Position numbers and translations under genes: made by a program
Notes under the pieces: model-generated
What the model saw: only the letters and a program-made list of their open reading frames with translations
What the model was told of the DNA's origin: nothing
Databases searched by the model: none
In this document: positions 1 to 64,000 of the stretch, piece by piece
Position numbering within the stretch: position 1 is the stretch's first letter
Layout: each line of letters starts with the position of its first letter
Virus record (IMG/VR): IMGVR_UViG_3300022752_000033
Location: 17,711 to 81,710 of that record
Origin: a virus
Taxonomy: Duplodnaviria; Heunggongvirae; Uroviricota; Caudoviricetes
DNA length: 64,000 nucleotides
Reading direction: 5' to 3' (one strand)

Positions 1-42
1 CCGAATATGAATTTTTGAATAAAAAAGTAAAAGATTTCTTAT

Positions 43-357
43 TTACATAAGATTCTCTCTATGTCCCTTAATAATATCCACCGCCTCCGTAAGTTCATTA
101 TAGTTTCTTTCGGGGGCGTAAAGGAATGATTCATGTTTCTCCTCATTACCTTCAATTATTAAAAGAGCAGGAACCATATCGTTATCTGTAATCTCCGAGA
201 ACAGATTATACTCCTCCTCATACTCATCAATATCTCTGTCAAAAAATTCAATCCCCTCTTTAACCAATATATCTTTAAACTCTTGGCAGAAAGGACAATT
301 TTTCATTGTATAAACAACAACTGATAAATCTTTCATATTATAATATTTGGCTTGCAA
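43..357 (-). CDS. glutaredoxin/NrdH-like small redoxin
   Basis: CPFC active-site motif near the N-terminus; ~95 aa thioredoxin-fold length. The true start is probably the Met at 336 (MKDLSVVVYT), which abuts the thioredoxin stop. Confidence 0.6.
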   Translation of the reverse strand: MQAKYYNMKDLSVVVYTMKNCPFCQEFKDILVKEGIEFFDRDIDEYEEEYNLFSEITDNDMVPALLIIEGNEEKHESFLYAPERNYNELTEAVDIIKGHRENLM

Positions 358-655
358 CCGATTTTATTTGTTCTTCTCTGAGAACACCTGTGCTATGGTA
401 GACTTCTTTACCACCACTAAAACCTTTTATTGTTGGCACACTTCTAATTCCAAGTTCGTTTACCGCAAACTCTTTATCTTGTTCTATGTTGAAAAGATAT
501 AGTTTGGTTCCGTCAGTTTCGTTCATTTCTTTCGCAGCACTTTCAAACCAAGGTTTCATAATTTTGCAGGGACCGCACCAACTGGCGAAGCAGTCAACTA
601 AAAGTTTTTCTCCGTTTTTAATTTTTTGTTTTAATTCTTCTGAAGTAATTTCCAT
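338..655 (-). CDS. thioredoxin
   Basis: Canonical WCGPCK active site at the expected position in a ~105-aa thioredoxin-fold protein. Confidence 0.8.
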   Translation of the reverse strand: MEITSEELKQKIKNGEKLLVDCFASWCGPCKIMKPWFESAAKEMNETDGTKLYLFNIEQDKEFAVNELGIRSVPTIKGFSGGKEVYHSTGVLREEQIKSVASQIL

Positions 656-666
656 ATATTTTTGTT

Positions 667-984
667 TTATTTTGTTAATAAGTTTACAAATGGTTTAATG
701 AATATCAATAGTTCATTATGTTGCTCTTGTTTATAATATATATCAACATCAATTATATTTTTGTGTAATCCGTGTCTTCTTATAAATAGAAAGAACCCTT
801 GTTTGGTTTTTAAAATAATATCCTTCCACATAAATTTACCACCACTATATGCGGATGTCATAAACAAAGTTTCATACTTTGTCACATCTAATTTTTCATC
901 AGTCAATTGCATATCATCAATTGACACTTTTGATAGAGGCGATGTCGCTTTCTCTATGTGTTTTATATAATAATGTTTATCCAT
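667..984 (-). CDS. hypothetical protein
   Basis: 105-aa ORF packed between neighbouring genes on the same strand; no motif recognised. Confidence 0.4.
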   Translation of the reverse strand: MDKHYYIKHIEKATSPLSKVSIDDMQLTDEKLDVTKYETLFMTSAYSGGKFMWKDIILKTKQGFFLFIRRHGLHKNIIDVDIYYKQEQHNELLIFIKPFVNLLTK

Positions 985-986
985 AA

Positions 987-2663
987 TTAAAGGTCATAAT
1001 TAAAATCTATATACATCATACCGTTATGAGTTGAGTCAATGAATTCAACCGACCAAACCAATTTATCATCTTTCCATTCCGAATCTGAAAATAATTCTGT
1101 CCCGTTGGTGCATACTTTTTTAAGTTTTACCGTCTCAAACCTTTTATCTTTCACAATCTTATTCATTCTCTCATTAAGTATTTCAATCGGTTTATCCCAC
1201 TCCGAAGTTAAACTCCCGTTAAATCTTCCAAGACATTGAACGTTTTTAATTTTAATCTTATCATCCTCTTTTGATACCTTATACTCAATCGTCGCTCTAC
1301 TATCGGACTCCTCTTCTCCCTTTCTAAATGAAACAATCACCGAACCAACTTTTCCCACATATCCTTTAACACAATTTGATTGCAATTGACTCTCGTTATT
1401 ATATAATGATGAGTTTGTTAATAACACCGGATAATAAGTTTCGCCATCACTAGTTATTGGTTTTACCACTTCATTCATCATATAGTCAGGATACATCCTG
1501 TAATAAGTTCCTTGGATGTAATGTTGTAATTTATCCGTCCAATCCAAATGCTCCTGTCTAAATTCTTCCACAGATGTTGAATACCATCTTACATCCTCCT
1601 CACCATATGTCTTTAATTTAACATAACTAATTACGTGGTCGAAGTAAGTATTATAATCCAACTGCTCGTTGAGAACAAGTTCAAACATAGTGAAAACCCT
1701 TTTTAATTCTTCTGGTGAGAATATGTGTCTACCGGTTGATGTTGGTCTATTCCAAATTGTTCCTCTAAAATTTAAACACTTTAAGAGAACATCTTCGTTT
1801 TGGTTAATCCAATCTTCACCAAAGAAGTTAACCGCATTCTCATACATTTTAATATTTATATTTTCGCAGATGTGAAGAGCCTTCCTTAATTTCTTACCGC
1901 TTATCTCATAAAGTTTCATAAAAGAATCCACCAACTTCATATCATTTTTCCTTAAAATTTTTAAAGTTGGAACCTTTAATTCCGAATTTAAAAACACTCC
2001 AAAGTTATTTGGGAATTTAATATTCCTTTTCATCATATAGTACTTATACAATCTTTCTCCGTGTGTTAACTTAGTTTCATTATTACCATCAATATATTCA
2101 AAAAATTTATTGAAAGCTGAATTCATAATCAAATCGGTATTTGCCCTCTCAGAATTTTTTACAAAATGACTTAACAAACTTCTTATTTGATGTTTAAAAA
2201 TATTAAAAAAATCAAACTGAAATGAATTTTTTCGTAATCTTCTTGAAAACTTTCTTTTTTTCTGGTAGTTATGAAGAAATCCGGAATATATATCCCCCGT
2301 TATTGTGTTAATAGTAACATAATCAACATTTTTATTTGTTGTGAAATATTGATTCCCGACTCTCCTAATCTTACAAGAATGGAACAATTTCATAGATAAT
2401 TTATGTCCTTCTTGTTCCACAACAAGTAATAAGTTATGTCTAGAAACCCCCCATAAAGTATTAGCAAAATTATCCACAAACGCCTTTTCACTTATATGAT
2501 TGGACTTAAATGTGAATTCAGTATTAATCTTTTTTTTACCCTTGTATACATATTCAGGATTATTTTTTTTGTTATAAAACATACTATCCGCAAGCACATT
2601 GTAAGATTGATACTCATTACAATCATATTTGACAAAATTAACTTTATAGATTTCTTTTCTCAT
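987..2663 (-). CDS. hypothetical protein (558 aa)
   Basis: Long uninterrupted ORF in an AT-rich genome; no recognisable catalytic motif. Confidence 0.5.
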   Translation of the reverse strand: MRKEIYKVNFVKYDCNEYQSYNVLADSMFYNKKNNPEYVYKGKKKINTEFTFKSNHISEKAFVDNFANTLWGVSRHNLLLVVEQEGHKLSMKLFHSCKIRRVGNQYFTTNKNVDYVTINTITGDIYSGFLHNYQKKRKFSRRLRKNSFQFDFFNIFKHQIRSLLSHFVKNSERANTDLIMNSAFNKFFEYIDGNNETKLTHGERLYKYYMMKRNIKFPNNFGVFLNSELKVPTLKILRKNDMKLVDSFMKLYEISGKKLRKALHICENINIKMYENAVNFFGEDWINQNEDVLLKCLNFRGTIWNRPTSTGRHIFSPEELKRVFTMFELVLNEQLDYNTYFDHVISYVKLKTYGEEDVRWYSTSVEEFRQEHLDWTDKLQHYIQGTYYRMYPDYMMNEVVKPITSDGETYYPVLLTNSSLYNNESQLQSNCVKGYVGKVGSVIVSFRKGEEESDSRATIEYKVSKEDDKIKIKNVQCLGRFNGSLTSEWDKPIEILNERMNKIVKDKRFETVKLKKVCTNGTELFSDSEWKDDKLVWSVEFIDSTHNGMMYIDFNYDL

Positions 2664-2693
2664 AATAACAAAGATAATAAATTAAATTGAAAT

Positions 2694-2718
2694 GGGGACA
2701 TAATGTCCCCACTTTTTT
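2694..2718. terminator. GC hairpin GGGGACA-TAA-TGTCCCC followed by ACTTTTTT (bidirectional, rho-independent-like)
   Basis: Perfect 7-bp GC-rich stem followed by a T-run on the plus strand and an AT-rich tail on the minus strand; lies between two genes. Confidence 0.4.
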
Positions 2719-3514
2719 AGCAATAAGTTTCAGCAAGTTCCCAAAGTTGAGTGTTAACCTTTTGGAGTGATGAGATGTTTTTAAGTTCTCTCATAGTAGT
2801 AAATCTACCCTTTGGTGTGTGATAAGAAATACCTCCACGAACAAACTTCTCTTGAACTCGGTTAAACACATTCCACACCGATTGTTTAGCGTCTTCAGGT
2901 CTAACCGGTCTTACCAACTCTTCAATACTTAAAGAACTTGGAACAGAACCCGGAACCCAACGGATGATTTTTGCCTTGGTTCCAAAGTCATTAACCTGTG
3001 CGTCAGACATAATGGTTGAATCCATTTTACCCATAGAATTTCCGATAACCGGTAAGTTCTCCGCAAACTCATCAGTGAGTCTACGAATATCACCCATATC
3101 AACTTTCATATGACGAACTCTGATTGATGAAGCAACTGCTGTCGGAACCGTAAGTCCGTTGGAACATACTAGACGATGTAATCCAGCCCCGATTGATAGA
3201 CTTGAAAGTCCGTTGTGTGAATTTCTAATAATTGCCTCAACAAGCGAATCCCCAACTTGTGTAAGTCCCCCATTTCTTAATCTAACTTCGTGAATACCGT
3301 AGGGATTATTACCCATTTGTTTTGCACTTGAGATTTCCCAACCCTCTCTTTGAAACCCTTCAAGGATTTCAATTGTTGGAGCTAAATTGTATTTCTGTGT
3401 AAGCTTCGGTGAAGCCTGTGTGGTGAAAACTGCGGGTGCTTGTACCCTTACTTGTTCTAATGTTATTGACATATGATTTTGATTTAGAACACAAAGATAA
3501 TATGTCCCATCCAA
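2717..3514 (-). CDS. DUF932-family protein (phage/plasmid-associated)
   Basis: IRNSHNGLSSLSIGAGL motif (NSHxGxSS signature I associate with DUF932). The ORF-track start is TTG; the likely start is ATG at 3472 (MSITLEQ). G+C is visibly higher than the flanks. Confidence 0.5.
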   Translation of the reverse strand: MDGTYYLCVLNQNHMSITLEQVRVQAPAVFTTQASPKLTQKYNLAPTIEILEGFQREGWEISSAKQMGNNPYGIHEVRLRNGGLTQVGDSLVEAIIRNSHNGLSSLSIGAGLHRLVCSNGLTVPTAVASSIRVRHMKVDMGDIRRLTDEFAENLPVIGNSMGKMDSTIMSDAQVNDFGTKAKIIRWVPGSVPSSLSIEELVRPVRPEDAKQSVWNVFNRVQEKFVRGGISYHTPKGRFTTMRELKNISSLQKVNTQLWELAETYC

Positions 3515-3523
3515 ATAGCCAAA

Positions 3524-3871
3524 TTAATTTAAAGAATATTCTCCAAAAATTGTGGGAATTATTATATTAGAATTTTTTTCAATACGTAGTGGGTTCCCGT
3601 TAATATCCAAACAAACATCTATAAGTTGTTGTCTAGTTAAACTAACCTCATCCCCCTTTTCTGAGTTTGTTATTGCAACTTCCCTTAATTTAACAAAAAA
3701 TTCATCCTTCTTTGTTAATGGTATTAAATTAATAAGTTCTTCAGGATTTTCCCTGAAGAACTTTAAAATGCTGCTCATATAAATTTCAACATCTACGTTC
3801 ATATATAAATTTTTAATCTTCATCTTCAGCAAAATCCCACATTCCATTTCCAAAATCATTAGCATTGTCAC
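3524..3871 (-). CDS. hypothetical protein
   Basis: ORF of 115 aa. It overlaps the upstream gene by 59 nt unless it starts at an internal Met (about 3802). Confidence 0.4.
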   Translation of the reverse strand: MTMLMILEMECGILLKMKIKNLYMNVDVEIYMSSILKFFRENPEELINLIPLTKKDEFFVKLREVAITNSEKGDEVSLTRQQLIDVCLDINGNPLRIEKNSNIIIPTIFGEYSLN

Positions 3872-5168
3872 TAATTTCTTGTGGAATCTCTAAATTAGGA
3901 CACTCTTTCACATTAAGGAAAACTATATTAGGTAAACTAGCAATACAACCCGGAACTGTTCTTAATTTAGAGTTACCTTGAAGTGTTAAGAATCTAAGTT
4001 TTTTCAAATTACAAATTGATTCAGGAACACTATCAACACAATTTTCAAAATTTAAAAACTCTAAGTTTTGGAATCTGTCAATATCCTCAGGAATTGTAAT
4101 TATAATATCATTCCTGTCATTGTTTTTAATTTTAAGTGTTTCCAAAGAATCAGGTAAACTTTCAAACAAATCTTCAAGACCATAAAGTCCAATGAATTTT
4201 CCAATTGCTCCGTGACTAAAACTATCAATTTTCAAACTTTTTCCATTAATAGTTAATCCTTTCGCAAATTCAGGTTTAAAGAAATCTTTAAGTTCTGACA
4301 TTGGCCCGGTCAATAATTGAACCAAATCAACTGTGTGGTCGTGAACATCCATAAATTGATTGGATGGGAAATGGAATTGATATCTATCTGCAGGTAATCC
4401 ACTACTCTCCCCTCTCTTACCTTCCCATTGGTTAGGTATCACAACATATAACGGACCATCCTTAATATATTTTTCAAACCAATTAAGACCTGGTGAAGAC
4501 GTACACCATCTTGTTTCACCTTTACTTGGTTCAAGGTAATTACCACCATAGAAACAAGCTGCATCCTTACCAAGTTTACCTGTGTCTGAAATTTCAACAA
4601 CAGTCCACTTACTTCCTCTAAAAACAACATCACCACCCGGATGTTCGTAGGTTTCTGCCGCCGCTTTTTTCTCTTCTTTACTTGCTTTAGTTTTCTCTAA
4701 TGAGAAATCTTTAACCAACTCATAAAGAGATTGAACTGTTAATTTATTAATATCTCTACTTTCCTGTGGAATTCTGTTTTTAAATCTTTCAAACTTCTTT
4801 AAATCATTTGTAACTTTATACAAATCCTCAAGGAATGTTGATTGTGCCTGTTTTAACTCTCTATCATACATAGGAGTTCCTTTTTCAGCCTCCGTTGGAA
4901 TTGATAAATATTGTTTGATTAACCAAGTTACATACGAACCCGCTTTAACCTTTTCAAGGTCTCCCTTGTTATCTGTATTCAAATCAATATCGTTAAGATT
5001 AGTATTTGGGTCGGCTTTAACTAATTCATCGTAAACCTCCTTAGTCATAAGTGGTTTCAACTTCTTACCTTCCTTATTAATTAAAGGTTTGGTAACTTTT
5101 TCCAAATTAATTAAATACTTGGATTGCGATTCAAGAATAATGTTTTTTAAAATGCTTGTAAATTTCAT
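3813..5168 (-). CDS. leucine-rich-repeat protein (451 aa)
   Basis: C-terminal ~110 aa show consecutive LxxLxLxxN/C LRR units (LETLKIKNN..., LEFLNFENC..., LRFLTLQGN..., IVFLNVKEC...). The N-terminal 330 aa are unassigned. Confidence 0.5.
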   Translation of the reverse strand: MKFTSILKNIILESQSKYLINLEKVTKPLINKEGKKLKPLMTKEVYDELVKADPNTNLNDIDLNTDNKGDLEKVKAGSYVTWLIKQYLSIPTEAEKGTPMYDRELKQAQSTFLEDLYKVTNDLKKFERFKNRIPQESRDINKLTVQSLYELVKDFSLEKTKASKEEKKAAAETYEHPGGDVVFRGSKWTVVEISDTGKLGKDAACFYGGNYLEPSKGETRWCTSSPGLNWFEKYIKDGPLYVVIPNQWEGKRGESSGLPADRYQFHFPSNQFMDVHDHTVDLVQLLTGPMSELKDFFKPEFAKGLTINGKSLKIDSFSHGAIGKFIGLYGLEDLFESLPDSLETLKIKNNDRNDIIITIPEDIDRFQNLEFLNFENCVDSVPESICNLKKLRFLTLQGNSKLRTVPGCIASLPNIVFLNVKECPNLEIPQEISDNANDFGNGMWDFAEDED

Positions 5169-5212
5169 TTTATAATTGTTTAGTAATAAATATATTGATA
5201 ATGCAAAAATAA

Positions 5213-6052
5213 CTAAAAATTCAATATAAACAGCTCTTCACCCATATTTTGTTTTGTATTTTTTTTGGCTGCGGCGGCTTTGGCGAATAATTTTCTCTCC
5301 CACCTGTAAACATTTTCAGGAAACCAAGTATGTAAATCAGGAAAATCATAATATGACATACCAAATTTACCTTTCACTTGTTGTAAAACATTTGCCAATC
5401 TTTCGTGGTCTTGTCTATCAAAATCGTGGTTTGAATAATAATTTTCCGTTTTATAATATGGAGCATCAACATAATGAAAAGTCGTTGGGGTATCATATTT
5501 AATGATTAAATCCTCAAAATCCATATTCTCAACATCGGTAATCCTTAAAAAATGTTCCACCCAGTCCGGTTTACTTAATTTGTCCCTAAATGACAAATAT
5601 TTGCAACGATAATTACCCTTCAAATCAATAAATGAAGATGTTTCAGGTTTACTTCCACTAAAAACTTGGGTAACTACGTAAACGTATTTTGCCGCAGTTA
5701 AGTAGTCAGGAGAATTTGTTGTAAATCCGGAATTGAATACCTCTGTTTGATATTCCACAAACCTATCCTTAAACTCCTGTGGTGTATTAGAAACCCCTAT
5801 TTGTTGTACGGGTATGCTATCTAACGCCCTCTGTAATTCGGGGGGATTTTGAACGCATTTAAAGAGATTATAATTTAAAGGGTTGAAGTCATTATAGACA
5901 ATCTTTTTAAGGTTTGGATACTTAATTAAATCCATATTAAAGTAACACCACATCATTCCACCGAATGATTCTGTCATTATTTCCATATCTTGTGGGTAAT
6001 AATCTACCAACCACTTACCAATTTTTGATTTTCCTCCAATCCAACTTAACAT
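5213..6052 (-). CDS. dam: DNA adenine methyltransferase (Dam/D12 class)
   Basis: N-terminal WIGGK (AdoMet-binding motif) and DAPYY catalytic DPPY-type motif (HYVDAPYYKTENYY). Confidence 0.8.
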   Translation of the reverse strand: MLSWIGGKSKIGKWLVDYYPQDMEIMTESFGGMMWCYFNMDLIKYPNLKKIVYNDFNPLNYNLFKCVQNPPELQRALDSIPVQQIGVSNTPQEFKDRFVEYQTEVFNSGFTTNSPDYLTAAKYVYVVTQVFSGSKPETSSFIDLKGNYRCKYLSFRDKLSKPDWVEHFLRITDVENMDFEDLIIKYDTPTTFHYVDAPYYKTENYYSNHDFDRQDHERLANVLQQVKGKFGMSYYDFPDLHTWFPENVYRWERKLFAKAAAAKKNTKQNMGEELFILNF

Positions 6053-6136
6053 ATTATTATTTTTTTAAAAGATAAACAAAAAAATCCAAAAGGCAAATTA
6101 TTTACAAGATATTAATTACAAATTATATTTAAGATT

Positions 6137-6289
6137 ATGGAAAAAGAAAAAACAGGTTGTAAAAAATGTAAATCAAGGTCAGAGTTAAAAACATCTGAGA
6201 TTGTAATGTTTGTATTAGGTCTTTATATGTGTTTCGCCGGTATATACGGAACGATTCAATTAATAAAGAATTTTATTCTTAATTAAGAT
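6137..6289 (+). CDS. possible small membrane ORF (50 aa)
   Basis: ATG-started ORF in the 226-bp intergenic gap; predicted single hydrophobic helix (IVMFVLGLYMCFAGIYGTI). Below the ORF-track length cut-off. Confidence 0.2.
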
Positions 6290-7211
6290 TTTCAAATCTT
6301 AAATGTAGTTTTACATACATATCCCCACCATTATATCCCTTACCATTTAATCTAAGTGGTTTTGAAGTATCCACAAACTTTGGAGATTTTAAATTTAAAT
6401 CTCCGGACGGGTGAGGTATTAAAAATGTTTTACTTTGAATCTCTTCTAAATTTAAGTATAAACTATAAATTAAATCATTACCCATTTTTTCAAACCCATT
6501 TGCAGGTTCAACTTCTACTTGAAGTAATAGATTCCCAACCATTCCATTAACAAAATCACCATATCCCTCCATCTGCAAAAATTGACCCGAATCAATCCCT
6601 ACCGGTATTTTTATTTTAAGTTCAGTCGATTCACTTTTAGTTCCTTTACCATTGCAAAAATAACACTTATGAACTAACGTATACCTTCTTCCACCACACA
6701 CATCGCAAGCCGTTCTAACATGTTGAACCATAAATCCGGTTCCAAAAGTTTTAACTTTAAACCCTTCTCCATTACAACCGGAACACATTTGTTGTTCTCC
6801 ACCAGAACCACCACAACCCTGACATCCAATTTCCCTAACATAAAAAATATTCTTTTCAACACCCAAATAAGATTCAATTGGTGTTATTTTTAACTTAACT
6901 ATTTTTTGTGGCGCTTGTGGTTTTCTTTGTGCGAACGGATTTGCCCCGCCAAACATATTTGAAAATAAATCTTCGAAAGATGCACCACCCGGACCACCTC
7001 CACCAAAAAAAGGATTTTTTCTACTATTGTCATATTGACTTCTCTTTTCAGGGTTTCCAATATTCTCATACGCCTCACTAATTTCTTTAAACATATTTTC
7101 ATCACCCCCTTTATCCGGATGATGCTTAATCGCTAACGCTCTATATGCTTTTTTTATTTCATCTTGAGACGAATTCTCTTCAATTCCTAAAATTTCATAG
7201 TAATTTTTCAT
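6279..7211 (-). CDS. dnaJ: chaperone DnaJ (full-length type I Hsp40)
   Basis: J-domain with HPD (YYEILGI...HHPDKGG), Gly/Phe-rich linker, four CxxCxGxG zinc-finger repeats (CQGCGGSG, CSGCNGEG, CDVCGGRR, CYFCNGKG) and a C-terminal substrate domain. Confidence 0.85.
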   Translation of the reverse strand: MKNYYEILGIEENSSQDEIKKAYRALAIKHHPDKGGDENMFKEISEAYENIGNPEKRSQYDNSRKNPFFGGGGPGGASFEDLFSNMFGGANPFAQRKPQAPQKIVKLKITPIESYLGVEKNIFYVREIGCQGCGGSGGEQQMCSGCNGEGFKVKTFGTGFMVQHVRTACDVCGGRRYTLVHKCYFCNGKGTKSESTELKIKIPVGIDSGQFLQMEGYGDFVNGMVGNLLLQVEVEPANGFEKMGNDLIYSLYLNLEEIQSKTFLIPHPSGDLNLKSPKFVDTSKPLRLNGKGYNGGDMYVKLHLRFENLN

Positions 7212-7212
7212 T

Positions 7213-7857
7213 ATGGAAAATTTTTTAGTTGTTTTGTTTAAAAATAAGACAAAAAAAAAGATAATAAAGAAATTTATAACTTACAAGAAAGCTCATCAGT
7301 TTTTTTCTAAATTAAAAAAAGACTCCGAAAATGTTATTTTTGAAAAACTTGTGGAAAATGCGGAACCTTGCAAATTTGAAATTGGATTGGTTGAATTAAG
7401 TTCCAATCAACTATTCCCAATATACCTGACAGATGAAATGGGACGAAATGTGAAGGTTAAACTTGAGGATGATGATATGACATTGGTTGAGATATCAAAC
7501 TACAAAATAGAGGAAGAATTTTATGATTTGCAAATGAAATCAAAAATAAACATTCATACGTTTATTAATGATTACTTGAAAGGTGATGGGATTAAAATGG
7601 TATCATCATTACATAATAAAATCGTAGTTCAAAGAGATGAAGATTTTAAATTATTCACCTTTAAAAACGTTGACGAATGCGTAAGATTTATTGATACTCT
7701 AAATTTCCATTTTTTTAAAATAAAAAGAGGAGATTGCCTTTTTGTGAAAGATGTTTCTTCGGCACAGAGAAAATATCTAATTGATATACTATGTAATAAT
7801 GGATTTGATAAGAAAATGCTATATAGGAAATTTACAACATACTCTCATCGAGAATGA
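7213..7857 (+). CDS. hypothetical protein (only substantial plus-strand gene)
   Basis: 214-aa ORF with no competing ORF on the minus strand; Lys-rich N-terminus. Its start codon lies back-to-back with the dnaJ start. Confidence 0.45.
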   Translation: MENFLVVLFKNKTKKKIIKKFITYKKAHQFFSKLKKDSENVIFEKLVENAEPCKFEIGLVELSSNQLFPIYLTDEMGRNVKVKLEDDDMTLVEISNYKIEEEFYDLQMKSKINIHTFINDYLKGDGIKMVSSLHNKIVVQRDEDFKLFTFKNVDECVRFIDTLNFHFFKIKRGDCLFVKDVSSAQRKYLIDILCNNGFDKKMLYRKFTTYSHRE

Positions 7858-8062
7858 AAATAAAATCAGTTCCTGACATATCAATTGTAAATTGTTTGTG
7901 GTGTCTATCAATCTCCCTAAAATGATTAATCATTTTTGTATAATCCGCTTTATTAAGTTCAAAAATCACAGAACTTTTCCCCTTAAACATCGCTTGTAAA
8001 GAATCCGCAATTAACGCAATCTTTTCTAAGTCCCCCAAATCATTACTTTTATTTTCTGCCAT
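7832..8062 (-). CDS. hypothetical small protein
   Basis: ORF only. Confidence 0.3.
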   Translation of the reverse strand: MAENKSNDLGDLEKIALIADSLQAMFKGKSSVIFELNKADYTKMINHFREIDRHHKQFTIDMSGTDFIFILDESML

Positions 8063-8164
8063 AAATTATATTTTGGTTTTTCCTCAGTTTTGGTAAAGAG
8101 GTCTTCTTTATTAATTTTTTTAATTTGATTAATAATAGTTCTCTTATTTAATTCAACATCATTT

Positions 8165-8605
8165 TTATCCTTCAATTGTTGACTCCTCAACCAATTCAAT
8201 TGTGCTTCTTTCCTCATCAGTATTTAAAATTGTTTCATCGTTTTCAAAATCAAAATAAAGTTTTTGTAACTTATCGAGATTTGTTTTTTCAAAAGTATTT
8301 TTTAATTGTTCGACAGTCTCTTTAAATAACCTTTCTTTTATTTCTCTTTCTTTATTTAACTTAATTATTTTTAAGACCTTAGATAAAGTTAACTCAATAT
8401 CTGTATCATCTATTTTGCAAACAAATGATAATCCTTTTAAATTTTCTATACCAACATCAAAACTAATTAATTGACCCTCATCCATAATTGATTTAGGTAA
8501 ACTCCATCTAGTTGGGAATTTCATATCGAAACTCAAATAATTTTCTAATTTTCTTATCGAATGTAAATATTCGACATATGGTGATATTATTGTGTAAAAA
8601 CTCAT
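8165..8605 (-). CDS. hypothetical protein
   Basis: ORF only. Confidence 0.4.
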   Translation of the reverse strand: MSFYTIISPYVEYLHSIRKLENYLSFDMKFPTRWSLPKSIMDEGQLISFDVGIENLKGLSFVCKIDDTDIELTLSKVLKIIKLNKEREIKERLFKETVEQLKNTFEKTNLDKLQKLYFDFENDETILNTDEERSTIELVEESTIEG

Positions 8606-8793
8606 TTTATAATATATGTTATGATGTAACTAATTGATAAACCTAAAAATATAAGTTCCCTGTTGCTAAATTTGAGCGGTGTAGGTTCTTTTTGCACCAG
8701 GGAACCTATGATTTTAAATAAACCTCTTAACGAGATTAAAATCGTAAAAACGAAAATAAATAAAAATATATTTTCAATATTACTCATTCTCAT
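8602..8793 (-). CDS. small membrane protein
   Basis: Two hydrophobic segments; overlaps neighbours by 4 nt on each side (coupled). Confidence 0.3.
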   Translation of the reverse strand: MRMSNIENIFLFIFVFTILISLRGLFKIIGSLVQKEPTPLKFSNRELIFLGLSISYIITYIIK

Positions 8794-9007
8794 TTGTTTT
8801 TTTTGTTTCTAAAATTTCACCACGAAGTTTTTGCAAAAGAGCTTTAATTTCTTGAGCTGATTTTCTGGCTCTAGTACCAGCACTTTTGTTTCCGTTATAA
8901 AACTTAGTAACATCAACTGACATGGATTCTACCACCGTTTTGATTTCTTCTAATGTTTCCATTTTTCTTTTTTTTATAAGTTTATTAATTTTTAAAATAA
9001 AAGTCAA
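8780..9007 (-). CDS. small basic histone-H1-like DNA-binding protein
   Basis: 75 aa, Lys/Arg/Ala-rich C-terminus (NGNKSAGTRARKSAQEIKALLQKLRGEI) resembling bacterial H1/Hc-type nucleoid proteins. Confidence 0.3.
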   Translation of the reverse strand: MTFILKINKLIKKRKMETLEEIKTVVESMSVDVTKFYNGNKSAGTRARKSAQEIKALLQKLRGEILETKKTNENE

Positions 9008-9012
9008 ATCTT

Positions 9013-9471
9013 TTATTCTATATTTTTCTCTACTAAATTATACAATTCTGTTAAAATGTCAAGGTCTGATTTACTAAATGGTTTATCTAAATCAAAAATA
9101 TCTTCCAAAAAATTAGGTATAGCATTCTTAACGTTCTTATCTTTAGCGTCATAAAATGTATCAAAAAAGAATGTTTTTAAATAATCCTTATGTTTCCCCT
9201 CAATTCTTAACTTTATATTCTCTTTTCTAAAGTTTTCAATAAGTAATCCCCAACACCATTCAAAATGAGCCAAATTATCTTCATTTGATAGAACAATACC
9301 CGTTTCATTAACATTATCACCCAAATACGTATCCGAGACAATAAAATGCAATGACTTAAATATATCTCCGCACAACTCTATCATTTCATAATTCATATTA
9401 TGAATGTTAAACCAAACAATAACTTCGTCATCCGGAATGGGGGTCGATATCCAATTAAAAAAATTCTCCAT
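9013..9471 (-). CDS. hypothetical protein
   Basis: ORF only. Confidence 0.45.
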   Translation of the reverse strand: MENFFNWISTPIPDDEVIVWFNIHNMNYEMIELCGDIFKSLHFIVSDTYLGDNVNETGIVLSNEDNLAHFEWCWGLLIENFRKENIKLRIEGKHKDYLKTFFFDTFYDAKDKNVKNAIPNFLEDIFDLDKPFSKSDLDILTELYNLVEKNIE

Positions 9472-9516
9472 AGTTTCCTATGGAGAATATAATATACATT
9501 TATATATAAATGAAGT

Positions 9517-10914
9517 TTACTGAGTTTTTTTATTGTAATTCATAAGATTTTTCATCTTATTAAACTCTTCACTAATTAATTTATCATTTTTGTCCTGAGT
9601 AGACTCTAATTGATTTAGAATTTTTGTCGCCTTTTTTCCGGCATCCTTACCAAAATTTTTGGTGAATTTTCCCGCAGAACCTTGTTTAGCATCATCAACG
9701 ACAGGTTGAGGTGCTTTATTATACGCCATTTGTTTTACCGCACCTAATAAATTATCTTTTCTAATTTGATTACGTTTTTTATTAACATCGGTTTCCACAG
9801 AATTAGCCCATTTAGGATTATTACCGGTACGAGAAGAACCTTCAATGTTATCTTTCATCCATTCTTCGTCAGGATGAATTTCGTCATAAACTAAATTTTC
9901 CATTCCGGCAGCCGTAAAGTTTTCAATATACTCTTCAACAGGTTTACTTGCATGATATGTCATCTTATCCATTTTAGCTAATTCACCATTACCTTTTGGA
10001 AAATGTGTTGGATTCATCTCATAAGAACTTTTTGAACCGTCTTTAAGATATTCTTTCATTTTTTTTGTGACTGATGAAATATAGTCATTTTCTTCTTTTT
10101 TACTTGAATCTAAACTTTTTTGTAATTTAGACATTCCCGAAACATATTTCTTTGAAATATTATCTTTTAGTTTGTCCGTAGTTTTTTTAACTTTAACTTC
10201 TAACTCTTGTTTTTCCTTCTCTTCAATTACAATTGATTCTAATAAGTTAATCATTTCCTCCTCTGTCAATTTTAAAGTATTATCACTCTCCTTTAAACTT
10301 TTTAGGTTAAGAGCCAAATTAACTTGCTTAAGTAATTTTAAATCAGCCGCGGATAATTTTTTATCACCTTTAGATTTACCCTCTAATTCTTTTTTCAAAG
10401 ATTTTAACTTGGCAGTAGGAATTTTATCTTCTTCCGGAATCCCTAATTTTTTACGTAACGCACCTTTATTCATTTTCGCCTTTTGAATCCAATTTTCTTT
10501 TGCTTCTCTAACCGGATAAGTTTCTCCATCAACCTCAAAACTATCTTTATGTTGTTTTCTAGCCTTATTTAACGCCCCTGAGAATGCATTACCTTCTTCA
10601 ACTTCTTCTTCTTCATTCCACTCTTCTCTCATTGAGGTATATCCACATTCATTACACATTCCTTCATACATCCCTCCTCCACACTCAGAGCACATCGTTT
10701 CCTTCCCCTCTTTAGTTTCTTTTTTCTTCATACCTCTTAACATCTTAAAATCATCAGAGGTTAATTTACCTTTAGGTTTGGCAACGTCCAATTTTTTTTG
10801 ACCTCCCTTCAACTCTTTTTCAAGTATGTTTACAATTTCATTTGATTTTTTTTCAATCTCTTCATTTAAGATGTTAAAAACCATGGCATCAATTTTTTTA
10901 GAAAAATTATTCAT
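9517..10914 (-). CDS. Lys-rich protein with a CxxC...CxxC zinc ribbon
   Basis: CSECGGGMYEGMCNECGY motif; highly charged and low complexity (candidate internal virion or DNA-associated protein). Confidence 0.5.
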   Translation of the reverse strand: MNNFSKKIDAMVFNILNEEIEKKSNEIVNILEKELKGGQKKLDVAKPKGKLTSDDFKMLRGMKKKETKEGKETMCSECGGGMYEGMCNECGYTSMREEWNEEEEVEEGNAFSGALNKARKQHKDSFEVDGETYPVREAKENWIQKAKMNKGALRKKLGIPEEDKIPTAKLKSLKKELEGKSKGDKKLSAADLKLLKQVNLALNLKSLKESDNTLKLTEEEMINLLESIVIEEKEKQELEVKVKKTTDKLKDNISKKYVSGMSKLQKSLDSSKKEENDYISSVTKKMKEYLKDGSKSSYEMNPTHFPKGNGELAKMDKMTYHASKPVEEYIENFTAAGMENLVYDEIHPDEEWMKDNIEGSSRTGNNPKWANSVETDVNKKRNQIRKDNLLGAVKQMAYNKAPQPVVDDAKQGSAGKFTKNFGKDAGKKATKILNQLESTQDKNDKLISEEFNKMKNLMNYNKKTQ

Positions 10915-10923
10915 ATTTTTTTT

Positions 10924-10943
10924 TATTATAAATATCTTTATTT
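10924..10943 (-). promoter_or_regulatory. conserved upstream motif AAAGATATTTATAATAA(A)n directly 5' of an ATG (candidate phage promoter)
   Basis: Near-identical 20-25-nt motif also at 29907-29926 and 30311-30330, with variants at 41942-41954 and 5184-5199. Each copy sits less than 25 nt upstream of a start codon. Confidence 0.3.
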
Positions 10944-11573
10944 ATTTAAATTACTAAGTTCATATTGTATAATCGATTTAATTACGTTCTCACTTATATT
11001 ATATTTTTGAGAAACATTTTTAATCGCTTCTTTTAAACTTTCATTTTCATATATCTTTAATGCCTTAATATCCCCTTGATTACAATATGGGAAATTTTTA
11101 CATTTCTTTTTTACCTTAACAAAGGCACCTCCTTTATATAAAGGTTTCGCAGCACCTCTCCATTCTTTCTTATTTGGAGCAACAAAAGCCGGTGTTGAAT
11201 AAGCACCTACTGAACCTGACCCGGTTGCTTCTTTAGTTTCTACTTTTTTTGGGGTTTCTGCAAAACTTTTTCTTACAAACTCACTATCTTTAAATGCGAA
11301 AGGCGCTTGAAATTGACCTGTACCACCTGTACTTGTCGCTTCTTTTGTCTCAGATTTCTTTTTCTTACCCTGACAATGAGCTTTTTGACTGAATCCTTTA
11401 GGATTACTACAATCAATACTTTTTTTGTATTTCTCACTCCATTTCTCCTCAACTTCTCCTTCAACCATATCTTTATATTTCAATGCATCCATAGTAATAT
11501 CTGTATTAATCTTTGGTAATGAAGAAAATGCTTTGTCTAATCCTTTACTGAAAACTGGTCCTGGTGTATTCAT
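10938..11573 (-). CDS. hypothetical Lys-rich protein
   Basis: ORF only. Confidence 0.5.
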   Translation of the reverse strand: MNTPGPVFSKGLDKAFSSLPKINTDITMDALKYKDMVEGEVEEKWSEKYKKSIDCSNPKGFSQKAHCQGKKKKSETKEATSTGGTGQFQAPFAFKDSEFVRKSFAETPKKVETKEATGSGSVGAYSTPAFVAPNKKEWRGAAKPLYKGGAFVKVKKKCKNFPYCNQGDIKALKIYENESLKEAIKNVSQKYNISENVIKSIIQYELSNLNK

Positions 11574-11575
11574 AA

Positions 11576-11821
11576 TTAAGCGTTTTTAAGTCTTGGTTCC
11601 CAATAACTTCTATTCATCCACATAAACTGATAGAATTCACGGAACATTTTAAGGGTTATTTCTTTAGCTTCGGACTCGAGTTTACCTCTTTTCATGTCCT
11701 GAACTACCCTATCTAAAATTTTATCTTCAAATTGTTTTATAGTATTTGTTTCAAAGAAATTTTTAATTTCTTTTCTCATCATTACTTCAATTTCTTTTTT
11801 TTCTGTATTTGTAAACGGCAT
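11576..11821 (-). CDS. hypothetical protein
   Basis: ORF only. Confidence 0.4.
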   Translation of the reverse strand: MPFTNTEKKEIEVMMRKEIKNFFETNTIKQFEDKILDRVVQDMKRGKLESEAKEITLKMFREFYQFMWMNRSYWEPRLKNA

Positions 11822-11822
11822 T

Positions 11823-12236
11823 TTATTTTATTATTAAAAAGAATGTTAATACCCCAATTGCGGTTATACCTAGTATTGATTTAAATTTGTTTTTAACCAT
11901 CTCAAACTTTAACTTATTTTCTACTTTTTTAGTATGAGACTCTAATATACTATACTTCTCCTTTTCCATCTCCAACATATTTTCACAATTATTAGATTTC
12001 TTTTCTAATCTACTAATTGTTGAATCCTTCAATACTATTTTTTTTTCGGTTGAGTCCAATAATTGTTCCGTTAATTTTAATTGTTCTTTTGCCCCATCTC
12101 CATTAATGATATCTTTTATCATTTGTTTTAAGATTGGAATTGGAATACACTTAACGGATGTAATAGTTGTATCTTTTTGCGAGAAAGCTGTCAAGCTGAG
12201 CATCAGTATAGTTGTCAACATTATTAACTTTTTCAT
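11823..12236 (-). CDS. signal-peptide coiled-coil protein with a C-terminal transmembrane helix (spanin-like?)
   Basis: N-terminal MKKLIMLTTILMLSLTAFSQ signal-like segment, central coiled-coil heptads, C-terminal hydrophobic helix. Confidence 0.35.
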   Translation of the reverse strand: MKKLIMLTTILMLSLTAFSQKDTTITSVKCIPIPILKQMIKDIINGDGAKEQLKLTEQLLDSTEKKIVLKDSTISRLEKKSNNCENMLEMEKEKYSILESHTKKVENKLKFEMVKNKFKSILGITAIGVLTFFLIIK

Positions 12237-12558
12237 AGTATATTTCTTTAATTATTATTTTTTCCCCCTTAATTCTATTTATATTAGAATCTAAAATTTT
12301 AATTTGAGTGTTAAAATTAGCAATCTCAACACTTAATTTTTTTTGTTCCTTTTCTTTCTGTATTATTAGGTAATTTAAATCATTTATTCTTTTTTGTTGG
12401 CTTTCCAACATTTTAACATCAGGTGTTAAAATAAAAACCATCCAATATAAAATAAAAATACCTCCAATAATTTTCAAAATTGTTAAATAATTTCTTTTAA
12501 CAAAATTTAATCCTCCGGATTCATTGTTTTTTTCCTTGAAGCCACCAATTTCGACCAT
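12151..12558 (-). CDS. N-terminal transmembrane helix plus coiled coil protein (i-spanin-like architecture)
   Basis: Transmembrane segment IIGGIFILYWMVFIL followed by a long coiled coil. Confidence 0.35.
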   Translation of the reverse strand: MVEIGGFKEKNNESGGLNFVKRNYLTILKIIGGIFILYWMVFILTPDVKMLESQQKRINDLNYLIIQKEKEQKKLSVEIANFNTQIKILDSNINRIKGEKIIIKEIYYEKVNNVDNYTDAQLDSFLAKRYNYYIR

Positions 12559-13070
12559 TTTGATTTAAATTTTTCGTAATACCTCTGTAATTTATTTATC
12601 ATATCCAAAAACTCTGGGTCAACCTTAACGGCATCTCCATTAATATAAATACCATTATTTTCACCAATGGTAAAAATAAAATCCATGTCTTGGTCTATTA
12701 TTTTACCCGACCACTCAACGTTATTTTGATATAAATTTAATTGATTAAAATCAACTAAGTCCGAAACTTCTTCAATAAATTCGTCCATAGTTTCTTGGAA
12801 CGCCATCTTATCATCGGTAGTGATTTGTAACTCATCCCTATTTTTTCCGTGAATCGCCAATATACCACCAGATATTCTATATTTTTGTATCTTATCTTCA
12901 GGAGTCTTTTCTTTCTCCCCTGAATTAGCCGTTTCATACTCATCATTTTCAACATTATCCTCAATATCTTTACCGATATTAATTTGCTTTATTGTATCCT
13001 CATTTAAATTTCTTGCAATGTTTACAAGATTTTTAATTTCATCATACCTAGTGTTGTTAAATTTACTCAT
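12507..13070 (-). CDS. hypothetical acidic protein
   Basis: ORF only. Confidence 0.45.
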   Translation of the reverse strand: MSKFNNTRYDEIKNLVNIARNLNEDTIKQINIGKDIEDNVENDEYETANSGEKEKTPEDKIQKYRISGGILAIHGKNRDELQITTDDKMAFQETMDEFIEEVSDLVDFNQLNLYQNNVEWSGKIIDQDMDFIFTIGENNGIYINGDAVKVDPEFLDMINKLQRYYEKFKSKWSKLVASRKKTMNPED

Positions 13071-13659
13071 ATTCTATTTCTTTTTTAAATAATTCAAAAT
13101 CAAATGACGGATTCAAGTCTGTAAATCGTGAATCATAATTACTCCTTGATACAATCCCATCAAAATTTTTTATTCCTTCAAATTTTGTATTATGTCCCAC
13201 ACTTTTCCTTGGTATAGAAAATTCCAAACATAATTTCTCACACAATAAAACTAAACTACCCATTTGTTCTTCTGTATAAGGCTGCCAAAAAAAGAAGTCT
13301 CTCCATTTTTTTTCATATGGACTCTCATTATAAATATTACCATTCCAATTAATGTGATAATTTGTTAATTGTTTCTTTTCTACCCAACCTAAATTTTCCA
13401 AACAAACTATAATAGACGTTTTATTTATCCACTCATCAAAAAAAATATTTGTATACCCTAACTCAGGTATCAATTGCAAAACACTTCCGTCCCTTGAAAT
13501 AACAAAGTGGGGTATCTTATCGTATTTTTTATTATACCTAAATTTAAGGGATGTTAAGTATTCCTCAACATCCCTCGAAGTATGACATAATATTATTTGT
13601 CTTTTATTTTTGTGTTCCCCAATTGGGTTAAAATCCCCGTATTTTTCTATTTTAACCAT
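13063..13659 (-). CDS. N-acetylmuramoyl-L-alanine amidase (amidase_2 / PGRP-type endolysin)
   Basis: ILCHTS ... HFVISRDGSVLQL ... IIVCLENLGW pattern typical of zinc amidase_2 (T7-lysozyme-like) enzymes; sits in a membrane-protein cluster. Confidence 0.6.
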   Translation of the reverse strand: MVKIEKYGDFNPIGEHKNKRQIILCHTSRDVEEYLTSLKFRYNKKYDKIPHFVISRDGSVLQLIPELGYTNIFFDEWINKTSIIVCLENLGWVEKKQLTNYHINWNGNIYNESPYEKKWRDFFFWQPYTEEQMGSLVLLCEKLCLEFSIPRKSVGHNTKFEGIKNFDGIVSRSNYDSRFTDLNPSFDFELFKKEIEYE

Positions 13660-14407
13660 CCCTTCTAGTATATACTAATCTATTTATTTTTGGTTTCTCC
13701 GCAGCATTACCAAAAGTTATAACCGGTTCAAAATTTTCTTCTTCCAACCCATCCATAAGTGTAACGTCCCAATCCGATATTTCCTCATCTGATGGTATTG
13801 AACTAATAATATCATCATTAGTTGTTAACATCATTTCAGATGTATTTTGAGGAGTATTTGATGGTGTTAATAAAACTTCCTCTATTTTTCCGGATTCAAC
13901 ACTCAACGCATCGACATCTATTACGGGAGTTACTTGAATTTTCTTTTCCTCTTCCTCAAACTTAACTAACATATGAAGAAAAGATAAAGAAATTAATGGT
14001 AACATTCCTCCGGCAAACAACGCCAAAAATCTTTTATGACCTATCATATTACCTGATTCAACACCCATAAATGAAACAATGGGGTCTACCATATCCACCC
14101 AATCTTTAAAAGATTCATTAGTAACGTCTATGTATTGATATGCGAAAAATATATTACCGATGAATTGAATTAACGTAACAATAATAAAGGGTAAATAAAC
14201 TTTCTTACCCATTTTAGCAGATATCGCGGCCAATGCGGATAACGCAGCAATTTCAACACCTAGAGATAAATACACCGCCCAACTAATAGGATTAGATAAT
14301 CCATACCATTTGGTTACATGTGATATTGATACAATTGCAACTGTAATTATAGGTACCAGAAAAGATGCATATATTATTGTTTTAAAATTTTTTTGTATCC
14401 AATTCAT
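13652..14407 (-). CDS. multi-pass membrane protein (holin-like candidate)
   Basis: At least 4 hydrophobic helices in the N-terminal 150 aa, acidic C-terminus; overlaps the amidase start (coupled). Confidence 0.4.
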   Translation of the reverse strand: MNWIQKNFKTIIYASFLVPIITVAIVSISHVTKWYGLSNPISWAVYLSLGVEIAALSALAAISAKMGKKVYLPFIIVTLIQFIGNIFFAYQYIDVTNESFKDWVDMVDPIVSFMGVESGNMIGHKRFLALFAGGMLPLISLSFLHMLVKFEEEEKKIQVTPVIDVDALSVESGKIEEVLLTPSNTPQNTSEMMLTTNDDIISSIPSDEEISDWDVTLMDGLEEENFEPVITFGNAAEKPKINRLVYTRRDG

Positions 14408-14700
14408 TATTTCTCTCCTTTTAATTTTTTAATTTCTTCCTCGATTTGAGTTTGTCTCTGCACGTCTAATAATTTTCTATCCGTAGCCTGTATCATTCTC
14501 TTTTCAGCTTCAAGACCCATTATTTTTAATTCAATACCCAATTCTTTCTTTGTGTATGTGGAATCCTTAATTGTTTGAACTTCTTTTCTCATTTTACTTA
14601 ACTCCCTAGAGTCACCACAACTTTTAAAAAAAGACAAAAGAACAATCACCAATACAATTACAACAAAGTTATTTTCAATAAATTTTTTCATATTTAACAA
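14407..14700 (-). CDS. small lipoprotein-like protein
   Basis: N-terminal hydrophobic segment followed by FKSCGDS (lipobox-like Cys), coiled C-terminus. Confidence 0.35.
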   Translation of the reverse strand: MLNMKKFIENNFVVIVLVIVLLSFFKSCGDSRELSKMRKEVQTIKDSTYTKKELGIELKIMGLEAEKRMIQATDRKLLDVQRQTQIEEEIKKLKGEK

Positions 14701-14746
14701 TTTTAATAAAATTAAAAAATAAATGGACTATAATAAATAGTCCATT
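14701..14746 (-). terminator. rho-independent terminator downstream of the sigma-factor gene
   Basis: Perfect 10-bp hairpin AATGGACTAT-AATAA-ATAGTCCATT followed on the minus strand by TATTTTTTAATTTTATT. Confidence 0.55.
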
Positions 14747-14754
14747 CACATATT

Positions 14755-15555
14755 TTACATATAATCAAACAAGTCTTTACACTCGTTCCTTAATTTTCTT
14801 AACGTTTTCTCCTTTATTTGACGAACTCTCTCTTTAGTAAGGTCAAAGTCATTTCCAATATCTTCCAATGTCCTTGAACTACCAGTAAGTCCAAAATAAT
14901 CCTCAATAATAACTTTCTCTCTTTCATCCAAAATATTAAGAATAGATGCAAGTTTTTGTCTCAAAATATCTTTGGTTGAAAACACATCTTCCGGTCTATC
15001 TTCATTTGGGTTTACAATAACATCAAGTAGCGTATCCCCATCCTCATTCAATGGACTATCCAAGTTTACCGTATACGGAAGATTAACAAACTTATCCGGT
15101 AACTCATCTCCTGTAACATCCTGCTCTTTCTTCGCTTTATGAAACTCCTGAACCACATTTACGGGGAACCTAATAGTTCTAGAATTCTCATTAAGAGATT
15201 GTAAAATCGATTGTCTAACCCACCAAACCGCATAAGATATAAATCTTAAATTCTTAGACCAATCAAAACTCTCAATAGCCCTTAATAACCCATAATTACC
15301 CTCAGATATCAAATCACATAACTCCAACCCTTGATTTTGATACTGCTTACTAACCGTAATAACAAATCTAAGATTACCCTCCAATAACTCTTTCTTAATC
15401 GCCTCTTTCTCAATTAAACTCAAATCATTTGATAACATCCTTTTAGCCAACTCCTTTTCCCTTTCCGGAGTCATAACCTTAATTTTTCTAATGTCCTTCA
15501 AGTAGGAAGCAATCTCTTCTTGATTAATTGCAATTGTCGTGTTTTTTTCTTTCAT
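14755..15555 (-). CDS. RNA polymerase sigma-70 family factor (phage-encoded)
   Basis: Region 2 motifs (FVITVSKQY, DLISEGNYGLLRAIESFD, FISYAVWWVRQSI) and a region 4 helix-turn-helix (RTLEDIGNDFDLTKERVRQIKEKTLRKLR). Confidence 0.85.
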   Translation of the reverse strand: MKEKNTTIAINQEEIASYLKDIRKIKVMTPEREKELAKRMLSNDLSLIEKEAIKKELLEGNLRFVITVSKQYQNQGLELCDLISEGNYGLLRAIESFDWSKNLRFISYAVWWVRQSILQSLNENSRTIRFPVNVVQEFHKAKKEQDVTGDELPDKFVNLPYTVNLDSPLNEDGDTLLDVIVNPNEDRPEDVFSTKDILRQKLASILNILDEREKVIIEDYFGLTGSSRTLEDIGNDFDLTKERVRQIKEKTLRKLRNECKDLFDYM

Positions 15556-15558
15556 ATT

Positions 15559-16074
15559 TTAGTTTTTACTGTATTCATTAAGTATTTCTTTTTCAAATCC
15601 CGAAAGTGAAGATAAACCTTTTTCACTTATTTTATCAAGAATTTCATTTAAAGTTGGTGTTTTTATTTCATTTTCCATCTCATCCAATAAAAAACCAACA
15701 AAGTCTTCCGCCATCTCTGACATATCATCAACTGACTTACCCATTTTTGGCATATTAATTCTAATATCAACCTCTTCAGTATCATTATCTAAATCCAACA
15801 AATGTGCCTTAACATCTTCAGGCATATAAACCGATGTTTTATCAGTCATTTCCGTAAGAATGAAAGCGTTGGATAACCCATAAAAAACCCCAACAGCATA
15901 ATCATAAATTTCTTCAGCACTTATTTCGGAACCAAAATGGAAAACCATAGCACCTTTTGTGTGTTGAAATTTAAGATGAGGTGAATCTACAATAGGTGCT
16001 ATTCCCTTTCCTAATCTTGCGATAATTTCTTTACCATTAAACTCGCCAAAAACCGTTAACAGATATTTTTTCAT
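15559..16074 (-). CDS. hypothetical protein
   Basis: ORF only. Confidence 0.45.
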   Translation of the reverse strand: MKKYLLTVFGEFNGKEIIARLGKGIAPIVDSPHLKFQHTKGAMVFHFGSEISAEEIYDYAVGVFYGLSNAFILTEMTDKTSVYMPEDVKAHLLDLDNDTEEVDIRINMPKMGKSVDDMSEMAEDFVGFLLDEMENEIKTPTLNEILDKISEKGLSSLSGFEKEILNEYSKN

Positions 16075-16101
16075 ATTTTTTATTTATTTAGTCAAAGATA
16101 A

Positions 16102-16629
16102 TTAAACTCTTTTAGAATGCGACACAATTTGATAAAAATCTTTTTTCCCATCACAATATTCTTTTACCAAACCTAACATATTTTTAAACATATATGCACC
16201 TTCATTCCTTTTTTCACATTTAGTGAATAATTCAATAAGAACTGATAAAAACTCAATTCCAAACTCACCATAAGAATTCAACATATGATACTTACCCATC
16301 ATATAGTGATTGTAATCCGGTTTAAACTTTTTTCTTTCCTCATCAGAATTGAATGGTGTAATTGTTTCATATAACTCACACCACTCCTCAATAAAGTTTT
16401 TAACCATATCTTTATTCCTTTCCGCCTTCATCAATAAATCAACTATCCAATGAGTATGTGATGGAGCCCGTAATCTTTTTCCGGGTGCAAGATATTTTAC
16501 AACAAAGTCAAGTTCAGGGTGTTTTCCTCTATTTCCTTGATATATGGCAACAATATTACCATCATCCAAAGACCAATGTTTCAGTGGTTGGTAATTTATG
16601 TTGTTTTTGTTGTAGCTGAGTTTTTTCAT
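16102..16629 (-). CDS. hypothetical protein
   Basis: ORF only. Overlaps the upstream gene by 68 nt unless it starts at an internal Met. Confidence 0.4.
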   Translation of the reverse strand: MKKLSYNKNNINYQPLKHWSLDDGNIVAIYQGNRGKHPELDFVVKYLAPGKRLRAPSHTHWIVDLLMKAERNKDMVKNFIEEWCELYETITPFNSDEERKKFKPDYNHYMMGKYHMLNSYGEFGIEFLSVLIELFTKCEKRNEGAYMFKNMLGLVKEYCDGKKDFYQIVSHSKRV

Positions 16630-17098
16630 AATAAGTTCTTACTTTTTGTCCTGTTTGTTGTTTATACCATCTACCTTCTTTATCCAACCAAACATATGGG
16701 TCTTGGGGGTTTTCACTCCAACCATATTGCGAATAAAAGTCCGGTTCTTTCTTTAATAAATTTGCTCTGTGAGATGAATGGAAATCTTCAAACCCAAACC
16801 AGTCAGGTAAAATGATTTCTTCATCAATCACTTCTTTTTTCATAGTGTTAGTAAAACCTCTACTAACCCACTCATCAATACAACAGTTATGGTAAAACTT
16901 TAGTGCCGGAATAAATTTTTTCCACATAACAGAACAAGGATGGTTTATCCATCCTTTGTAAGGTGTTCCGTCTAACTTTGGTCTTCCGGTGATTGCGTTG
17001 ATAATTTGAAACGCCTCGACTCGTTGTTTTCCGAGTCTTTTGTTGTCTAATACTTTTAACGATTGTCTAATGTCTGAATATGGTAAGAATGTTTGCAT
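16562..17098 (-). CDS. putative pyrimidine-dimer DNA glycosylase (DenV/Pyr_excise-like)
   Basis: N-terminal pattern LPYSDIRQSLKVLDNKRLGKQRVEAFQI...GWINHP resembles the LHPxYLD..GL...REA......GY.nHP signature I recall for this family; unverified. Confidence 0.35.
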   Translation of the reverse strand: MQTFLPYSDIRQSLKVLDNKRLGKQRVEAFQIINAITGRPKLDGTPYKGWINHPCSVMWKKFIPALKFYHNCCIDEWVSRGFTNTMKKEVIDEEIILPDWFGFEDFHSSHRANLLKKEPDFYSQYGWSENPQDPYVWLDKEGRWYKQQTGQKVRTYYEKTQLQQKQHKLPTTETLVFG

Positions 17099-17115
17099 AC
17101 CACAAAGATAGTAAA

Positions 17116-17559
17116 TTATTCCAATTCACCAAATAAATAATCATAAGTTAGTGCATTATGATTAACTATATTTTTTTGAACTATTTTTAATATCTCTTCA
17201 GTTGGATTTGGCCCTGCAAGTCTTTTTCTACACTCAATAACATTATCCTCCATAAGTTCAACACCATAAGTTGTAGATAAAGCTTGTTCTAAAGAACATC
17301 CACTTCTTTCCATTTTTCTTATAATAACCTCAGATAAAAATTGCCCGTCTCCACAAGAATTATCTAAAAATATTTTTGTTTGGTCAGCAAATAATGTTGG
17401 GTCTTCTTCTTCAAGTTTATCAAGCATTTCTTGTACCAATGGTGTTGGTGTAAAAACTTCCGCAGTTTGCTTTATTCTAAGTTTATCACGGTCAACCCCT
17501 GACATATATTCTCTATTTCTTGAATGTTCTATATAGTTAATTAATTTTTGATTCAACAT
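17116..17559 (-). CDS. orphan N6-adenine methyltransferase N-terminal fragment (motifs X-I only)
   Basis: EVFTPTPLVQEMLDKL ... FLDNSCGDGQFL is a paralog of EVFTPSELVNQMLDKI ... FLDPCMGKGTFL in the upstream giant protein. No NPPF/Y catalytic motif. Overlaps the upstream stop by 23 nt. Confidence 0.5.
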   Translation of the reverse strand: MLNQKLINYIEHSRNREYMSGVDRDKLRIKQTAEVFTPTPLVQEMLDKLEEEDPTLFADQTKIFLDNSCGDGQFLSEVIIRKMERSGCSLEQALSTTYGVELMEDNVIECRKRLAGPNPTEEILKIVQKNIVNHNALTYDYLFGELE

Positions 17560-20500
17560 AATCTATTTCTTCTTTGCTTAATTCATAATAAGAATATATT
17601 TTTTCATCAGATGGTATTTCTGTGTAATCAATAACAGGGTGTATAAAATTAAAACCGTTCATCCCTCCACTTTTTAAACATAAATAATAAAATTTAGTTA
17701 ATTTTGATTCTTCAAAAACCCATATCATATTATTTGCAATCTCTTCATTTAAACATAAAATAATACCTGACATATGTTTTATTGCACCTACAGGGTCTGT
17801 TTCACCGTCATGATATTTAAAATTAGGTTTACCCGATTTTGTAAATGTAATTTTATTATCATTATAATATGTCGGCAAAATTGACGTATAAGAATAAAAT
17901 GTTTCATCTACCGTTCTTCTTATTTTATATTGATAAAAATTAGTATAAAAAGGTGATTGTGTGTCTGTTTGTTTTTTTAATTTATTGTGATTTACTCCTT
18001 CACTATGTAAAACATTTAATGATTTTTTATTTTTAATCTTATTAATAATTGATATTGATTCTTGTGATACTATATTGGGTAAGGTATCACTTGTTACATT
18101 TATTTTAACGCCTTCAAAAATAAAATCAGTGTCTATTTGTTTTTTCGTATTTTTTACAGCCCAAGTATAAAATGTCGACCCTTCCTTAAAATATTTTTTT
18201 ATGTCGGTATTGACCCAAACAGTTTGATTATCACTGAATATTCCACCAATATCTTTTGAACTATTTGGAAACTGAGGTGTGACAAAAGATAAAATTCCAT
18301 TTTCATTTAATTGTGAAAATCCTTTTTTCACAAAATACCTCCATAGTGCGGTTCTTCCTCCACTTTCTCCTTTACCACTTTGAAATGGTGGATTTCCAAG
18401 TATAACATCAAATTTCATTTTAATTTCTTCATTTAAAAAATCTTTACATTGAACGTTTATAAAACCACGTCGACGTAAATAGTTTATGTATTTTACTCGA
18501 GTATCATACCCGTAAACTCGAGATTTGGCGTCTTCTTCACTATACTTATAAATATAAACTAATCTATTAACTATCTCAATAAGAAACGTTCCTTTTCCCA
18601 TACAAGGGTCTAAGAATAAAGATTTAGGATTTCTCCATACCTCTTCCGGAATTTTATCAAGCATTTGATTAACCAATTCTGATGGTGTAAATACCTCCCC
18701 TTTTGATGGGTCAGATTTCCATTTTGAAAGCGAACTACCTATTTTATTTATAATCACTCCATTCTCTTCATTGTTATATGATGTAATAATTGTATTTAGT
18801 AATTTTTCTGAAACGGCACCCAACAAAATAACTTTCTTCACTATTTCACAATCCACTCCCACTTCAAAAACAACTTCTTCACAAAAACCCTTATCCCTAA
18901 TCATTTCAAGAGTTTCAATAATATTATTTGATTCACAATTATTTATCTCCGATATCTCGACAATATTTTCAACAATATTTGATAAAGATTCTTTTAATTT
19001 TTGACGTTCGTCTTCGGTAGCTTCTCCCTTATTTTTATCTTTTTTTGTTTTTTCTTTTTCGGTTCTGATAATTGTGCTTGAATCTACCCCATCAATCTTT
19101 TCTTTTTCAGTTTGATTATTAATTTCAATTCCTGTTAATACCCTAACTAATTCAGTATCATTCATTACCGAATCAACTTTAACAATATCCATTCCGATTC
19201 TAATTAATTCACTTGAATTAATTAACTTATTTGCATATTCATCAATAATGATGGGTTCCATTAAACCATTTTCATTAACAAATATATTAACTGAACGTAA
19301 TACTCGATTAATCCCGTCACTTAACTCATTAACATCCGTCTTTTCCGCCTCGTAAACAAGATACTCATCAATAGGGCTAACATCTTCACGATTAGGGTCT
19401 AATGATAAAGAAATGATATTACCACTAACTTTTTTAGACTCATCATAGGTATTACCCGGTGTTAAAACTCTCGATATTTTTTGAGCTACTGTTGAATATG
19501 ACCCTCTATCAAACATCAACATAACTGTATCAATTTCCGACACTGAAAAACTTCTAGATGCCATACTTTTACTAAGAAAAACAACTTTCTTACGTTCCCT
19601 TTTAGCACGTGCGACAACACCCTTAGCAAGTTCTTCGGCTTCTTTGTTGGACGTTTCATCACCATTTATTAACTCAACAATATATTGCGGACCTAATGTT
19701 TCTCCCAACAATTTGTGTAATTTTTTTTGTTCTTTCTTATCAGGTGTATTTGCAAAAATCATTGTAACATCTTTGGGACAAATTTCACTAGTATTTAAAT
19801 CAACCAAATATGTTAGTTTCCCATTATAAACCCCAAATAACGATTTAATTAAATCGGTTAATATCGGCTTTGACTTATCAACATCTGAAAGTAATTTAGT
19901 CCAATCAGTCCTGTATTTTGGTTCAACGTCATAAAATTTATCTATAGCACCCCCCAATGATAGTCTCATAAATTGAGGTATAACAATATCTTTTACTGAG
20001 TTTTTACTTTCCTCAATTGATTCCAAATTATCTTGTAGTGGATGTTCTCCGTATTTAACCATCAACATATCACTATAAGACCATCTTAAAATATTATCTC
20101 TAACATTTTTTAATGGATATATAACTTTTTCTATTGCAGTTCCTGTCATATAAACATTTAAACCACAATTAATAAAATCTATTTTATCTTGACTATTGTT
20201 CCTATGAGCTCCGAAGTCCGCCTCATCAATAATCGAAACTTTATCTTTTGATGGTAAATTCTTAATAATTTCTAATTTATCTTCATGCTCTCTCATATGT
20301 AAAGATGCAGGAATCAAAATTAATTTTTTACCATAATTCTCTCTAATTACATCATTTAAATTTTCATCTATTGACGCTAAAACCATGCAATCAGAATATT
20401 TTTTAAAGAAATAAAATTCTTTTTCAAAAGATGAATTTGATGTTAAAACATAACTAGGGATAACACATAACTTTATATTAAACTCTTCAAATAAAGTTTT

Positions 20501-20971
20501 TAACAAATCAATAACCCAAATAGTTTTTCCAAACCTAGGTGCCAACTCCAACGCAAAATCAATAAATTCATATTTTTTTTCTAATTCATATTGATATTTT
20601 TTCAAAAAATTATTTTTCATAACAGTTTGAAAAAACCTTGGAGTATATTCAACTCTTGTATCGTTTTTTTCTTTAGATATAATTTTACTTACACCTAAAA
20701 TTGCTTCTTCATCTGATTTAAATCCTTCAAACCATTCACTGCCTCCCCCTTGATTGACTTTTGCATACCCCATTAATCTCAACTGATAACGAATATAAAA
20801 ATCCGTCAAACCAGTTTCAATTTCCATTACTTTTTGAAGTTTTTCGGAGTTTCCTGTTTGTTGTCCTTTAATTCTATCAATTACTTCTTGCTCTGTTTGA
20901 CCGAATTTGTATCTCCCTTTTTGTCTGTCACTGTTCGTAGTGTAAATGTATATTTTGTTGTTCATTGTCAT
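17537..20971 (-). CDS. 1144-aa fusion: T5orf172/GIY-YIG-like domain + SF2 (DEAD-type) helicase + N6-adenine DNA methyltransferase
   Basis: aa 5-85 IYIY..GRYKFGQT...GSEWFEGF (T5orf172 signature). aa 135-510 APRFGKT (Walker A), SIIDEADFGAH (DEAD box), QKISRVLTPG (motif VI-like). aa 755-1120 VFTPSELV, FLDPCMGKGTFL (motif I), VILGNPPFQ (motif IV). Confidence 0.75.
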   Translation of the reverse strand: MTMNNKIYIYTTNSDRQKGRYKFGQTEQEVIDRIKGQQTGNSEKLQKVMEIETGLTDFYIRYQLRLMGYAKVNQGGGSEWFEGFKSDEEAILGVSKIISKEKNDTRVEYTPRFFQTVMKNNFLKKYQYELEKKYEFIDFALELAPRFGKTIWVIDLLKTLFEEFNIKLCVIPSYVLTSNSSFEKEFYFFKKYSDCMVLASIDENLNDVIRENYGKKLILIPASLHMREHEDKLEIIKNLPSKDKVSIIDEADFGAHRNNSQDKIDFINCGLNVYMTGTAIEKVIYPLKNVRDNILRWSYSDMLMVKYGEHPLQDNLESIEESKNSVKDIVIPQFMRLSLGGAIDKFYDVEPKYRTDWTKLLSDVDKSKPILTDLIKSLFGVYNGKLTYLVDLNTSEICPKDVTMIFANTPDKKEQKKLHKLLGETLGPQYIVELINGDETSNKEAEELAKGVVARAKRERKKVVFLSKSMASRSFSVSEIDTVMLMFDRGSYSTVAQKISRVLTPGNTYDESKKVSGNIISLSLDPNREDVSPIDEYLVYEAEKTDVNELSDGINRVLRSVNIFVNENGLMEPIIIDEYANKLINSSELIRIGMDIVKVDSVMNDTELVRVLTGIEINNQTEKEKIDGVDSSTIIRTEKEKTKKDKNKGEATEDERQKLKESLSNIVENIVEISEINNCESNNIIETLEMIRDKGFCEEVVFEVGVDCEIVKKVILLGAVSEKLLNTIITSYNNEENGVIINKIGSSLSKWKSDPSKGEVFTPSELVNQMLDKIPEEVWRNPKSLFLDPCMGKGTFLIEIVNRLVYIYKYSEEDAKSRVYGYDTRVKYINYLRRRGFINVQCKDFLNEEIKMKFDVILGNPPFQSGKGESGGRTALWRYFVKKGFSQLNENGILSFVTPQFPNSSKDIGGIFSDNQTVWVNTDIKKYFKEGSTFYTWAVKNTKKQIDTDFIFEGVKINVTSDTLPNIVSQESISIINKIKNKKSLNVLHSEGVNHNKLKKQTDTQSPFYTNFYQYKIRRTVDETFYSYTSILPTYYNDNKITFTKSGKPNFKYHDGETDPVGAIKHMSGIILCLNEEIANNMIWVFEESKLTKFYYLCLKSGGMNGFNFIHPVIDYTEIPSDEKIYSYYELSKEEIDYVESKIN

Positions 20972-21000
20972 AATATTAATAAAAATAAATTACTTAATCA

Positions 21001-21029
21001 AAAAAAAAAAGTCTCACTATTGTGAGACT
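21001..21029 (-). terminator. rho-independent terminator downstream of sbcC-like gene
   Basis: 8-bp hairpin AGTCTCAC-TATT-GTGAGACT followed on the minus strand by a run of 10 T. Confidence 0.6.
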
Positions 21030-23395
21030 CTACTAATATTCTCAACCTTCGTAATCTTCACCACATTATTCGCCCAATTATTAACAAGTGGGTTATGTGT
21101 GATTACAAAAATCTTTTCAAAATACTCCTTCATTTTATTGAAGAATTCTCCAACCATATCCAAGTTCTCATTACTAACCTTACCGAACACTTCGTCCCAA
21201 ACTATGATGTTTGGTTTTGGTAGAGAACAAACCTTACTTAACACAGCTCTTAAAGCCATACTAGCAATTGTCCTCTCATAACCCGAACCTGACGCCATCA
21301 GTTTCTCAATACCGGTGGAGTTGTCAATCATCATAAACTCAACCTCATTCTTTTCGTTGATTCTAATCTCCAAGTTGAAGTAACAAGAATCCATAAGAAG
21401 TCTTTGAAGTTCCTGATTGATTAAAGGCATCATCGTTTTCATAATCATCTTGGATATTCCGTTCTTCCCGAATACATCCATATAGATTTTATAAACTTTC
21501 TCCCTCTCAAACTCTTCGGCAATCATCGTGATAATCTCATTGTTCTTTTCAATTCTCTCCGTGTGATTTTTGATGTTGAGTTGGTTTGATACTTTAATTC
21601 TATCATAACTTCTCTTCTCATCAATGAGTTCATTTATTCTCATATTCGCTTTAATAAGTTGAGCTTCAACATCATTATTCTTTTTGATTTTCTCTTGAAC
21701 CTTTTCATATCTTCCCAACTTTTCTTCTAGTTGTTGTTTTTTGTTTACGGCACTTTCAAGACTAATCTCATACTTTTCCTTAATGAGTTTATTTTTCTCA
21801 TACTTATCAAACTCATTTTTGAGTTCAACAAATGATTTCTCTTCCAATTCAAGTTTTGTAACATCATCACTTAAACTGTTGTGTTTCTCCTTCCATCCAT
21901 CAAGTTCAGAGATTTTCTTTTTGGTGAGTTCCGCTTCCATCAATTTAATCCCGCAGTGTTGACATTGCATCCCATCACCATACTTGTTAACCATATCAGA
22001 TATATCTTCCACCTTGTCCCAAGCCCTGTTTTTTTCAATCTTGGTGTTGAGAAGTTTCTCCTTCACCTCATCGTGCTTGTCTTCGTGGTAATACTCCTTC
22101 GGTTCAACAACCTCAACGGATGCGATGTTTCTTTCAAGGTCTTTGATTGTGCTGTCCGCCCCTGAGATTTGCGTTTTAAGTGTATCCGGGTTTAAAATAA
22201 CCAACTCTTGGTCTAGGTCTGTATACTTGGAACCAATAAGTCCGTCCTTGTAATCCTGACCCTTCTTTAACCTGGTATCCACATCCACAATCTGCTTGTC
22301 AGCATTTTCAATCTGTCCTTGTAAAGTTTTAATCTCTTCCTTTGAGGTTTCGTTCTGTTGTCTCAACGACTCGGTGTTATAGACATTAGACATCATCCCC
22401 TTTGAGAACTCCGAATAGATTTCCTTTGCGGTTTCTTCCTTCTTCTTGATAAATTCAAGTCCAAGAAATCTTGATAAAACCTGTCCTCTTGCCGTTGGTT
22501 TCGCCTCAATTAAATCTTCAAGATTGGATGCGGTTGTTAGAATCGTCATAAGAAAATCATCCATATTCCCGATGGAATTTTTTATGAAGTTCTCTGTTTC
22601 TCTTCTCTGTTCTCCGGTGAAGTTTTGAAGTTGCCCGTCAGCAAGTTTTTTAAAGAAGTCAAGTTCACTCTTGACGTTCCATTCTCCCGCTTTATTCTTC
22701 TTTCTTTCAATACTTCTGGCGATGATATAATCCTCACCATCAATTGTAATCTCACCCTTAACACTTACTTTGTTGCTATCGGAGAATCTATTGAAAATCT
22801 CCTCGGCTTTCTGTGTCTTGGTGGTTGTATTGAAGAATAAGAACATAAGCAAATCCACACTAAGGACTGTCTTACCACCGAAATTAGGGGGGTCTGATTC
22901 AACTACGGTAATACCATTACACTTCTCAAAATCAATCACTTGGTTCTCACCATAAGATAAGAAGTTGCTAAATTCAATCTTTTTGATATACCACTTCTTG
23001 AATGGAGAAATCTCAACTTCATCCGTAATCATTCTTGATTCAACTGCTGAGTCAATATTCATAACACTATCAATCAAGTTTGCGTGTCCTTTGGCTTCAA
23101 CCAAACTTCTAACTAACTCCCTTTGATAGTTCTTATCCATAATGTTTACTGAAACATCTATGGTTTGCTGAACGTCATCCGTTGTTTTAACCTTTGTGAT
23201 TACGTTAATGTTGTTGGACGCATATTTCTTTTGGAAATATTGTTTCACCGATTTAATTCTCTCCTGTGTGAAGTTCTCGGGTGTGTCTTCCCAAATAACC
23301 TGAATGTAGGGGTTGTCTAATGTTGAGACATCTAATTTATGTGCCATAGTTTTTGTATTAAATTCCGGTTTTGGATTGAATAAATCCCATTTCAT
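21017..23395 (-). CDS. SbcC/Rad50-like recombination ATPase (T4 gp46-like)
   Basis: N-terminal P-loop (FGGKTVLS), long central coiled coil with CQHCG zinc-hook-like CxxC, C-terminal signature/Walker B/H-loop (SGSGYE, IIVWDEVFG, FVITHN). Confidence 0.8.
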   Translation of the reverse strand: MKWDLFNPKPEFNTKTMAHKLDVSTLDNPYIQVIWEDTPENFTQERIKSVKQYFQKKYASNNINVITKVKTTDDVQQTIDVSVNIMDKNYQRELVRSLVEAKGHANLIDSVMNIDSAVESRMITDEVEISPFKKWYIKKIEFSNFLSYGENQVIDFEKCNGITVVESDPPNFGGKTVLSVDLLMFLFFNTTTKTQKAEEIFNRFSDSNKVSVKGEITIDGEDYIIARSIERKKNKAGEWNVKSELDFFKKLADGQLQNFTGEQRRETENFIKNSIGNMDDFLMTILTTASNLEDLIEAKPTARGQVLSRFLGLEFIKKKEETAKEIYSEFSKGMMSNVYNTESLRQQNETSKEEIKTLQGQIENADKQIVDVDTRLKKGQDYKDGLIGSKYTDLDQELVILNPDTLKTQISGADSTIKDLERNIASVEVVEPKEYYHEDKHDEVKEKLLNTKIEKNRAWDKVEDISDMVNKYGDGMQCQHCGIKLMEAELTKKKISELDGWKEKHNSLSDDVTKLELEEKSFVELKNEFDKYEKNKLIKEKYEISLESAVNKKQQLEEKLGRYEKVQEKIKKNNDVEAQLIKANMRINELIDEKRSYDRIKVSNQLNIKNHTERIEKNNEIITMIAEEFEREKVYKIYMDVFGKNGISKMIMKTMMPLINQELQRLLMDSCYFNLEIRINEKNEVEFMMIDNSTGIEKLMASGSGYERTIASMALRAVLSKVCSLPKPNIIVWDEVFGKVSNENLDMVGEFFNKMKEYFEKIFVITHNPLVNNWANNVVKITKVENISRVSQ

Positions 23396-23571
23396 TATTG
23401 GGGGTTTTGTGTTGTTCCTGATTCTGCCTCGTATTTCTTTTTCAACTCTTCTATTTGAGTTTTCATTGCTTCGGAGAATAGTTTTTGCATCGCACTTTCT
23501 CTTTTTTTAATTTCCAAGTTTCTTGTGGCGATTTTTTCTCTGTGCCCCTTTCTTTGTTTTGACTTTGCCAT
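23395..23571 (-). CDS. possible small basic protein (58 aa), stop overlapping the sbcC start (TAATG)
   Basis: ATG-started ORF filling the 180-bp gap; below the ORF-track cut-off. Confidence 0.3.
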   Translation of the reverse strand: MAKSKQRKGHREKIATRNLEIKKRESAMQKLFSEAMKTQIEELKKKYEAESGTTQNPQ

Positions 23572-23573
23572 TA

Positions 23574-23933
23574 TTATAATATTTGATTGTTATTAGGTCT
23601 ATTTTGTTCGAACCATTCAATGATTGAATTAATCGCCCATACCGCTCCTGATGCTAAAAACGCATCGAAGAACCAAGAATACCAAGAACTAACTCCAAGT
23701 AGTTCGTGTACTGGTGAATATACCAAAAGTGATAAAAACCATCCACAATGCGTCCCAAAACACATCATACAGGAAGTCATTCCTTCTAAGAACTTTCCTA
23801 TCGGTTGAATCATTGGTAAAGGAGTTACCGCCATCTCTGCGAATAAGTTTCTAACTCCTGAGAAAATTTTTGAATAAACGACGATGTTGCTTAATCCGTA
23901 AGCCATAATCATCCATAGTGCTAGTTGTGTCAT
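23574..23933 (-). CDS. membrane protein
   Basis: 3-4 hydrophobic helices. Confidence 0.45.
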   Translation of the reverse strand: MTQLALWMIMAYGLSNIVVYSKIFSGVRNLFAEMAVTPLPMIQPIGKFLEGMTSCMMCFGTHCGWFLSLLVYSPVHELLGVSSWYSWFFDAFLASGAVWAINSIIEWFEQNRPNNNQIL

Positions 23934-23947
23934 AATTAAAATATAGT

Positions 23948-24382
23948 TTAAAAAAGTTTATCGTTCAAGTTTGAACCCCTCAAATATGTTGCTGAGTTTA
24001 TTTGGTTAACCTGAATATTGTTTATTGTTTGTTCTAATTCTTTTATTTTTTTATCCTTCTCAATGTTCTCCGATTTGAGTTTATGTAAGGTTTGTTCTAA
24101 AGCTTTGAGTTTTGTATTGTCCTGTTCCTTTTCCACAATAACTTCTCTTATAACTTCCACAGGAACCTCAACAATCTTTTCAACTTCCTTTATTACCTCT
24201 ACAATCTTTTCGACCTCCTTCTCAACCACTTTGGCACCTTCCGAGAGTAATCCGTATCGTTCTATCGAAAATCCAGTTGTAAAGGATTTCTTGACTACTT
24301 CACTCACTAATAAGTCGTTGAGATTACAATAAGAAACTAGTTCTTTGTGCTCTGCATTAGATAAATTTATTTTTACTTCCAT
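23948..24382 (-). CDS. coiled-coil protein with internal EVEKIVEV repeats
   Basis: KEVEKIVEVIKEVEKIVEVPVEVIREVIVEK tandem peptide repeats; the underlying DNA is also repeated. Confidence 0.45.
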   Translation of the reverse strand: MEVKINLSNAEHKELVSYCNLNDLLVSEVVKKSFTTGFSIERYGLLSEGAKVVEKEVEKIVEVIKEVEKIVEVPVEVIREVIVEKEQDNTKLKALEQTLHKLKSENIEKDKKIKELEQTINNIQVNQINSATYLRGSNLNDKLF

Positions 24383-25161
24383 TAGTAGTTGATTAGTTTC
24401 TCTGTCCCTTCTACGAGTATATCAATTGAATTGATATAAAATTTTAGGAATGGTTTAGGGTTTGGTAAGTCAATAAAGGTATATTCGTCCTTTTCAAGTT
24501 CATACACACCATATCCGTGAGCCTTGATGGTTTCACCGAAGTTCTGTTGAATGGTTGAACCAATCATATATGCCTTCTTTTTACCGGGAATATCAAACAC
24601 CTGACGTTTATGAATATCTCCACACAAAACCAAATCACAACCTTTAAACTTGGCAACATCAAATCCATCTTCAAATTTGTGTCCAATATCTGTTGATAAC
24701 CCAATAACCGGTCCGTGAAATAATCCAATATTTGTTTTATCGGATTTCATAATATCGGGTGGAATGTTGTGTTGAACTAATGAATAAACACACCAATTAA
24801 CATTATCATCTTCATATACACCCCTATCTTTCAAATAGACAACATTCTCATTCTGTAATGAATCAATAATAGGTGTGAGAGCATCCAATCTCTGAACGTT
24901 ATTTTCAAGGAAGTCGTGATTACCTATTATAACAATAGTTTTCGTAATCTTGGAACATTCTGTCAATACCCAAGCAACAAACTCAATAAGCTCCGGAGTC
25001 ATTTGGTTCTTACTATGAACTAAATCACCTGTGAATACAATTCTATCCGGAGCAATTGATTTCCACTCCGAGAACGCTTGTTCCAATATTTTTCTGTAAA
25101 GTTCGTGGTCTTTAAACAACCTAATATGTAAGTCGCTGAAATGAACTAATTTTTTAATCAT
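24382..25161 (-). CDS. SbcD/Mre11-like nuclease (T4 gp47-like, calcineurin-fold phosphoesterase)
   Basis: Metallophosphatase motifs HFSDLH, GDLVH, GNHD, GHxH-like region. Confidence 0.8.
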   Translation of the reverse strand: MIKKLVHFSDLHIRLFKDHELYRKILEQAFSEWKSIAPDRIVFTGDLVHSKNQMTPELIEFVAWVLTECSKITKTIVIIGNHDFLENNVQRLDALTPIIDSLQNENVVYLKDRGVYEDDNVNWCVYSLVQHNIPPDIMKSDKTNIGLFHGPVIGLSTDIGHKFEDGFDVAKFKGCDLVLCGDIHKRQVFDIPGKKKAYMIGSTIQQNFGETIKAHGYGVYELEKDEYTFIDLPNPKPFLKFYINSIDILVEGTEKLINY

Positions 25162-25507
25162 AAGTTTCTATTTTTTTATCGTTGTAGGTTATTGTGATTT
25201 GTTTAGTTGGTATACCCTCCTTATCTAATACATCGTCTACATCATCTATTTGATACTTAGTCTCTGCTAATTCATGTCTTTCGTCCCAAGTCAACTCCCT
25301 TTCCTCAATTTTTAATCCCCACCTTTCACTAAACTCCGGGTCTGTTTTACATTTGTTGATGAATTCTTGTTTATAAAGAACCCTCACTTCTTTTAGAAAT
25401 GAACCTTCTTCTTGTTTAACCAAACAATCTTCTTCATTATTAACCGAGACCTTTCTCCAATAGTTTAAAAAAACCTCATCCAATAATTCTTGTTGTTCTT
25501 TATTCAT
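25154..25507 (-). CDS. paralog A of a small tandem gene family (shared C-terminal ITITYNDKxIExY tail)
   Basis: Aligns along its length with 25500..25832. Confidence 0.5.
   Translation of the reverse strand: MNKEQQELLDEVFLNYWRKVSVNNEEDCLVKQEEGSFLKEVRVLYKQEFINKCKTDPEFSERWGLKIEERELTWDERHELAETKYQIDDVDDVLDKEGIPTKQITITYNDKKIETYD
25159..25200. repeat. junction repeat (cataa(g/c)tttctatt..tttatcgttgtaggttattgtgatt); copies also at 25505-25545 and partially at 25816-25845
   Basis: Three gene-gene junctions share about 40 bp of near-identical DNA covering stop and start overlaps. Confidence 0.6.
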
Positions 25508-25832
25508 AACTTTCTATTGCTTTATCGTTGTAGGTTATTGTGATTACTTTGGTTGGGATATTATATTTAATATAATCTTCTTCTGATATTGCAGTCATCT
25601 TGCTTTTCTGTGCTGCACATAAATCATATCTTTCTTCTTCACTCAACTCCCTCTCCTCAATCTGCAATCCCCACTTATTTGAGAACTCATTATCAATTTT
25701 GCATTTGTGGATAAAGGTCTCTATCGTTTCAAACCAAGTACCTGTTGGAGTAGATGGTAACGATTTGAATCCATATTCCATAAGAGCATCTTCATATACC
25801 TTGTTAATAATCTGTTGTTGTTCGTTATTCAT
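25500..25832 (-). CDS. paralog B of the same tandem family
   Basis: KCK(T/I)D(P/N)EFS(E/N)(R/K)WGL(K/Q)IEERELS...IPTK(Q/V)ITITYNDK(K/A)IE(T/S)Y(D/E). Confidence 0.5.
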   Translation of the reverse strand: MNNEQQQIINKVYEDALMEYGFKSLPSTPTGTWFETIETFIHKCKIDNEFSNKWGLQIEERELSEEERYDLCAAQKSKMTAISEEDYIKYNIPTKVITITYNDKAIESYE

Positions 25833-26061
25833 AACTTTCTATTTTATCATTTCCAAATAAATCAAAATCCTTATTCATATGTCCGCAACTATCACATTTG
25901 TAAGTTGGGAATGGGACCAAGGTGTCGTCGGGAGCTCCGGTCAACAACCTTGATACCTTTTTTATCAACACAATTTCTTTAAAATGTGTTCCTCCACATT
26001 TTTCACAGGTTACGGTAGGTTGTTCCTTTAAGTTGATTTGGGGTTTTACTAATTCACTCAT
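25825..26061 (-). CDS. small zinc-ribbon protein sharing the C-terminal NDKIESYE tail
   Basis: CEKCGG...CDSCGH zinc ribbon; same C-terminal tail and same junction DNA repeat as the two genes downstream. Confidence 0.45.
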   Translation of the reverse strand: MSELVKPQINLKEQPTVTCEKCGGTHFKEIVLIKKVSRLLTGAPDDTLVPFPTYKCDSCGHMNKDFDLFGNDKIESYE

Positions 26062-26918
26062 ATATTAATTTTTTCTAAGTTTGATACAAAGTCATTTATC
26101 TTATTCTTTGCATTTAAAATATAGTCAATATCATTAACTTTTTCAAGTAGTGCAATGGATTCTGTTAAAGTTTCAAAATCAATACCCGATAACTCTCTAA
26201 TTGTGGATTCAATTACGTCTTTTGACTTGATGATTTTTTGGTATCTATATCCGTTTAACCTAATCTTACTCATTATTTTAAAAATAACATCCGGACTCCA
26301 TTTTTCACTTTTTATTATAAATTCAGAATCAATCTGTCTATCCAACACATTATAACATTCAATCGTACCGGTAAATGAATCATCGTCTTTTCTAATATAG
26401 AAGGCAATTTTTGAAAGATTGTCGTTCATATCTTTTTTTGAGATTAAATAAACCAAGTATCCGGTTCTAACATATGATGTAAATGTACTAGGTGCCGTTT
26501 TTGATGCGGTGCACCATTTGGTATTTGCACCATATTTTAACGAACCTTTATGTGTCTTTGGACGGAGAAGTATATAGTCATCTGTCTCTTCAATAACTTC
26601 TGCGTGTTCTTCTCTATTAAAAGTCTTTTCTTCTTTATCCACCATCGCCTTATTTAACACCTCCAAAAAATAAGTTATGTTTTCATAATCTTTGCGGTAA
26701 ATGTCCTTGTTCTCAATATATGGTAGTAATTCATCAAACATATTAACAAGTTGAATTAAATGAATTGAATTTGTAATCTCTGAAGTTTTATTAACCCAAG
26801 TTTTTAACATAAATGGCAAATACTTTTTTGTTTTTGTTTTGTCTCCTTCAACAAATCTATTGAAGACCGCAGCCGTGATTTTTGGGTATTTTGCTTTTAA
26901 TTCTTCTACTTTTGACAT
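26058..26918 (-). CDS. hypothetical protein
   Basis: ORF only. Confidence 0.5.
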   Translation of the reverse strand: MSKVEELKAKYPKITAAVFNRFVEGDKTKTKKYLPFMLKTWVNKTSEITNSIHLIQLVNMFDELLPYIENKDIYRKDYENITYFLEVLNKAMVDKEEKTFNREEHAEVIEETDDYILLRPKTHKGSLKYGANTKWCTASKTAPSTFTSYVRTGYLVYLISKKDMNDNLSKIAFYIRKDDDSFTGTIECYNVLDRQIDSEFIIKSEKWSPDVIFKIMSKIRLNGYRYQKIIKSKDVIESTIRELSGIDFETLTESIALLEKVNDIDYILNAKNKINDFVSNLEKINI

Positions 26919-26932
26919 AGTTTATTTTTTTA

Positions 26933-27142
26933 TTATGGTTTGTATAATTCTGTGTGATTTGATTCTCCTATTAAACGTTGGACTTCTTCCCAATACTTTT
27001 TACCTCCGGAAGACATTGTCTGTTCGCAAACGTATTTTGCAATGTCTTTGGCGATGGTAACGTTCTTGTCGTGGGACAACTCTAACGCCCACCTTTGATA
27101 TGCGGTGGTGTAAAGGTTTTGTGCGGTTTCAATATGTTTCAT
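26933..27142 (-). CDS. hypothetical small protein
   Basis: ORF only. Confidence 0.35.
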   Translation of the reverse strand: MKHIETAQNLYTTAYQRWALELSHDKNVTIAKDIAKYVCEQTMSSGGKKYWEEVQRLIGESNHTELYKP

Positions 27143-27143
27143 A

Positions 27144-27521
27144 TTATTTCTTGATTTTAAAGTTGTGTCCTAATTTATCTACCAATTCTTCCATTGTGTA
27201 TTCAGGTACCGGTTTCTTTATTTTAAAGTTAAAACCTAATTGATTTTCCAATTCTTCCATTGTGTATTCAGGAACGGCTTTTGGTCTATTGTCTCTGATA
27301 ATTCCATCACTATTTTCATAATAGATTTCATTTCCATTATCGTCATATTCGTATTTAATCCAATATCCATCACTCCTTTCATAATAGATTTCTCTTCCGT
27401 TATCGTCCCATTCTCTTTTATACCACCATCTATCACTCCTTTCAAAATAGATTTCTTTTCCCTTATCATCCCTGATGATGAATGGAAACTTTGTTACTTT
27501 TAATTGTTGAGCTATTGTCAT
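27144..27521 (-). CDS. tandem paralog 3 of a Tyr/Trp-rich repeat protein family (MORN-like repeats); C-terminal motif duplicated
   Basis: MTIAQQLKVTKFPF start; repeated G.EIY(F/Y)E.S(D/N)G.W.K.E(F/Y)DD.G units; C-terminal RPKAVPEYTMEEL..LG.NFKIKK present twice. Confidence 0.5.
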   Translation of the reverse strand: MTIAQQLKVTKFPFIIRDDKGKEIYFERSDRWWYKREWDDNGREIYYERSDGYWIKYEYDDNGNEIYYENSDGIIRDNRPKAVPEYTMEELENQLGFNFKIKKPVPEYTMEELVDKLGHNFKIKK

Positions 27522-27832
27522 TATTTCTTGATTTTAAAGTTGTGTCCTAATTTATCTACCAATTCTTCCATTGTATATTCAGGAACTGCTTTTGGTCTAT
27601 TGTCCTTGATAGTTCCATTACTATTTTCAAAATAGATTATATTTCCCTTATCGTCAAACTCTCTTTTAACCCATTCTCCATTACTGCTTTTATAACAGGT
27701 TGGATTTCCCTTATCATCATATTCGTACTTAGACCAAAATCCGGTACTTAGTTCATAATAGATTTCTTTTCCCGTGTCATCTTTAATTCTGAACGGAAAC
27801 TTTGTTACTTTTAATTGTTGTGCTATAGTCAT
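27521..27832 (-). CDS. tandem paralog 2 of the same family
   Basis: Same N- and C-terminal motifs. Confidence 0.5.
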   Translation of the reverse strand: MTIAQQLKVTKFPFRIKDDTGKEIYYELSTGFWSKYEYDDKGNPTCYKSSNGEWVKREFDDKGNIIYFENSNGTIKDNRPKAVPEYTMEELVDKLGHNFKIKK

Positions 27833-28146
27833 TATTTCTTGATTTTAAAGTTGTGTCCCAATTTAGCTGTTAATTCTTCCATTGTGTATTCAGGAACGGC
27901 TTTTGGTCTATTGTCCTTGATAACCCCATTACTATTATTTTCATAATAGATTACATTTCCTTTATCATCAAACTCTCTTTTACTCCACCATCCGTAACTA
28001 TTTTCAAAATAAATTTCTTGTCCTTTATCGTCAATCTCTCTTTTATACCACCATCCATCACTCTCTTCCCAATAGATTTGGTTTCCCGCATCATTCTTGA
28101 TGACGAATGGAAACTTTGTTACTTTTAATTGTTGTGCGATTGTCAT
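27832..28146 (-). CDS. tandem paralog 1 of the same family
   Basis: Same N- and C-terminal motifs. Confidence 0.5.
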   Translation of the reverse strand: MTIAQQLKVTKFPFVIKNDAGNQIYWEESDGWWYKREIDDKGQEIYFENSYGWWSKREFDDKGNVIYYENNSNGVIKDNRPKAVPEYTMEELTAKLGHNFKIKK

Positions 28147-28151
28147 ATGTT

Positions 28152-28391
28152 TTATTTTGAATTTTTTAATACTTCATCTATTGCAATACGAAGTTCGTTA
28201 AGGTCTGACCTTGTCATAAGTGGTATCATTATCTTATTAAACATTTTATCCCTTCTTTCTGCCCTACTATCTTCATCAGGGTAAATGTTATTATCCTCAA
28301 TAGATATGTAACCAACATCACCAACCAATCCGACTGAAACAATATGTCCATTTGAATAAGTTTGTCTTTGTGCCATCTTTGTCTTTATCAT
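28152..28391 (-). CDS. hypothetical small protein
   Basis: ORF only. Confidence 0.4.
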   Translation of the reverse strand: MIKTKMAQRQTYSNGHIVSVGLVGDVGYISIEDNNIYPDEDSRAERRDKMFNKIMIPLMTRSDLNELRIAIDEVLKNSK

Positions 28392-28396
28392 ATATT

Positions 28397-29260
28397 TTAT
28401 TTTTTCTTGATTAAATAATCTTTCACATTCATTCCCATCGTGGTTGCAATAACCTCCTTTGGTATTCTATACTCCACGTAATCGGAGTCATCCTTTAACA
28501 GGACTACAACACCACCATACAGGTTTAATCCTTCGTATTTACTACCCTCCAACATCTTCAGGAACAATTTACAATATAAAGGTAATTGTATTTGGTAATG
28601 CCCGAGTGCGTAATCATCCACAAAGTGATATGGTGATTTCATTTTCTTGGTATATTTGGTTGTTTGGAAGTTTTTTATTTTATTAGTTTTCCAATCTGTA
28701 ATCACCAACCCATAACTTGTTTTTTCTTTGTTCTCCATCAACCACAACTTGTCAGGTTGACCGGTAAACCCTAATTCAGGATGTCCCAATACCATCTCCG
28801 TATCAATTAACACCGCACCTCTTTCTTCCATCAATTTAAGGTATTTCTCTCCCGCCTGAACCATACTATCGCTCTTCTGTATTTGGAGTATATCACAATC
28901 AAAGATTGGTTGTCTAACCACCTTGTTAATGCCAAACATATCAAGAGATTTCTTCTCCAATATAAAGTGAGTTCTGCTACCCATATTGGTTGCATAATCA
29001 CCGGCGTCCGACCATTCCTTTAACAATCTTTCTTGTTCGTCAGGGTCTCCACCTGATTTCCGGTAAGAGATTCCTTGGGAGTCAAACTCATCATAAAAAT
29101 ACTTTAATACCTTTGATACAGATGGGAAGTCATTTCTAACTTTCCCATCCACATCTCTCATAAGGTATTCGTGTTTGTCCTCAAAAAACTCCAACCCCAA
29201 CTCTAATTGTTTCTGTGAAATAACATCCCTTATTTCTTGGGCTATATCTTTTAGGTTCAT
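28397..29260 (-). CDS. putative PD-(D/E)xK family nuclease (RecB/YqaJ-like)
   Basis: GQPDKLWL ... VITDWKT (D...D/ExK arrangement) followed by QIQLPLY (QxxxY motif seen in RecB-family nucleases). Confidence 0.4.
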   Translation of the reverse strand: MNLKDIAQEIRDVISQKQLELGLEFFEDKHEYLMRDVDGKVRNDFPSVSKVLKYFYDEFDSQGISYRKSGGDPDEQERLLKEWSDAGDYATNMGSRTHFILEKKSLDMFGINKVVRQPIFDCDILQIQKSDSMVQAGEKYLKLMEERGAVLIDTEMVLGHPELGFTGQPDKLWLMENKEKTSYGLVITDWKTNKIKNFQTTKYTKKMKSPYHFVDDYALGHYQIQLPLYCKLFLKMLEGSKYEGLNLYGGVVVLLKDDSDYVEYRIPKEVIATTMGMNVKDYLIKKK

Positions 29261-29271
29261 AATCTATTTTT

Positions 29272-29562
29272 TTAATTTTCGTCATTTACATCACTTATTT
29301 TATCTTCCACCTCTGTTATCTTCTGTTGGATATAGTCCTTCATCTCCGCAATTAAACCTATAAGGTTTTGTCTTTTTACGTGAAATTCCTCATCCTCTAT
29401 CTCCTCAAATGATGAATACTTTATAAAGCAATACTCAACACCTTCGGACTTGATACGATACCTCACCCCTTCCCACTTCTCCAATTCTTCTAATAATTTA
29501 TCTAGTTCCATATTGTAATTGTTATTGAATACAAAAATAAGAAATAATAAATTACCAACCAA
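29272..29562 (-). CDS. hypothetical small acidic protein
   Basis: ORF only. Confidence 0.4.
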   Translation of the reverse strand: MVGNLLFLIFVFNNNYNMELDKLLEELEKWEGVRYRIKSEGVEYCFIKYSSFEEIEDEEFHVKRQNLIGLIAEMKDYIQQKITEVEDKISDVNDEN

Positions 29563-29570
29563 ATATTTTA

Positions 29571-29618
29571 TAAAATAAAAAACCCCTCTATTCAGGGGGG
29601 TTATATATAATTTTTTTT
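29571..29618. terminator. bidirectional rho-independent terminator (CCCCTC-TATTCA-GGGGGG flanked by A-run and T-run)
   Basis: GC stem with an A8 run upstream and a T8 run downstream on the plus strand; lies 3' of the gene ending at 29628. Confidence 0.6.
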
Positions 29619-29627
29619 ATAATATTT

Positions 29628-29894
29628 TTAATACGTTTCCATTGGCCCACCAAAAGATTCTGCACCTATATCTCTCACAACACCATTTACACTATCAAGA
29701 ACGTTCATAGCGACCGCCTTACCATATTTTTTATAACAATCTTGAAGAATTTCAAAGATTTTATCACCATACTCATCTAACATATCTAATTCTGAATCCT
29801 CATCATCAAAGGAGAACTCCCTTGGTTCTTCCTTGATAATTTTTTTTACTAATCTTGTTAAATCATTTTCGGTTAATCTTACTATTTTTGTCAT
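29628..29894 (-). CDS. small protein, paralog of 29966..30301 (shared N-terminal M.KI.RLTENDLTRLV)
   Basis: The ORF-track start at 29960 is TTG; the ATG at 29894 gives MTKIVRLTENDL matching the paralog. Confidence 0.45.
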   Translation of the reverse strand: MTKIVRLTENDLTRLVKKIIKEEPREFSFDDEDSELDMLDEYGDKIFEILQDCYKKYGKAVAMNVLDSVNGVVRDIGAESFGGPMETY

Positions 29895-29965
29895 AATTAT
29901 TTTTTTATTATAAATATCTTTATTCTGGTGAATTTTTATCCATTGCGTATAGTTTAGCAAGTTTC

Positions 29966-30301
29966 TTAAACATCATCATAATCTTCATCATCATCTTCTT
30001 CATCACCAACAAGAGAATAATTTATTTCATCTAGTATTACATTTACAGGAAATGATTCACCATCCTCATTGTGAAACTTTCCATCTTCATATTCAGATAG
30101 TTTTGAAGCATCCCCCATAACATCAGGGAATACATACTCATTCCACATACTAATAATTTCTTTCGGTGACGCCGAACCACCCACTTCAGATTTTAATCCT
30201 TTAAATTTATTTGGAATTTTAATATTATCTTTACCCTCATTAATTACTCTTCTAACCAATCTTGTTAAATCATTTTCGGTTAATCTAATTATTTTTTTCA
30301 T
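29966..30301 (-). CDS. small acidic protein, paralog of 29628..29894
   Basis: MKKIIRLTENDLTRLVRRV...; acidic C-terminus. Confidence 0.45.
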   Translation of the reverse strand: MKKIIRLTENDLTRLVRRVINEGKDNIKIPNKFKGLKSEVGGSASPKEIISMWNEYVFPDVMGDASKLSEYEDGKFHNEDGESFPVNVILDEINYSLVGDEEDDDEDYDDV

Positions 30302-30325
30302 ATTATTTTTTTATTATAAATATAT

Positions 30326-31441
30326 TTATTCTGGTGAATTTTTAGCCATTGCGTATAACTTGGCGAGTTTCTTAAACATCATCGTGGCGACTCGGTGGAA
30401 ATACTTCTCCTCATCCCTAAAATAAGATTCATAATCCGAACCATATTTTGATACTTGTGATACATACTTATTAAAGAATTTTTCTTTATCTCCCTGTAAT
30501 CCAAACATCATTTCCGCAAAACTATTCGTCAAATATTCTTGCATTAACATTTTTTTATTTTTAGTTATATTAACAATTAACAACGTTAAAAATTTATCAA
30601 CAATCTCATCATCTTCCTCACCACTATAATCAATGTTATTAAAATCTAACATTTGTTTTATCTTATCAACATTTTCACTTAAATTCATTTTTTCTAAAAA
30701 CTCATCATAACTGAAATTTTGTATCGTTTTTAATCTTTGGATTATCTCCGTGTTTAAGAAAAACTTTAAGAACTCCTTTCTTGATACATTATTGATTCTC
30801 ATTTCAGCTGCCAGTTCTGTTGGTCTAACAGCGTTCTCAACCGCATGAATGAAATATACGTTATATAAAAACTCATTAACCTCAGAAATAAAACCGAAAA
30901 TATTTCTTTGTTGTTGTATTGTAGAATATCCCGCTCTTTGATGTAATGGTTCCGTCTTTTGTTTAACATCCTTGAATGCATGCATTATTTCGTGAGATAA
31001 TGATGATATGTCTTGGTTCCTATATTTTTTAAGGTAATCTGTGATTTCCTCAACCCCTTTTCCGGGTTCAATATAAAACTTAAAACCTATGATAATTTCC
31101 TGTGGGTTTCTAACGCTCCTAAATACCAATCTTTTATCAAGTTCCGATTCATTCTCCGAACTCATTCCACCCATATCAACATTTTTTGCTTTAGGATGTT
31201 CCTCAATATCAAACTTAACTTTTACCCTATTAAAGGTGTGCCCTCCTATTGTAAATTCGTGATTAATCTCAAACCCATCATTATTCAGGTCTTCAATATC
31301 ACCATTAAAATCATCCAACTCTTGGACTATCAAATCATAAACCTCTTCTCCGGCATCAAGTATTCCTTCCGGAACTCCCAACGCTTCTTCCATCTCACCT
31401 TTAATTCTTTTTAATTGTTCTTCTGTTATTATAATTTTCAT
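30326..31441 (-). CDS. putative zinc metallopeptidase-like protein (HExxH)
   Basis: LSHEIMHAFKD contains HExxH in a plausible helical context; otherwise unassigned. Confidence 0.3.
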   Translation of the reverse strand: MKIIITEEQLKRIKGEMEEALGVPEGILDAGEEVYDLIVQELDDFNGDIEDLNNDGFEINHEFTIGGHTFNRVKVKFDIEEHPKAKNVDMGGMSSENESELDKRLVFRSVRNPQEIIIGFKFYIEPGKGVEEITDYLKKYRNQDISSLSHEIMHAFKDVKQKTEPLHQRAGYSTIQQQRNIFGFISEVNEFLYNVYFIHAVENAVRPTELAAEMRINNVSRKEFLKFFLNTEIIQRLKTIQNFSYDEFLEKMNLSENVDKIKQMLDFNNIDYSGEEDDEIVDKFLTLLIVNITKNKKMLMQEYLTNSFAEMMFGLQGDKEKFFNKYVSQVSKYGSDYESYFRDEEKYFHRVATMMFKKLAKLYAMAKNSPE

Positions 31442-31460
31442 AATATATAAATACCTTTAT

Positions 31461-31491
31461 AAAATAAAAAACCCCATCCTAAGATGAGGTT
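31461..31491 (-). terminator. rho-independent terminator downstream of the SPFH gene
   Basis: Minus strand: AACCTCATC-TTAG-GATGGGGTT (9 bp, one G-U pair) followed by TTTTTTATTTTAT. Confidence 0.55.
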
Positions 31492-31522
31492 CTTGCCGTG
31501 GCTCCACCCTTACGGGATTATA

Positions 31523-32473
31523 TTATGGTAAACTAACTAAAGTATTACTATTACTTCCAAGAACAGTAGTTGGAACATCTCCCTTCCATTTTTGGACTTT
31601 CAAGTAATCAATATATAGTGGTGTTAAGTATTGTTGTTCCTTCTTAACGGCTTCAGCTCTACCTGCGGCTGATATAACTGCCTGTGCGGAATCACCTTTT
31701 GCCTTCGCAATCTGTGTTTGTGCCTGTGCCTCAGCAACTATCTTTTGTTGTATTGCTGCTTGTGCCTCCTGAACTGCGGCTGTCTTGGCGTTAATTGCTT
31801 GTGTAATCTCCTTTGGTGGAACGATGTTTGTTCTCAATTGAGACACATTAAACCACTTACTTACACGTTTGTTACACTCTTTAACAATGTCCGCTTCAAA
31901 CTCAGCCCTGTGGTTAAAAATACTATCTACGGTATATAAGTTGGCAATATCATTAACTGCCCCGATGATTGCGTTTTTAAGCCAAGTGTCCTTAATTTGG
32001 TCTACGTCCTGTTTCAAGTTCTGATACATATCAGCGGCGTTTCCCGGATTAACAGACCAGTTAAAACTTGGTTTGATGATAGCTTGGAATCCGCCTCTTG
32101 TGATAATTGATGTCTCTTCATAGTCAATGTGTTGCTGTGTCACAGGGAACTCTTTGATACGAGACAACCAATTGTTGTAGAACACCCAACCCGTAACGTA
32201 AGCTGTTTTACTTACTCCTCGTTCATCACCGGTGTTGTTTACTTTAAGTCCAACATTACCAACGTCAATACGTTCTACTGTAATTGGATTAATCATACCG
32301 ATAATAAATGAAACTAATACAACAACAACTGCTTTAATAACTAATGGTGTGTTGAGTTTGGTTTCTCTACCATACCTCGTTTCTACCTCTGAGGTGTAGT
32401 TTTTGATGTTAAATACTCCGAAGCTTGTTCCTAGAATAAGCATCGCTAAAATAAATGTTAATAAGAAAATCAT
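31523..32473 (-). CDS. SPFH/band-7 (stomatin/prohibitin/HflK-like) membrane protein
   Basis: N-terminal transmembrane helix, then a band-7 core and an Ala/Gln/Glu-rich C-terminal coiled region (AAVQEAQAAIQQKIVAEAQAQTQIAKAKGDSAQAVISAAGRAEA). G+C is visibly above the flanks. Confidence 0.55.
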   Translation of the reverse strand: MIFLLTFILAMLILGTSFGVFNIKNYTSEVETRYGRETKLNTPLVIKAVVVVLVSFIIGMINPITVERIDVGNVGLKVNNTGDERGVSKTAYVTGWVFYNNWLSRIKEFPVTQQHIDYEETSIITRGGFQAIIKPSFNWSVNPGNAADMYQNLKQDVDQIKDTWLKNAIIGAVNDIANLYTVDSIFNHRAEFEADIVKECNKRVSKWFNVSQLRTNIVPPKEITQAINAKTAAVQEAQAAIQQKIVAEAQAQTQIAKAKGDSAQAVISAAGRAEAVKKEQQYLTPLYIDYLKVQKWKGDVPTTVLGSNSNTLVSLP

Positions 32474-32476
32474 AAT

Positions 32477-32671
32477 CTATATTTGGTTTTTGGTTACTAA
32501 ATTGCGAACGTGGTAAATAATACTAAAGATAATTAAAGTTATCAATATTGCCCCACCAACGATTAAAAATATATCGTTTCTCTCGGACATAAAATCTCCA
32601 ATAAAATCAACGGCGATTGCCGATAATGATAAATGAACTATAAGTCCCATAAGTTTAAACGCTAGTTTCAT
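32477..32671 (-). CDS. small two-transmembrane-helix membrane protein
   Basis: 64 aa with two hydrophobic helices; directly upstream of and co-oriented with the SPFH gene. Confidence 0.4.
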   Translation of the reverse strand: MKLAFKLMGLIVHLSLSAIAVDFIGDFMSERNDIFLIVGGAILITLIIFSIIYHVRNLVTKNQI

Positions 32672-32729
32672 ATTTTGATTGTTTTGTGATTACAAAGATA
32701 AGGTTAATTTTGGTTCTGCCAAAATTTAT

Positions 32730-33152
32730 TTATTTATTTTTTATTATTTCAATTAATTTCTTTAGACAAGCAAGTTCTGCTTCTTCGTAAGTATAAGTTC
32801 CATCAGTATCAAATAATACACCATCTCCACCACAGATTATTATATACCATTCTAAACCTGTAACATAGTTATCAGGATAGGATTTTTTAAATATTATGGA
32901 TGAATAAAGTCCATGATTTTTTCTAAACCATCTAAATGCTTGTTGGTATAGTGGTGCTTTACATATTTCTTTCATAAATGATTCAGAATTAAAATCTTTA
33001 GAAATCATTTCTGATATACTAACACCAAGTCTATTATAATCTTCTACTGTTTGTAATACTCCACTTGAAGTATAATGACCCCAACATGGTTCATCAAACC
33101 CAAGTTCTTTAAGTTCTAATGCTGTGCTATAATCTACAAACTCTTTGTTCAT
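32730..33152 (-). CDS. hypothetical protein
   Basis: ORF only. Confidence 0.45.
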   Translation of the reverse strand: MNKEFVDYSTALELKELGFDEPCWGHYTSSGVLQTVEDYNRLGVSISEMISKDFNSESFMKEICKAPLYQQAFRWFRKNHGLYSSIIFKKSYPDNYVTGLEWYIIICGGDGVLFDTDGTYTYEEAELACLKKLIEIIKNK

Positions 33153-33180
33153 AATATTTAGTTTTTAAATGTTTTAAAAT

Positions 33181-33210
33181 TAAGGAATAGAAAGGGGCAG
33201 CTACTCCCCT
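33181..33210 (-). terminator. rho-independent terminator closing the structured-RNA cluster
   Basis: Minus strand: GGGG-AGTAGCTG-CCCC followed by TTTCTATTCC. Confidence 0.45.
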
Positions 33211-33631
33211 CTCAATGTTTCTACTTCTGAATATGCTGATTAAGTTAACATCTTCTAAGCACTCAATACGTGCAGTGATTAAATTATTACCAAAGCCGAT
33301 GACCCCGAACAGACGGAAACCGATTTCCCTCTGTTATCAGAAACCCTTGATAATCAAGCAAAAAGCCGTCTGAAAGCTCTTGCCGTTTTCAATTTTCGTT
33401 CCTAGAGGTGAGGCCTTTATCATCATCAAACAAACAAACTATTTACTATACGTTTCCTAAATCAGCATATAATGCAGATGCAGGCATCATTAAGTTAACA
33501 TCACAGCAGGAAGTTCATTTTCGTCTATTATTCCTCTTTGGTCTTTTCCTTACCCCTTACCACCTACATTGCCATTCTGATGTTACTGTCAGATGCTTAC
33601 TATATTACTATAGAGTAGATGATACATTAAG

Positions 33632-33765
33632 CAGCCAGGGTTGGACTTGAACCGAATACCGTTCAAGACGGATTAGACAACCTTACGACGCAACGGCCAC
33701 CCTAGTATCGGTAACCGCCAATCTTGGGGATTCGGGAACCACTCCCTCATTACGCCCACCTGACT
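33632..33765 (-). ncRNA. tRNA-like structured RNA (about 134 nt), non-canonical
   Basis: Shares the 5' leader AATAGTCAGGTGG with the two tRNA-like genes below and ends in GGTTCAAGTCC...CCTGGCTG. No clean cloverleaf could be drawn by hand. Confidence 0.25.
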
Positions 33766-33889
33766 ATTTTTAAGAACTTAAATGTGCTACCGTTACACTA
33801 ACCTTGGGTCTCGAACCCATATCTCCCGTTACCGGGTGTTTTACCACTTAAACTATCACCGGTGACTCGAACACCGGACTTTTTATGTG

Positions 33890-33989
33890 TAGTCAGGACA
33901 AGATTTGAACTTGTATGAAGTATCTTAGGCATATTTCGTCATGATTAATACTTCTCACCGTGTGCGTCTACCAATTCCGCCACCTGACT
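33890..33989 (-). tRNA. tRNA-like gene copy 2 (type-II-like D-arm, canonical T-arm, oversized central region)
   Basis: 5' AGTCAGG-TG-GCG-GAATTGGTAGA-CGC ... ACAAG-TTCAAAT-CTTGT-CCTGACT-A. The 7-bp acceptor is fully Watson-Crick. The central 50 nt do not form a standard anticodon arm. Confidence 0.4.
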
Positions 33990-33995
33990 ATTTAA

Positions 33996-34212
33996 TTATT
34001 TACTTTCTCTTCCATCACCATCAATATACAATACCTTTACAGGTTTTTCATCACCTAATATTACTATTGTATCATATTCACCATCTTCATTTACTTTACC
34101 CGTCCATCCTTTTTCTGTCGGCCAAATTTCATATCCATATTCATAACAAAGAGCATCAATTTTGTTAAGAAACTCTTCCATCTTTGGACTTATTTTATCT
34201 TCTCCCATATTT
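33996..34212 (-). CDS. small protein (72 aa) wedged between the two tRNA-like genes
   Basis: MGEDKISPKMEEFLNKIDAL...; fits exactly between the RNA 3' end at 34222 and the RNA 5' end at 33989. Confidence 0.4.
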
Positions 34213-34221
34213 TGTTTTTTG

Positions 34222-34315
34222 TAGCCAGGACAGGATTTGAACCTGTAAGCTTTTTGCCTTAACAAAGGTATCGGACAGAGAATCCAAAAGCGTCTACCAA
34301 TTCCGCCACCTGACT
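34222..34315 (-). tRNA. tRNA-like gene copy 1
   Basis: Identical 26-nt 5' end (acceptor plus D-arm) to copy 2. T-arm ACAGG-TTCAAAT-CCTGT and acceptor 3' strand CCTGGCT. The compensatory changes relative to copy 2 support a real RNA helix. Confidence 0.4.
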
Positions 34316-34516
34316 ATTTTAACAGCGTCACTACTATATGCAGTTACCTACCATATCCTTCCTTTCGTAAGTAAGTAGGAGATTTAAAAATCTCAATGGT
34401 ATGTTTTTGAGGATGAGAAATCCTCTGTGTTGCCTAAAGTCTGATACCTGTTCATTTAGTGATTTACTACCAGGTCAAATTACCTTTCCTTTCTCAAGGG
34501 AACAACACATTTATTT

Positions 34517-34996
34517 TTAGTTCTGAACGAACGCTTTGTCCGACCAAGTTTTTGCCCCCATTCTACCCCACAATTCCATATCACACATATCAGGATGTGA
34601 TTGTCTCATATCGCCCACAGTCAACACATCCATAAACCCTTTATCAATTGAATACCACTTACCACCTTTGGTTGTAAATACGTTCACCCAAAGTTCACGT
34701 CCATCCTCATAAGTCAATTTAACTTGAATGTTAACCAAACAATTTTTCTTGAACCCTGAAATCATTTCTTTCGGTGTTGTAGTCCAATCAGAGATACTGA
34801 TGAACCCTGCCTGACATTTAGCGGCTATTCGGAAGTCATAGTTTTTATTCAAATCTTTGATATGGTTAGAAACCATAATACTACAAGGTTTTCCTTTAAC
34901 CATTGTCTTGTAATTTCCGTAGAATACGTCACCGGACATTGTCCCGGTTGTAAGTTCAATTACTGATGTTGTTGGGGTGGTGGTAGTTGTTGTCAT
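34517..34996 (-). CDS. hypothetical protein
   Basis: ORF only; N-terminal Thr run. Confidence 0.45.
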   Translation of the reverse strand: MTTTTTTPTTSVIELTTGTMSGDVFYGNYKTMVKGKPCSIMVSNHIKDLNKNYDFRIAAKCQAGFISISDWTTTPKEMISGFKKNCLVNIQVKLTYEDGRELWVNVFTTKGGKWYSIDKGFMDVLTVGDMRQSHPDMCDMELWGRMGAKTWSDKAFVQN

Positions 34997-35046
34997 ATAT
35001 TTGTTTTAGAATGTAAAGATAAGGGGTTATTATTTATCAGCCAAAT

Positions 35047-35229
35047 TTATTTTTTATTTTCCACTTTCTCAACCCAATTTTTAAGTAAATTCCACTCATA
35101 AACTTCGTCCGGTGATTTACATATCACACTAAATTTAGAACTTCTAGTAACTACCGCTAATCTTCCTTCGTATTCTCCCGATAATACTCTAACCATCGTC
35201 CCCTTTTTGAATGAAATTGTTTTAGTCAT
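35047..35229 (-). CDS. hypothetical small protein
   Basis: ORF only. Confidence 0.35.
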   Translation of the reverse strand: MTKTISFKKGTMVRVLSGEYEGRLAVVTRSSKFSVICKSPDEVYEWNLLKNWVEKVENKK

Positions 35230-35284
35230 ATATTTGGTTGTTTTGTGAATACAAAGATATACATTCCCAAAATACCAGCCAAAT

Positions 35285-35515
35285 TTATTTTAAAAATTGT
35301 TTTATCACCCCAATATTAACTTTTCCTTCATATATAGTATTTCTTAATATTTCCCCACTATCACCCTTTGTTCCCCTCATTATTTGGAGGTATTCCGGGT
35401 CGTTTGAGTGAAAAATCTCCAACCATACGTCATCTCCGGTTGTCTTTGATACAAAGGAGTTTATATCGGTTGCAATGGTTATAAAACCAAGTTCTTCAAG
35501 TTCTGTGTGTGTCAA
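35285..35515 (-). CDS. hypothetical small protein
   Basis: ORF only. Confidence 0.35.
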   Translation of the reverse strand: MTHTELEELGFITIATDINSFVSKTTGDDVWLEIFHSNDPEYLQIMRGTKGDSGEILRNTIYEGKVNIGVIKQFLK

Positions 35516-35516
35516 T

Positions 35517-35936
35517 TTAATTAGTGGTTTTAATTTTTAATGTGTGCCCTTGTGGTGTATTTGTAATAATTGTTCCTGGTTCAGTAGTTGTGGTACCCCA
35601 TTTAGTTGTAAAAGCCCCATACTTCTTTGGATTTGGAACCATTTTATTTCCCATAACACATCCACATATTCCACTACCTCCATTTGCGGGATTGCAAGGA
35701 CATATTGTTCCGTAAGGGACTTCATCCGGTTCTCCGGTCTGTATTGGTATATCCACTCTAAATCCGGGTGTTGGTATAAACGGATTGGGTATTGGTTCAC
35801 TATTATCCTCCTCATACAAATCTATCACCTTCATAATCTTTTTTTGTAGTGCAATTGTATCTCCTGGCATAACCGCCATTAGATTATCATTATTGATTAC
35901 ATCTTTAATCAGCGTTCTTAATGTTTCTATTTTCAT
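35517..35936 (-). CDS. Cys/Gly-rich small protein
   Basis: CPCNPANGGSGICGCVMGN cluster; the nested ORFs in other frames were rejected. Confidence 0.4.
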   Translation of the reverse strand: MKIETLRTLIKDVINNDNLMAVMPGDTIALQKKIMKVIDLYEEDNSEPIPNPFIPTPGFRVDIPIQTGEPDEVPYGTICPCNPANGGSGICGCVMGNKMVPNPKKYGAFTTKWGTTTTEPGTIITNTPQGHTLKIKTTN

Positions 35937-35937
35937 A

Positions 35938-36216
35938 TTATTTATTTAAGTAGGTTTCTGTATAATAAATGGTTCCTCCCACCTCTACAATATAATAATC
36001 TAATCCGTGTATTGAACGAACTTTATTATCATCAAAGGTTGCAATTGTGTAGTATTCAATATCTCCATGCCTATCTGAGGTTGTATGGTGACTGATAACT
36101 ATACCCTTGTGGGTAACTTCGTGGGTGCAAGTTTTAAAGAATACACAACATGCAGTTATTAATCCAATAATAACTAATACTAATACTGTAGCAGGGTGTC
36201 TAATAAATTTTCTCAT
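35938..36216 (-). CDS. small membrane protein
   Basis: N-terminal transmembrane helix. Confidence 0.4.
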   Translation of the reverse strand: MRKFIRHPATVLVLVIIGLITACCVFFKTCTHEVTHKGIVISHHTTSDRHGDIEYYTIATFDDNKVRSIHGLDYYIVEVGGTIYYTETYLNK

Positions 36217-36220
36217 AATT

Positions 36221-36511
36221 TTATTTTTTTTCAGGTGATTTATAATTTTGTTTTAACCAATCAATAAATGATATTGAGTCCGTAAAAGGCCCACCAAATG
36301 CGGGATATTGTTCTGCGGTATAATCGTGATAGATGTCGTCCCAAATCTTATCATTACATAACGCATTTGTTCCATCAAGTTCCGGATATTCCACATCAAT
36401 ATTAAAATGTTTATAAGCAGGATTTCTCACTTCATCCCACTCTTCTTTTGGCATTTCTTCTAAATTGATTTTTTTCATAACTAATCTTTTTAAAGGTTGT
36501 TTAGTTTTCAA
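36221..36511 (-). CDS. hypothetical small protein
   Basis: ORF only. Confidence 0.4.
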   Translation of the reverse strand: MKTKQPLKRLVMKKINLEEMPKEEWDEVRNPAYKHFNIDVEYPELDGTNALCNDKIWDDIYHDYTAEQYPAFGGPFTDSISFIDWLKQNYKSPEKK

Positions 36512-36649
36512 ACTTATTACATTTTTTACAAATTCTCCGGTTACTTAATCCCGTTATTATCCCAATTCTATCAGGTATATAATTGTGAATACATAATAAA
36601 TGCTGATGAATGAATGTTCTTAATTTAATAATCAAATCTCCCATCATAA

Positions 36650-37303
36650 CTAATCTTTTTTATTTTGTTTAATAAATTCTATATAAGCCTCCATATTACG
36701 AGGTTTCCGGTCTATACCTCTATCATACCCTCTTGTATAAACACGCTTTAGTTCTTCCTCTGTATATAGAGTTTCTTTGGCTTTGTTGTAACCTTTAACA
36801 AATGCTTCTCTTTGTTCTCTATTTATATCATAAGACCCTTCCATAATTGGATGAAATTCTATTGGATATAGTTCTTCAGCCAACTTCTTAACATCATCTT
36901 CTTCTATCTCTTTTAACATCCCATCTATCTTCGGAGAATGATAACTTCTAATTGGGCCTGTCTTCCTCTCTAACCACTCGTGAAATGATTCAGGTGTTTC
37001 ATCTGCCAATATCTTATCAAGTTTAGCTTCTAGCTTCTGTAGGTCTACTTTATTTCCCATTTCCGGTTTTTTTAGTTTCGCATATGAGATGATGTCATCA
37101 TTAGTTCCCCAAAGTTTATTCACTATCTCAAACTCTACTTCACTTCCGTCCGCATCTTCATCTAAGAAGTAATATTTCACATACTCGGGATGTACTGGAA
37201 ATTGTTTGCCGTGTTCTATTATTGTATCACACTCCGGTGTTTCTTCTGAAATAATTCTAACAACCCATTGACCTTTAATTGTTTTTTCTAATTTTCCTTT
37301 CAT
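36650..37303 (-). CDS. hypothetical protein (paralogous N-terminus with 38413..38901)
   Basis: Starts MKGKLEKTIKGQWV, compare MKGILKNTPAGWYV. Conserved start-region DNA TAAAAAAGATTAGTTATGAAAGG. Confidence 0.45.
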   Translation of the reverse strand: MKGKLEKTIKGQWVVRIISEETPECDTIIEHGKQFPVHPEYVKYYFLDEDADGSEVEFEIVNKLWGTNDDIISYAKLKKPEMGNKVDLQKLEAKLDKILADETPESFHEWLERKTGPIRSYHSPKIDGMLKEIEEDDVKKLAEELYPIEFHPIMEGSYDINREQREAFVKGYNKAKETLYTEEELKRVYTRGYDRGIDRKPRNMEAYIEFIKQNKKD

Positions 37304-37400
37304 AACTAATCTTTTTTAGGTTTATAAAATATATCTCTTTCTCCATCTATAAACTCATATATCATTTGTAGTGGATAGAGTATGATTTCTAATATCCTTT

Positions 37401-37577
37401 TCATATTATTTGGTTTTTTTCATTAAAAAGTTCCCTTTCTGATATAACATAGTTGTTCCAATTACTACTATCATTCCAATTAGCACCATTAAATCTACAC
37501 CAAGTTTTATAGTTTGGAAATTTCTTTCTAGTTGTCCTACCTTTTTTTGAAAATATTTTCTTTCTTGGTTTGCTCAT
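37401..37577 (-). CDS. possible small basic ORF (58 aa) in a 276-bp gap
   Basis: ATG at 37577, directly after the upstream stop; below the ORF-track cut-off. Confidence 0.2.
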   Translation of the reverse strand: MSKPRKKIFSKKGRTTRKKFPNYKTWCRFNGANWNDSSNWNNYVISERELFNEKNQII

Positions 37578-37579
37578 AA

Positions 37580-38344
37580 TTAATCTTTTTTAAGTGATTG
37601 GATGATTTCATCCATAAATTCTTTATTTAATGGCTCATTTGAATTATAGTGTATAATAGCCTTAGTCATTGCTTCCCTAACTTGTTCCTCTGTATATCCT
37701 ACACTACCTCTAATATAATCTTTGAATAATTCGTATATCTCACCCGCATCCTCAATAAGTTCTCCTTTATACTTGAATCCCACCTCATCTAATACAATAA
37801 CCGGTTCATTATTTTTTAAACTAAATGTTATTGTATTTGGTTGTGATTCCGAGCTTATAGTAGATGTATACGGATTAGATTCATAAACCAATTCAGTATA
37901 AAGTGATTGGTCTGGTGTATTGATTTTGTAATAACTACCATGCTCAACACAACTATCTCCTAACCCCATATCAACCTCAAATTCCACTAATTTAGTTTCC
38001 ACATACTCACAAGTAGGGTTCTTTATAAACCACTCTAAAAACTCATCCTCAATGGTCTGCACGCCCTCTAATGATTGGTCTGTTGTTAGGATGATTTTTT
38101 TAGAGTTAATGAAATGCCAAGTAAGTTCAGTTATTACTTTGGCCAATAAACCATTGTTATCTATGACCCAATCTCCTTCTTTAATCTCTTCCTCACCGGT
38201 GATATATAGGTGTTGATAATTACTACTTGGTAATATTTTTTCTAAATTAGAATAAGTATCACCATCTAATAGTAATTTATTATTCACTTTATTTAAGAAT
38301 AACCTACTTGGTTTATCCGTCGGCAGTATATGTATATTTTTCAT
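37580..38344 (-). CDS. hypothetical protein
   Basis: ORF only; same conserved start-region DNA motif. Confidence 0.45.
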   Translation of the reverse strand: MKNIHILPTDKPSRLFLNKVNNKLLLDGDTYSNLEKILPSSNYQHLYITGEEEIKEGDWVIDNNGLLAKVITELTWHFINSKKIILTTDQSLEGVQTIEDEFLEWFIKNPTCEYVETKLVEFEVDMGLGDSCVEHGSYYKINTPDQSLYTELVYESNPYTSTISSESQPNTITFSLKNNEPVIVLDEVGFKYKGELIEDAGEIYELFKDYIRGSVGYTEEQVREAMTKAIIHYNSNEPLNKEFMDEIIQSLKKD

Positions 38345-38412
38345 TTTATTTAATTTTTTTATAAAAAAACTTATTGTAATAATCCTACAATCAGTCGTTT
38401 ATTGTAATATTT

Positions 38413-38901
38413 CTACAATTTTTTATGTTGTTTAAACCACTCTTCAAAACTTTCATAAACAGGCGGCATATCTTTTTCAAAAATTAATGCTTGTCTAGAT
38501 TGTTTAAACGCTTCTCTTAAATCTTCCTCTGTATAGCATCTTCGTTCATTCCATTTAGCACCTTTAACCCAAGCCCTTACCTCTACTTTACTTGGTTTCA
38601 TCAATCCTTCTTTATTGTACCAATCTTTCGCGGCTTCTTCAAGTATTTCTTGTTTAAGTTCTTCTTTTGGTATGATTAATTTAGCAAGTTTAATACCTTC
38701 ATCCCCTCCGGTTTCCCAAAAATCCTCAATTTTAAACTCAACTTGTTTACCCTCCACTAACGGAATTATGGGTTGTTTTCCATTAAAATCAAATGTTTCC
38801 TGATATACGGGGATTGAATCATAACCCGATGTTATTTCATCCCTCATTACGCTATACCACACATACCACCCTGCCGGTGTATTTTTTAATATTCCTTTCA
38901 T
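38413..38901 (-). CDS. hypothetical protein
   Basis: ORF only. Confidence 0.45.
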   Translation of the reverse strand: MKGILKNTPAGWYVWYSVMRDEITSGYDSIPVYQETFDFNGKQPIIPLVEGKQVEFKIEDFWETGGDEGIKLAKLIIPKEELKQEILEEAAKDWYNKEGLMKPSKVEVRAWVKGAKWNERRCYTEEDLREAFKQSRQALIFEKDMPPVYESFEEWFKQHKKL

Positions 38902-39121
38902 AATTTAATTAAATTTAGTGGTTAAATACTCAATCATATACTTCGCATAACTAGTTAATAATTCGTGTCCGTCAAACACAAATACCTCAACATTATTATC
39001 AACCGAACGTTGATATTCTTTTTTTAATCTCTGATACGTTGGTAAATCAAAACTAATAGTTCCTGCCATATATTGTCGTTTTAGAATGTAAAAATAGTAA
39101 TAAGGTTTGAAACAAAAAAAT

Positions 39122-40012
39122 TTATTTTATCTCAACATAAAATTCTTCCTTTATCTCACCCCTCAAATCCGCCAAATCCTTATCCTCCGGTAGTTTAACC
39201 AACTTAACCCGATTATATAAAACACCACCATTTAATGTGTGATATAACTTTAACGCATTACTATAAGCATCCGCATCCAAACATATAATAACATTACCCT
39301 TCGCCTTCTCATATATGGTTGAAAATAATAAGTCAGACATAAACTTCCCAAGCATTGGGATTGAATTCTCAACAAATACACTATCAAACACCCCCTCAAC
39401 CAAGAATATATCTTTATCCCAATCAATCAATCTCTCATTAAAAATAATTTCATCTTTGGATGCTACTGGATTCTTATACTTCATCTTCGCTCTCGGATTC
39501 CAAGAACGAGCAATAAAATAATTAACCTTACCATCCTTATCATAAGATGGTATGATTATTCTACCCTGAAAATCCCCCGTCGTGGTGAGCCCGATATTAC
39601 ACCTCTCACACATCTCATCAGTTATTCCACGACTTTTTAAATAATTAAACGCCTCCTTATGTGGGGGGTATACCGGGCTCGCTTCCAATACTTTTGTATA
39701 ACCTTGCGGCAATCTTAATATGTTCTTTTTCTTCTCCTCAACCTTGAATTCATCGGGGCGGATTAGAAGATATGTTTTCTTTAATTTCTTATTCCCGTAG
39801 TCATCAAACAACTTACCGAGAGGGCCTGATATATTACAGCTCCAACAATGAAAAATGCACTTTTCCAAATTAATCTCCAAATTACCCTTACCTCTACCTT
39901 CGTCACATTCCACGCAGTCATAGGAAAATTGCAAATGAGAATCATATGATTTCCTCGGCTCCCCAAGGACTTCCTCAATTAACTCCAATATAACTTCTAT
40001 TTCATCTGACAT
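39122..40012 (-). CDS. DNA primase (zinc-ribbon + TOPRIM, DnaG/T4 gp61-like)
   Basis: CVECDEGRGKG...CIFHCWSC zinc-binding N-terminus; TOPRIM glutamate (FLVEGVFDSVF) and DxD (ICLDADAYS). Confidence 0.6.
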   Translation of the reverse strand: MSDEIEVILELIEEVLGEPRKSYDSHLQFSYDCVECDEGRGKGNLEINLEKCIFHCWSCNISGPLGKLFDDYGNKKLKKTYLLIRPDEFKVEEKKKNILRLPQGYTKVLEASPVYPPHKEAFNYLKSRGITDEMCERCNIGLTTTGDFQGRIIIPSYDKDGKVNYFIARSWNPRAKMKYKNPVASKDEIIFNERLIDWDKDIFLVEGVFDSVFVENSIPMLGKFMSDLLFSTIYEKAKGNVIICLDADAYSNALKLYHTLNGGVLYNRVKLVKLPEDKDLADLRGEIKEEFYVEIK

Positions 40013-40021
40013 AATACAATA

Positions 40022-40483
40022 TTAACAAATTTCAAACGCATCGTGAACTACCTTTTTCAAAGATTTTGCATCTTGGTTATTACCAATCACCGCACCATTC
40101 TTCAAGGTAAATGCGTGTCCCCTAACAATGATGATATAAGTCCCGGTTGGATACTTTTTGATAAACTGATTAAGTGTAGTTCTTTTAACCTTATGAGTCA
40201 CTTTATCAATCGTTCTCAAGTCACCAATACCCTTGATTGACTTACCACTGAAAGTTTGACCGAGTGAATACATAGTCGCCAATTTACAAGAAACAAACAT
40301 TGTTCCTTTTCTATTTTGTCTATTAAACTTTTCTTTAACCCAAGTATGAGCTTCGTCATATGGGATTTCATAAGCGGATGCTACGGCTCTTACGAAACAA
40401 TCGTTAGTTTCGTTTTTAGCAATTACAGATTCTGTGTAGCCAATAATTCCTTCTGTTCGGTTGATGTATGGTAGTTGTTTCAT
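40022..40483 (-). CDS. putative papain-fold cysteine peptidase-like protein
   Basis: Candidate catalytic Cys (ETNDCFVRAVASAY) and His (VRGHAFTLKNG) about 100 aa apart, the order expected for NlpC/P60 or CHAP-type folds. Confidence 0.25.
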   Translation of the reverse strand: MKQLPYINRTEGIIGYTESVIAKNETNDCFVRAVASAYEIPYDEAHTWVKEKFNRQNRKGTMFVSCKLATMYSLGQTFSGKSIKGIGDLRTIDKVTHKVKRTTLNQFIKKYPTGTYIIIVRGHAFTLKNGAVIGNNQDAKSLKKVVHDAFEIC

Positions 40484-40525
40484 AATGTAAAGGTATATAA
40501 TAGTTGTGAGACTGCCAAATTTATT

Positions 40526-40867
40526 TTATAAACTTCTTGTCATCCAATTACATATGGCATTAGACATAGATACATTCTCCTTCGACATATCAACAATTTC
40601 ATCATATGTCTTAACCAAAACACTACCATATGAATCAATTTTGTTATTTGGATTGTTGGTATACACATCCACAATCCCGTTGTCCCCATAATACTCATTA
40701 CATAAGTCCTGAACGGAGAACTCATTTTTGTGGTGCATCCAACGAACGGAACCATAACACCTTAAACAAGTTACATATAAAAACCCATCGGAGGTGTCTA
40801 ATATCTCCTGATAAAGTTTGTCAGCATATTCCTTAGCGTGTTGATATTTTTGAATTAATTTTTCCAT
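40526..40867 (-). CDS. hypothetical protein
   Basis: ORF only. Confidence 0.4.
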   Translation of the reverse strand: MEKLIQKYQHAKEYADKLYQEILDTSDGFLYVTCLRCYGSVRWMHHKNEFSVQDLCNEYYGDNGIVDVYTNNPNNKIDSYGSVLVKTYDEIVDMSKENVSMSNAICNWMTRSL

Positions 40868-41118
40868 ACAACAAATTTATAAATTTTTTTTTAATATGCC
40901 AAATTATTTTTTTGATTCAAACGTATCGGTAAACACCGCAACGTATATAAATGCGATATATAGTAAATACAGAAAAATCATATTGGTAAAACCAATTAGA
41001 TTTTCCGGTTCACTATTAAGTGTAAGACCAATAATTAATAAGATTGTTGCGATGGTAGCAAGTAGTAACTTTTTCATATTTTTACATTTAGGGTGTAAAG
41101 ATAATGAAAAAAATTAAA

Positions 41119-41799
41119 TTACCAAATGTTTTTATTTTTCTTTAAATTATCTTCCGCCCATAATGGTTGAAGATTTGTGTAGTGACATAGATTATATATT
41201 TCTTCTTCTGTTTTTGCGGAAGATAATGGAATAATGTGGTCTATATGAATATATTCCCCTATTTTTTCCCAACACATTCCTTCTGTAAATTTTTTTTCAA
41301 TATGTTCTTTTAATTCTTGTGGGGTACACCCTATAATCTCAAAAGTTTTATTCCTTTTTGTTATATTTTTTGTCTTCATAAAGGAATATATCCTGCATCT
41401 AACAATATGTGAGAGTTTAAATAATGGGTCGGTTTTTTTTCTACTATTATGATATTCATTTGTTTTTTTTAAATTATTTTTTCTCCAAATTTTTAAATAC
41501 TCTCTATTTTTTTCTTTATTTTTTTCATTATATTCTTTTTTTCTTTCTTTAATTTTTTCATTATTTTCATAATAATATTTTTTTATATTGTGTTTTATTT
41601 TATCCATATTTTCATAATAATATTTTTTTCTATTATCCAAAACATCTTTTTTTTCTTTAACTTTTTCCCAATATTTTTTAGAATATTCTTTACGACACGA
41701 CCGACATTCGTATCTATGTCCGGTTTTTGATGATTTTTTAGGTTCAAACTCACAAATGTTTTTCTCTTCTTTACATTTATAACAAATCTTTTTTTCCAT
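41119..41799 (-). CDS. HNH endonuclease with N-terminal zinc finger (homing-endonuclease-like)
   Basis: C-terminal HIDHIIPLS ... NLCHYTNLQPLWAEDNLKK (HNH ββα-Me motif); N-terminal CYKCKEEKNIC ... ECRSCRKEY. Confidence 0.65.
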   Translation of the reverse strand: MEKKICYKCKEEKNICEFEPKKSSKTGHRYECRSCRKEYSKKYWEKVKEKKDVLDNRKKYYYENMDKIKHNIKKYYYENNEKIKERKKEYNEKNKEKNREYLKIWRKNNLKKTNEYHNSRKKTDPLFKLSHIVRCRIYSFMKTKNITKRNKTFEIIGCTPQELKEHIEKKFTEGMCWEKIGEYIHIDHIIPLSSAKTEEEIYNLCHYTNLQPLWAEDNLKKNKNIW

Positions 41800-41939
41800 T
41801 AAAATACTCTTTTAATAATTTATTTGTTAATGAGGAAAGATTAATATGGTTTTTTCTTATTATTTTTTCAATATCAGGGTCAATTGTGACCGACATTCTA
41901 ATTTTTTTTTCTTCTTCATCTATTTTCTTTCTTCCCATA
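41775..41939 (-). CDS. small ribbon-helix-helix (CopG/Arc-like) DNA-binding protein, 54 aa
   Basis: KKIRMSVTIDPDIEKIIRKNHINLSSLTNKLLKEY: β-strand followed by two helices. The stop overlaps the HNH gene start. Below the ORF-track cut-off. Confidence 0.35.
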
Positions 41940-41994
41940 TATATAAATATCTTGTTTTATGTAAAAGTATCATTTTTTAAGTAAAAAAATTTGA

Positions 41995-42591
41995 TTACCA
42001 AATTTTATTCATTTTCATATATGCTAGGGCACATACATAGCTATCACTCATATCAAAGTTTTCTTTTTTAAGTGTATTGTTTTTTGTGTAAAGCCAATTA
42101 ATTTGGGGTTCTCTCTTGGCAACTTGTTCCCACACCAACATTTTTTTATCTATATCTTTTGGATATCCGCCAAATAAAACAAATTTACCTTTATCGTTTT
42201 CCTTCACAAAAAACGGAAATGCGAATTTTCTTGAATTGTAAGTCGTTATCAGTTCCGGAATAACCCCTAATACATCATAGACCTCTTTACAAATAAGAGT
42301 ATTATAACGCATGAGAGTTCCTACCGTGTAAACATTATTTGACCCTAAAAGGGGTTCTTCAATAACCACAGTAGTTATTCCAAGACCAACATAAGACTTA
42401 ATTTTTTCTCTAAAAACTTCAGCCTTTAACATTAGTTCGTGAATCTTATTTTCCGTTTTAACTTTCGGTGAGATGTGAGTTAATTCAAGTAAGTTTTTTG
42501 AATCAATGTCAAATAAACAAATACCTATACATTTTGTACTCACGTCTAACCCAAGTATTTTAGGTGAATCTTCCTTTATATCTTTCTTCAT
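41995..42591 (-). CDS. RuvC-like Holliday-junction resolvase
   Basis: N-terminal ILGLDVSTKCIGICLFD (RuvC/RNase H-fold first catalytic Asp motif); about 200 aa. Confidence 0.5.
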   Translation of the reverse strand: MKKDIKEDSPKILGLDVSTKCIGICLFDIDSKNLLELTHISPKVKTENKIHELMLKAEVFREKIKSYVGLGITTVVIEEPLLGSNNVYTVGTLMRYNTLICKEVYDVLGVIPELITTYNSRKFAFPFFVKENDKGKFVLFGGYPKDIDKKMLVWEQVAKREPQINWLYTKNNTLKKENFDMSDSYVCALAYMKMNKIW

Positions 42592-42618
42592 ATTATTTTA
42601 AATAATCATACAGAATTA

Positions 42619-44796
42619 TTAGAAGTCAAGTTTTACCACTATTTGTTGTATACCTTGTCTCAATTCCGGTGATTGCATTTTTGATAAAACTAATAATTCT
42701 TTCTCCTCATTAAATAAACCCACCTCAGTAAAATATGAAGTCGTTCCAGAAGTCCATGTTGGATTTGTTGTGTTAGTAAATTGATTTCTACCTAACGTAA
42801 CCAAAAATTTCATTTCATATATCGTTGCGGTTATGTCAGTTTCAATATTACCATAAAAATAATACTCATCCCCAAAATTTAAAATGTCCGGTGAATTATT
42901 TGGGGTTAAATCAATATAGGTTGATAAGTCATATGTTGTCGCCGCGTTATAATCCGCGTCGGTTATTTGGAATGTTGTGCCCGTAATACCACTCATGGTT
43001 AAAAATCCATTAACCGTTGAAGCACTTAACTTACTTGTTACGTCGATTTGTTTCCATGCGGTTGGGTCAGGTCTTAAATTATCATTTCTCTTTTGACAAA
43101 TTATTTTCATTCTATTTGTAGAGAATCCTGATAATCCACCCTGATTCATATATGGGAATTCATCACCAAACCTTATTGCAACATTTTGTGATGTTAAAGT
43201 ACATCCCGTATCAGGCCCAATAATTGATGTATAATAATTACAATGTAACGAATTCGTATATCCCGTTGGGTCTAATCTATACGTTACCCACATTGTTTGG
43301 TTTGACCCTGTTAACACTCCAACTCCGGCTTCATTTCCCGTACAAATATTGGGAGTTATAAGTGATAATTGTGGTGCAGGTAAAGTCCAATTTCTATTTG
43401 ACTTATATGATAATGCCGCAACCAACTCTTCATCATCAATAACGATTATTTGCTGGTCGGGAAATACTTTACCAACACGATTAACATTACCGTTTGAATC
43501 CGGAATATTATCGTATAATTGGAAATATCTAATCCCGGGGTCGTTCATATCTAAATTAACTTTAGATTTGATATAGTATGGTACACATAAATTATTATAA
43601 ACCGTAGAATCAATATAAAAATCTGCACCTATTGTTGTTCCCGTTGATTTATGCCACATAACAGTTGGCATACTTATTTTAAAATGTGTCGCCTGACCTG
43701 TGATGTTTGTTGGATTCTGTGGGTCAAATGGTATTGTTGCAAATTTTTCACCATAAACAAAATCTATATCTTGATTCGTATAATGAATAATTGCAATTGC
43801 TTTTTGGTCTTCAGGTTTAACGGTTATTTTATCGTCAAATGAGTTGTAATAAAAAACACCACCAGTATCAGTTTGTCCCGCAGATTCGTTATACCCCAAA
43901 TATTCTTTCGTTCCAATATATCCAACGGAGCCAAAATTTCTGTAATCTTCATACGTAGATGAGAATAGTCCCGCAGGATTCTCAGTCCAAGGAATATTCA
44001 TATTCCAAACCAAAGTATTTTCTCTATTAATAACATCACAAGGTGATTCAAAATTTAATGTATCCGTTTGCCAATATGGTTCCGGAGTAATTGTATCATA
44101 CAATTCAGTCATTCCTGACGGATATATATAAGCTCTACCAAACTTATTACTTAACGTTAGTGCCGTATAGTTTGGAACTTTCCTATCTAAAGTAACATTA
44201 TAGTTCGCCCCGTTTTGAGTAACACTTTGAATTTTATAAGTTAAAACCGGAACGTTTCCAATACTACTACAATCACCAACTCCATCATAATAAATTGTAA
44301 TAAAGTGGTTAACTTGCGGAGTTCCCGTAGACGTACTACAAAAATTATTAAAAATTGTTATTGTTGTTTGTCCCGATAAAGTTGACATATCAACTCTATA
44401 GTTTGACGTTACGGTATATGCAGAACTATTTTGAACGGTTGGATTTGTTGTTCCCGTATTAAAAAATCCTCTTGCAGTTGCAGTATTATACACTTCGTCA
44501 GCACCACTATTTTCATATGGTATACCATACGTATTTCCTTCCGTACCATCCAAATAATATGGATATTTTATATTTTGTTTGTTATTACCTTCAGGAGTAT
44601 CATTTTGGGCGTTAAACGCCGGCATCAAAATATTATTATTTGTTTGAGTATAATTGGTTACCGCAGAATACGTAACCTCACTATCTCCAACTTGGAAGTA
44701 TTTAATGTTAAAATTTCCTTGTGATAATCTTCTTCTACCAACATCCGTCATTCTCGTATTGATAAGTGCGGAAGTATTTTTTATAATGTATGACAT
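42619..44796 (-). CDS. virion structural protein (725 aa)
   Basis: Large Asn/Thr/Tyr-rich β-rich protein heading the structural block; no enzymatic motif. Confidence 0.45.
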   Translation of the reverse strand: MSYIIKNTSALINTRMTDVGRRRLSQGNFNIKYFQVGDSEVTYSAVTNYTQTNNNILMPAFNAQNDTPEGNNKQNIKYPYYLDGTEGNTYGIPYENSGADEVYNTATARGFFNTGTTNPTVQNSSAYTVTSNYRVDMSTLSGQTTITIFNNFCSTSTGTPQVNHFITIYYDGVGDCSSIGNVPVLTYKIQSVTQNGANYNVTLDRKVPNYTALTLSNKFGRAYIYPSGMTELYDTITPEPYWQTDTLNFESPCDVINRENTLVWNMNIPWTENPAGLFSSTYEDYRNFGSVGYIGTKEYLGYNESAGQTDTGGVFYYNSFDDKITVKPEDQKAIAIIHYTNQDIDFVYGEKFATIPFDPQNPTNITGQATHFKISMPTVMWHKSTGTTIGADFYIDSTVYNNLCVPYYIKSKVNLDMNDPGIRYFQLYDNIPDSNGNVNRVGKVFPDQQIIVIDDEELVAALSYKSNRNWTLPAPQLSLITPNICTGNEAGVGVLTGSNQTMWVTYRLDPTGYTNSLHCNYYTSIIGPDTGCTLTSQNVAIRFGDEFPYMNQGGLSGFSTNRMKIICQKRNDNLRPDPTAWKQIDVTSKLSASTVNGFLTMSGITGTTFQITDADYNAATTYDLSTYIDLTPNNSPDILNFGDEYYFYGNIETDITATIYEMKFLVTLGRNQFTNTTNPTWTSGTTSYFTEVGLFNEEKELLVLSKMQSPELRQGIQQIVVKLDF

Positions 44797-44836
44797 ATTT
44801 TATAAATATGGTTGTTTTATTTTTAATTTAAATATT

Positions 44837-47797
44837 TTAACTTGGGGTACAAGTTTTTATTACAACATTAGCACCATTAATATATTCTAATATTAAACTA
44901 TCTGTAAGATTTGTACCAACACTAAATGAACCGGTATAATAATCATTAAATGGTCTTAAATAAGTACTTGTTCTATATACCGTTCCCGTGTTTGTTCTAA
45001 TCGAAACCACAATTTTACTAATGTTTGTATTATTTTTTACTCCATTTGGAACGTCAAACTCATAATAAAAGACCGGAGGCGCAGTTCCAATTACTGTTTT
45101 TGTAAATCCGGAAGGACATAAATCATTAATTTCAGGAGGACACAATGTATTATCGGTGTATGGTACGATATAACCTTCGGTACCAATCACGTTTGGTTTT
45201 GTTTGTGTTGTTGGTTGATTGGTAGTATCGTTATATTTCCTTAAAGTAGTAACAATAACTTTTCCGGTATTTCCTCCTCCAACTGTGTTATTAAAGAACG
45301 TTATTGTTCCATCCGTATTCCAAGTTGTTCCACCAGCATTGGACCAATAAAATAATCCCGTATTTGACCCCATAAGACTATCAGTTAATCCATCGTTAAC
45401 TTGTACCACATTGGTTATATATTTATTATCAATTAATTTTAATGTGACACCTGTAGTCCTACTTATTTGATACATTTTATATATTCTAGAATTATCCTGT
45501 AAACTATCGAATAAATCAAAAGCCTCATATAAATTTCCTGTGACAGGGTCTAACGTCCACGCAATAGTTGCAAATTGTTTTCCTTCTAATATATCTATAA
45601 AAGAAACCCCATTCGCAGTACCACCTAAAGTTTGACCTAAAACTCCGTTGTTTGTTAAATTAACAGGAATTCTAAATTTAATTTTACCTCCAAAATCACA
45701 AACATAAAAATATCTATTTACAGAATCGTAGAACGATGACTGCCAACATCTACTATTACCATTTAAATTAACAAAAGCAGAACCCTGTAAAACAATACTT
45801 GTAATATAATTAAAATTAGCATCAAATATTCCAATATCTTTAACCGCACTATTTCCCCCTGAACCTCCAACAACCCATATATTATTCCCAACCTCTAACA
45901 TTCTTTGTGCACCGGAGCCTAGATAATTTTGTTGTTGTGTGGTTGATATAGATATAATTGTTGAAGTTGATAATTGTGGATTACTTCTAACAAATCTAAT
46001 TAATTCAGTACTACTGTTTTTACAATAAATGTAATTTGTTGTTACAAACATTAATTGTCTTTGGAATGGAGTACTACTTCCGTATGCAACTTGATAATGG
46101 GTTTGGGTTTGTATATCAAATACAAATAATCCCTGCACGTTAGATGGTGTTGTAGTATCAGTACCCGTTAATAATATTTTTTTAGTTATCGTATCAATAA
46201 AATTATTATATAATGAATTTGCTTTAATTCCCGCATAATAATTCATATCACTTTCACTTGTAGCTGTTTGTGGATTAAACCAGTAAATATTTCCTTTAAT
46301 ATAGTTATCTAAATCAACAACCCACACTCTAGGAGGAGTTGTCGACGAATCATACCATAAATTAGTAGGCGATGATAATCCACTAATCGTTTTTCTTATG
46401 TTAAATTGTGTACTTCCTTCACAATAATATTCATCTTTTCTCCAAGAAAAACTATTCTCAACATATAATAATTGGTTTTGCAATATATTAATTGGTTTAG
46501 GTGTATTAGTACTAGAACAAGTCCCTAAAAATTTAAAATTATTTATAGTAATCTTCAAAGACTGTTCTAATTTTGTAACACAACCATTTGATAATGAACC
46601 AGAATTTGTAGGTATATTTAATGTTGACACCGTAGTTCCCGTTAAAACACTTGAAGACGTTAATGTTATATAATATGAATTTGCTTGAACCGTTGTTGAT
46701 TTTTGAAATGCGCTACATCCATCAGTTCTATTTGATGTTGAAGTATTTTGATTAGTAAGAGGTGTTTGTAACACATTATTTAAATAAGTTTTTTCATCTA
46801 TTGTTATAACACCCGTACCCGGAGCTGAAATTATTTGTGTAGAGTCAAGTATAAGTTCAAATGATACACTCGCCCCAACCGGTAATACCGGATTGGTTGT
46901 TATCGTCCATTCAACTTTTTTAATATCGGTATCAACACTACTTAAAACACTAATATTATTTTGATTAATGTCTAACGAATATGTTGTCGGTATTTGACCT
47001 TGTTGTATTGTTATTTGAGTTGTGTTTGTTAATCCGTTTGAATCAATAGTTTCTAAATCGTGTTGTCCCGGACAAACATTACTAAATATAGTTGATGGTG
47101 TAGGGTTTGAATTATCTAATGAATATTGATATGGCGGAGTTCCTCCAACTGTTGATAATACGGTAATAATACCAGTACAACTTGTTCCATCCGCACATAA
47201 ATTATTTTCCGCATTTGTCTTAGTTGTTATTGGTTCAACATCAGGACAAATTCCCTGTATAACATTCAAATTTGTAATTGGCCCATAACTACCGGAACCC
47301 TGTACCGTCCAACTTGAATCAGGTATATCTGTTGTATTTGTGGATGTAAATATTAATGTTGGTTCAATTTCAACTTGCCAAACATTTGGAACCACAAATG
47401 GATTCCAAAAAATCGTATATGTTGTTCCGTTTTGAGTGGACTCCCATTTCGTTTTATTATTTTGTGTTGAATTTGGCGTGAACTGCCATGAATATAATAT
47501 ACCATCACCAATAAACGATAAACATAAATCGGGTGGTGGTACCGGTGTTTGGATTGGTACGATTTGAAATTCAATTGAGTTGGCACAATATCCGTCTCCA
47601 ACGACAATAATTAAATTTGCCGTTCCCGGTACAGATATGTTAACACCCGCTAACATGGTTGTTAAATTAATACCATCTGCAGGTAAATTACTTGTTAATA
47701 ATGTTGCAATGTTTGATGCACTGACACTATTATAATATATCGTATAAGTGGCCGTATAGTCACCTTCCGTTAATTGTATTGAATAATTTGCATTCAT
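44837..47797 (-). CDS. virion structural / tail-fiber-like protein (986 aa)
   Basis: Thr/Ser/Asn/Gly-rich β-rich composition; sits in the fiber gene block. Confidence 0.5.
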   Translation of the reverse strand: MNANYSIQLTEGDYTATYTIYYNSVSASNIATLLTSNLPADGINLTTMLAGVNISVPGTANLIIVVGDGYCANSIEFQIVPIQTPVPPPDLCLSFIGDGILYSWQFTPNSTQNNKTKWESTQNGTTYTIFWNPFVVPNVWQVEIEPTLIFTSTNTTDIPDSSWTVQGSGSYGPITNLNVIQGICPDVEPITTKTNAENNLCADGTSCTGIITVLSTVGGTPPYQYSLDNSNPTPSTIFSNVCPGQHDLETIDSNGLTNTTQITIQQGQIPTTYSLDINQNNISVLSSVDTDIKKVEWTITTNPVLPVGASVSFELILDSTQIISAPGTGVITIDEKTYLNNVLQTPLTNQNTSTSNRTDGCSAFQKSTTVQANSYYITLTSSSVLTGTTVSTLNIPTNSGSLSNGCVTKLEQSLKITINNFKFLGTCSSTNTPKPINILQNQLLYVENSFSWRKDEYYCEGSTQFNIRKTISGLSSPTNLWYDSSTTPPRVWVVDLDNYIKGNIYWFNPQTATSESDMNYYAGIKANSLYNNFIDTITKKILLTGTDTTTPSNVQGLFVFDIQTQTHYQVAYGSSTPFQRQLMFVTTNYIYCKNSSTELIRFVRSNPQLSTSTIISISTTQQQNYLGSGAQRMLEVGNNIWVVGGSGGNSAVKDIGIFDANFNYITSIVLQGSAFVNLNGNSRCWQSSFYDSVNRYFYVCDFGGKIKFRIPVNLTNNGVLGQTLGGTANGVSFIDILEGKQFATIAWTLDPVTGNLYEAFDLFDSLQDNSRIYKMYQISRTTGVTLKLIDNKYITNVVQVNDGLTDSLMGSNTGLFYWSNAGGTTWNTDGTITFFNNTVGGGNTGKVIVTTLRKYNDTTNQPTTQTKPNVIGTEGYIVPYTDNTLCPPEINDLCPSGFTKTVIGTAPPVFYYEFDVPNGVKNNTNISKIVVSIRTNTGTVYRTSTYLRPFNDYYTGSFSVGTNLTDSLILEYINGANVVIKTCTPS

Positions 47798-47934
47798 ATT
47801 TTAAATAAATATTTTTTAATCTATTTTACAAGAACCAACTAAGGTTATTGTGACACCAATTCCATTAGTTATAAATAAACTTAACCCATGTGGAATACAA
47901 TCAATTCTTGTTATTGTTACTTCTTTAATTTATT

Positions 47935-48261
47935 TTAAGGTATTTGTATTGTCGCTCTGTTAATTTCAGTGTTAAATATTACATTATTATCTATACCAAG
48001 TTCACTTAAAATCAATTGACTAACTTCTGATGTATTAATGTCTTCACGAACAATCACATCGTAGTTAGAAAATTCATCCCAATATCCCCAATAAAAACTA
48101 CCGTATATGTATACTTCTATTGTCCTGTTTAAATAACCATTTATATAATTTTTAATACCAATAAATTTTTGTTGCACATCGATTGGTAAATCATTAAATA
48201 ATTTTACCTGTCCTCTTCTGTCCCTTTCTCTGTTTTTATATATTACTTTTGTATATGTCAT
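47935..48261 (-). CDS. small protein with a nucleotidyltransferase-like GS...D motif (or fiber accessory)
   Basis: VYIYGSFYWGYWDEFSNYDVIV resembles the minimal nucleotidyltransferase hG[GS] ... [DE]h[DE] arrangement; weak. Confidence 0.25.
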   Translation of the reverse strand: MTYTKVIYKNRERDRRGQVKLFNDLPIDVQQKFIGIKNYINGYLNRTIEVYIYGSFYWGYWDEFSNYDVIVREDINTSEVSQLILSELGIDNNVIFNTEINRATIQIP

Positions 48262-48276
48262 ATTATTATTTTTTTT

Positions 48277-51200
48277 TTATGAGAATGATAATGTTGCTTG
48301 ATAAAATGAATTAACGTGGAATAATTTGTCAAGGGTTGTAAACACTAAACGTAAGGTATGGACAGTATTCGCAGGTAAAAGATATGGTGGTGGAATAATT
48401 ATTACAGGAACAATTGGGCCATCATTACATCCTAACCCTCCTCCAGGAGCCTGTCCATTTGAAACTTCTGCACCATCAAGAAAAAAGCTCATTCTATCAA
48501 ATCCGGTCGCCTGTAATTCACCTTGACCAAACCAAGTAAGATTTAAATTTGTATTTACAGGACCTACCGTTATTGTTGCAGTTGCAGTCGCTTCTTGCGT
48601 TATATCACAACCTCCCACCTGACAATTTAGAGATGGTGCAACATTAAATCTAATCGTTAAATTATCGGGTGATATGACCCACCCCGCCGATTGACAACCT
48701 GTTACACCTTCCGTATTTTTTGTTGTTGACCATACTAAACCTGACACAGGTAACGGTACTCTTGTAGGTGTAGGTGTTTTAGTTTTAGTTGGAGTCGCCG
48801 ACATAGTTGGTGTTTGACTAGCAGTTCTAGTAGGTGTGTTTGAAGCCGTTGGTGTTGGTGTTGAAGTTAATGTTGGCACCGAACAACATCCATTGAGTTC
48901 CGTGATTAAAATATCGCCAGAAATCGAATCCACATTCAAAGAACAAATTGTCGCACTACCTGATTTAGGAAACTCATCTGTCACTGTATCACCATAACAA
49001 TTAGTATAAGAATATCGCCCTAGATAAGGACCTGTTAAAAGATAAGAACAACATCTACCAGCACAATATTTTACATCACAAACTAAAGTTGGTGTTGGTG
49101 TTGCGGTTTTTGTCGGTGTTTGTGTTGCGGTTTTTGTCGGTGTTTGTGTTGTGGTTTTTGTTGGAGTTTGTGATGTTGTTCTCGTTGGAGTCGAAGTATT
49201 AGTCGGTGTTTGTGTTGGTGTCTGAGTTTGAGTTTGAGTTCTTGTTGCGGTATTAGTCGGTGTTTGAGTCAGCGTTTGTGCTCTAGTTGCGGTGTTAGTT
49301 GGAGTTTGCGTCGTAGTTTTTGTTGGTGTCTGTGTCGGTGTTTGAGTCCTTGTCGCAGTATTAGTTGGTGTTTGCGTCGATGTTTGTGTTGGTGTTTGAG
49401 TCCTTGTCGCAGTGTTTGTTGGTGTTTGCGTCGATGTTTTAGTTGGTGTCTGTGTTGGAGTTGCGGTATTTGTTGGTGTTTTAGTTGCAGTATTTGTTGG
49501 TGTCTGTGTTGGTGTTTGAGTTCTTGTTGCTGTATTAGTCGGTGTTTGCGTTGCAGTATTGGTAGGTGTTTTAGTAGTTGTTGCAGTATTTGTTGGTGTT
49601 TGTGTTGGAGTTTGAGTCCTTGTTGCGGTATTAGTCGGCGTTTGTGTTGTAGTATTTGTTGGTGTTTGTGTCGGTGTTTGGGTTCTTGTCGCAGTGTTTG
49701 TCGGCGTTTGTGTCGGTGTAGAAGTATTGGTTGCAGTATTAGTAGGTGTCTGTGTAGGTGTTTGAGTTCTTGTTGCAGTATTAGTCGCAGTTCTTGTTGC
49801 CGTATTAGTTGGTGTTTGAGTCGTAGTATTAGTAGGTGTTTGTGTTGGTGTTTTTGTCATTGTTGGTGTCTGAGTTTGTGTTACAGTTGGTGTTGGCGTT
49901 TTAGTAGGACAATTATATATATTAGTCGTACAATCAGGACATCCGGCCGATGGCGAAAGAATCGAACCGTTTCCATAAGTAATACTAGGAGGTGTCATAA
50001 ACTTATACGTCGCACAACCTACAAACCCATCCGTTCTAATATAGTAAGTTGCATCGACAACTGGTGTACCAAGCGTTAAGTCAACATTAAACCTTGAACC
50101 ATCACAACACGATTCCCACCCAAGAGTTGATATTGTTGGAGTTACAGTTGGTGTTGCTGTATTGGTTGGAGTTTGAGTTTTAGTTGCAGTATTCGTCGGT
50201 GTTTGAGTATTTGTAGGTGTTTTAGTTGGAGTTTGAGTTTTGGTCGCAGTATTTGTTGGTGTTTGTGTTGGTGTTTCAGTTCTTGTTGCAGTATTAGTCG
50301 CCGTATTAGTTGCGGTATTGGTTGGAGTTTGTGTTGCAGTGTTAGTCGGTGTTTGTGTAGGTGTTTGAGTTCTTGTTGCGGTACTAGTTGGAGTCTGTGT
50401 TGCAGTACTAGTTGGTGTTTTAGTCGCAGTATTTGTTGGGGTCTGTGTTGTGGTATTAGTTTGTGTTTGAGTTTGAGTTGTAGTATTAGTTGGTGTTTGA
50501 GTTTGAGTTGTAGTATTAGTTGGTGTTTGAGTTGTAGTATTAGTTGGTGTCTGTGTTGAAGTTTTTGTTGGTGTTTGAGTTCTTGTCGCAGTATTTGTCG
50601 GTGTTTGAGTCGCAGTTTGAGTCGGTGTTTGAGTCGCAGTTTGAGTCGGTGTTTGAGTCGCAGTTTGAGTTGGGGTATTGGTAGGTGTTTGGGTTGGCGT
50701 TTTTGTGTTTGTTGCAGTATTTGTGGGTGTTTGAGTTGGTGTCTGTGTTGGAGTTTGAGTTCTTGTCGCAGTATTGGTTGCAGTATTTGTAGGTGTTTGA
50801 GTTCTTGTCGCAGTATTAGTTGGTGTAGGTGTTTGAGTTGGCGTTTTAGTTGGTGTCTGTGTAGGACACGGAAAATCTAATTTACAAGCATCACAATTTC
50901 CAAAATCAACAACACCTATCGCACCATTTGTATATGTCAATCCTGGCGGTGTCATAATTTTATATGTCGCACAACCGGTGAACTGTGTTGATGTTACATA
51001 ATACACTCTACCTTCAACAAGAGTTGTTGGTATAGTTAATATTAAAGAGAACCGAGTACCATCACAACAAGCCTCCCAATTAAGACTTGAAATGGTAGGT
51101 GTTACAGTTGGTGTTGACGTATTGGTTGGAGTATTGGTTGGTGTTTTAGTATTAGTTGGTGTCTGCGTATTTGTCGTAGTATTGGTTGGAGTTTGAGTTG

Positions 51201-53160
51201 AGGTTTTAGTCGTTGTTGGAGTATTAGTTGAGGTATTAGTAGGTGTCTGTGTTGCAGTATTTGTAGGGGTATTTGTTGCAGTATTTGTCGGCGTTTGTGT
51301 TGCGGTTTTAGTTGGTGTTTGAGTTTTAGTAGCCGTATTTGTAGGTGTTTGAGTTGTCGTATTTGTCGGCGTATTTGTAGGGGTTTGAGTTGGTGTTTGG
51401 GTAGACGTATTCGTTGCCGTATTAGTTGGTGTTTGAGTTTGCGTTGTAGTATTAGTTGGAGTTTGAGTAGGTGTTTGTGTTGCGGTTTTAGTTGGTGTTT
51501 GAGTACTAGTTGGTGTTTTAGTTGCAGTATTTGTTGCGGTATTAGTTGGTGTTTGTGTAGGTGTTTGAGTTCCAGTTTTGGTTGGTGTTTGAGTTTGCGT
51601 TGGTGTTTGTGTTGCGGTTTTAGTCGGTGTTTGAGTTTGTGTAGGAGTTTGTGTTCCGGTTTTAGTCGGTGTTTGAGTTAATATTTCCCCATTTGTTGGT
51701 GTGTTTGTAGGTGTTGTAGTATTAGTTGGGGTTTGAGTTTGTGTTGCAGTATTAGTTGGGGTTTGAGTAGGAGTTTGAGTACTAGTTTTTGTTGGTGTCT
51801 GTGTGTTTGTTGGTGTCTTAGTTTGCGTAGATGTTTTGGTCGGCGTTTGAGTTCCGGTTTTAGTTGGAGTGTTTGTTGGTGTCTTAGTTTGAGTTGCAGT
51901 ATTAGTTGGGGTCTGTGTTGGTGTCTTAGTTTGCGTAGATGTTTTGGTCGGCGTTTGAGTACTTGTCGCAGTATTAGTCGGGGTCTGTGCCGGTGTTGAG
52001 GTATTTGTTGGAGTTTGTGTTGGAGTTGAAGTATTGGTTGGTGTTTGAGTTGGAGTCTCCGTATTTGTTGGTGTTGGTGTTGGGCTTTCCGGTATACCAT
52101 ACCTAAAATCCCAAACATAGTAAATATTTGTATTTGGCCCAGCATAATCAAACGGAACATTCGCACAGAAATAATCAACACCATTTATATTTTGTTGATA
52201 AACAGTTGTACTACTCAATGTCGGTATTAAAGTTTGAAATTGAGCCTTTGTATATTCAACCGTACTACTATAATACCACATCGTATTACCATACGATAAA
52301 TTAAATGGTAGATTAGCAATGCCAATAAGATTTTTAGGTATCTGTAATCTAACCGTATCACCATAATTCGGTAAATTAAATTGAGTGTTTGAATTAGAAT
52401 AATAACCAACTTTCCATCCATCCAAACTATTTGGAGTATTATTAAAACTATACCCAAGACCTGAGTTGGTAAGACTACTAAAAGATAAATCGTTAATATA
52501 TTTACCAACATCCGGTAAATCATTTAAAACACTTCCGTATACTTTAGGGGGTACTAGATATGTTGCAACTCCGTTTAGGTCACAATTCGGTAAATTTCTA
52601 CCAATACTACATACCGTAGTTGCAGTATAATCACCATAATAATCTATTACAGTGACCGGATAACTACCCGAAGATACATTAAATAATATTTTTTCTCTAA
52701 CTCCATTCGCCCACAAAACATTATATGGACTTGTTCCACCCGTAATATTAATCCTAATTATACCACCAGTATTTGTAAAAACATCTACCTCTTGTAAAAT
52801 CTCACAACTAATACCCATTGGATAATTTGTATAAATTTCACACGTATTATAATCATACGTGACAATTTTACCTGTTAAAGTAGATGGAGTTGTTGGATTG
52901 GTTGGTGTTGGGGTATTTGATGGGGTTAACGTTGGTGTTGGGGTATTTGATGGGGTTAACGTTGGTGTTGGTGTTGGGGTGGATGTGGGGCACTGTGTTA
53001 TGACTTCATTGTCATTTAAAATAGTTACGTTTTGATATACACTATTTAAATCAAAAGTAATTATATATGGCAAGGCGGTATCACCATAATTAAAATTACC
53101 GCAACAATCCGTATAAACGTAATTGTTAAGAGTAATACCTGAAACACAATATACCGCCAT
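48277..53160 (-). CDS. giant modular Thr/Pro-rich surface/fiber protein (1627 aa), paralog of 53218..60909
   Basis: A 330-aa N-terminal domain conserved with the neighbour (MAV(Y/S)CVSGITLN..YTDCCGN). Multiple Cys-rich modules (CCDG(T/S)RF...GCATYK(I/F)MTPP; CD(V/E)(K/I)YC...CCSY) separated by hundreds of residues of TPTQTPTNTAT linker. Confidence 0.7.
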   Translation of the reverse strand: MAVYCVSGITLNNYVYTDCCGNFNYGDTALPYIITFDLNSVYQNVTILNDNEVITQCPTSTPTPTPTLTPSNTPTPTLTPSNTPTPTNPTTPSTLTGKIVTYDYNTCEIYTNYPMGISCEILQEVDVFTNTGGIIRINITGGTSPYNVLWANGVREKILFNVSSGSYPVTVIDYYGDYTATTVCSIGRNLPNCDLNGVATYLVPPKVYGSVLNDLPDVGKYINDLSFSSLTNSGLGYSFNNTPNSLDGWKVGYYSNSNTQFNLPNYGDTVRLQIPKNLIGIANLPFNLSYGNTMWYYSSTVEYTKAQFQTLIPTLSSTTVYQQNINGVDYFCANVPFDYAGPNTNIYYVWDFRYGIPESPTPTPTNTETPTQTPTNTSTPTQTPTNTSTPAQTPTNTATSTQTPTKTSTQTKTPTQTPTNTATQTKTPTNTPTKTGTQTPTKTSTQTKTPTNTQTPTKTSTQTPTQTPTNTATQTQTPTNTTTPTNTPTNGEILTQTPTKTGTQTPTQTQTPTKTATQTPTQTQTPTKTGTQTPTQTPTNTATNTATKTPTSTQTPTKTATQTPTQTPTNTTTQTQTPTNTATNTSTQTPTQTPTNTPTNTTTQTPTNTATKTQTPTKTATQTPTNTATNTPTNTATQTPTNTSTNTPTTTKTSTQTPTNTTTNTQTPTNTKTPTNTPTNTSTPTVTPTISSLNWEACCDGTRFSLILTIPTTLVEGRVYYVTSTQFTGCATYKIMTPPGLTYTNGAIGVVDFGNCDACKLDFPCPTQTPTKTPTQTPTPTNTATRTQTPTNTATNTATRTQTPTQTPTQTPTNTATNTKTPTQTPTNTPTQTATQTPTQTATQTPTQTATQTPTNTATRTQTPTKTSTQTPTNTTTQTPTNTTTQTQTPTNTTTQTQTQTNTTTQTPTNTATKTPTSTATQTPTSTATRTQTPTQTPTNTATQTPTNTATNTATNTATRTETPTQTPTNTATKTQTPTKTPTNTQTPTNTATKTQTPTNTATPTVTPTISTLGWESCCDGSRFNVDLTLGTPVVDATYYIRTDGFVGCATYKFMTPPSITYGNGSILSPSAGCPDCTTNIYNCPTKTPTPTVTQTQTPTMTKTPTQTPTNTTTQTPTNTATRTATNTATRTQTPTQTPTNTATNTSTPTQTPTNTATRTQTPTQTPTNTTTQTPTNTATRTQTPTQTPTNTATTTKTPTNTATQTPTNTATRTQTPTQTPTNTATKTPTNTATPTQTPTKTSTQTPTNTATRTQTPTQTSTQTPTNTATRTQTPTQTPTKTTTQTPTNTATRAQTLTQTPTNTATRTQTQTQTPTQTPTNTSTPTRTTSQTPTKTTTQTPTKTATQTPTKTATPTPTLVCDVKYCAGRCCSYLLTGPYLGRYSYTNCYGDTVTDEFPKSGSATICSLNVDSISGDILITELNGCCSVPTLTSTPTPTASNTPTRTASQTPTMSATPTKTKTPTPTRVPLPVSGLVWSTTKNTEGVTGCQSAGWVISPDNLTIRFNVAPSLNCQVGGCDITQEATATATITVGPVNTNLNLTWFGQGELQATGFDRMSFFLDGAEVSNGQAPGGGLGCNDGPIVPVIIIPPPYLLPANTVHTLRLVFTTLDKLFHVNSFYQATLSFS
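48780..52090 (-). repeat. degenerate short-period coding tandem repeats (ACN-CCN-ACN-[CAA/AAT/AAA]) encoding T-P-T-Q/N/K linkers
   Basis: Hundreds of 6-18-nt near-repeats; on the plus strand seen as ggtgtttgagttggtgtttgtgt. Confidence 0.8.
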
Positions 53161-53217
53161 AGTTTATCTTTAAATTATAATTTTTAATTTATTATTATAA
53201 ATAACCGTTCATTTATT

Positions 53218-56200
53218 TTATAAAACTCCTCCATCAACTATCGTCCAACCGTACCCTCCACTTCCCGTACTTCCTGTTAATAAATTTTTACCCGCTTGTC
53301 CTGCCGCGGTGTATTTAATTGTACTGAATAATATACTTAAGTTAGGTTTAACCGTCTTACCACCTGAAGTCCATCCTGTGTATATATCTGTCAAATTAAC
53401 CGCAGAATAGTCGGAAGATGTTTTACCCTGCATAAAATTACTAACATTTGTTACACCTGAAATATTCCAATTTCCTATAGGTTGATTAAATGCTGTTGCA
53501 TAACCAAACATAGTAGTCATATTTGTAACATTAGATGTATTCCAATTTCCTATTGGTTGGTTAAATGTAGTTGCACTATAGAACATAGTATTCATAGCAG
53601 TAACCGCACTTGTCGTCCACCCTGATATTGATGGTGAATTTAAATTATTAAAAGCGGTTGCTTGATAGAATAGAGATATCATATTTGTAACTTTAGATGT
53701 ATCCCAACTTCCAATATTTTGATTGAATGCCGATGTTGCTCGGAACGTATAACTCATATCAGTAACCTTAGAAACATTCCAATTTCCTATTGGTTGATTA
53801 AATACAGTTGCACCCCAGAACATTTCACTAATGTTAGTAACCGCGCTTGTCGTCCATCCTGATATTGATGTTGAGCCGGAGTTGTTAAACGATGCAGCAT
53901 CTTTAAACATAGCTCCCATATTTGTAACTTTAGATGTATTCCAATTTCCAATTGGTTGATTAAATGATGTTGCACCATTAAACATCGTACCCATAAGTGT
54001 AGCCGCACTTGTCGTCCACCCTGATATTGATGGTGAATTTAAATTATTAAAATTTGTTGCAAATTGGAATAATCCCGTAAAGTCCGTAACTTTAGATGTA
54101 TCCCAACTTCCAATATTTTGATTAAATTGTGTTGCGCTTCTAAAAGTACCATTTAAACTTACAACATTAGAAACATTCCAACTTCCAATTGGTTGGTTAA
54201 ACGAAGTTGCACCTCGGAACATAGCATTCATATTAGTCGCAGCACTTGTCGTCCATCCTGATATCGATGTTGAACCAGAGTTATTAAATGCCGTTGCACC
54301 ATTAAACGTACTAGTGAGTGTATCTATATTAGATAAAATCCAACTTCCAATATTTTGGTCGAATTTTATATTTGTTTGGAATGTACTATTCATTCTTGTT
54401 ACTTTTCTTACATCCCACGTTCCAATTGGTTGGTTAAATGGAGTACTTCTAAACATAGAATCCATATTGGTAACCGCGCTTGTCGTCCATCCTGATATTG
54501 ATGGTGAATTTAAATTATTAAATGCAAGGGCGGCATCAAACATATTATTCATTGCCACAACATTACTAACATCCCAACTTCCAATGTTTTGATTAAATAA
54601 TCCCGCACCATAGAACATATAACCCATACCAAGATTACCGGTAACATTTCTAACGTTCCAACTTCCAATTGGTTGATTAAACGCATCTGCACCATAGAAC
54701 ATATAACTCATGTCAGTAACTGCAGAAGTAATCCAAGTATTTATTGAATTACTATTACCATTATTAAATGCTCTTGCTTCACGGAACATAGCACTCATAT
54801 TAGTAACCTTAGACGTATCCCAACTTCCAATTGGTTGATTAAAAGTAACCCCACTATAGAACATATAACTCATGTCAGTAACTGCACTTGTCGTCCATCC
54901 TGATATTGATGGTGACCCAGAGTTATTAAATGTTGGTACGTTTTTAAACATACTATTCATATTCGAAACCTTACCAACCGACCAATTTCCTATATTATTG
55001 TTAAACGTTACACTACCTTCAAACATAGAACTCATACCCGTAACTTGTGACATATTCCATGAATTAATTCCACTAACACTTGTCAATGACACACACTCTC
55101 TAAATGCTGAATTAAAGTTTGTTGTTCCTTGGGTATCTAAAATATCCGTTACTCCAGTTAATATTAAATTTCTACTACCATATAAATAAGAACCTTCGTT
55201 AGTTCCAAACCTTAAACTACCCCACTTAGTAATCTCCTTTAATTTTCTACTATCACCCGCATTATTAAATCTCCATCCGGTTAAACCACCCCGTATTGCT
55301 GAGATTGTTATTGTATATGCACTTGGTGTTGCGTAGGTATGTGTAATACCTGAACTAGGCGATGATGCAACATATTGAGAAGTACCATCACCCCAATTTA
55401 CAGAACAATTATAACTTCCACTTGAAATGAACGGTAAGACAAAATTACTATATGTAGAACTACTTACAGGCGGATATGTTCCTGACGATATAACACAGTT
55501 ACCAAACGTATCAGCACTATATGGTAAAATTTCATATACCACAGTTGTTGTGTCAGGTTGATAAAGTAATACGGTTGCCGTTGGGAATGTTGTTGCAATA
55601 TTTGTTCTAACACTACTTAATGATTTTGGTGTTGTTAATGTAACATTCGTTGAGACTCCATTATAAATAAATGACATTACTGTTGTATTTGTAATATCAG
55701 AATTATTAAAATTATAATATGAATATGTATTTCTTGTGTCAATAAGAGCAACAAAATCATTTATAGGTTGTGTAGGTGTAGGAGTTTGTGTTGTTGTATT
55801 TGTTGGTGTTTGAGTTGAAGTTTGTGTTGGTGTTTGTGTTCTAGTGTTGGTTGGAGTTTGAGTTGAAGTTTGAGTTGGTGTTTGAGTATTTGTAGGCGTA
55901 TTTGACATTGTTGGTGTTTGTGTTGCGGTTTGTGTTGGTGTTTGAGTCGCAGTTTGAGTTGGTGTATTAGACATTGTCGGTGTTTGTGTTGAAGTTTGAG
56001 TTGGCGTATTAGACATTGTCGGTGTTTGAGTTGAAGTTTGAGTTGGTGTTTGTGTTGAAGTTTGAGTTGGTGTATTAGACATTGTCGGTGTTTGTGTTGT
56101 TGTATTGGTTGGAGTTTGAGTCGCAGTTTGAGTTGGTGTATTAGACATTGTTGGTGTTTGTGTTGAAGTTTGAGTTGGTGTATTAGACATTGTCGGTGTT

Positions 56201-59200
56201 TGAGTCGCAGTTTGAGTTGGTGTTTGTGTTGGTGTTTCAGTATTGGTTGGAGTTTGTGTTGCAGTATTTGTAGGCGTATTAGACATTGTTGGTGTTTGAG
56301 TAGTTGTATTGGTTGGTGTTTGAGTAGTTGTGTTAGTCGGTGTTTGAGTATTAGTCGCAGTATTAGTTGGTGTATTAGTTGTCGTATTGGTTGGAGTTTG
56401 TGTTGCAGTTTGAGTTTGAGTCGCAGTTTGAGTTGGAGTTTGTGTAGTTGTGTTTGTTGGAGTTTGTGTAGTTGTGTTTGTTGGAGTTTGAGTATTAGTT
56501 ACCGTATTGGTTGGTGTTTGAGTAGTTGTCTTTGTTGGAGTTGGAGTTATCAATTCCACATTAGTTGGAGTATTAGTTTGTGTTGCGGTATTAGTTGGTG
56601 TTTGTGTAGTTGTGTTAGTTGGTGTTTGAGTAGTTGTGTTAGTTGGTGTTTGAGTACTAGTCGGTGTTTTAGTCACAGTATTTGTTGGTGTTTGAGTTGT
56701 AGTATTAGTCGCAGTAATAGTTGGTGTTTGTGTTGCAGTAATAGTTGGTGTTTGTGTTGCAGTATTTGTCGGGGTTTGTGTTGCAGTATTTGTTGGTGTT
56801 TGAGTTTGAGTTGAGGTATTAGTTGGTGTCTGTGTAGTTGTGTTAGTTGGTGTTTGAGTACTAGTTGGTGTTTTAGTCGCAGTATTTGTTGGTGTTTGAG
56901 TATTAGTCTGCGTTTGAGTTGCAGTATTAGTTGGTGTTTGAGTAGTTGTATTTGTCGGTGTCTGCGTTTGAGTTGCAGTATTAGTTGGTGTTTGAGTAGT
57001 TGTGTTAGTCGGTGTATTAGTTGTCGTATTGGTTGGAGTTTGTGTATTAGTCGAAGTATTTGTTGGTGTTTGAGTTCCCGTATTAGTTGGAGTTTGTGTA
57101 TTGGTCGAAGTATTTGTTGGCGTTTGAGTCCCCGTATTAGTTGGTGTTTGAGTACTAGTGGGCGTTTTAGTTGTTGTATTTGTAGGCGTTTGAGTTGCAG
57201 TATTTGTTGGTGTTTGAGTTGCAGTATTTGTAGGTGTTTGAGTTGCAGTATTTGTTGGCGTTTGAGTTGTCGTATTTGTTGGTGTTGGTGTTTGAGTCGT
57301 TGTTGTTGTTGGTGTTGGTGAAGGACAAGGATAATTTGTTATGCAAGATTCACAACTTGTTTCCCCACTTATTCCCAAATAATTATAAACCGTACCGGTA
57401 GTTATGGTGTTGATGCACTTAGCACAAAATATGAATCCTTCAGCAGTTGCAACCGAGTAGAAATTTCCAACAATAGGTGCTGAACCTCCAGGAATTGCCT
57501 GAACTCTAAAACTAACCCCAAAACAACATCCACTAAATGAACCAACCACCGGAACTAATGGTGTTGTTGTTGGTGTTTGAGTTGTTGTGTTAGTAGGTGT
57601 TTGAGTATTTGTTGGAGTATTTGTTGCGGTTTTAGTTGGTGTTGGGGTATTGGTTGATGTTTGTGTTGCGGTATTGGTTTGCGTATTTGTGGGTGTTTGA
57701 GTAGCAGTATTAGTCGGAGTTTGAGTTGTAGTGTTTGTAGGTGTTTGAGTATTGGTTGATGTTTGTGTTGTAGTGTTTGTTGGAGTTTGAGTCGTAGTGT
57801 TTGTGGGCGTTTTCGTATTTGTTGGTGTATTAGTTGAAGTACTTGTTGGTGTATTAGTTGCCGTATTTGTTGGTGTTTGAGTATTGGTTGATGTTTGCGT
57901 ATTTGTTGGTGTTTGTGTTGCAGTATTTGTCGGGGTTTGTGTTGCTGTATTTGTCGGTGTTTGAGTATTGGTTGATGTTTGCGTATTTGTTGGTGTTTGA
58001 GTTGAGGTAGTTGTTGGTGTTTGAGTATTTGTGGTAGTATTAGTCACAGTATTTGTAGGTGTATTTGTTGGTGTCTGTGTATTAGTTCTGGTATTTGTAG
58101 GAGTATTAGTTGGTGTTTTTGTATTTGTTGCAGTATTAGTCGGTGTTTGTGTTGAGGTTTTGGTCGGTGTTGGAGTTACTACAGTACAACAACCAACAAG
58201 CGTAATTGTTGGTTCAGTTCCAATATAAATAAATGAAGTTATTCCACCTGTTACACAAACATTTACGATTACCGGACCTACCGCACCTCCAATTTCATTA
58301 TAACAATCAAAATATGTTACTGAAGTTCCGTCAGGAACAATTAAATTATATTCACAACAACCACCGGCAGAACAATATGTTTCATCACAAATAAACGTAG
58401 ACGTTGGTGTTTGAGTTGGAGTTTGGGTTGGAGTTGATGTTTTGGTTGCTGTGTTAGTCGGTGTTGATGTTTTGGTTGCAGTATTTGTTGGTGTATTGGT
58501 TGCGGTGTTAGTCGGTGTTGATGTTTTGGTTGCAGTATTAGTTGGTGTATTGGTTGCGGTGTTAGTTGGTGTATTTGTAGGTGTTTTTGTTTGGGTTTGG
58601 GTAGGTGTTTGCGTCGGTACGGCACAACAACCAATCAATTCGGTTAGTGTTCCTCCAACAATTGATGCAGACCTATTAGAACAAAAAGATATAATACCTG
58701 AAGGTGTGAAGTTATCATTTATCGTCACACCATAACAATTCTCATATGAGTACGGTTGTCCCGCCGTTCCGTATAAATTATACGAACAACAATTAGTTTG
58801 ACAATAAATTTCATCACATGTGAAGGTTGGTGTTGGTGTCGATGTAATGGTATTAGTTGGTGTGTTGGTTGCGGTTTGTGTTTTAGTAGCAGTATTTGTT
58901 GGAGTGTTTGTTGGTGTTTGTGTATTTGTTGGCGTTTGTGTACTAGTTGGTGTTTTAGTTTGTGTACTAGTTGGTGTTTGTGTATTCGTTGGTGTTTGTG
59001 TACTTGTTGAAGTAACCGTATTTGTTGGTGTATTTGTATTAGTTGGGGTTTGTGTTGGAGTTTTTGTTGCCGTATTAGTTGGAGTATTAGTTGTCGTATT
59101 AGTAGGTGTCTGCGTTGGGGTTTGTGTTGAAGTTTTGGTTGGTGTACTAGTTGATGTTGAGGTATTAGTTGCGGTATTTGTCGCAGTATTTGTTGGAGTT

Positions 59201-60909
59201 TGTGTTGAAGTTTTGGTTGGTGTTTGAGTATTTGTCGGTGTTTTAGTAGGTGTTTGAGTTCCAGTATTTGTTGGAGTTTCAGTTCTTGTATTCGTAGGAG
59301 TATTAGTTGGTGTTTTAGTTGGAGTGTTTGTAGGTGTTTCAGTTCTTGTATTCGTAGGTGTTTGTGTTGCAGTTCTTGTATTGGTTGGTGTTTGGGTATT
59401 TGTAGGAGTATTAGTCATTGTTGGTGTTGGTGTTTGCGTCTCAAATTGGAATGAGAAACAAATATCACCTATTGGGGTTACCGTAGGAGTATTAGTTGGT
59501 GTTGAAGTCTTAGTTACAGTAGGAGTATTAGTTGCCGTTTTAGTTGGTGTTTGTGTATTTGTTGGTGTTTTAGTAGGTGTTTGTGTTTGAGTATTGGTCG
59601 CCGTTTTAGTTGGTGTTTGTGTTGAAGTTTTGGTCGTTGTTGGAGTTTGTGTAGATGTTTGTGTGGACGTTTGTGTTGCGGTTTTTGTTGGAGTATTTGT
59701 AGGTGTTTGAGTTTGTGTTGCGGTTTTTGTTGGCGTTTGTGTACTGGTACTAGTATTAGTTGGTGTTTGAGTTTGAGTTGCAGTATTAGTCGGTGTTTGA
59801 GTAGGTGTTGCGGTTTGTGTTGGTGTTTGTGTTGGAGTTCTTGTTATATTATATCTATAATCCCAAACATAATATACATAAGTGTCCGTACCAGCATACT
59901 GAAAAGGAACATTCGCACAATAATAATCAATACCATTAATAGTTTGTTCGTATACGGTTGTACTACTAAGGTAAGGGATTAGATTTTCAAACTGAGATTG
60001 TGTATACTCAACATCACTTACATAATACGACATGGTATTAAGAAGTGCGGTCGCAAATGGTAAATCCGCAGGTGGATATAAATTCTTAGCAACCTGTAAC
60101 CTTATCGTATTTCCAAAATTTGATAAATTATCGGTAATGTTTGAATTTTGATAAAACCCTATTTGCCACCCATTTAATGGTTGTGTATTATTATTAAAAT
60201 TAAACCCTAACGCACTATTTGTAGTACTGCTGAAAGATAGATTATCGACATATTTGCCTGTATCTGGTAAATCATTTAACACAACACCATATACAACCGG
60301 AGCCTTTAAAAAGTTGGCACTACCTATTAACTCACAATTTGGAATATTTCTCACTAACGAACAACTTGTAGTTGCTGTATAGTCACCATAATAATCCACA
60401 ACAGTAACACTATAACTACCCTCAGACAAATTAAATACCGTATCTTGCCTTGAACCATTACTCCAAAAATAAGAATAAGGACTTGTTCCCCCGGTCACGT
60501 CAACTTTTAATATACCACCACTATTCGTAAATAAATCGGGGTCTGCCAAAACTCTACAACTAATCCCCATAGGAAAATTAGTGTATATTTGACATTGGTT
60601 AAATTCTGTAGTAACAACCTTAATTCTCAAAACCGATGGTGTTGTCACAGTTGGTGTTGGAGTGTTTGTTGGAGTTGTTGTAGGTGTTGGAGTGTTTGTT
60701 GGGGTTAACGTTGGTGTTGGTGTGGGAGTTCGTGTAGGACAATTGGAACTAAATTCCGAGTTAGGTATTAAAGTTACATTTTGATAAAATGAGTTCGCGT
60801 CCAAAGATATTAAATACCCAAGTGAATTATCTCCATAGACCGTATTCCCACAACAATCAGTGTAGACAAAACTATTAAGTGTAATACCCGAAACACAAGA
60901 TACTGCCAT
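53218..60909 (-). CDS. giant modular Thr/Pro-rich surface/fiber protein (2563 aa) with about 570-aa C-terminal DUF285-like repeats
   Basis: Same N-terminal domain and Cys modules as the neighbour. The C-terminus (about 53440-55230) has at least 12 repeats of F.....FNQ.IG.W(D/N)(V/T)S.VT.M..MF, a pattern I recall as DUF285. Confidence 0.7.
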   Translation of the reverse strand: MAVSCVSGITLNSFVYTDCCGNTVYGDNSLGYLISLDANSFYQNVTLIPNSEFSSNCPTRTPTPTPTLTPTNTPTPTTTPTNTPTPTVTTPSVLRIKVVTTEFNQCQIYTNFPMGISCRVLADPDLFTNSGGILKVDVTGGTSPYSYFWSNGSRQDTVFNLSEGSYSVTVVDYYGDYTATTSCSLVRNIPNCELIGSANFLKAPVVYGVVLNDLPDTGKYVDNLSFSSTTNSALGFNFNNNTQPLNGWQIGFYQNSNITDNLSNFGNTIRLQVAKNLYPPADLPFATALLNTMSYYVSDVEYTQSQFENLIPYLSSTTVYEQTINGIDYYCANVPFQYAGTDTYVYYVWDYRYNITRTPTQTPTQTATPTQTPTNTATQTQTPTNTSTSTQTPTKTATQTQTPTNTPTKTATQTSTQTSTQTPTTTKTSTQTPTKTATNTQTQTPTKTPTNTQTPTKTATNTPTVTKTSTPTNTPTVTPIGDICFSFQFETQTPTPTMTNTPTNTQTPTNTRTATQTPTNTRTETPTNTPTKTPTNTPTNTRTETPTNTGTQTPTKTPTNTQTPTKTSTQTPTNTATNTATNTSTSTSTPTKTSTQTPTQTPTNTTTNTPTNTATKTPTQTPTNTNTPTNTVTSTSTQTPTNTQTPTSTQTKTPTSTQTPTNTQTPTNTPTNTATKTQTATNTPTNTITSTPTPTFTCDEIYCQTNCCSYNLYGTAGQPYSYENCYGVTINDNFTPSGIISFCSNRSASIVGGTLTELIGCCAVPTQTPTQTQTKTPTNTPTNTATNTPTNTATKTSTPTNTATNTPTNTATKTSTPTNTATKTSTPTQTPTQTPTSTFICDETYCSAGGCCEYNLIVPDGTSVTYFDCYNEIGGAVGPVIVNVCVTGGITSFIYIGTEPTITLVGCCTVVTPTPTKTSTQTPTNTATNTKTPTNTPTNTRTNTQTPTNTPTNTVTNTTTNTQTPTTTSTQTPTNTQTSTNTQTPTNTATQTPTNTATQTPTNTQTSTNTQTPTNTATNTPTSTSTNTPTNTKTPTNTTTQTPTNTTTQTSTNTQTPTNTTTQTPTNTATQTPTNTQTNTATQTSTNTPTPTKTATNTPTNTQTPTNTTTQTPTTTPLVPVVGSFSGCCFGVSFRVQAIPGGSAPIVGNFYSVATAEGFIFCAKCINTITTGTVYNYLGISGETSCESCITNYPCPSPTPTTTTTQTPTPTNTTTQTPTNTATQTPTNTATQTPTNTATQTPTNTTTKTPTSTQTPTNTGTQTPTNTSTNTQTPTNTGTQTPTNTSTNTQTPTNTTTNTPTNTTTQTPTNTATQTQTPTNTTTQTPTNTATQTQTNTQTPTNTATKTPTSTQTPTNTTTQTPTNTSTQTQTPTNTATQTPTNTATQTPTITATQTPTITATNTTTQTPTNTVTKTPTSTQTPTNTTTQTPTNTTTQTPTNTATQTNTPTNVELITPTPTKTTTQTPTNTVTNTQTPTNTTTQTPTNTTTQTPTQTATQTQTATQTPTNTTTNTPTNTATNTQTPTNTTTQTPTNTTTQTPTMSNTPTNTATQTPTNTETPTQTPTQTATQTPTMSNTPTQTSTQTPTMSNTPTQTATQTPTNTTTQTPTMSNTPTQTSTQTPTQTSTQTPTMSNTPTQTSTQTPTMSNTPTQTATQTPTQTATQTPTMSNTPTNTQTPTQTSTQTPTNTRTQTPTQTSTQTPTNTTTQTPTPTQPINDFVALIDTRNTYSYYNFNNSDITNTTVMSFIYNGVSTNVTLTTPKSLSSVRTNIATTFPTATVLLYQPDTTTVVYEILPYSADTFGNCVISSGTYPPVSSSTYSNFVLPFISSGSYNCSVNWGDGTSQYVASSPSSGITHTYATPSAYTITISAIRGGLTGWRFNNAGDSRKLKEITKWGSLRFGTNEGSYLYGSRNLILTGVTDILDTQGTTNFNSAFRECVSLTSVSGINSWNMSQVTGMSSMFEGSVTFNNNIGNWSVGKVSNMNSMFKNVPTFNNSGSPSISGWTTSAVTDMSYMFYSGVTFNQPIGSWDTSKVTNMSAMFREARAFNNGNSNSINTWITSAVTDMSYMFYGADAFNQPIGSWNVRNVTGNLGMGYMFYGAGLFNQNIGSWDVSNVVAMNNMFDAALAFNNLNSPSISGWTTSAVTNMDSMFRSTPFNQPIGTWDVRKVTRMNSTFQTNIKFDQNIGSWILSNIDTLTSTFNGATAFNNSGSTSISGWTTSAATNMNAMFRGATSFNQPIGSWNVSNVVSLNGTFRSATQFNQNIGSWDTSKVTDFTGLFQFATNFNNLNSPSISGWTTSAATLMGTMFNGATSFNQPIGNWNTSKVTNMGAMFKDAASFNNSGSTSISGWTTSAVTNISEMFWGATVFNQPIGNWNVSKVTDMSYTFRATSAFNQNIGSWDTSKVTNMISLFYQATAFNNLNSPSISGWTTSAVTAMNTMFYSATTFNQPIGNWNTSNVTNMTTMFGYATAFNQPIGNWNISGVTNVSNFMQGKTSSDYSAVNLTDIYTGWTSGGKTVKPNLSILFSTIKYTAAGQAGKNLLTGSTGSGGYGWTIVDGGVL
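55750..60700 (-). repeat. same class of Thr/Pro-linker coding tandem repeats in the 2563-aa gene
   Basis: As above; interrupted by Cys-module coding islands near 57300-57560, 58150-58440, 58640-58830 and 59440-59480. Confidence 0.8.
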
Positions 60910-60911
60910 TT

Positions 60912-61559
60912 TTAATTACAAATATTGAAATCCGTTGTTGAACCTGAATTGTTTATCCTAACTGCATATAGGCTAGAACCAAATTGCATTTTCAAGTATT
61001 CATTTTTACCAACAAATGGGTCATATAATACACCATTTAATGCGGTTTGATAAATAACTGAATTAATTACTGGTACTGAGGTTGCACCACTTGTATATGT
61101 GTAAAGTGTTGAATAGGTCATAACATCTAAACAACTATCCGTTATTGTTGGATATGTAGTTCTAGATATATAGTGACCCACAAACAAAGGTGTTGTTGTT
61201 GGTGTTGGAGTGGTGGTAGGGGTTTTAGTTGGGGTTGTAGATTTGGTTGGAGTATTTGTAGGTGTTGAAGTGGTGGTTGGTGTTTGAGTATTTGTAGGTG
61301 TTGGTGTAGGTGTTTGTGAAGTTGTTACGGATGGTGTAGGTGTTGGAGTTATATATATAAATCTACCATTTTCATATCCCATTCCGTCAACAATTTTAAT
61401 CAAAACGTCTGTTTCATCATACGGAGGTTCGACCGTAAATGTATACGGAGACCCGGTAATCGAACTAACAAATTGACAACTTGCACTCATAGAATCACAG
61501 TAATATACTGAAACCGGATTGTTAGCCACATATGATTCAATACTTACACTTAAACTCAT
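60912..61559 (-). CDS. small structural protein with an Ig-like SPY...PYD domain and a TPT linker
   Basis: ITGSPYTFTVEPPYDETDVLIKIVDGMGYENG is paralogous to the domain in 61556..61807; TPTPT linker in the middle. Confidence 0.5.
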   Translation of the reverse strand: MSLSVSIESYVANNPVSVYYCDSMSASCQFVSSITGSPYTFTVEPPYDETDVLIKIVDGMGYENGRFIYITPTPTPSVTTSQTPTPTPTNTQTPTTTSTPTNTPTKSTTPTKTPTTTPTPTTTPLFVGHYISRTTYPTITDSCLDVMTYSTLYTYTSGATSVPVINSVIYQTALNGVLYDPFVGKNEYLKMQFGSSLYAVRINNSGSTTDFNICN

Positions 61560-61807
61560 AAAACTGATTTTTGACCTGATATTATTGAGCCGTTCGCATC
61601 AATAAGTTTAAGGAGATAACCTCCTGATTTGTCATATGGTTTTGGTATAATAAAGGTATATGGTACCTCAGTTATTCTACCAATATATAAACAAGTTGTT
61701 GCTCCCGTTTGACAAATATATATGTCATACGGAGATTGACCTGTTATGGAACTTATATTAACTTCAACCGACATTATATATTTTTTTGATAAAAGTTTAT
61801 TAAACAC
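61556..61807 (-). CDS. small protein, paralogous single-domain version
   Basis: ITGQSPYDIYICQ...EVPYTFIIPKPYDKSGGYLLKLIDANG. Confidence 0.45.
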   Translation of the reverse strand: MFNKLLSKKYIMSVEVNISSITGQSPYDIYICQTGATTCLYIGRITEVPYTFIIPKPYDKSGGYLLKLIDANGSIISGQKSVL

Positions 61808-62547
61808 TCATTACAACTAATGAATGTTTGAATTATTGTTGGCGTTGTCGTTTCATTATACGCATATTCACAAGTTATACCTTCATAACTTTTTATCACA
61901 TAACACACATCATCCACATTTAAATCTACCGCAGTATATTCCGGTATCGTTGGATTAGTGTAATACTGATAAACCCTCATGTTAGTTGAATACCCGTCAC
62001 ACGAATCTACCAAATAACTCTTATACAACGGACAGGTATCACACGTATAATCTTTCCAAGCCGGTGTCGATATTTGATAATCAGTATCTACAAACGGTGA
62101 CGTACTAACTATTGTAACACAAAAATAATCCCCACTTGGATTTCTAACCCCAAAAACCTGACCTATAGTTGGAACCAATTTTAAAGTTCCCGTAGGTGAA
62201 ACATTACAAACCTTAACATTAACACTTCCACCATTATCACATCTAACCCCAACATAATATGTAAACACGCAATTCGAGGTTATTGTGGCCTGACAACTAT
62301 TACAATCAGGATATCCAATTTCAATTGTGTTTGTTAAAAAATTACCACTATAAAAAATATAAAACACATTATCCGGAGGGATATAACTACTTTCATATTC
62401 TCCAAGATAATTCCAACAATTTCCAATAGAATCTTTAAATATCGTATTTGCGATATTAGTATATTCTAATTTGTATGTTTGTCCTATTTGTGTTTTTTTA
62501 GTCGCATTCGTCAATGTTGGAATACAACTTTCGTATAAATAAATCAT
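61774..62547 (-). CDS. Cys-rich structural protein (257 aa, about 20 Cys)
   Basis: Many CxxC or CxC pairs; in the fiber block. Confidence 0.5.
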   Translation of the reverse strand: MIYLYESCIPTLTNATKKTQIGQTYKLEYTNIANTIFKDSIGNCWNYLGEYESSYIPPDNVFYIFYSGNFLTNTIEIGYPDCNSCQATITSNCVFTYYVGVRCDNGGSVNVKVCNVSPTGTLKLVPTIGQVFGVRNPSGDYFCVTIVSTSPFVDTDYQISTPAWKDYTCDTCPLYKSYLVDSCDGYSTNMRVYQYYTNPTIPEYTAVDLNVDDVCYVIKSYEGITCEYAYNETTTPTIIQTFISCNECLINFYQKNI

Positions 62548-62555
62548 ATCTTTTT

Positions 62556-64000
62556 TTATGTTACAAAACTTATTAAAACGCCGCTTGTTCCTGTTAATCT
62601 ATTATATGCTGCAATGCCTGCCGCCGATGTTGGTGGTGTGGTTGCCCCTTCATATTCTAATTCTATGAGTTTATTATTTACCCATGTTTTACCCGTTAAA
62701 TCAATAAGTATGTTATCAACTGCGGTTAAACTAAATCCATAACTTGAACCCAAATTGGTAATTTTAACATCTGACATAGAACTATACCAATTATATGGTG
62801 ATGTATATCCTGTTATTGTATTATTACCACCAAAACTAACACTTGATAATGCGTTAGTAGGGAAATCACTTAAACTTCCGTCCACAGTATTATTACCAAA
62901 CAAACTTATATTTCTTAATGCTGTTTTACTTGTTATTGATGTTGTACTTCCACTTATTGTATTACCTTCATAAAGAGCTAAACTTATCATCTTTATTGGA
63001 ATATTTGAAATATTCCCACTAATTGGATTTGTTCCTCCACTAATTTGGAATACTAATAAATCTGTCATTACTGCCAAATCACTAGTGTTACCCGAAATAG
63101 CATTATACGCACCTAACAAAGAAACTTCTGTCATACCTGTTGAGAAATCACTAGTTAATCCTGAAATACCCGATGTCCCATATAAATAAAGAATTTTAAC
63201 TGTTTTAGGAACATTACTAACTAAACCTCTAATAGAACTACCACTACTTCTTATGTTTACTGTAACCGCACTAGCAGGTATCCCCGTGGTGTTACCCGTA
63301 ATTATACTGTTACCAACAATAGCAAGTGTTGAAGTAATTCCACTTGGGGTATCCGCAATATCACCTGTTATCGTATTATTACCAGTAATTAAACAATAAT
63401 TCAAAGCAGATGGGATATCCGCAGTATTACCCGACAATGTATTATTACCAGCAATTGAAAGTGTACTTAAAGTAGAGTTATGTGGTAATCCCACAACATT
63501 ACCTGATATTGTATTATTACCAAGTATTGCAAGGTAATACATACCACTTGGTCTAGGTACACCTGTTGAATCCCCACCAATTGTTGTATCACCCCAAATA
63601 AAAGTGTATGTTAGTCCTGTAGGTAAATCACTAACACCTCCAGATAAATTATTTTTATTTGTTTGTAAAGTTGTTAAAGTTCTTGGTAGTTGCGATGTAA
63701 CACCACTAACATAAGCATTTCCACTATTTGAACCTGCAGGGTCTAAATTAGGGCCAAATTCAAGTCTTGTTAACCCATTAAGCTTACTCATTTCAGCCGT
63801 CGTAAATGTTAATCCTGATGATGTTGCACCTGTTATGGTATTTGTTATCGTTATTCTCGTTATAGTGGTTAAATCTATTGAATTGAATGTTATATCACCC
63901 GTATATAGTGATGAATATATGTGACTTATCGTATTCGTTCCTGACGGATACGTGTTGGATGTTGAATCACCCCAATTTACCACAGTAGGAGTAGAGCTCA
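62556..64000 (-). CDS. repeat-containing fiber/adhesin-like protein, 5'-truncated by the window end
   Basis: The ORF-track start at 63983 is GTG, and the frame stays open to the window edge. Contains about 12 repeats of GNNTI(S/T)GN...(I/L)P and an NWGD(S/G)TS segment also present in the 2563-aa protein. Confidence 0.55.
   Translation of the reverse strand, partial: SSTPTVVNWGDSTSNTYPSGTNTISHIYSSLYTGDITFNSIDLTTITRITITNTITGATSSGLTFTTAEMSKLNGLTRLEFGPNLDPAGSNSGNAYVSGVTSQLPRTLTTLQTNKNNLSGGVSDLPTGLTYTFIWGDTTIGGDSTGVPRPSGMYYLAILGNNTISGNVVGLPHNSTLSTLSIAGNNTLSGNTADIPSALNYCLITGNNTITGDIADTPSGITSTLAIVGNSIITGNTTGIPASAVTVNIRSSGSSIRGLVSNVPKTVKILYLYGTSGISGLTSDFSTGMTEVSLLGAYNAISGNTSDLAVMTDLLVFQISGGTNPISGNISNIPIKMISLALYEGNTISGSTTSITSKTALRNISLFGNNTVDGSLSDFPTNALSSVSFGGNNTITGYTSPYNWYSSMSDVKITNLGSSYGFSLTAVDNILIDLTGKTWVNNKLIELEYEGATTPPTSAAGIAAYNRLTGTSGVLISFVT

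Follow-up and report, generated by a model that had tools for sequence, protein, structure and literature searches.

The locus and its features

The window, by which we mean the whole 64,000-nucleotide stretch of DNA analysed, comes from a large, uncultured freshwater phage. For ten large open reading frames of the window, PHROG scans pointed to no particular phage group. The window carries on its minus strand an intact open reading frame for a protein of 1144 aa, in which every motif quoted by the initial annotation is present, and a 100% identical protein (P0001) was found on a 180-kb contig. The upstream neighbor is an SbcC-like gene with at most 25% identity to anything in cultured phages. 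A terminator-like hairpin at its end lies 37 nt ahead of the ATG of the 1144-aa frame, in agreement with the terminator that had been proposed just before the gene. On the other side, the end of the frame overlaps a half-methyltransferase gene by 23 nt; a DenV gene also lies downstream, and DUF6576 and sigma factor genes are found nearby. The features, in window coordinates, are as follows.

17116..17559, minus strand: third gene of the cassette, encoding a 147-aa half-methyltransferase whose motifs are limited to X, I, II and III
17537..20971, minus strand: whole open reading frame including the stop codon, 1144 aa, intact, with T5orf172 nuclease domain, SF2 motor, helical domain, methyltransferase and recognition domain
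17540..18382, minus strand: swappable cassette (aa 864-1144), which takes in the C-half of the catalytic domain and the target-recognition domain, unalignable with loci L011 and L012
18383..18709, minus strand: conserved N-half of the gamma-class N6-adenine methyltransferase (aa 755-863), with motifs X (VFTP), I (FLDPCMGKGTFL), II, III and IV (NPPF)
18710..18751, minus strand: fusion junction (aa 741-754), standing where unfused relatives have stop and start codons
18752..19018, minus strand: helical bundle (aa 652-740), equal to the C-terminal domain of unfused helicase proteins
19019..19123, minus strand: Lys/Glu-rich segment (aa 617-651), model pLDDT below 50
19127..20659, minus strand: SF2 two-RecA motor (aa 105-615), with Walker A APRFGKT, motif II DEAD, motif III TGT and motif VI QKISRVLTPG
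20672..20971, minus strand: T5orf172/GIY-YIG-like nuclease domain (aa 1-100), with IYIY, YKFGQT, R33 and E79-W80
21008..21031, minus strand: terminator-like hairpin at the end of the SbcC-like gene, a 10-bp stem followed by a T-run

Judging by the structural model, the Lys/Glu-rich segment is probably a flexible linker, and the helical bundle that follows it is a candidate for coupling to, or docking of, the methyltransferase. Most relatives are encoded by two adjacent separate genes, a nuclease-helicase of ~735 aa and a methyltransferase of ~400 aa, with the helicase stop and the methyltransferase start 2-16 nt apart. The 1144-aa single chain is a lineage-specific fusion of this conserved gene pair, and fusions of nuclease-helicase and methyltransferase arose at least 3-4 times. 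Similar fused chains occur among many unannotated metagenomic and UniProt viral proteins, which tempers an earlier remark that the domain order was unfamiliar.

Domain assignments and distribution of the family

The order of a T5orf172/GIY-YIG domain, an SF2 helicase and an N6-adenine methyltransferase, as given in the initial annotation, is supported by profiles, structural models and family comparison. For the nuclease-type domain, the 1144-aa protein alone matched only MUG113 (PF13455) in Pfam, with an E-value of 0.016 that is under the cut-off. Among 55 homologs, 23 matched T5orf172 (PF10544, of the same Pfam clan as MUG113; best 4.4e-10) and 12 matched MUG113, and a fused relative (P0447) scored 30.2 bits against PF10544, where the cut-off is 20. 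Because the T5orf172 and helicase Pfam scores of the 1144-aa protein itself are below their cut-offs, these domain calls rest on the family.

Residues Y8, K22, G24, R33, E79 and W80 are invariant in our alignment (A5), and groups 2 and 3 show a nuclease-domain residue pattern equivalent to that of A5. The features expected of GIY-YIG nucleases are present, namely a strand-1 Tyr (GIY), a (Y)-x-G in strand 2 (YIG), the catalytic Arg and the metal-binding Glu, and the modelled order of elements (strand-strand-helix-strand-helix-strand-helix) is compatible with the GIY-YIG fold. The profile of this domain alone found nothing significant among PDB sequences. One protein (P0092), considered as a case of lost nuclease motifs, was rejected as such, its N-terminal domain being of the group-2 type and keeping KYG, RIR and GEVH.

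Two RecA-like domains make up the motor and bear the Walker A, DExx, III and VI motifs. The nuclease-helicase and methyltransferase halves were modelled separately with AlphaFold, and a fold search with the model gave type I HsdR and SauUSI as the nearest matches to the motor, with INO80, XPD and other SF2 motors scoring nearly as high. A profile of aa 1-740 gave no sequence match in the PDB (LlaBIII, 4xqk, included) at E-values up to 1; solved Type ISP, type I and type III enzymes have no significant sequence similarity to the protein, and the resemblance of the motor is one of fold only.

The methyltransferase matches PF07669 at 39 bits (cut-off 25.3), and its profile retrieves CamA (1e-20), BseCI and TaqI from the PDB. 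Foldseek comparisons of the model (pLDDT 90) gave CamA at 1e-17 and TaqI at 6e-12. The domain belongs to the CamA/TaqI-like gamma class, in which motifs X, I and onwards to IV (NPPY/F) precede a C-terminal recognition domain. An alignment that pooled fused proteins with helicase-only and methyltransferase-only ones (A2) was discarded, as it misplaced methyltransferases onto the helicase. Separately, an hhalign comparison of group-3 protein X with the methyltransferase alignment gave a probability of 3.7%; it pairs KYDtVLIDI with KFDVIVGNPPY, which is suggestive and was counted as no evidence.

The gene cassette is widespread and unstudied. Many large phages from both fresh water and the sea carry it, cultured cyanophages among them; in Synechococcus phage S-CAM7, for example, it spans about positions 40319-44144 of the record (locus tags CC030809_00053 to 00056). 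A scan of the genomes of 185,579 species with the family profile gave one match, on a 10-kb MAG contig, and a plasmid scan gave none; the family is apparently mostly phage-only, as judged by a genome scan that relied on patterns and would overlook remote homologs. Megablast returned no match to the gene from 50,697 phage records, NCBIfam returned none to the protein, and PADLOC returned only type II methyltransferase models (MTase_II, on the methyltransferase part) and no defence helicase or nuclease model. Gene content varies between loci: L009 has two tandem methyltransferases behind one helicase, and nucleotide-sugar genes adjoin the cassette in both L009 and L010, joined in L009 by a thymidylate-synthase-like gene.

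Cassette exchange and proposed biological roles

The downstream gene had been taken for an orphan methyltransferase fragment. It belongs instead to a conserved family of ~140 aa with more than 5000 clusters, which is under purifying selection (dN/dS about 0.1-0.2) and is the best conserved member of the gene cassette. The half-methyltransferase is the third member of this cassette and may be a SAM-binding subunit; it is very abundant and conserved. At the DNA level, the swappable recognition cassette is bounded on its downstream side by this conserved gene. Among phages whose flanking sequences are ~96-98% identical, the last 281 residues exist in at least four unrelated versions, with the breakpoint exactly after NPPF. 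The window phage and these near-identical relatives occur in freshwater samples (JGI 3300009180, ENA ERZ28593329, Logan ERR4869829). Relative to the window, the flanks are 95.8-97.9% identical in L011 and 95.5-96.2% in L012, and in both the stretch for aa 864-1144 is unalignable. The DNA-recognition end is exchanged between near-identical phages, and such near-identical proteins with differing recognition cassettes constitute a natural experiment on how specificity is encoded.

Among the proposed biological roles, we favour self-marking combined with a nuclease. We hypothesize, with a confidence that comes close to even, that the 1144-aa protein is an ATP-dependent restriction-modification enzyme of Type ISP-like design whose nuclease is of the GIY-YIG type, and that through it the phage marks its own DNA and attacks DNA lacking the mark. 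The methyltransferase and recognition module would read a short asymmetric site and, using SAM, methylate its adenine on phage DNA; where such a site is unmethylated, in the DNA of the host or of a competing phage, this module would license the motor to translocate on double-stranded DNA, whereupon the GIY-YIG domain would nick or cut it. The half-methyltransferase encoded directly downstream would be part of this module, which for the phage would mark self and degrade non-self. In its logic this resembles T4, which combines modified DNA of its own with host-DNA nucleases. The near-exclusive occurrence in phages, unusual for restriction-modification enzymes, counts against the restriction-modification reading, as do the absence of significant sequence similarity to solved Type ISP, type I or type III enzymes and the confinement of the PADLOC matches to the methyltransferase part.

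In a distant branch of the helicase family, a Mom-like adenine modifier, in place of the methyltransferase, adjoins the helicase in 9 of 10 loci, and the motor might therefore serve modification as such. The main alternative, possible if rather unlikely, is that the module performs motor-assisted self-methylation only, as an anti-restriction measure: the motor would carry the methyltransferase or open the duplex for fast marking of hundreds of replicating genomes, and the T5orf172 domain would act in DNA binding or nick loading. Phage methyltransferases usually protect against host restriction, and Mom is the classic anti-restriction adenine modifier. Recognition-cassette swaps could then track the restriction systems of different hosts, the tandem methyltransferases of L009 would fit protection from several host enzymes, and the nucleotide-sugar and thymidylate-synthase-like genes mentioned above suggest a DNA-modification island. 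T5orf172-type proteins can also take non-cleaving roles, as with the PLE-encoded domesticated endonuclease described in a preprint (bioRxiv 10.1101/2020.11.28.402263). However, self-modification alone leaves unexplained both the family-wide invariance of the nuclease-type Tyr, Arg and Glu and the presence of a restriction-enzyme-type motor that follows a nuclease at the N-terminus, an arrangement shared with HsdR and SauUSI; moreover, neither ordinary phage methyltransferases nor Mu Mom need a motor. Even under this alternative, the module would account for methylation patterns of environmental phage genomes.

The SbcC-like gene upstream and DenV downstream, together with a role in jumbo-phage recombination proposed for T5orf172 proteins (PMC7824862), would suit a helicase-nuclease that processes junctions or forks in recombination or repair and merely lies beside a methyltransferase. 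We judge this very unlikely, as we do its variant in which a homing-endonuclease domain landed in a helicase gene, T5orf172 homing endonucleases being common in phages (PMC10448857). The link to an adenine modifier persists where the remaining neighbors differ completely, and a repair enzyme would hardly be expected to fuse repeatedly in frame with a methyltransferase. The nuclease-like domain occupies the same N-terminal position in all family branches and is therefore not a recent insertion, and homing-endonuclease insertion was rejected.

Returning to the restriction-modification reading, an active nuclease arm would make the protein a compact Type ISP-like enzyme with another nuclease fold, employed by viruses instead of cells, and a phage-borne restriction-modification weapon or host-DNA shredder. 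More generally, the pairing of one helicase family with both a methyltransferase and a Mom-like protein, adenine modifiers unrelated to each other, points to motor-assisted DNA modification as a general principle. A broader proposal, which we put forward as speculative and on balance doubtful, is that these cassettes are phage-exclusive ATP-dependent self/non-self modules, in which a GIY-YIG nuclease-translocase has exchangeable adenine-N6 modifiers as partners (mostly an m6A methyltransferase, Mom-like in one lineage), so that unmodified host or rival-phage DNA would be destroyed and the phage genome marked. Specificity would be reassorted through the cassette that runs from NPPF to the half-methyltransferase gene, which would serve as both subunit and downstream homology arm. 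The family could yield programmable, motor-coupled methyltransferases or nucleases.

Comparison with known systems

P1 DarB is a phage protein that combines methyltransferase and helicase domains, and the initial annotation had compared the present protein with it. A large, phage-encoded protein with both domains might likewise be packaged in the virion and injected with the DNA, so as to guard the entering genome in cis from type I restriction, a role that we consider highly improbable. There is no detectable sequence similarity to DarB: tblastn against the 50,697 phage records gave only 4 weak partial matches, none of them to P1. In DarB the methyltransferase is N-terminal to the helicase; here the order is the reverse, in a protein half the size of DarB. 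The gene is surrounded by genes of DNA metabolism (SbcC-like, DenV, sigma factor) and not by those for the head or of dar type, and the common state is the unfused two-gene form. Homology to DarB was rejected on the tblastn result and the reversed order.

The comparison with PglX, also made earlier, stands for the methyltransferase domain and for nothing else. PglX structures 8c45 and 9ewz match this domain with E-values of 3e-7 to 1e-5, the Eco57I family being common to both, and no BREX partner families were among the Pfam matches of neighboring genes in L011 and L012; membership of a BREX system was rejected. A type III Res/Mod system was rejected as well, since the type III methyltransferase is of another class and the nuclease lies at the other end. 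HsdR and SauUSI carry nucleases of different folds from that found here (PD-(D/E)XK and PLD, respectively). Type I systems have an HsdS subunit, which is absent here, and SauUSI, unlike the present system, is modification-dependent and has no methyltransferase partner.

A parallel in gene content is the bacterial cluster YeeA(DnmA)-YeeB-YeeC, in which the same three domain types are functionally joined by conserved synteny and the methyltransferase, as here, belongs to the Eco57I/MmeI family and carries a recognition domain of its own. YeeABC clusters have been proposed to be of restriction-modification type (PMC2731913, PMC9973331). B. subtilis YeeABC showed no restriction or anti-phage activity (PMC9973331), a further point against the restriction-modification reading. 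YeeABC consists of three separate proteins in the order methyltransferase-helicase-nuclease, with a long, MmeI-like YeeA, whereas here the nuclease is on the helicase N-terminus, the methyltransferase is CamA/TaqI-like with ~400 aa and the gene order is reversed (YeeB and YeeC being compared by description).

The best architectural match, as the initial annotation had suggested, is with Type ISP enzymes. The 1144-aa protein shares with LlaGI and LlaBIII the succession in a single chain of nuclease, SF2 motor, coupler, gamma-class N6-adenine methyltransferase and recognition domain. It differs in being about 430 residues shorter and in having a T5orf172/GIY-YIG nuclease where these enzymes have Mrr/PD-(D/E)XK. 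Unlike them, it is a phage product whose occurrence is almost confined to phage sequence; a conserved half-methyltransferase gene accompanies it, and its family usually comprises two genes. The layout is of a known kind, that of restriction-modification, and what differs is the GIY-YIG-type nuclease, the apparently phage-only cassette and the half-methyltransferase partner.

Domain composition of the fused protein

The initial annotation had described a single-chain fusion of a T5orf172/GIY-YIG-like domain, an SF2 helicase and an N6-adenine methyltransferase, lying between a terminator on one side and a methyltransferase fragment and DenV-like gene on the other. The ORF is single and intact, and all of the quoted motifs were found at the relative positions given. 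The features of the window considered here are:

17537..20971, minus strand: ORF of the fused protein (the big gene), 1144 aa, ATG start
21031-21008: terminator-like hairpin with T-run, between the upstream SbcC-like gene and the ATG of the big gene
17116-17559, minus strand: methyltransferase-like ORF (the small gene), 147 aa, downstream of and overlapping the big gene by 23 nt
21017-23395, minus strand: SbcC/Rad50-like ATPase, upstream neighbour (phrog_77, E 8e-49)
16102-16629, minus strand: 175-aa ORF
48277-53160, minus strand: 1627-aa ORF
53218-60909, minus strand: 2563-aa ORF

The downstream neighbours also include a gene for a DenV-type pyrimidine-dimer glycosylase, as had been claimed. 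A frameshift or assembly artefact is excluded, because an exact copy of the protein (P0001) lies on a 180-kb metagenomic contig and independent samples hold fused relatives of 1131-1141 aa at 51-94% identity.

The SbcC/Rad50-like gene also matches the Lamassu LmuB model (PADLOC, E 5e-14), which probably reflects merely common SMC/Rad50 family membership. Just downstream of DenV, one small gene varies in presence: the stretch 16141-16630 occurs in the related contig L011 and is missing from L012, which is otherwise about 95-96% identical. The two giant ORFs contain internally repeated matches to function-unknown PHROGs (phrog_17273, 3649, 22899 and 15511) and show a strong local composition anomaly, with G+C reaching 0.41 and GC skew as high as +0.6 vs about -0.2 elsewhere.

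At the N-terminus, the window protein alone matched MUG113 at E 0.016, while T5orf172 was matched by 23 of 55 homologs (best 4e-10) and MUG113 by 12 in Pfam, placing the GIY-YIG assignment at the family level. Invariant residues in this domain (Y8, K22, G24, R33, E79 and W80) correspond to the tyrosine of GIY, the YIG strand and the catalytic arginine and glutamate of GIY-YIG nucleases. Both of these catalytic residues are kept in Gp88 of phage ICP1, a T5orf172 protein that is a nuclease by experiment (PMC8263062). The central helicase likewise holds at the family level: Pfam helicase scores for the window protein alone were under the cut-offs, and Helicase_C was matched by 41 of the 55 family members and ResIII by 26, with Walker A, DEAD, motif III and motif VI all invariant in the family alignment. 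Fold matches to this part include EcoR124I HsdR (16.4), LlaBIII (14.7) and EcoP15I Res (14.6), alongside chromatin remodellers and XPD-type helicases.

The C-terminal part is predicted to be a monomeric gamma-class N6-adenine DNA methyltransferase with its own recognition domain, because its Pfam Eco57I (PF07669) match exceeds the gathering score, a profile of aa 741-1144 and homologs matches the solved structures of CamA (1e-20), BseCI, BsaXI, TaqI and BREX PglX/BrxX, and both the catalytic and C-terminal domains of an AF2 model (pLDDT 90) match CamA, BseCI and TaqI. One fused homolog (P0447, 1121 aa, 28% identical) scores above the Pfam thresholds of all three families, T5orf172, ResIII and Eco57I, within a single chain.

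Fusion within a three-gene cassette

The majority of homologs (55-71% identical) are ~735-aa proteins that end where the methyltransferase starts. In these unfused relatives the next gene, 2-16 nt downstream, encodes an Eco57I-family methyltransferase of ~395-418 aa, usually followed by a ~140-aa protein. Using one HMM per cassette part to search 53 related loci, we found that the set of helicase, methyltransferase and small protein recurs even at 25-28% helicase identity; the cultured cyanophage S-CAM7 carries it too, with the helicase divided into two genes. The helicase-region tree places fused forms at three or more separate positions with unfused relatives beside each, namely the window clade, P0011 (closest to P0087, which is unfused, 83%) and P0037 (closest to P0080, also unfused, 74%). 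A fourth case comes from the partial proteins P0094 and P0095, more fused chains (1100-1176 aa) occur at 26-29% identity, and UniProt viral proteins include others, one from a giant virus. Motor and methyltransferase are coupled, and the repeated fusion of neighbouring genes argues that nuclease-helicase and methyltransferase act as a single complex.

The best viral-structure (BFVD) matches to a model of aa 1-740 include long proteins labelled merely as adenine methyltransferases, from Hokovirus HKV1 (A0A1V0SG34, 1324 aa) and an uncultured Caudovirales (A0A6J5KT33, 1138 aa), and giant viruses too may have helicase-methyltransferase chains. On viral contig L053 (4995-8326), ~1.8 kb with short methyltransferase-like fragments breaks the helicase gene; an insertion, an intein, an intron and a rearrangement are all conceivable causes.

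A profile-derived scan of 185,579 bacterial and archaeal species, one genome each, gave a single match, on a 10-kb MAG contig, and a plasmid scan gave no match to the family; IMG/VR holds 39 loci, on contigs up to 322 kb. The window's phage (G+C about 31%) is very distant from cultured phages.

Recognition-cassette exchange and the half-methyltransferase

Over aa 1-850, three relatives (P0002-P0004) share 96-100% identity with the window protein, and beyond that only about 12-28%. In their DNA, contigs L011 and L012 match the window at about 96-98% identity (95.5-97.9% in single segments), beginning several kilobases upstream and running to position 18385/18380, and match it again from 17539; the intervening 0.84 kb cannot be aligned. 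On the left the break falls at the codon following NPPF (aa 860-863), and on the right at the big gene's end and the small gene's start. Specificity has diversified, with at least four cassette types among these near-identical phages (the window type, P0002, P0003 and P0004/5/6); the window type also occurs in unfused methyltransferases (P0122 and P0123, 76% identity). The same pattern, with variation confined to the recognition domain, is seen in the Type ISP enzymes LlaGI and LlaBIII, which are >95% identical outside it (PMC3553950).

Upstream of the swapped piece lies the conserved N-half of the methyltransferase, and downstream of it lies the small gene, a paralogue of that half; the two share 77% identity over 57 nt. 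We propose that they may serve as homology arms for cassette exchange. The small gene had been read as an orphan fragment, and this was not borne out: it belongs to a conserved family with >5000 clusters at 90% identity in public data, each with members of about 140-150 aa and matching no Pfam family, and its dN/dS is about 0.1-0.2. It is the best-conserved cassette member (in locus L041, 3624-4097, 75% identity vs 28% for the helicase and 35% for the methyltransferase N-half; another example is L004 13390-13809). The ORF carries motifs X (VFTP), I (FLDNSCGDGQFL), II and III and stops just short of where NPPY/F would stand; it keeps the SAM-binding residues and lacks those holding the target adenine.

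Candidate function and known systems

We tentatively favour a Type ISP-like enzyme, combining self-marking methylation with translocation on, and cutting of, unmarked DNA. The methyltransferase and recognition module would read a site and methylate phage DNA there, and a site without methylation would set off translocation powered by ATP, with the GIY-YIG domain doing the cutting, whereby own DNA would be marked and host or rival DNA destroyed.

Ten loci carry a T5orf172-helicase with about 27% identity to that of the window and have no methyltransferase after it; a ~290-aa protein comes next instead, and in nine of them (L024, L026, L027, L029, L030, L033, L035, L037 and L052; e.g. L027 4884-8645) a Mom-family protein of ~216 aa (PF25680, E 4.5e-19) then follows. 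Mom is phage Mu's adenine-N6 modifier. Therefore, an adenine-modifying enzyme, whether methyltransferase or Mom-family partner, follows the helicase in every locus with visible downstream genes, and this branch may be a motor-linked Mom-type DNA modification module. On two phage contigs, L009 (400 kb; 1-2935) and L010 (185 kb; 1947-3127), genes for nucleotide-sugar enzymes directly precede the cassette. Both contigs have a cupin/mannose-6-P isomerase-like and a cytidylyltransferase-like one; L009 adds an epimerase and, also upstream of the cassette, a thymidylate-synthase-like gene, and it has two Eco57I-family methyltransferases in tandem. This neighbourhood may serve as an island for hypermodifying DNA. 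The main alternative, which we hold somewhat less likely, is that the motor only assists modification, for anti-restriction. It is favoured by the Mom-linked branch, the tandem methyltransferases and the nucleotide-sugar genes, but leaves the conserved nuclease residues without an explanation. A DarB-like injected protein and a role in repair or homing are minor alternatives.

By sequence the protein does not belong with the Type ISP, type I or type III enzymes, nor with DarB or BREX; of the comparisons first drawn, that with Type ISP stands as a likeness in layout, DarB shows no detectable sequence similarity, and in BREX PglX only the methyltransferase domain is alike. The domain order had been thought undescribed, and our literature search did not find the phage family described. 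Unannotated fused chains of this kind are already present in public databases. The nuclease-motor-helical-domain layout is common to HsdR, SauUSI and the window protein, which supports the Type ISP-like mechanism. Further support comes from bacterial YeeA-YeeB-YeeC clusters, which have the same three domains and are a proposed restriction-modification type (PMC2731913; also PMC9973331, PMC4738411). YeeABC is the closest system in domain content and Type ISP the closest in its likely mode of working. What sets the window family apart is its nuclease fold, viral host, usual two-gene state and extra half-methyltransferase gene.

What the first reader, a model, noticed from the sequence alone, without database searches (positions are those of the whole stretch)
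33632..34315. Cluster of tRNA-like genes with canonical acceptor/T-arm/D-arm but oversized, unrelated central regions
Two RNAs (34222-34315 and 33890-33989, minus strand) share an identical 26-nt 5' end, AGTCAGG-TG-GCG-GAATTGGTAGA-CGC, a Leu/Ser/Tyr-type D-arm. Both end with a perfect T-arm and acceptor: ACAGG-TTCAAAT-CCTGT-CCTGGCT versus ACAAG-TTCAAAT-CTTGT-CCTGACT. The differences between copies are compensatory on both strands of the helices, which argues for selection on RNA structure. Between D-arm and T-arm lie 43 and 50 nt that are unrelated to each other. That is too long for an anticodon arm plus variable arm, and I could not fold a standard anticodon stem. A third element (33632-33765) reuses the same 5' leader. 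The interval 33766-33889 holds two more TΨC-like hairpins (CCGGTG-TTCGAGT-CACCGG and TGGG-TTCGAGA-CCCA). Possible explanations are tRNAs with small inserts or introns in the anticodon region, degenerate or permuted tRNAs, or tRNA-scaffolded small RNAs. A 72-aa ORF is wedged exactly between two of them.
Basis: seen in the sequence. Interest (0 to 1): 0.6.

Follow-up and report, generated by a model that had tools for sequence, protein, structure and literature searches.

The report
Phage tRNA frames carrying swapped-in RNA modules
The three odd "tRNAs" belong to a large, apparently undescribed family from uncultured phages (probably of Bacteroidota), in which one highly conserved tRNA-Leu-like frame has its anticodon and variable arms replaced by any of about 100 unrelated but individually conserved RNA modules, so these are very probably tRNA-processed small RNAs rather than decoders.

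Summary
E1 (34315-34222), E2 (33989-33890) and E3 (33765-33632), all on the minus strand, share a tRNA-like frame.

E1 and E2 are members of a phage-specific family. The exact 26-nt 5' end occurs in at least 119 IMG/VR contigs. It is nearly always closed by ACAGGTTCGAATCCTGTCCTGACTA, with 23-311 nt in between that fall into about 100 unrelated classes.

- The frame's helices covary (0/500 shuffles).
- Its flanks (U-1, C74-W75-A76) match those of 254 genuine tRNA genes in the same phages.
- The conserved part holds all known E. coli LeuRS determinants. The replaced part is what leucylation does not need.
- Cargos are conserved (92-98% identity) inside flanks at random-level identity.
- Anticodon calls are artefacts: ARAGORN real elements and 16.4/118 with shuffled cargo.
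- Intron, permuted-tRNA and tmRNA models fail.
- E3 belongs to a sister, also modular, family. The E2-E3 spacer is tRNA debris.

Best reading: non-decoding "tRNA-chassis" small RNAs, matured like tRNAs and possibly leucylated, with the cargo as effector. Cargo function is unknown. I found no description in Rfam 15, GenBank phages or the searched literature.

The parts
34222..34315 (-). E1: chassis RNA, 94 nt. Frame 5' half is 34315-34290, cargo is 34289-34247 (43 nt, including positions 26 and 48), T arm + acceptor 3' strand + discriminator A is 34246-34222.
   Evidence: Rfam tRNA 41.5 bits. The same cargo occurs in 9 other viral contigs with unrelated flanks: cargo 98.4%, frame 92.4%, flanks 60% identity. 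The ARAGORN 'Glu-CUC' call carries no weight.
33996..34208 (-). 70-aa ORF between E1 and E2. It starts 13 nt after E1, and E2 starts 6 nt after its stop codon.
   Evidence: ORF list and sequence. Homologues in L096/L098, there also followed by a chassis element, and in L172 at 63% identity. No Pfam hit.
33890..33989 (-). E2: chassis RNA, 100 nt. Frame 5' half is 33989-33964, cargo is 33963-33915 (49 nt: a single-stranded ACACGGUGA, then a 7-bp stem GAAGUAU/AUACUUC that ends 2 nt before the T stem), T arm + acceptor + discriminator A is 33914-33890.
   Evidence: Rfam tRNA 38.0 bits with no anticodon arm aligned. The cargo class is shared with L152/L153 (the same contigs as L188/L189), with two compensated pairs in the cargo stem.
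33766..33889 (-). Spacer made of tRNA debris. It contains a T-arm-like hairpin (33877-33859), an acceptor-less tRNA-like piece with a GUAA tetraloop where the anticodon loop would be (33855-33804), and a 5' fragment of a tRNA-Gly(UCC)-type gene (33801-33784).
   Evidence: Sub-threshold Rfam tRNA match, 22.7 bits, model positions 8-63. Two 18-nt exact matches: one to a genuine tRNA-Gly in L066, one to the D arm of another insert-bearing tRNA-like gene in L123. Otherwise not conserved in the 189 loci then held.
33632..33765 (-). E3: member of a sister tRNA-like family, 134 nt. It has the same closing stem and a T arm (with one C.A mismatch here), a hairpin in the variable-arm position (CCGU-CUUGA-ACGG), and a branched domain in place of the D and anticodon arms. 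Discriminator is G.
   Evidence: 96% identical to L128 and 93-94% to L129, while the adjacent 159-aa gene is 81-82% identical at the DNA level and the flanks are near random level. Consensus fold with a covarying inner hairpin. The family has 78-80, 96 and 132-134 nt versions. No ARAGORN or Rfam hit.
34405..34508 (-). Bipartite conserved non-coding motif about 90 nt upstream of E1 (GTGTTGTTCCCTTGAGAAAGGAA ... CAACACAGAGGATTTCTCATCCTCAA). Probably a leader, promoter or processing element of the tRNA / tRNA-like transcription unit.
   Evidence: Single copy in the window. 25 copies in related loci, often 0-5 nt upstream of a chassis element or a genuine tRNA.

Best explanation
E1 and E2, and in a sister lineage E3, are non-decoding 'tRNA-chassis' small RNAs.

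The frame is derived from a type-II tRNA-Leu and consists of the acceptor stem, a 3-bp D stem with the AAUUGGUAGA loop, the T arm and discriminator A73. It is kept almost invariant. [quoted passage not shown]

Proposed mechanism:
1. The elements are transcribed together with neighbouring small early genes or tRNAs. About 10% have their own Bacteroidota-type promoter.
2. They are excised by RNase P at the 5' end and by the same 3'-end pathway as the phage's genuine tRNAs, and the CCA end is completed.
3. They fold into the tRNA L-shape, which gives precise ends and stability.
4. The frame is probably still a LeuRS substrate.
5. The cargo is under the strongest constraint and is the effector, acting in trans on a partner that remains unidentified.

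Shown here: the family, the frame's covariation, the tRNA-type flank signature, cargo conservation, and the absence of a real anticodon arm.

Inferred: processing, CCA addition, stability, leucylation, and trans action of the cargo.
For: Family and distribution:
137 elements have the matching 3' end, which was not part of the query. Centres are 23-311 nt, median 62.
- 118 distinct elements give about 100 unrelated cargo classes.
- The full frame (both ends) is absent from 50,697 GenBank phage records. Among 185,579 species genomes it occurs on only 5 short MAG contigs.

Frame structure:
- Cloverleaf covariation on 64 distinct frames: T stem 99.4% paired with 4 of 5 covarying pairs, acceptor stem 97.5% paired, 0/500 shuffles reach the observed values.
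- Boundaries are sharp: position 26 is A/U in 96% and position 48 is U in 97% of classes.

Processing context:
- Element flanks: T(-1) 83%, A73 86%, C74 96%, position 75 A/T, A76 78%.
- 254 genuine tRNAs from the same loci: T(-1) 67%, C74 87%, position 75 A/T, A76 78%.
- TAnnTTTG box ending 2-12 nt upstream: 12 observed against 1.1 expected.

Not decoders:
- ARAGORN real elements and 16.4+-2.3 with shuffled cargo.
- Anticodon assignments are scattered.

Cargo is selected:
- Cargo identity 0.92 against flanks 0.61/0.64, where unrelated sequence gives 0.59 (20 pairs).
- E1-class cargo is 98.4% identical against 92.4% for the frame.
- E3 is 96% identical against 82% for the neighbouring gene.
- Compensated cargo stems.
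- Cargos fold better than shuffles: mean z = -0.89, p = 5e-13.

Leucine identity:
- PMC9976931 states that E. coli tRNA-Leu identity rests on A73, A15-U48, G18G19, A20a and the D/T-loop contacts.
- The same review states that variants lacking the anticodon arm and long variable arm remain active. This matches the conserved/variable partition measured here.

Engineering precedent:
- tRNA scaffolds with the anticodon stem-loop replaced by an insert are processed and accumulate in E. coli (PMC3753655).
Against: - There is no expression, end-mapping or charging data. Processing and stability are inferred from sequence context only.
- 10% of copies have G73, and the review lists G73 of tRNA-Ser as an antideterminant against LeuRS. 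Leucylation therefore cannot be universal.
- Sequence-level conservation of the acceptor stem is not required by RNase P or RNase Z and remains unexplained.
- No cargo target was found:
  - no shared motif;
  - no complementarity to downstream start regions;
  - no complementarity to E. coli rRNA;
  - no recurrent neighbouring protein.
- High cargo identity inside unrelated flanks could partly reflect recent horizontal spread of whole elements rather than selection.
- The 5' half of the frame was the search key, so its invariance is partly by construction. The E1-class search likewise fixed 14 nt of the cargo.
- The window copies have no promoter or terminator of their own.
Confidence: 0.6

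Rival explanations
1. Pure mRNA 'punctuation' signals (t-elements). The tRNA-like frame exists only to recruit RNase P and RNase Z, which cut polycistronic early transcripts into defined mRNAs. The centre is filler that merely has to fold.
For: - Tight packing between small ORFs in the window: 13 nt before the ATG of the 70-aa ORF and 6 nt after its stop.
- 73 of 137 elements have an ORF start within 120 nt, and many of these are 13-30 nt away.
- The window copies have no promoter or terminator of their own.
- The conserved parts include everything the processing enzymes recognise, and the flanks match those of genuine tRNAs.
- Presence/absence polymorphism between close relatives.
Against: - Filler should drift. 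Instead cargos are 92-98% identical where flanks are at random level, and E1's cargo is more conserved than its frame.
- Cargo stems are compensated.
- About 10% of elements have their own promoter.
- E1-class copies sit inside plain tRNA arrays with no ORF to punctuate.
- Genuine tRNAs with many different acceptor stems are processed in the same phages, so one fixed sequence is not needed.
- This model can coexist with the main one.
Confidence: 0.15
2. Decoys or pseudo-substrates for tRNA-directed host factors. Candidates are defence nucleases that cut anticodon or variable loops of type-II tRNAs, LeuRS, or toxins that act on the acceptor end. The intact frame binds the factor and the altered centre resists or traps it.
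For: - The frame keeps the tRNA-Leu body while the arms that such nucleases cut are replaced.
- Precedent from an abstract only: Septu cleaves the variable loop of tRNA-Tyr, and phage T6 escapes through its tRNA-gene region (PMC13096335).
- The elements lie in accessory, fast-turnover regions typical of anti-defence genes.
Against: - A decoy needs one good centre, not about 100 separately conserved ones.
- No defence or anti-defence protein is linked to the elements.
- Nothing tested here bears directly on binding.
- This is a special case of the main model (cargo or frame acting in trans) rather than a true alternative.
Confidence: 0.12
3. Genuine decoding tRNAs with unusual anticodon arms, small introns or expanded loops. 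An example would be a Leu-charged reader of GAG for E1, or suppressors.
For: - Rfam tRNA scores are above the gathering threshold for E1 and E2.
- ARAGORN calls E1 as Glu-CUC.
- E1-class copies lie in tRNA arrays.
- The E1 hairpin sequence is invariant.
- LeuRS ignores the anticodon, so a mis-sense decoder is chemically possible.
Against: - ARAGORN's call rate equals that of shuffled cargo.
- Anticodons are scattered over nearly all amino acids and stop, and 'introns' sit at arbitrary positions.
- E1's loop would have U37, a 2-nt linker after the D stem, and a 9-nt unpaired tail in its variable region (by inspection).
- E2 and E3 have no anticodon arm at all.
- Centres reach over 100 nt with no intron family detected.
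Confidence: 0.05
4. DNA-level elements. They could be small mobile cassettes, or recombination or integration hot-spots whose conserved ends are recognised as DNA, with the RNA fold incidental.
For: - Whole elements are islands of identity in unrelated flanks.
- Presence/absence varies at one syntenic slot, and different classes occupy the same slot.
- A-rich direct repeats flank the L129 insertion when compared with L125 (by eye).
Against: - Compensatory changes preserve RNA helices in the frame and in cargos.
- Tertiary-contact bases of the tRNA fold (G18G19, T loop, A15-U48) are conserved.
- The flank signature is the same as that of ordinary tRNA genes.
- No transposase, integrase or homing endonuclease is linked to the elements.
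- Mobility and an RNA function are not mutually exclusive.
Confidence: 0.06
5. Decaying tRNA pseudogenes with no function.
For: The spacer between E2 and E3 really is tRNA debris. E3 in the window has a C.A mismatch in its T stem and G73.
Against: Family-wide purifying selection and covariation. Hundreds of copies in diverse phages.
Confidence: 0.02

Closest known systems
Engineered 'tRNA scaffold' for recombinant RNA expression (Ponchon and Dardel; described in PMC3753655)
   Same: The acceptor stem, D arm and T arm are kept and the anticodon stem-loop is replaced by an arbitrary structured insert. The chimeras are recognised by cellular tRNA-processing enzymes and protected from degradation. 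This is the architecture seen here.
   Different: It is man-made and built on human tRNA-Lys3 or E. coli tRNAs, and the insert is closed by the anticodon stem. Here the arrangement is natural and Leu-type, the variable arm is replaced as well, there is usually no closing anticodon stem, and about 100 cargo classes are evolutionarily conserved.
Phage T4 stable RNAs 'species 1' (rnaC) and 'species 2' (rnaD) in the tRNA gene cluster
   Same: They are small stable phage RNAs encoded next to tRNA genes. rnaC ends in a T arm (CCGGG-UUCGAAU-CCCGG) followed by an acceptor-like strand.
   Different: - There is no Leu-type D arm.
- rnaC's closing stem is internal, with a 5' extension.
- rnaD has no T arm.
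- Neither reaches an Rfam tRNA score; the best is tRNA-Sec at 17.5 bits.
- No frame-plus-exchangeable-cargo family is known for them.
- No sequence similarity to the window turned up in the phage database search.
tmRNA (SsrA)
   Same: It has a tRNA-like acceptor/T-arm domain with the anticodon region replaced by a large structured insert. It is built on an identity (Ala) that does not depend on the anticodon, and it is charged without decoding (established knowledge; abstract of PMC3929946).
   Different: tmRNA has G3:U70 alanine identity, a tag-peptide ORF, four pseudoknots and an SmpB partner. Here the acceptor stem is A1-U72/G2-C71/U3-A70, most cargos are too short for a tag ORF, and ARAGORN finds no tmRNA.
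Bacterial type-II tRNA-Leu
   Same: The D arm is, from my own knowledge, that of E. coli tRNA-Leu; the literature string search was only consistent with this and the papers were not opened. The D loop also matches the genuine phage tRNA-Leu genes. A73, the A15-U48 Levitt pair, G18G19 and the T loop are all kept.
   Different: There is no Leu anticodon arm and no canonical variable arm. The acceptor stem starts with A1-U72 and differs from the genuine tRNA-Leu genes of the same phages, which begin GCYYRRG. Rfam scores are 31-47 bits against 50-77 for genuine tRNAs.
Other tRNA-like non-coding RNAs: bacterial YrlA (Y RNA-like), mascRNA, gammaherpesvirus tRNA-miRNA chimeras, plant mitochondrial t-elements
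   Same: They use a tRNA-like fold to recruit tRNA-processing enzymes or tRNA-binding proteins for a non-decoding purpose (abstracts of PMC4201824 and PMC1920247; the remainder is my own knowledge).
   Different: None has a single fixed chassis with many exchangeable inserts at the anticodon/variable-arm position. In YrlA the RNA's open ends are at the opposite end of the tRNA-like module. No Rfam family other than tRNA matches here.

Membership tests
Canonical tRNA (Rfam RF00005) | Score at or above the curated gathering threshold of 29 bits | tested here: met
   E1 scores 41.5 bits and E2 38.0 bits. E3 has no hit even at E<=10. The scores come from the acceptor, D and T arms; the anticodon arm is skipped as a local insertion.
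Canonical tRNA (Rfam RF00005) | Acceptor stem, D arm and T arm with conserved tertiary bases, maintained by covariation | tested here: met
   On 64 distinct frames, 92.8% of cells are paired, 9 pairs show double changes, and 0/500 shuffles reach this. G18, A21-equivalent, T54 and A58 are invariant.
Canonical tRNA (Rfam RF00005) | 5-bp anticodon stem with a 7-nt loop (U33, purine 37) at the canonical position, giving a consistent anticodon | tested here: not met
   ARAGORN real elements and 16.4+-2.3 with shuffled cargo. Anticodons are scattered. E1's loop has U37 and a 2-nt linker. E2 and E3 have no such arm.
Intron-containing tRNA (group I or protein-spliced) | Conserved exon sequences that form an anticodon arm once an insert at a fixed position is removed; for group I, an intron fold | tested here: not met
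   Sequence is variable from position 27 onwards. ARAGORN -i gives intron positions 32-41 and lengths 2-85 nt, with anticodons for nearly all amino acids and stop. No intron family was found in the window or in 14 loci.
tmRNA | tRNA-Ala-like domain (G3:U70), tag-peptide reading frame, pseudoknots | tested here: not met
   Position 3:70 is U-A or U-G. ARAGORN in tmRNA mode finds none in 120 sequences. There is no Rfam tmRNA hit.
tRNA-Leu identity set (E. coli LeuRS substrate) | A73 | tested here: met
   A in 101/118 elements, G in 12, C in 3, T in 2. E1 and E2 have A; E3 in the window has G, while its copies in L128 and L129 have A. The determinant itself is as stated in PMC9976931.
tRNA-Leu identity set (E. 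coli LeuRS substrate) | A15-U48 Levitt pair, G18G19, A20a, and the T-loop contacts U54:A58, G18:U55, G19:C56 | tested here: met
   A15 and G18 are invariant and G19 is at least 90% conserved in 64 frames. U48 is present in 97/100 classes. The T loop is TTCRANT. This is sequence-level evidence only.
tRNA-Leu identity set (E. coli LeuRS substrate) | Actual aminoacylation with leucine | not testable with these tools
   This needs in-vitro charging with host LeuRS or in-vivo charge mapping.
Natural analogue of the engineered tRNA scaffold (works-like claim) | Processed at both ends by the tRNA maturation machinery | tested here: inconclusive
   The flank signature matches that of 254 genuine tRNA genes from the same phages: U-1, C74, W75, A76. 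No RNA end data are available.
T4 species 1/2 stable RNAs | Sequence or structural homology to rnaC or rnaD | tested here: not met
   rnaC shares only a generic T arm plus an acceptor-like strand; rnaD shares neither. Blastn with a spliced frame query (both conserved ends joined by N) against GenBank phages listed no T4-like record.

The most novel reading that the evidence does not exclude
Uncultured phages, probably of Bacteroidota, use a natural, combinatorial 'tRNA chassis plus cargo' system. One leucine-accepting frame is matured and charged by host enzymes. It displays a library of more than 100 interchangeable structured RNA modules that move between phage genomes as self-contained units. 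The modules act as effectors, for example as decoys or inhibitors of host defence or translation factors, or as adaptors that bring a leucyl end to non-ribosomal targets. This would be a new class of phage-encoded RNA effectors and the natural counterpart of an RNA-engineering tool.
Probability: 0.25. Interest if true: 0.9.

Novelty: new variant of a known kind. Interest (0 to 1): 0.78.

Why it matters
tRNA-like non-coding RNAs are known, but only as isolated cases such as tmRNA, T4 species 1 RNA, YrlA and mascRNA. This is a whole family with a fixed tRNA-Leu-type frame and a very diverse set of inserts that are each under purifying selection. It is spread through many uncultured aquatic phages and is missed or mislabelled by standard tRNA finders.

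If the RNAs are processed and stable, they are a large reservoir of unexplored phage RNA effectors. They would also show that evolution arrived at the 'tRNA scaffold' trick used in RNA biotechnology.

If they are leucylated, they add a second natural example, after tmRNA, of a charged tRNA mimic built on an identity that does not depend on the anticodon.

On the practical side, ARAGORN and tRNAscan-type calls on such elements, with odd isotypes, 'introns' or 'suppressors', should be treated as artefacts in viromics. This matters for claims of recoding and for host prediction from viral tRNAs.

Tried and rejected
- Intron-containing tRNA: ARAGORN -i gives scattered anticodons and arbitrary intron positions. 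Rfam finds no introns or ribozymes in the window or in 14 loci.
- tmRNA or permuted tRNA: no calls. By inspection, the spacer pieces cannot form acceptor stems.
- Real anticodon arms: the call rate equals the shuffled control.
- A uniform closing-stem or pseudoknot architecture for cargos: only weak signals, 5.63 vs 5.09 bp and 5.18 vs 4.80 bp (p=0.008), so I did not rely on it.
- Cis-regulation of the downstream ORF by pairing with its start region: none (p=0.37).
- A common protein-binding motif in cargos: none.
- Complementarity or mimicry towards rRNA, with E. coli as proxy: none (p=0.51 and 0.73).
- A dedicated neighbouring protein: immediate neighbours are diverse small ORFs. Within whole loci, no family is present in more than 11 of 119.
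- Relatives among cultured phages: none by blastn of the 2-kb region or of the spliced frame.
- A host tRNA-Leu origin for the exact frame: the 26-mer occurs in only 5 short MAG contigs among 185,579 species genomes.
- Homology to T4 rnaC/rnaD: none.
- Sigma-70-type promoters and intrinsic terminators around E1-E3: not above chance on the coding strand.
- tRNA-handling enzymes among the larger ORFs of the window: none seen.
- Literature: six searches found no description of such a family.
Full report
**1. The observation**

On the minus strand the interval reads as follows:
- a 159-aa gene (34996-34517);
- a conserved bipartite non-coding motif (34508-34405);
- E1 (34315-34222);
- a 70-aa ORF (34208-33996);
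- E2 (33989-33890);
- a 124-nt spacer (33889-33766);
- E3 (33765-33632).

E1 and E2 pass the Rfam tRNA threshold at 41.5 and 38.0 bits. The model aligns only the acceptor, D and T arms and skips the centre. They share the exact 26-nt 5' end. Their T stems differ by a compensated pair (ACAGG/CCUGU against ACAAG/CUUGU).

E3 shares the closing stem and the T arm but has another 'D' region and matches nothing in Rfam even at E<=10. Exactly three copies of the signature occur in the 64 kb, where chance predicts about 0.01-0.06.

**2. It is a large family**

Almost every copy is followed by ACAGGTTCGAATCCTGTCCTGACTA, a 3' half that was not part of the query, after 23-311 nt (median 62) of sequence. 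The 118 distinct elements fall into about 100 classes with mutually unrelated centres.

The full frame is absent from 50,697 GenBank phage records. Among 185,579 bacterial and archaeal species genomes it appears on only five short MAG contigs: two binned as Flavobacterium and one as Chitinophagaceae. So it is not a copy of a host tRNA-Leu gene.

Two indirect observations point to Bacteroidota hosts, and this remains an inference:
- the MAG labels above;
- an 11-fold enrichment of the Bacteroidota -7 promoter box TAnnTTTG ending 2-12 nt upstream of the element (12 observed, 1.1 expected).

The window itself is a low-GC phage (about 32%) with all long ORFs but one on a single strand. It encodes primase, exonuclease, an SPFH protein, an SbcCD-like nuclease, a Dam methylase, DnaJ, its own sigma-70-family factor and giant DUF285-repeat proteins.

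**3. The frame is a selected tRNA fold derived from tRNA-Leu**

On 64 distinct frames the cloverleaf is 92.8% paired. Nine pairs show changes on both sides, the T stem is 99.4% paired with four of its five pairs covarying, none of 500 column shuffles reaches these values, and slid registers collapse.

The D arm (GCGG-AAUUGGUAG-ACGC) is, from my own knowledge, that of E. coli tRNA-Leu. The literature string search was only consistent with this, and I did not open those papers. The D loop also matches that of the genuine phage tRNA-Leu genes. Those genuine genes in the same contigs have different and more variable acceptor stems.

The limits of conservation are sharp. Position 26 is A or U in 96 of 100 classes. 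Position 48 is U in 97 of 100, where it pairs with the invariant A15. Everything in between is free.

According to the tRNA identity review (PMC9976931):
- E. coli leucine identity rests on A73, the A15-U48 Levitt pair, G18G19, A20a and the D/T-loop contacts;
- the anticodon and the long variable arm are not identity elements;
- variants lacking both of those arms remain substrates.

The conserved/variable partition measured here matches that rule exactly. A73 is present in 86% of elements and G73 in 10%.

**4. The elements sit in a tRNA maturation context**

Elements have T at -1 (83%), A at -2 (75%), C at 74 (96% against a 17% background), A or T at 75 (C in only 3 of 118) and A at 76 (78%).

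The 254 distinct genuine tRNA genes called in the same loci show the same signature: T(-1) 67%, A(-2) 67%, C74 87%, position 75 A or T (C in 1 of 254) and A76 78%.

That U-1 is the context bacterial RNase P prefers is established knowledge. The shared, unusual 'CWA' tail argues that frames and real tRNAs use one 3'-end pathway. This is inference; no RNA ends were observed.

**5. They are not decoders**

ARAGORN of the 118 distinct elements. When the cargo is shuffled and the frame kept, it.4 +- 2.3. The calls are therefore produced by the frame alone, including 'tRNA-Glu(CUC)' for E1.

With introns allowed, 101 of 118 are called. The 'anticodons' then cover nearly all amino acids and stop codons, and the 'introns' start anywhere from position 32 to 41 with lengths of 2-85 nt. 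No tmRNA is found.

Rfam finds nothing but tRNA in the window or in 14 related loci. The frames score 31-47 bits where genuine tRNAs score 50-77.

**6. The cargo is the most constrained part**

Centres fold better than dinucleotide shuffles (mean z = -0.89, p = 5e-13, n = 97). In 20 pairs of elements from the same cargo class, the cargo is 92% identical. The 150 nt on either side are 61% and 64% identical, and unrelated sequence gives 59%.

For the window's own elements:
- **E1.** Its cargo recurs in nine other contigs with unrelated flanks. Cargo identity is 98.4%, frame identity 92.4% and flank identity 60%. The part of the cargo that was not in the search pattern is identical in all but one copy.
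- **E2.** Its cargo class recurs in two contigs with two compensated pairs in its 7-bp stem (GAAGUAU/AUACUUC against GAAGAGU/ACUCUUC).
- **E3.** It is 96% identical to its L128 copy, although the adjacent protein gene is only 82% identical at the DNA level.

Another class (L077/L086/L092/L128) shows two covarying pairs.

At the slot downstream of the 159-aa gene, 47 related phages carry different cargo classes, ordinary tRNAs or nothing. The closest relative, L125, has none. The elements are therefore self-contained, frequently gained or lost units whose content is preserved.

**7. E3 and the spacer**

E3 belongs to a sister family. It has the same acceptor/T-arm minihelix, a conserved core (GGCGUAAUGAGGG...CCCGAAUCC...GGUUGYYUA) and optional modules at two sites. 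This gives versions of 78-80 nt, 96 nt and 132-134 nt. In the long forms the large inner hairpin replaces a short AGUUAAAU segment, and that hairpin covaries between the window and L084. ARAGORN calls none of them.

The E2-E3 spacer is debris:
- 33801-33784 equals the 5' part of a phage tRNA-Gly(UCC) gene (L066);
- 33855-33804 is an acceptor-less tRNA-like piece;
- the D arm of that piece matches another insert-bearing tRNA-like gene with a different frame (L123).

The rest of the spacer has no relatives.

**8. What it most likely is and does**

The best-supported reading is a natural counterpart of the engineered tRNA scaffold, in which the anticodon stem-loop is replaced by an RNA of interest so that the chimera is processed and protected (PMC3753655). 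The elements are probably transcribed with neighbouring small early genes or tRNAs. About half lie within 500 nt of another element or tRNA, and many lie 13-30 nt upstream of an ORF. They would then be excised and CCA-completed like tRNAs and accumulate as L-shaped RNAs, with the cargo as the functional moiety.

The choice of a leucine frame is suggestive, because leucine is one of the few identities that do not depend on the anticodon. This is the same logic as the alanine identity of tmRNA, and it suggests that charging may matter. I put that at about 40%.

What the cargos act on is unknown. I found none of the following:
- a shared motif;
- pairing with downstream start regions;
- complementarity to conserved rRNA;
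- a recurrent neighbouring protein.

Rivals are listed separately. A pure 'punctuation' role explains the frame but not the cargo conservation. Decoy models are a sub-case of the main model. Decoding, pseudogene and purely DNA-level readings are contradicted by the controls.

**9. Novelty**

I found no match in Rfam 15 beyond tRNA, no cultured-phage relatives, and no description in six full-text literature searches. T4's rnaC and rnaD, the classical phage 'tRNA-cluster stable RNAs', are only loose analogues.

I file the finding as a new variant of a known kind (tRNA-like non-coding RNA). The unprecedented feature is one chassis with about 100 exchangeable, conserved cargos.

**10. Caveats**

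- The 5' half of the frame was the search key, so its invariance is partly by construction. The E1-class search likewise fixed 14 nt of the cargo.
- The samples are metagenomic contigs with short flanks.
- All steps after transcription are inferred from sequence.

Noticed in passing
window 34405-34508 (minus strand); L019, L020, L035, L038, L047, L062, L072, L078, L099, L110, L115, L125 and others: A bipartite conserved motif: GTGTTG-TTCC-CTTGAGAAA-GGAA, then 31-97 variable nt, then CAACAC-A-GAGGA-CTTCTCA-TCCTC-AA. There are 25 copies in the loci I hold, often 0-5 nt upstream of a chassis element or a genuine tRNA. GUGUUG pairs with CAACAC, and this covaries to GCGUUG/AACGC in L079. The first hairpin's loop (CUUGAGAA) is complementary to the second hairpin's loop (UUCUCA[AG]). 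There is no Rfam hit. It could be a structured leader or processing RNA, or a phage promoter; the window encodes its own sigma factor.
   Followed up: partly
window 33490-33527 (minus strand); L036 6041-6079; L058 4529-4578: A second recurrent non-coding motif, TAGACGAAAATGRAMTTCCTGCTGTGATGTYRACTYAAT, lies shortly downstream of chassis elements in three unrelated contexts.
   Followed up: no
254 genuine tRNA genes in L001-L178: The genuine phage tRNA genes do not encode CCA. They carry a conserved C74 followed by A/T (almost never C) and then A ('CWA'), and they have U at -1 and A at -2. This looks like a lineage-specific tRNA 3'-end maturation signal.
   Followed up: partly
L123 about 6352-6230 (minus strand): A different tRNA-like frame (acceptor AACCGAG/CUCGGUU, D arm GUUU-AAGUGGUA-AAAC, T arm GUGGG/CCCAC, A73, then CAAA) also carries an insert of about 27 nt where the anticodon loop should be, here closed by an anticodon-stem-like helix. 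Cargo-bearing is therefore not confined to the Leu-type frame.
   Followed up: partly
L128 about 4570-4660 and 4910-; L129; L078, L107, L090, L013: Very small hydrophobic ORFs of about 30-35 aa (for example MKIVLIIIGVMLIVKLAFFMADVHGKSPK and MLIIILGLFAFIILGFAWALSDDEIKEIKDRFK) repeatedly lie directly downstream or upstream of chassis elements. One such family was the largest cluster among immediate neighbours (6 members).
   Followed up: no
upstream or downstream of elements in L001, L010, L011, L034, L077, L094, L109, L110, L111, L112: Another recurrent short hairpin, TGACAGCTCGGAAAGACGAGC (stem GCUCG/CGAGC, loop GAAAGA, with covarying variants such as CAGCUGG.AAGACAGC), lies immediately next to chassis elements. 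It is not present in the window's interval.
   Followed up: no
window 48000-60000: The two giant minus-strand ORFs are 1627 aa and 2563 aa; the larger has seven DUF285 repeat matches. They lie in regions of extreme strand compositional skew (GC skew up to +0.6, AT skew down to -0.47), which suggests long low-complexity or repeat arrays.
   Followed up: no
L031 2067-2137; L069 7025-7102; L011 5644-5733: Chimeric genes combine the family's acceptor/T-arm half (ACAGGTTCGAATCCTGTCCTGACTAC) with other D arms. One of them is called as an ordinary 71-nt tRNA. This suggests recombination between tRNA genes and chassis elements, with the acceptor/T minihelix as the most persistent module.
   Followed up: no
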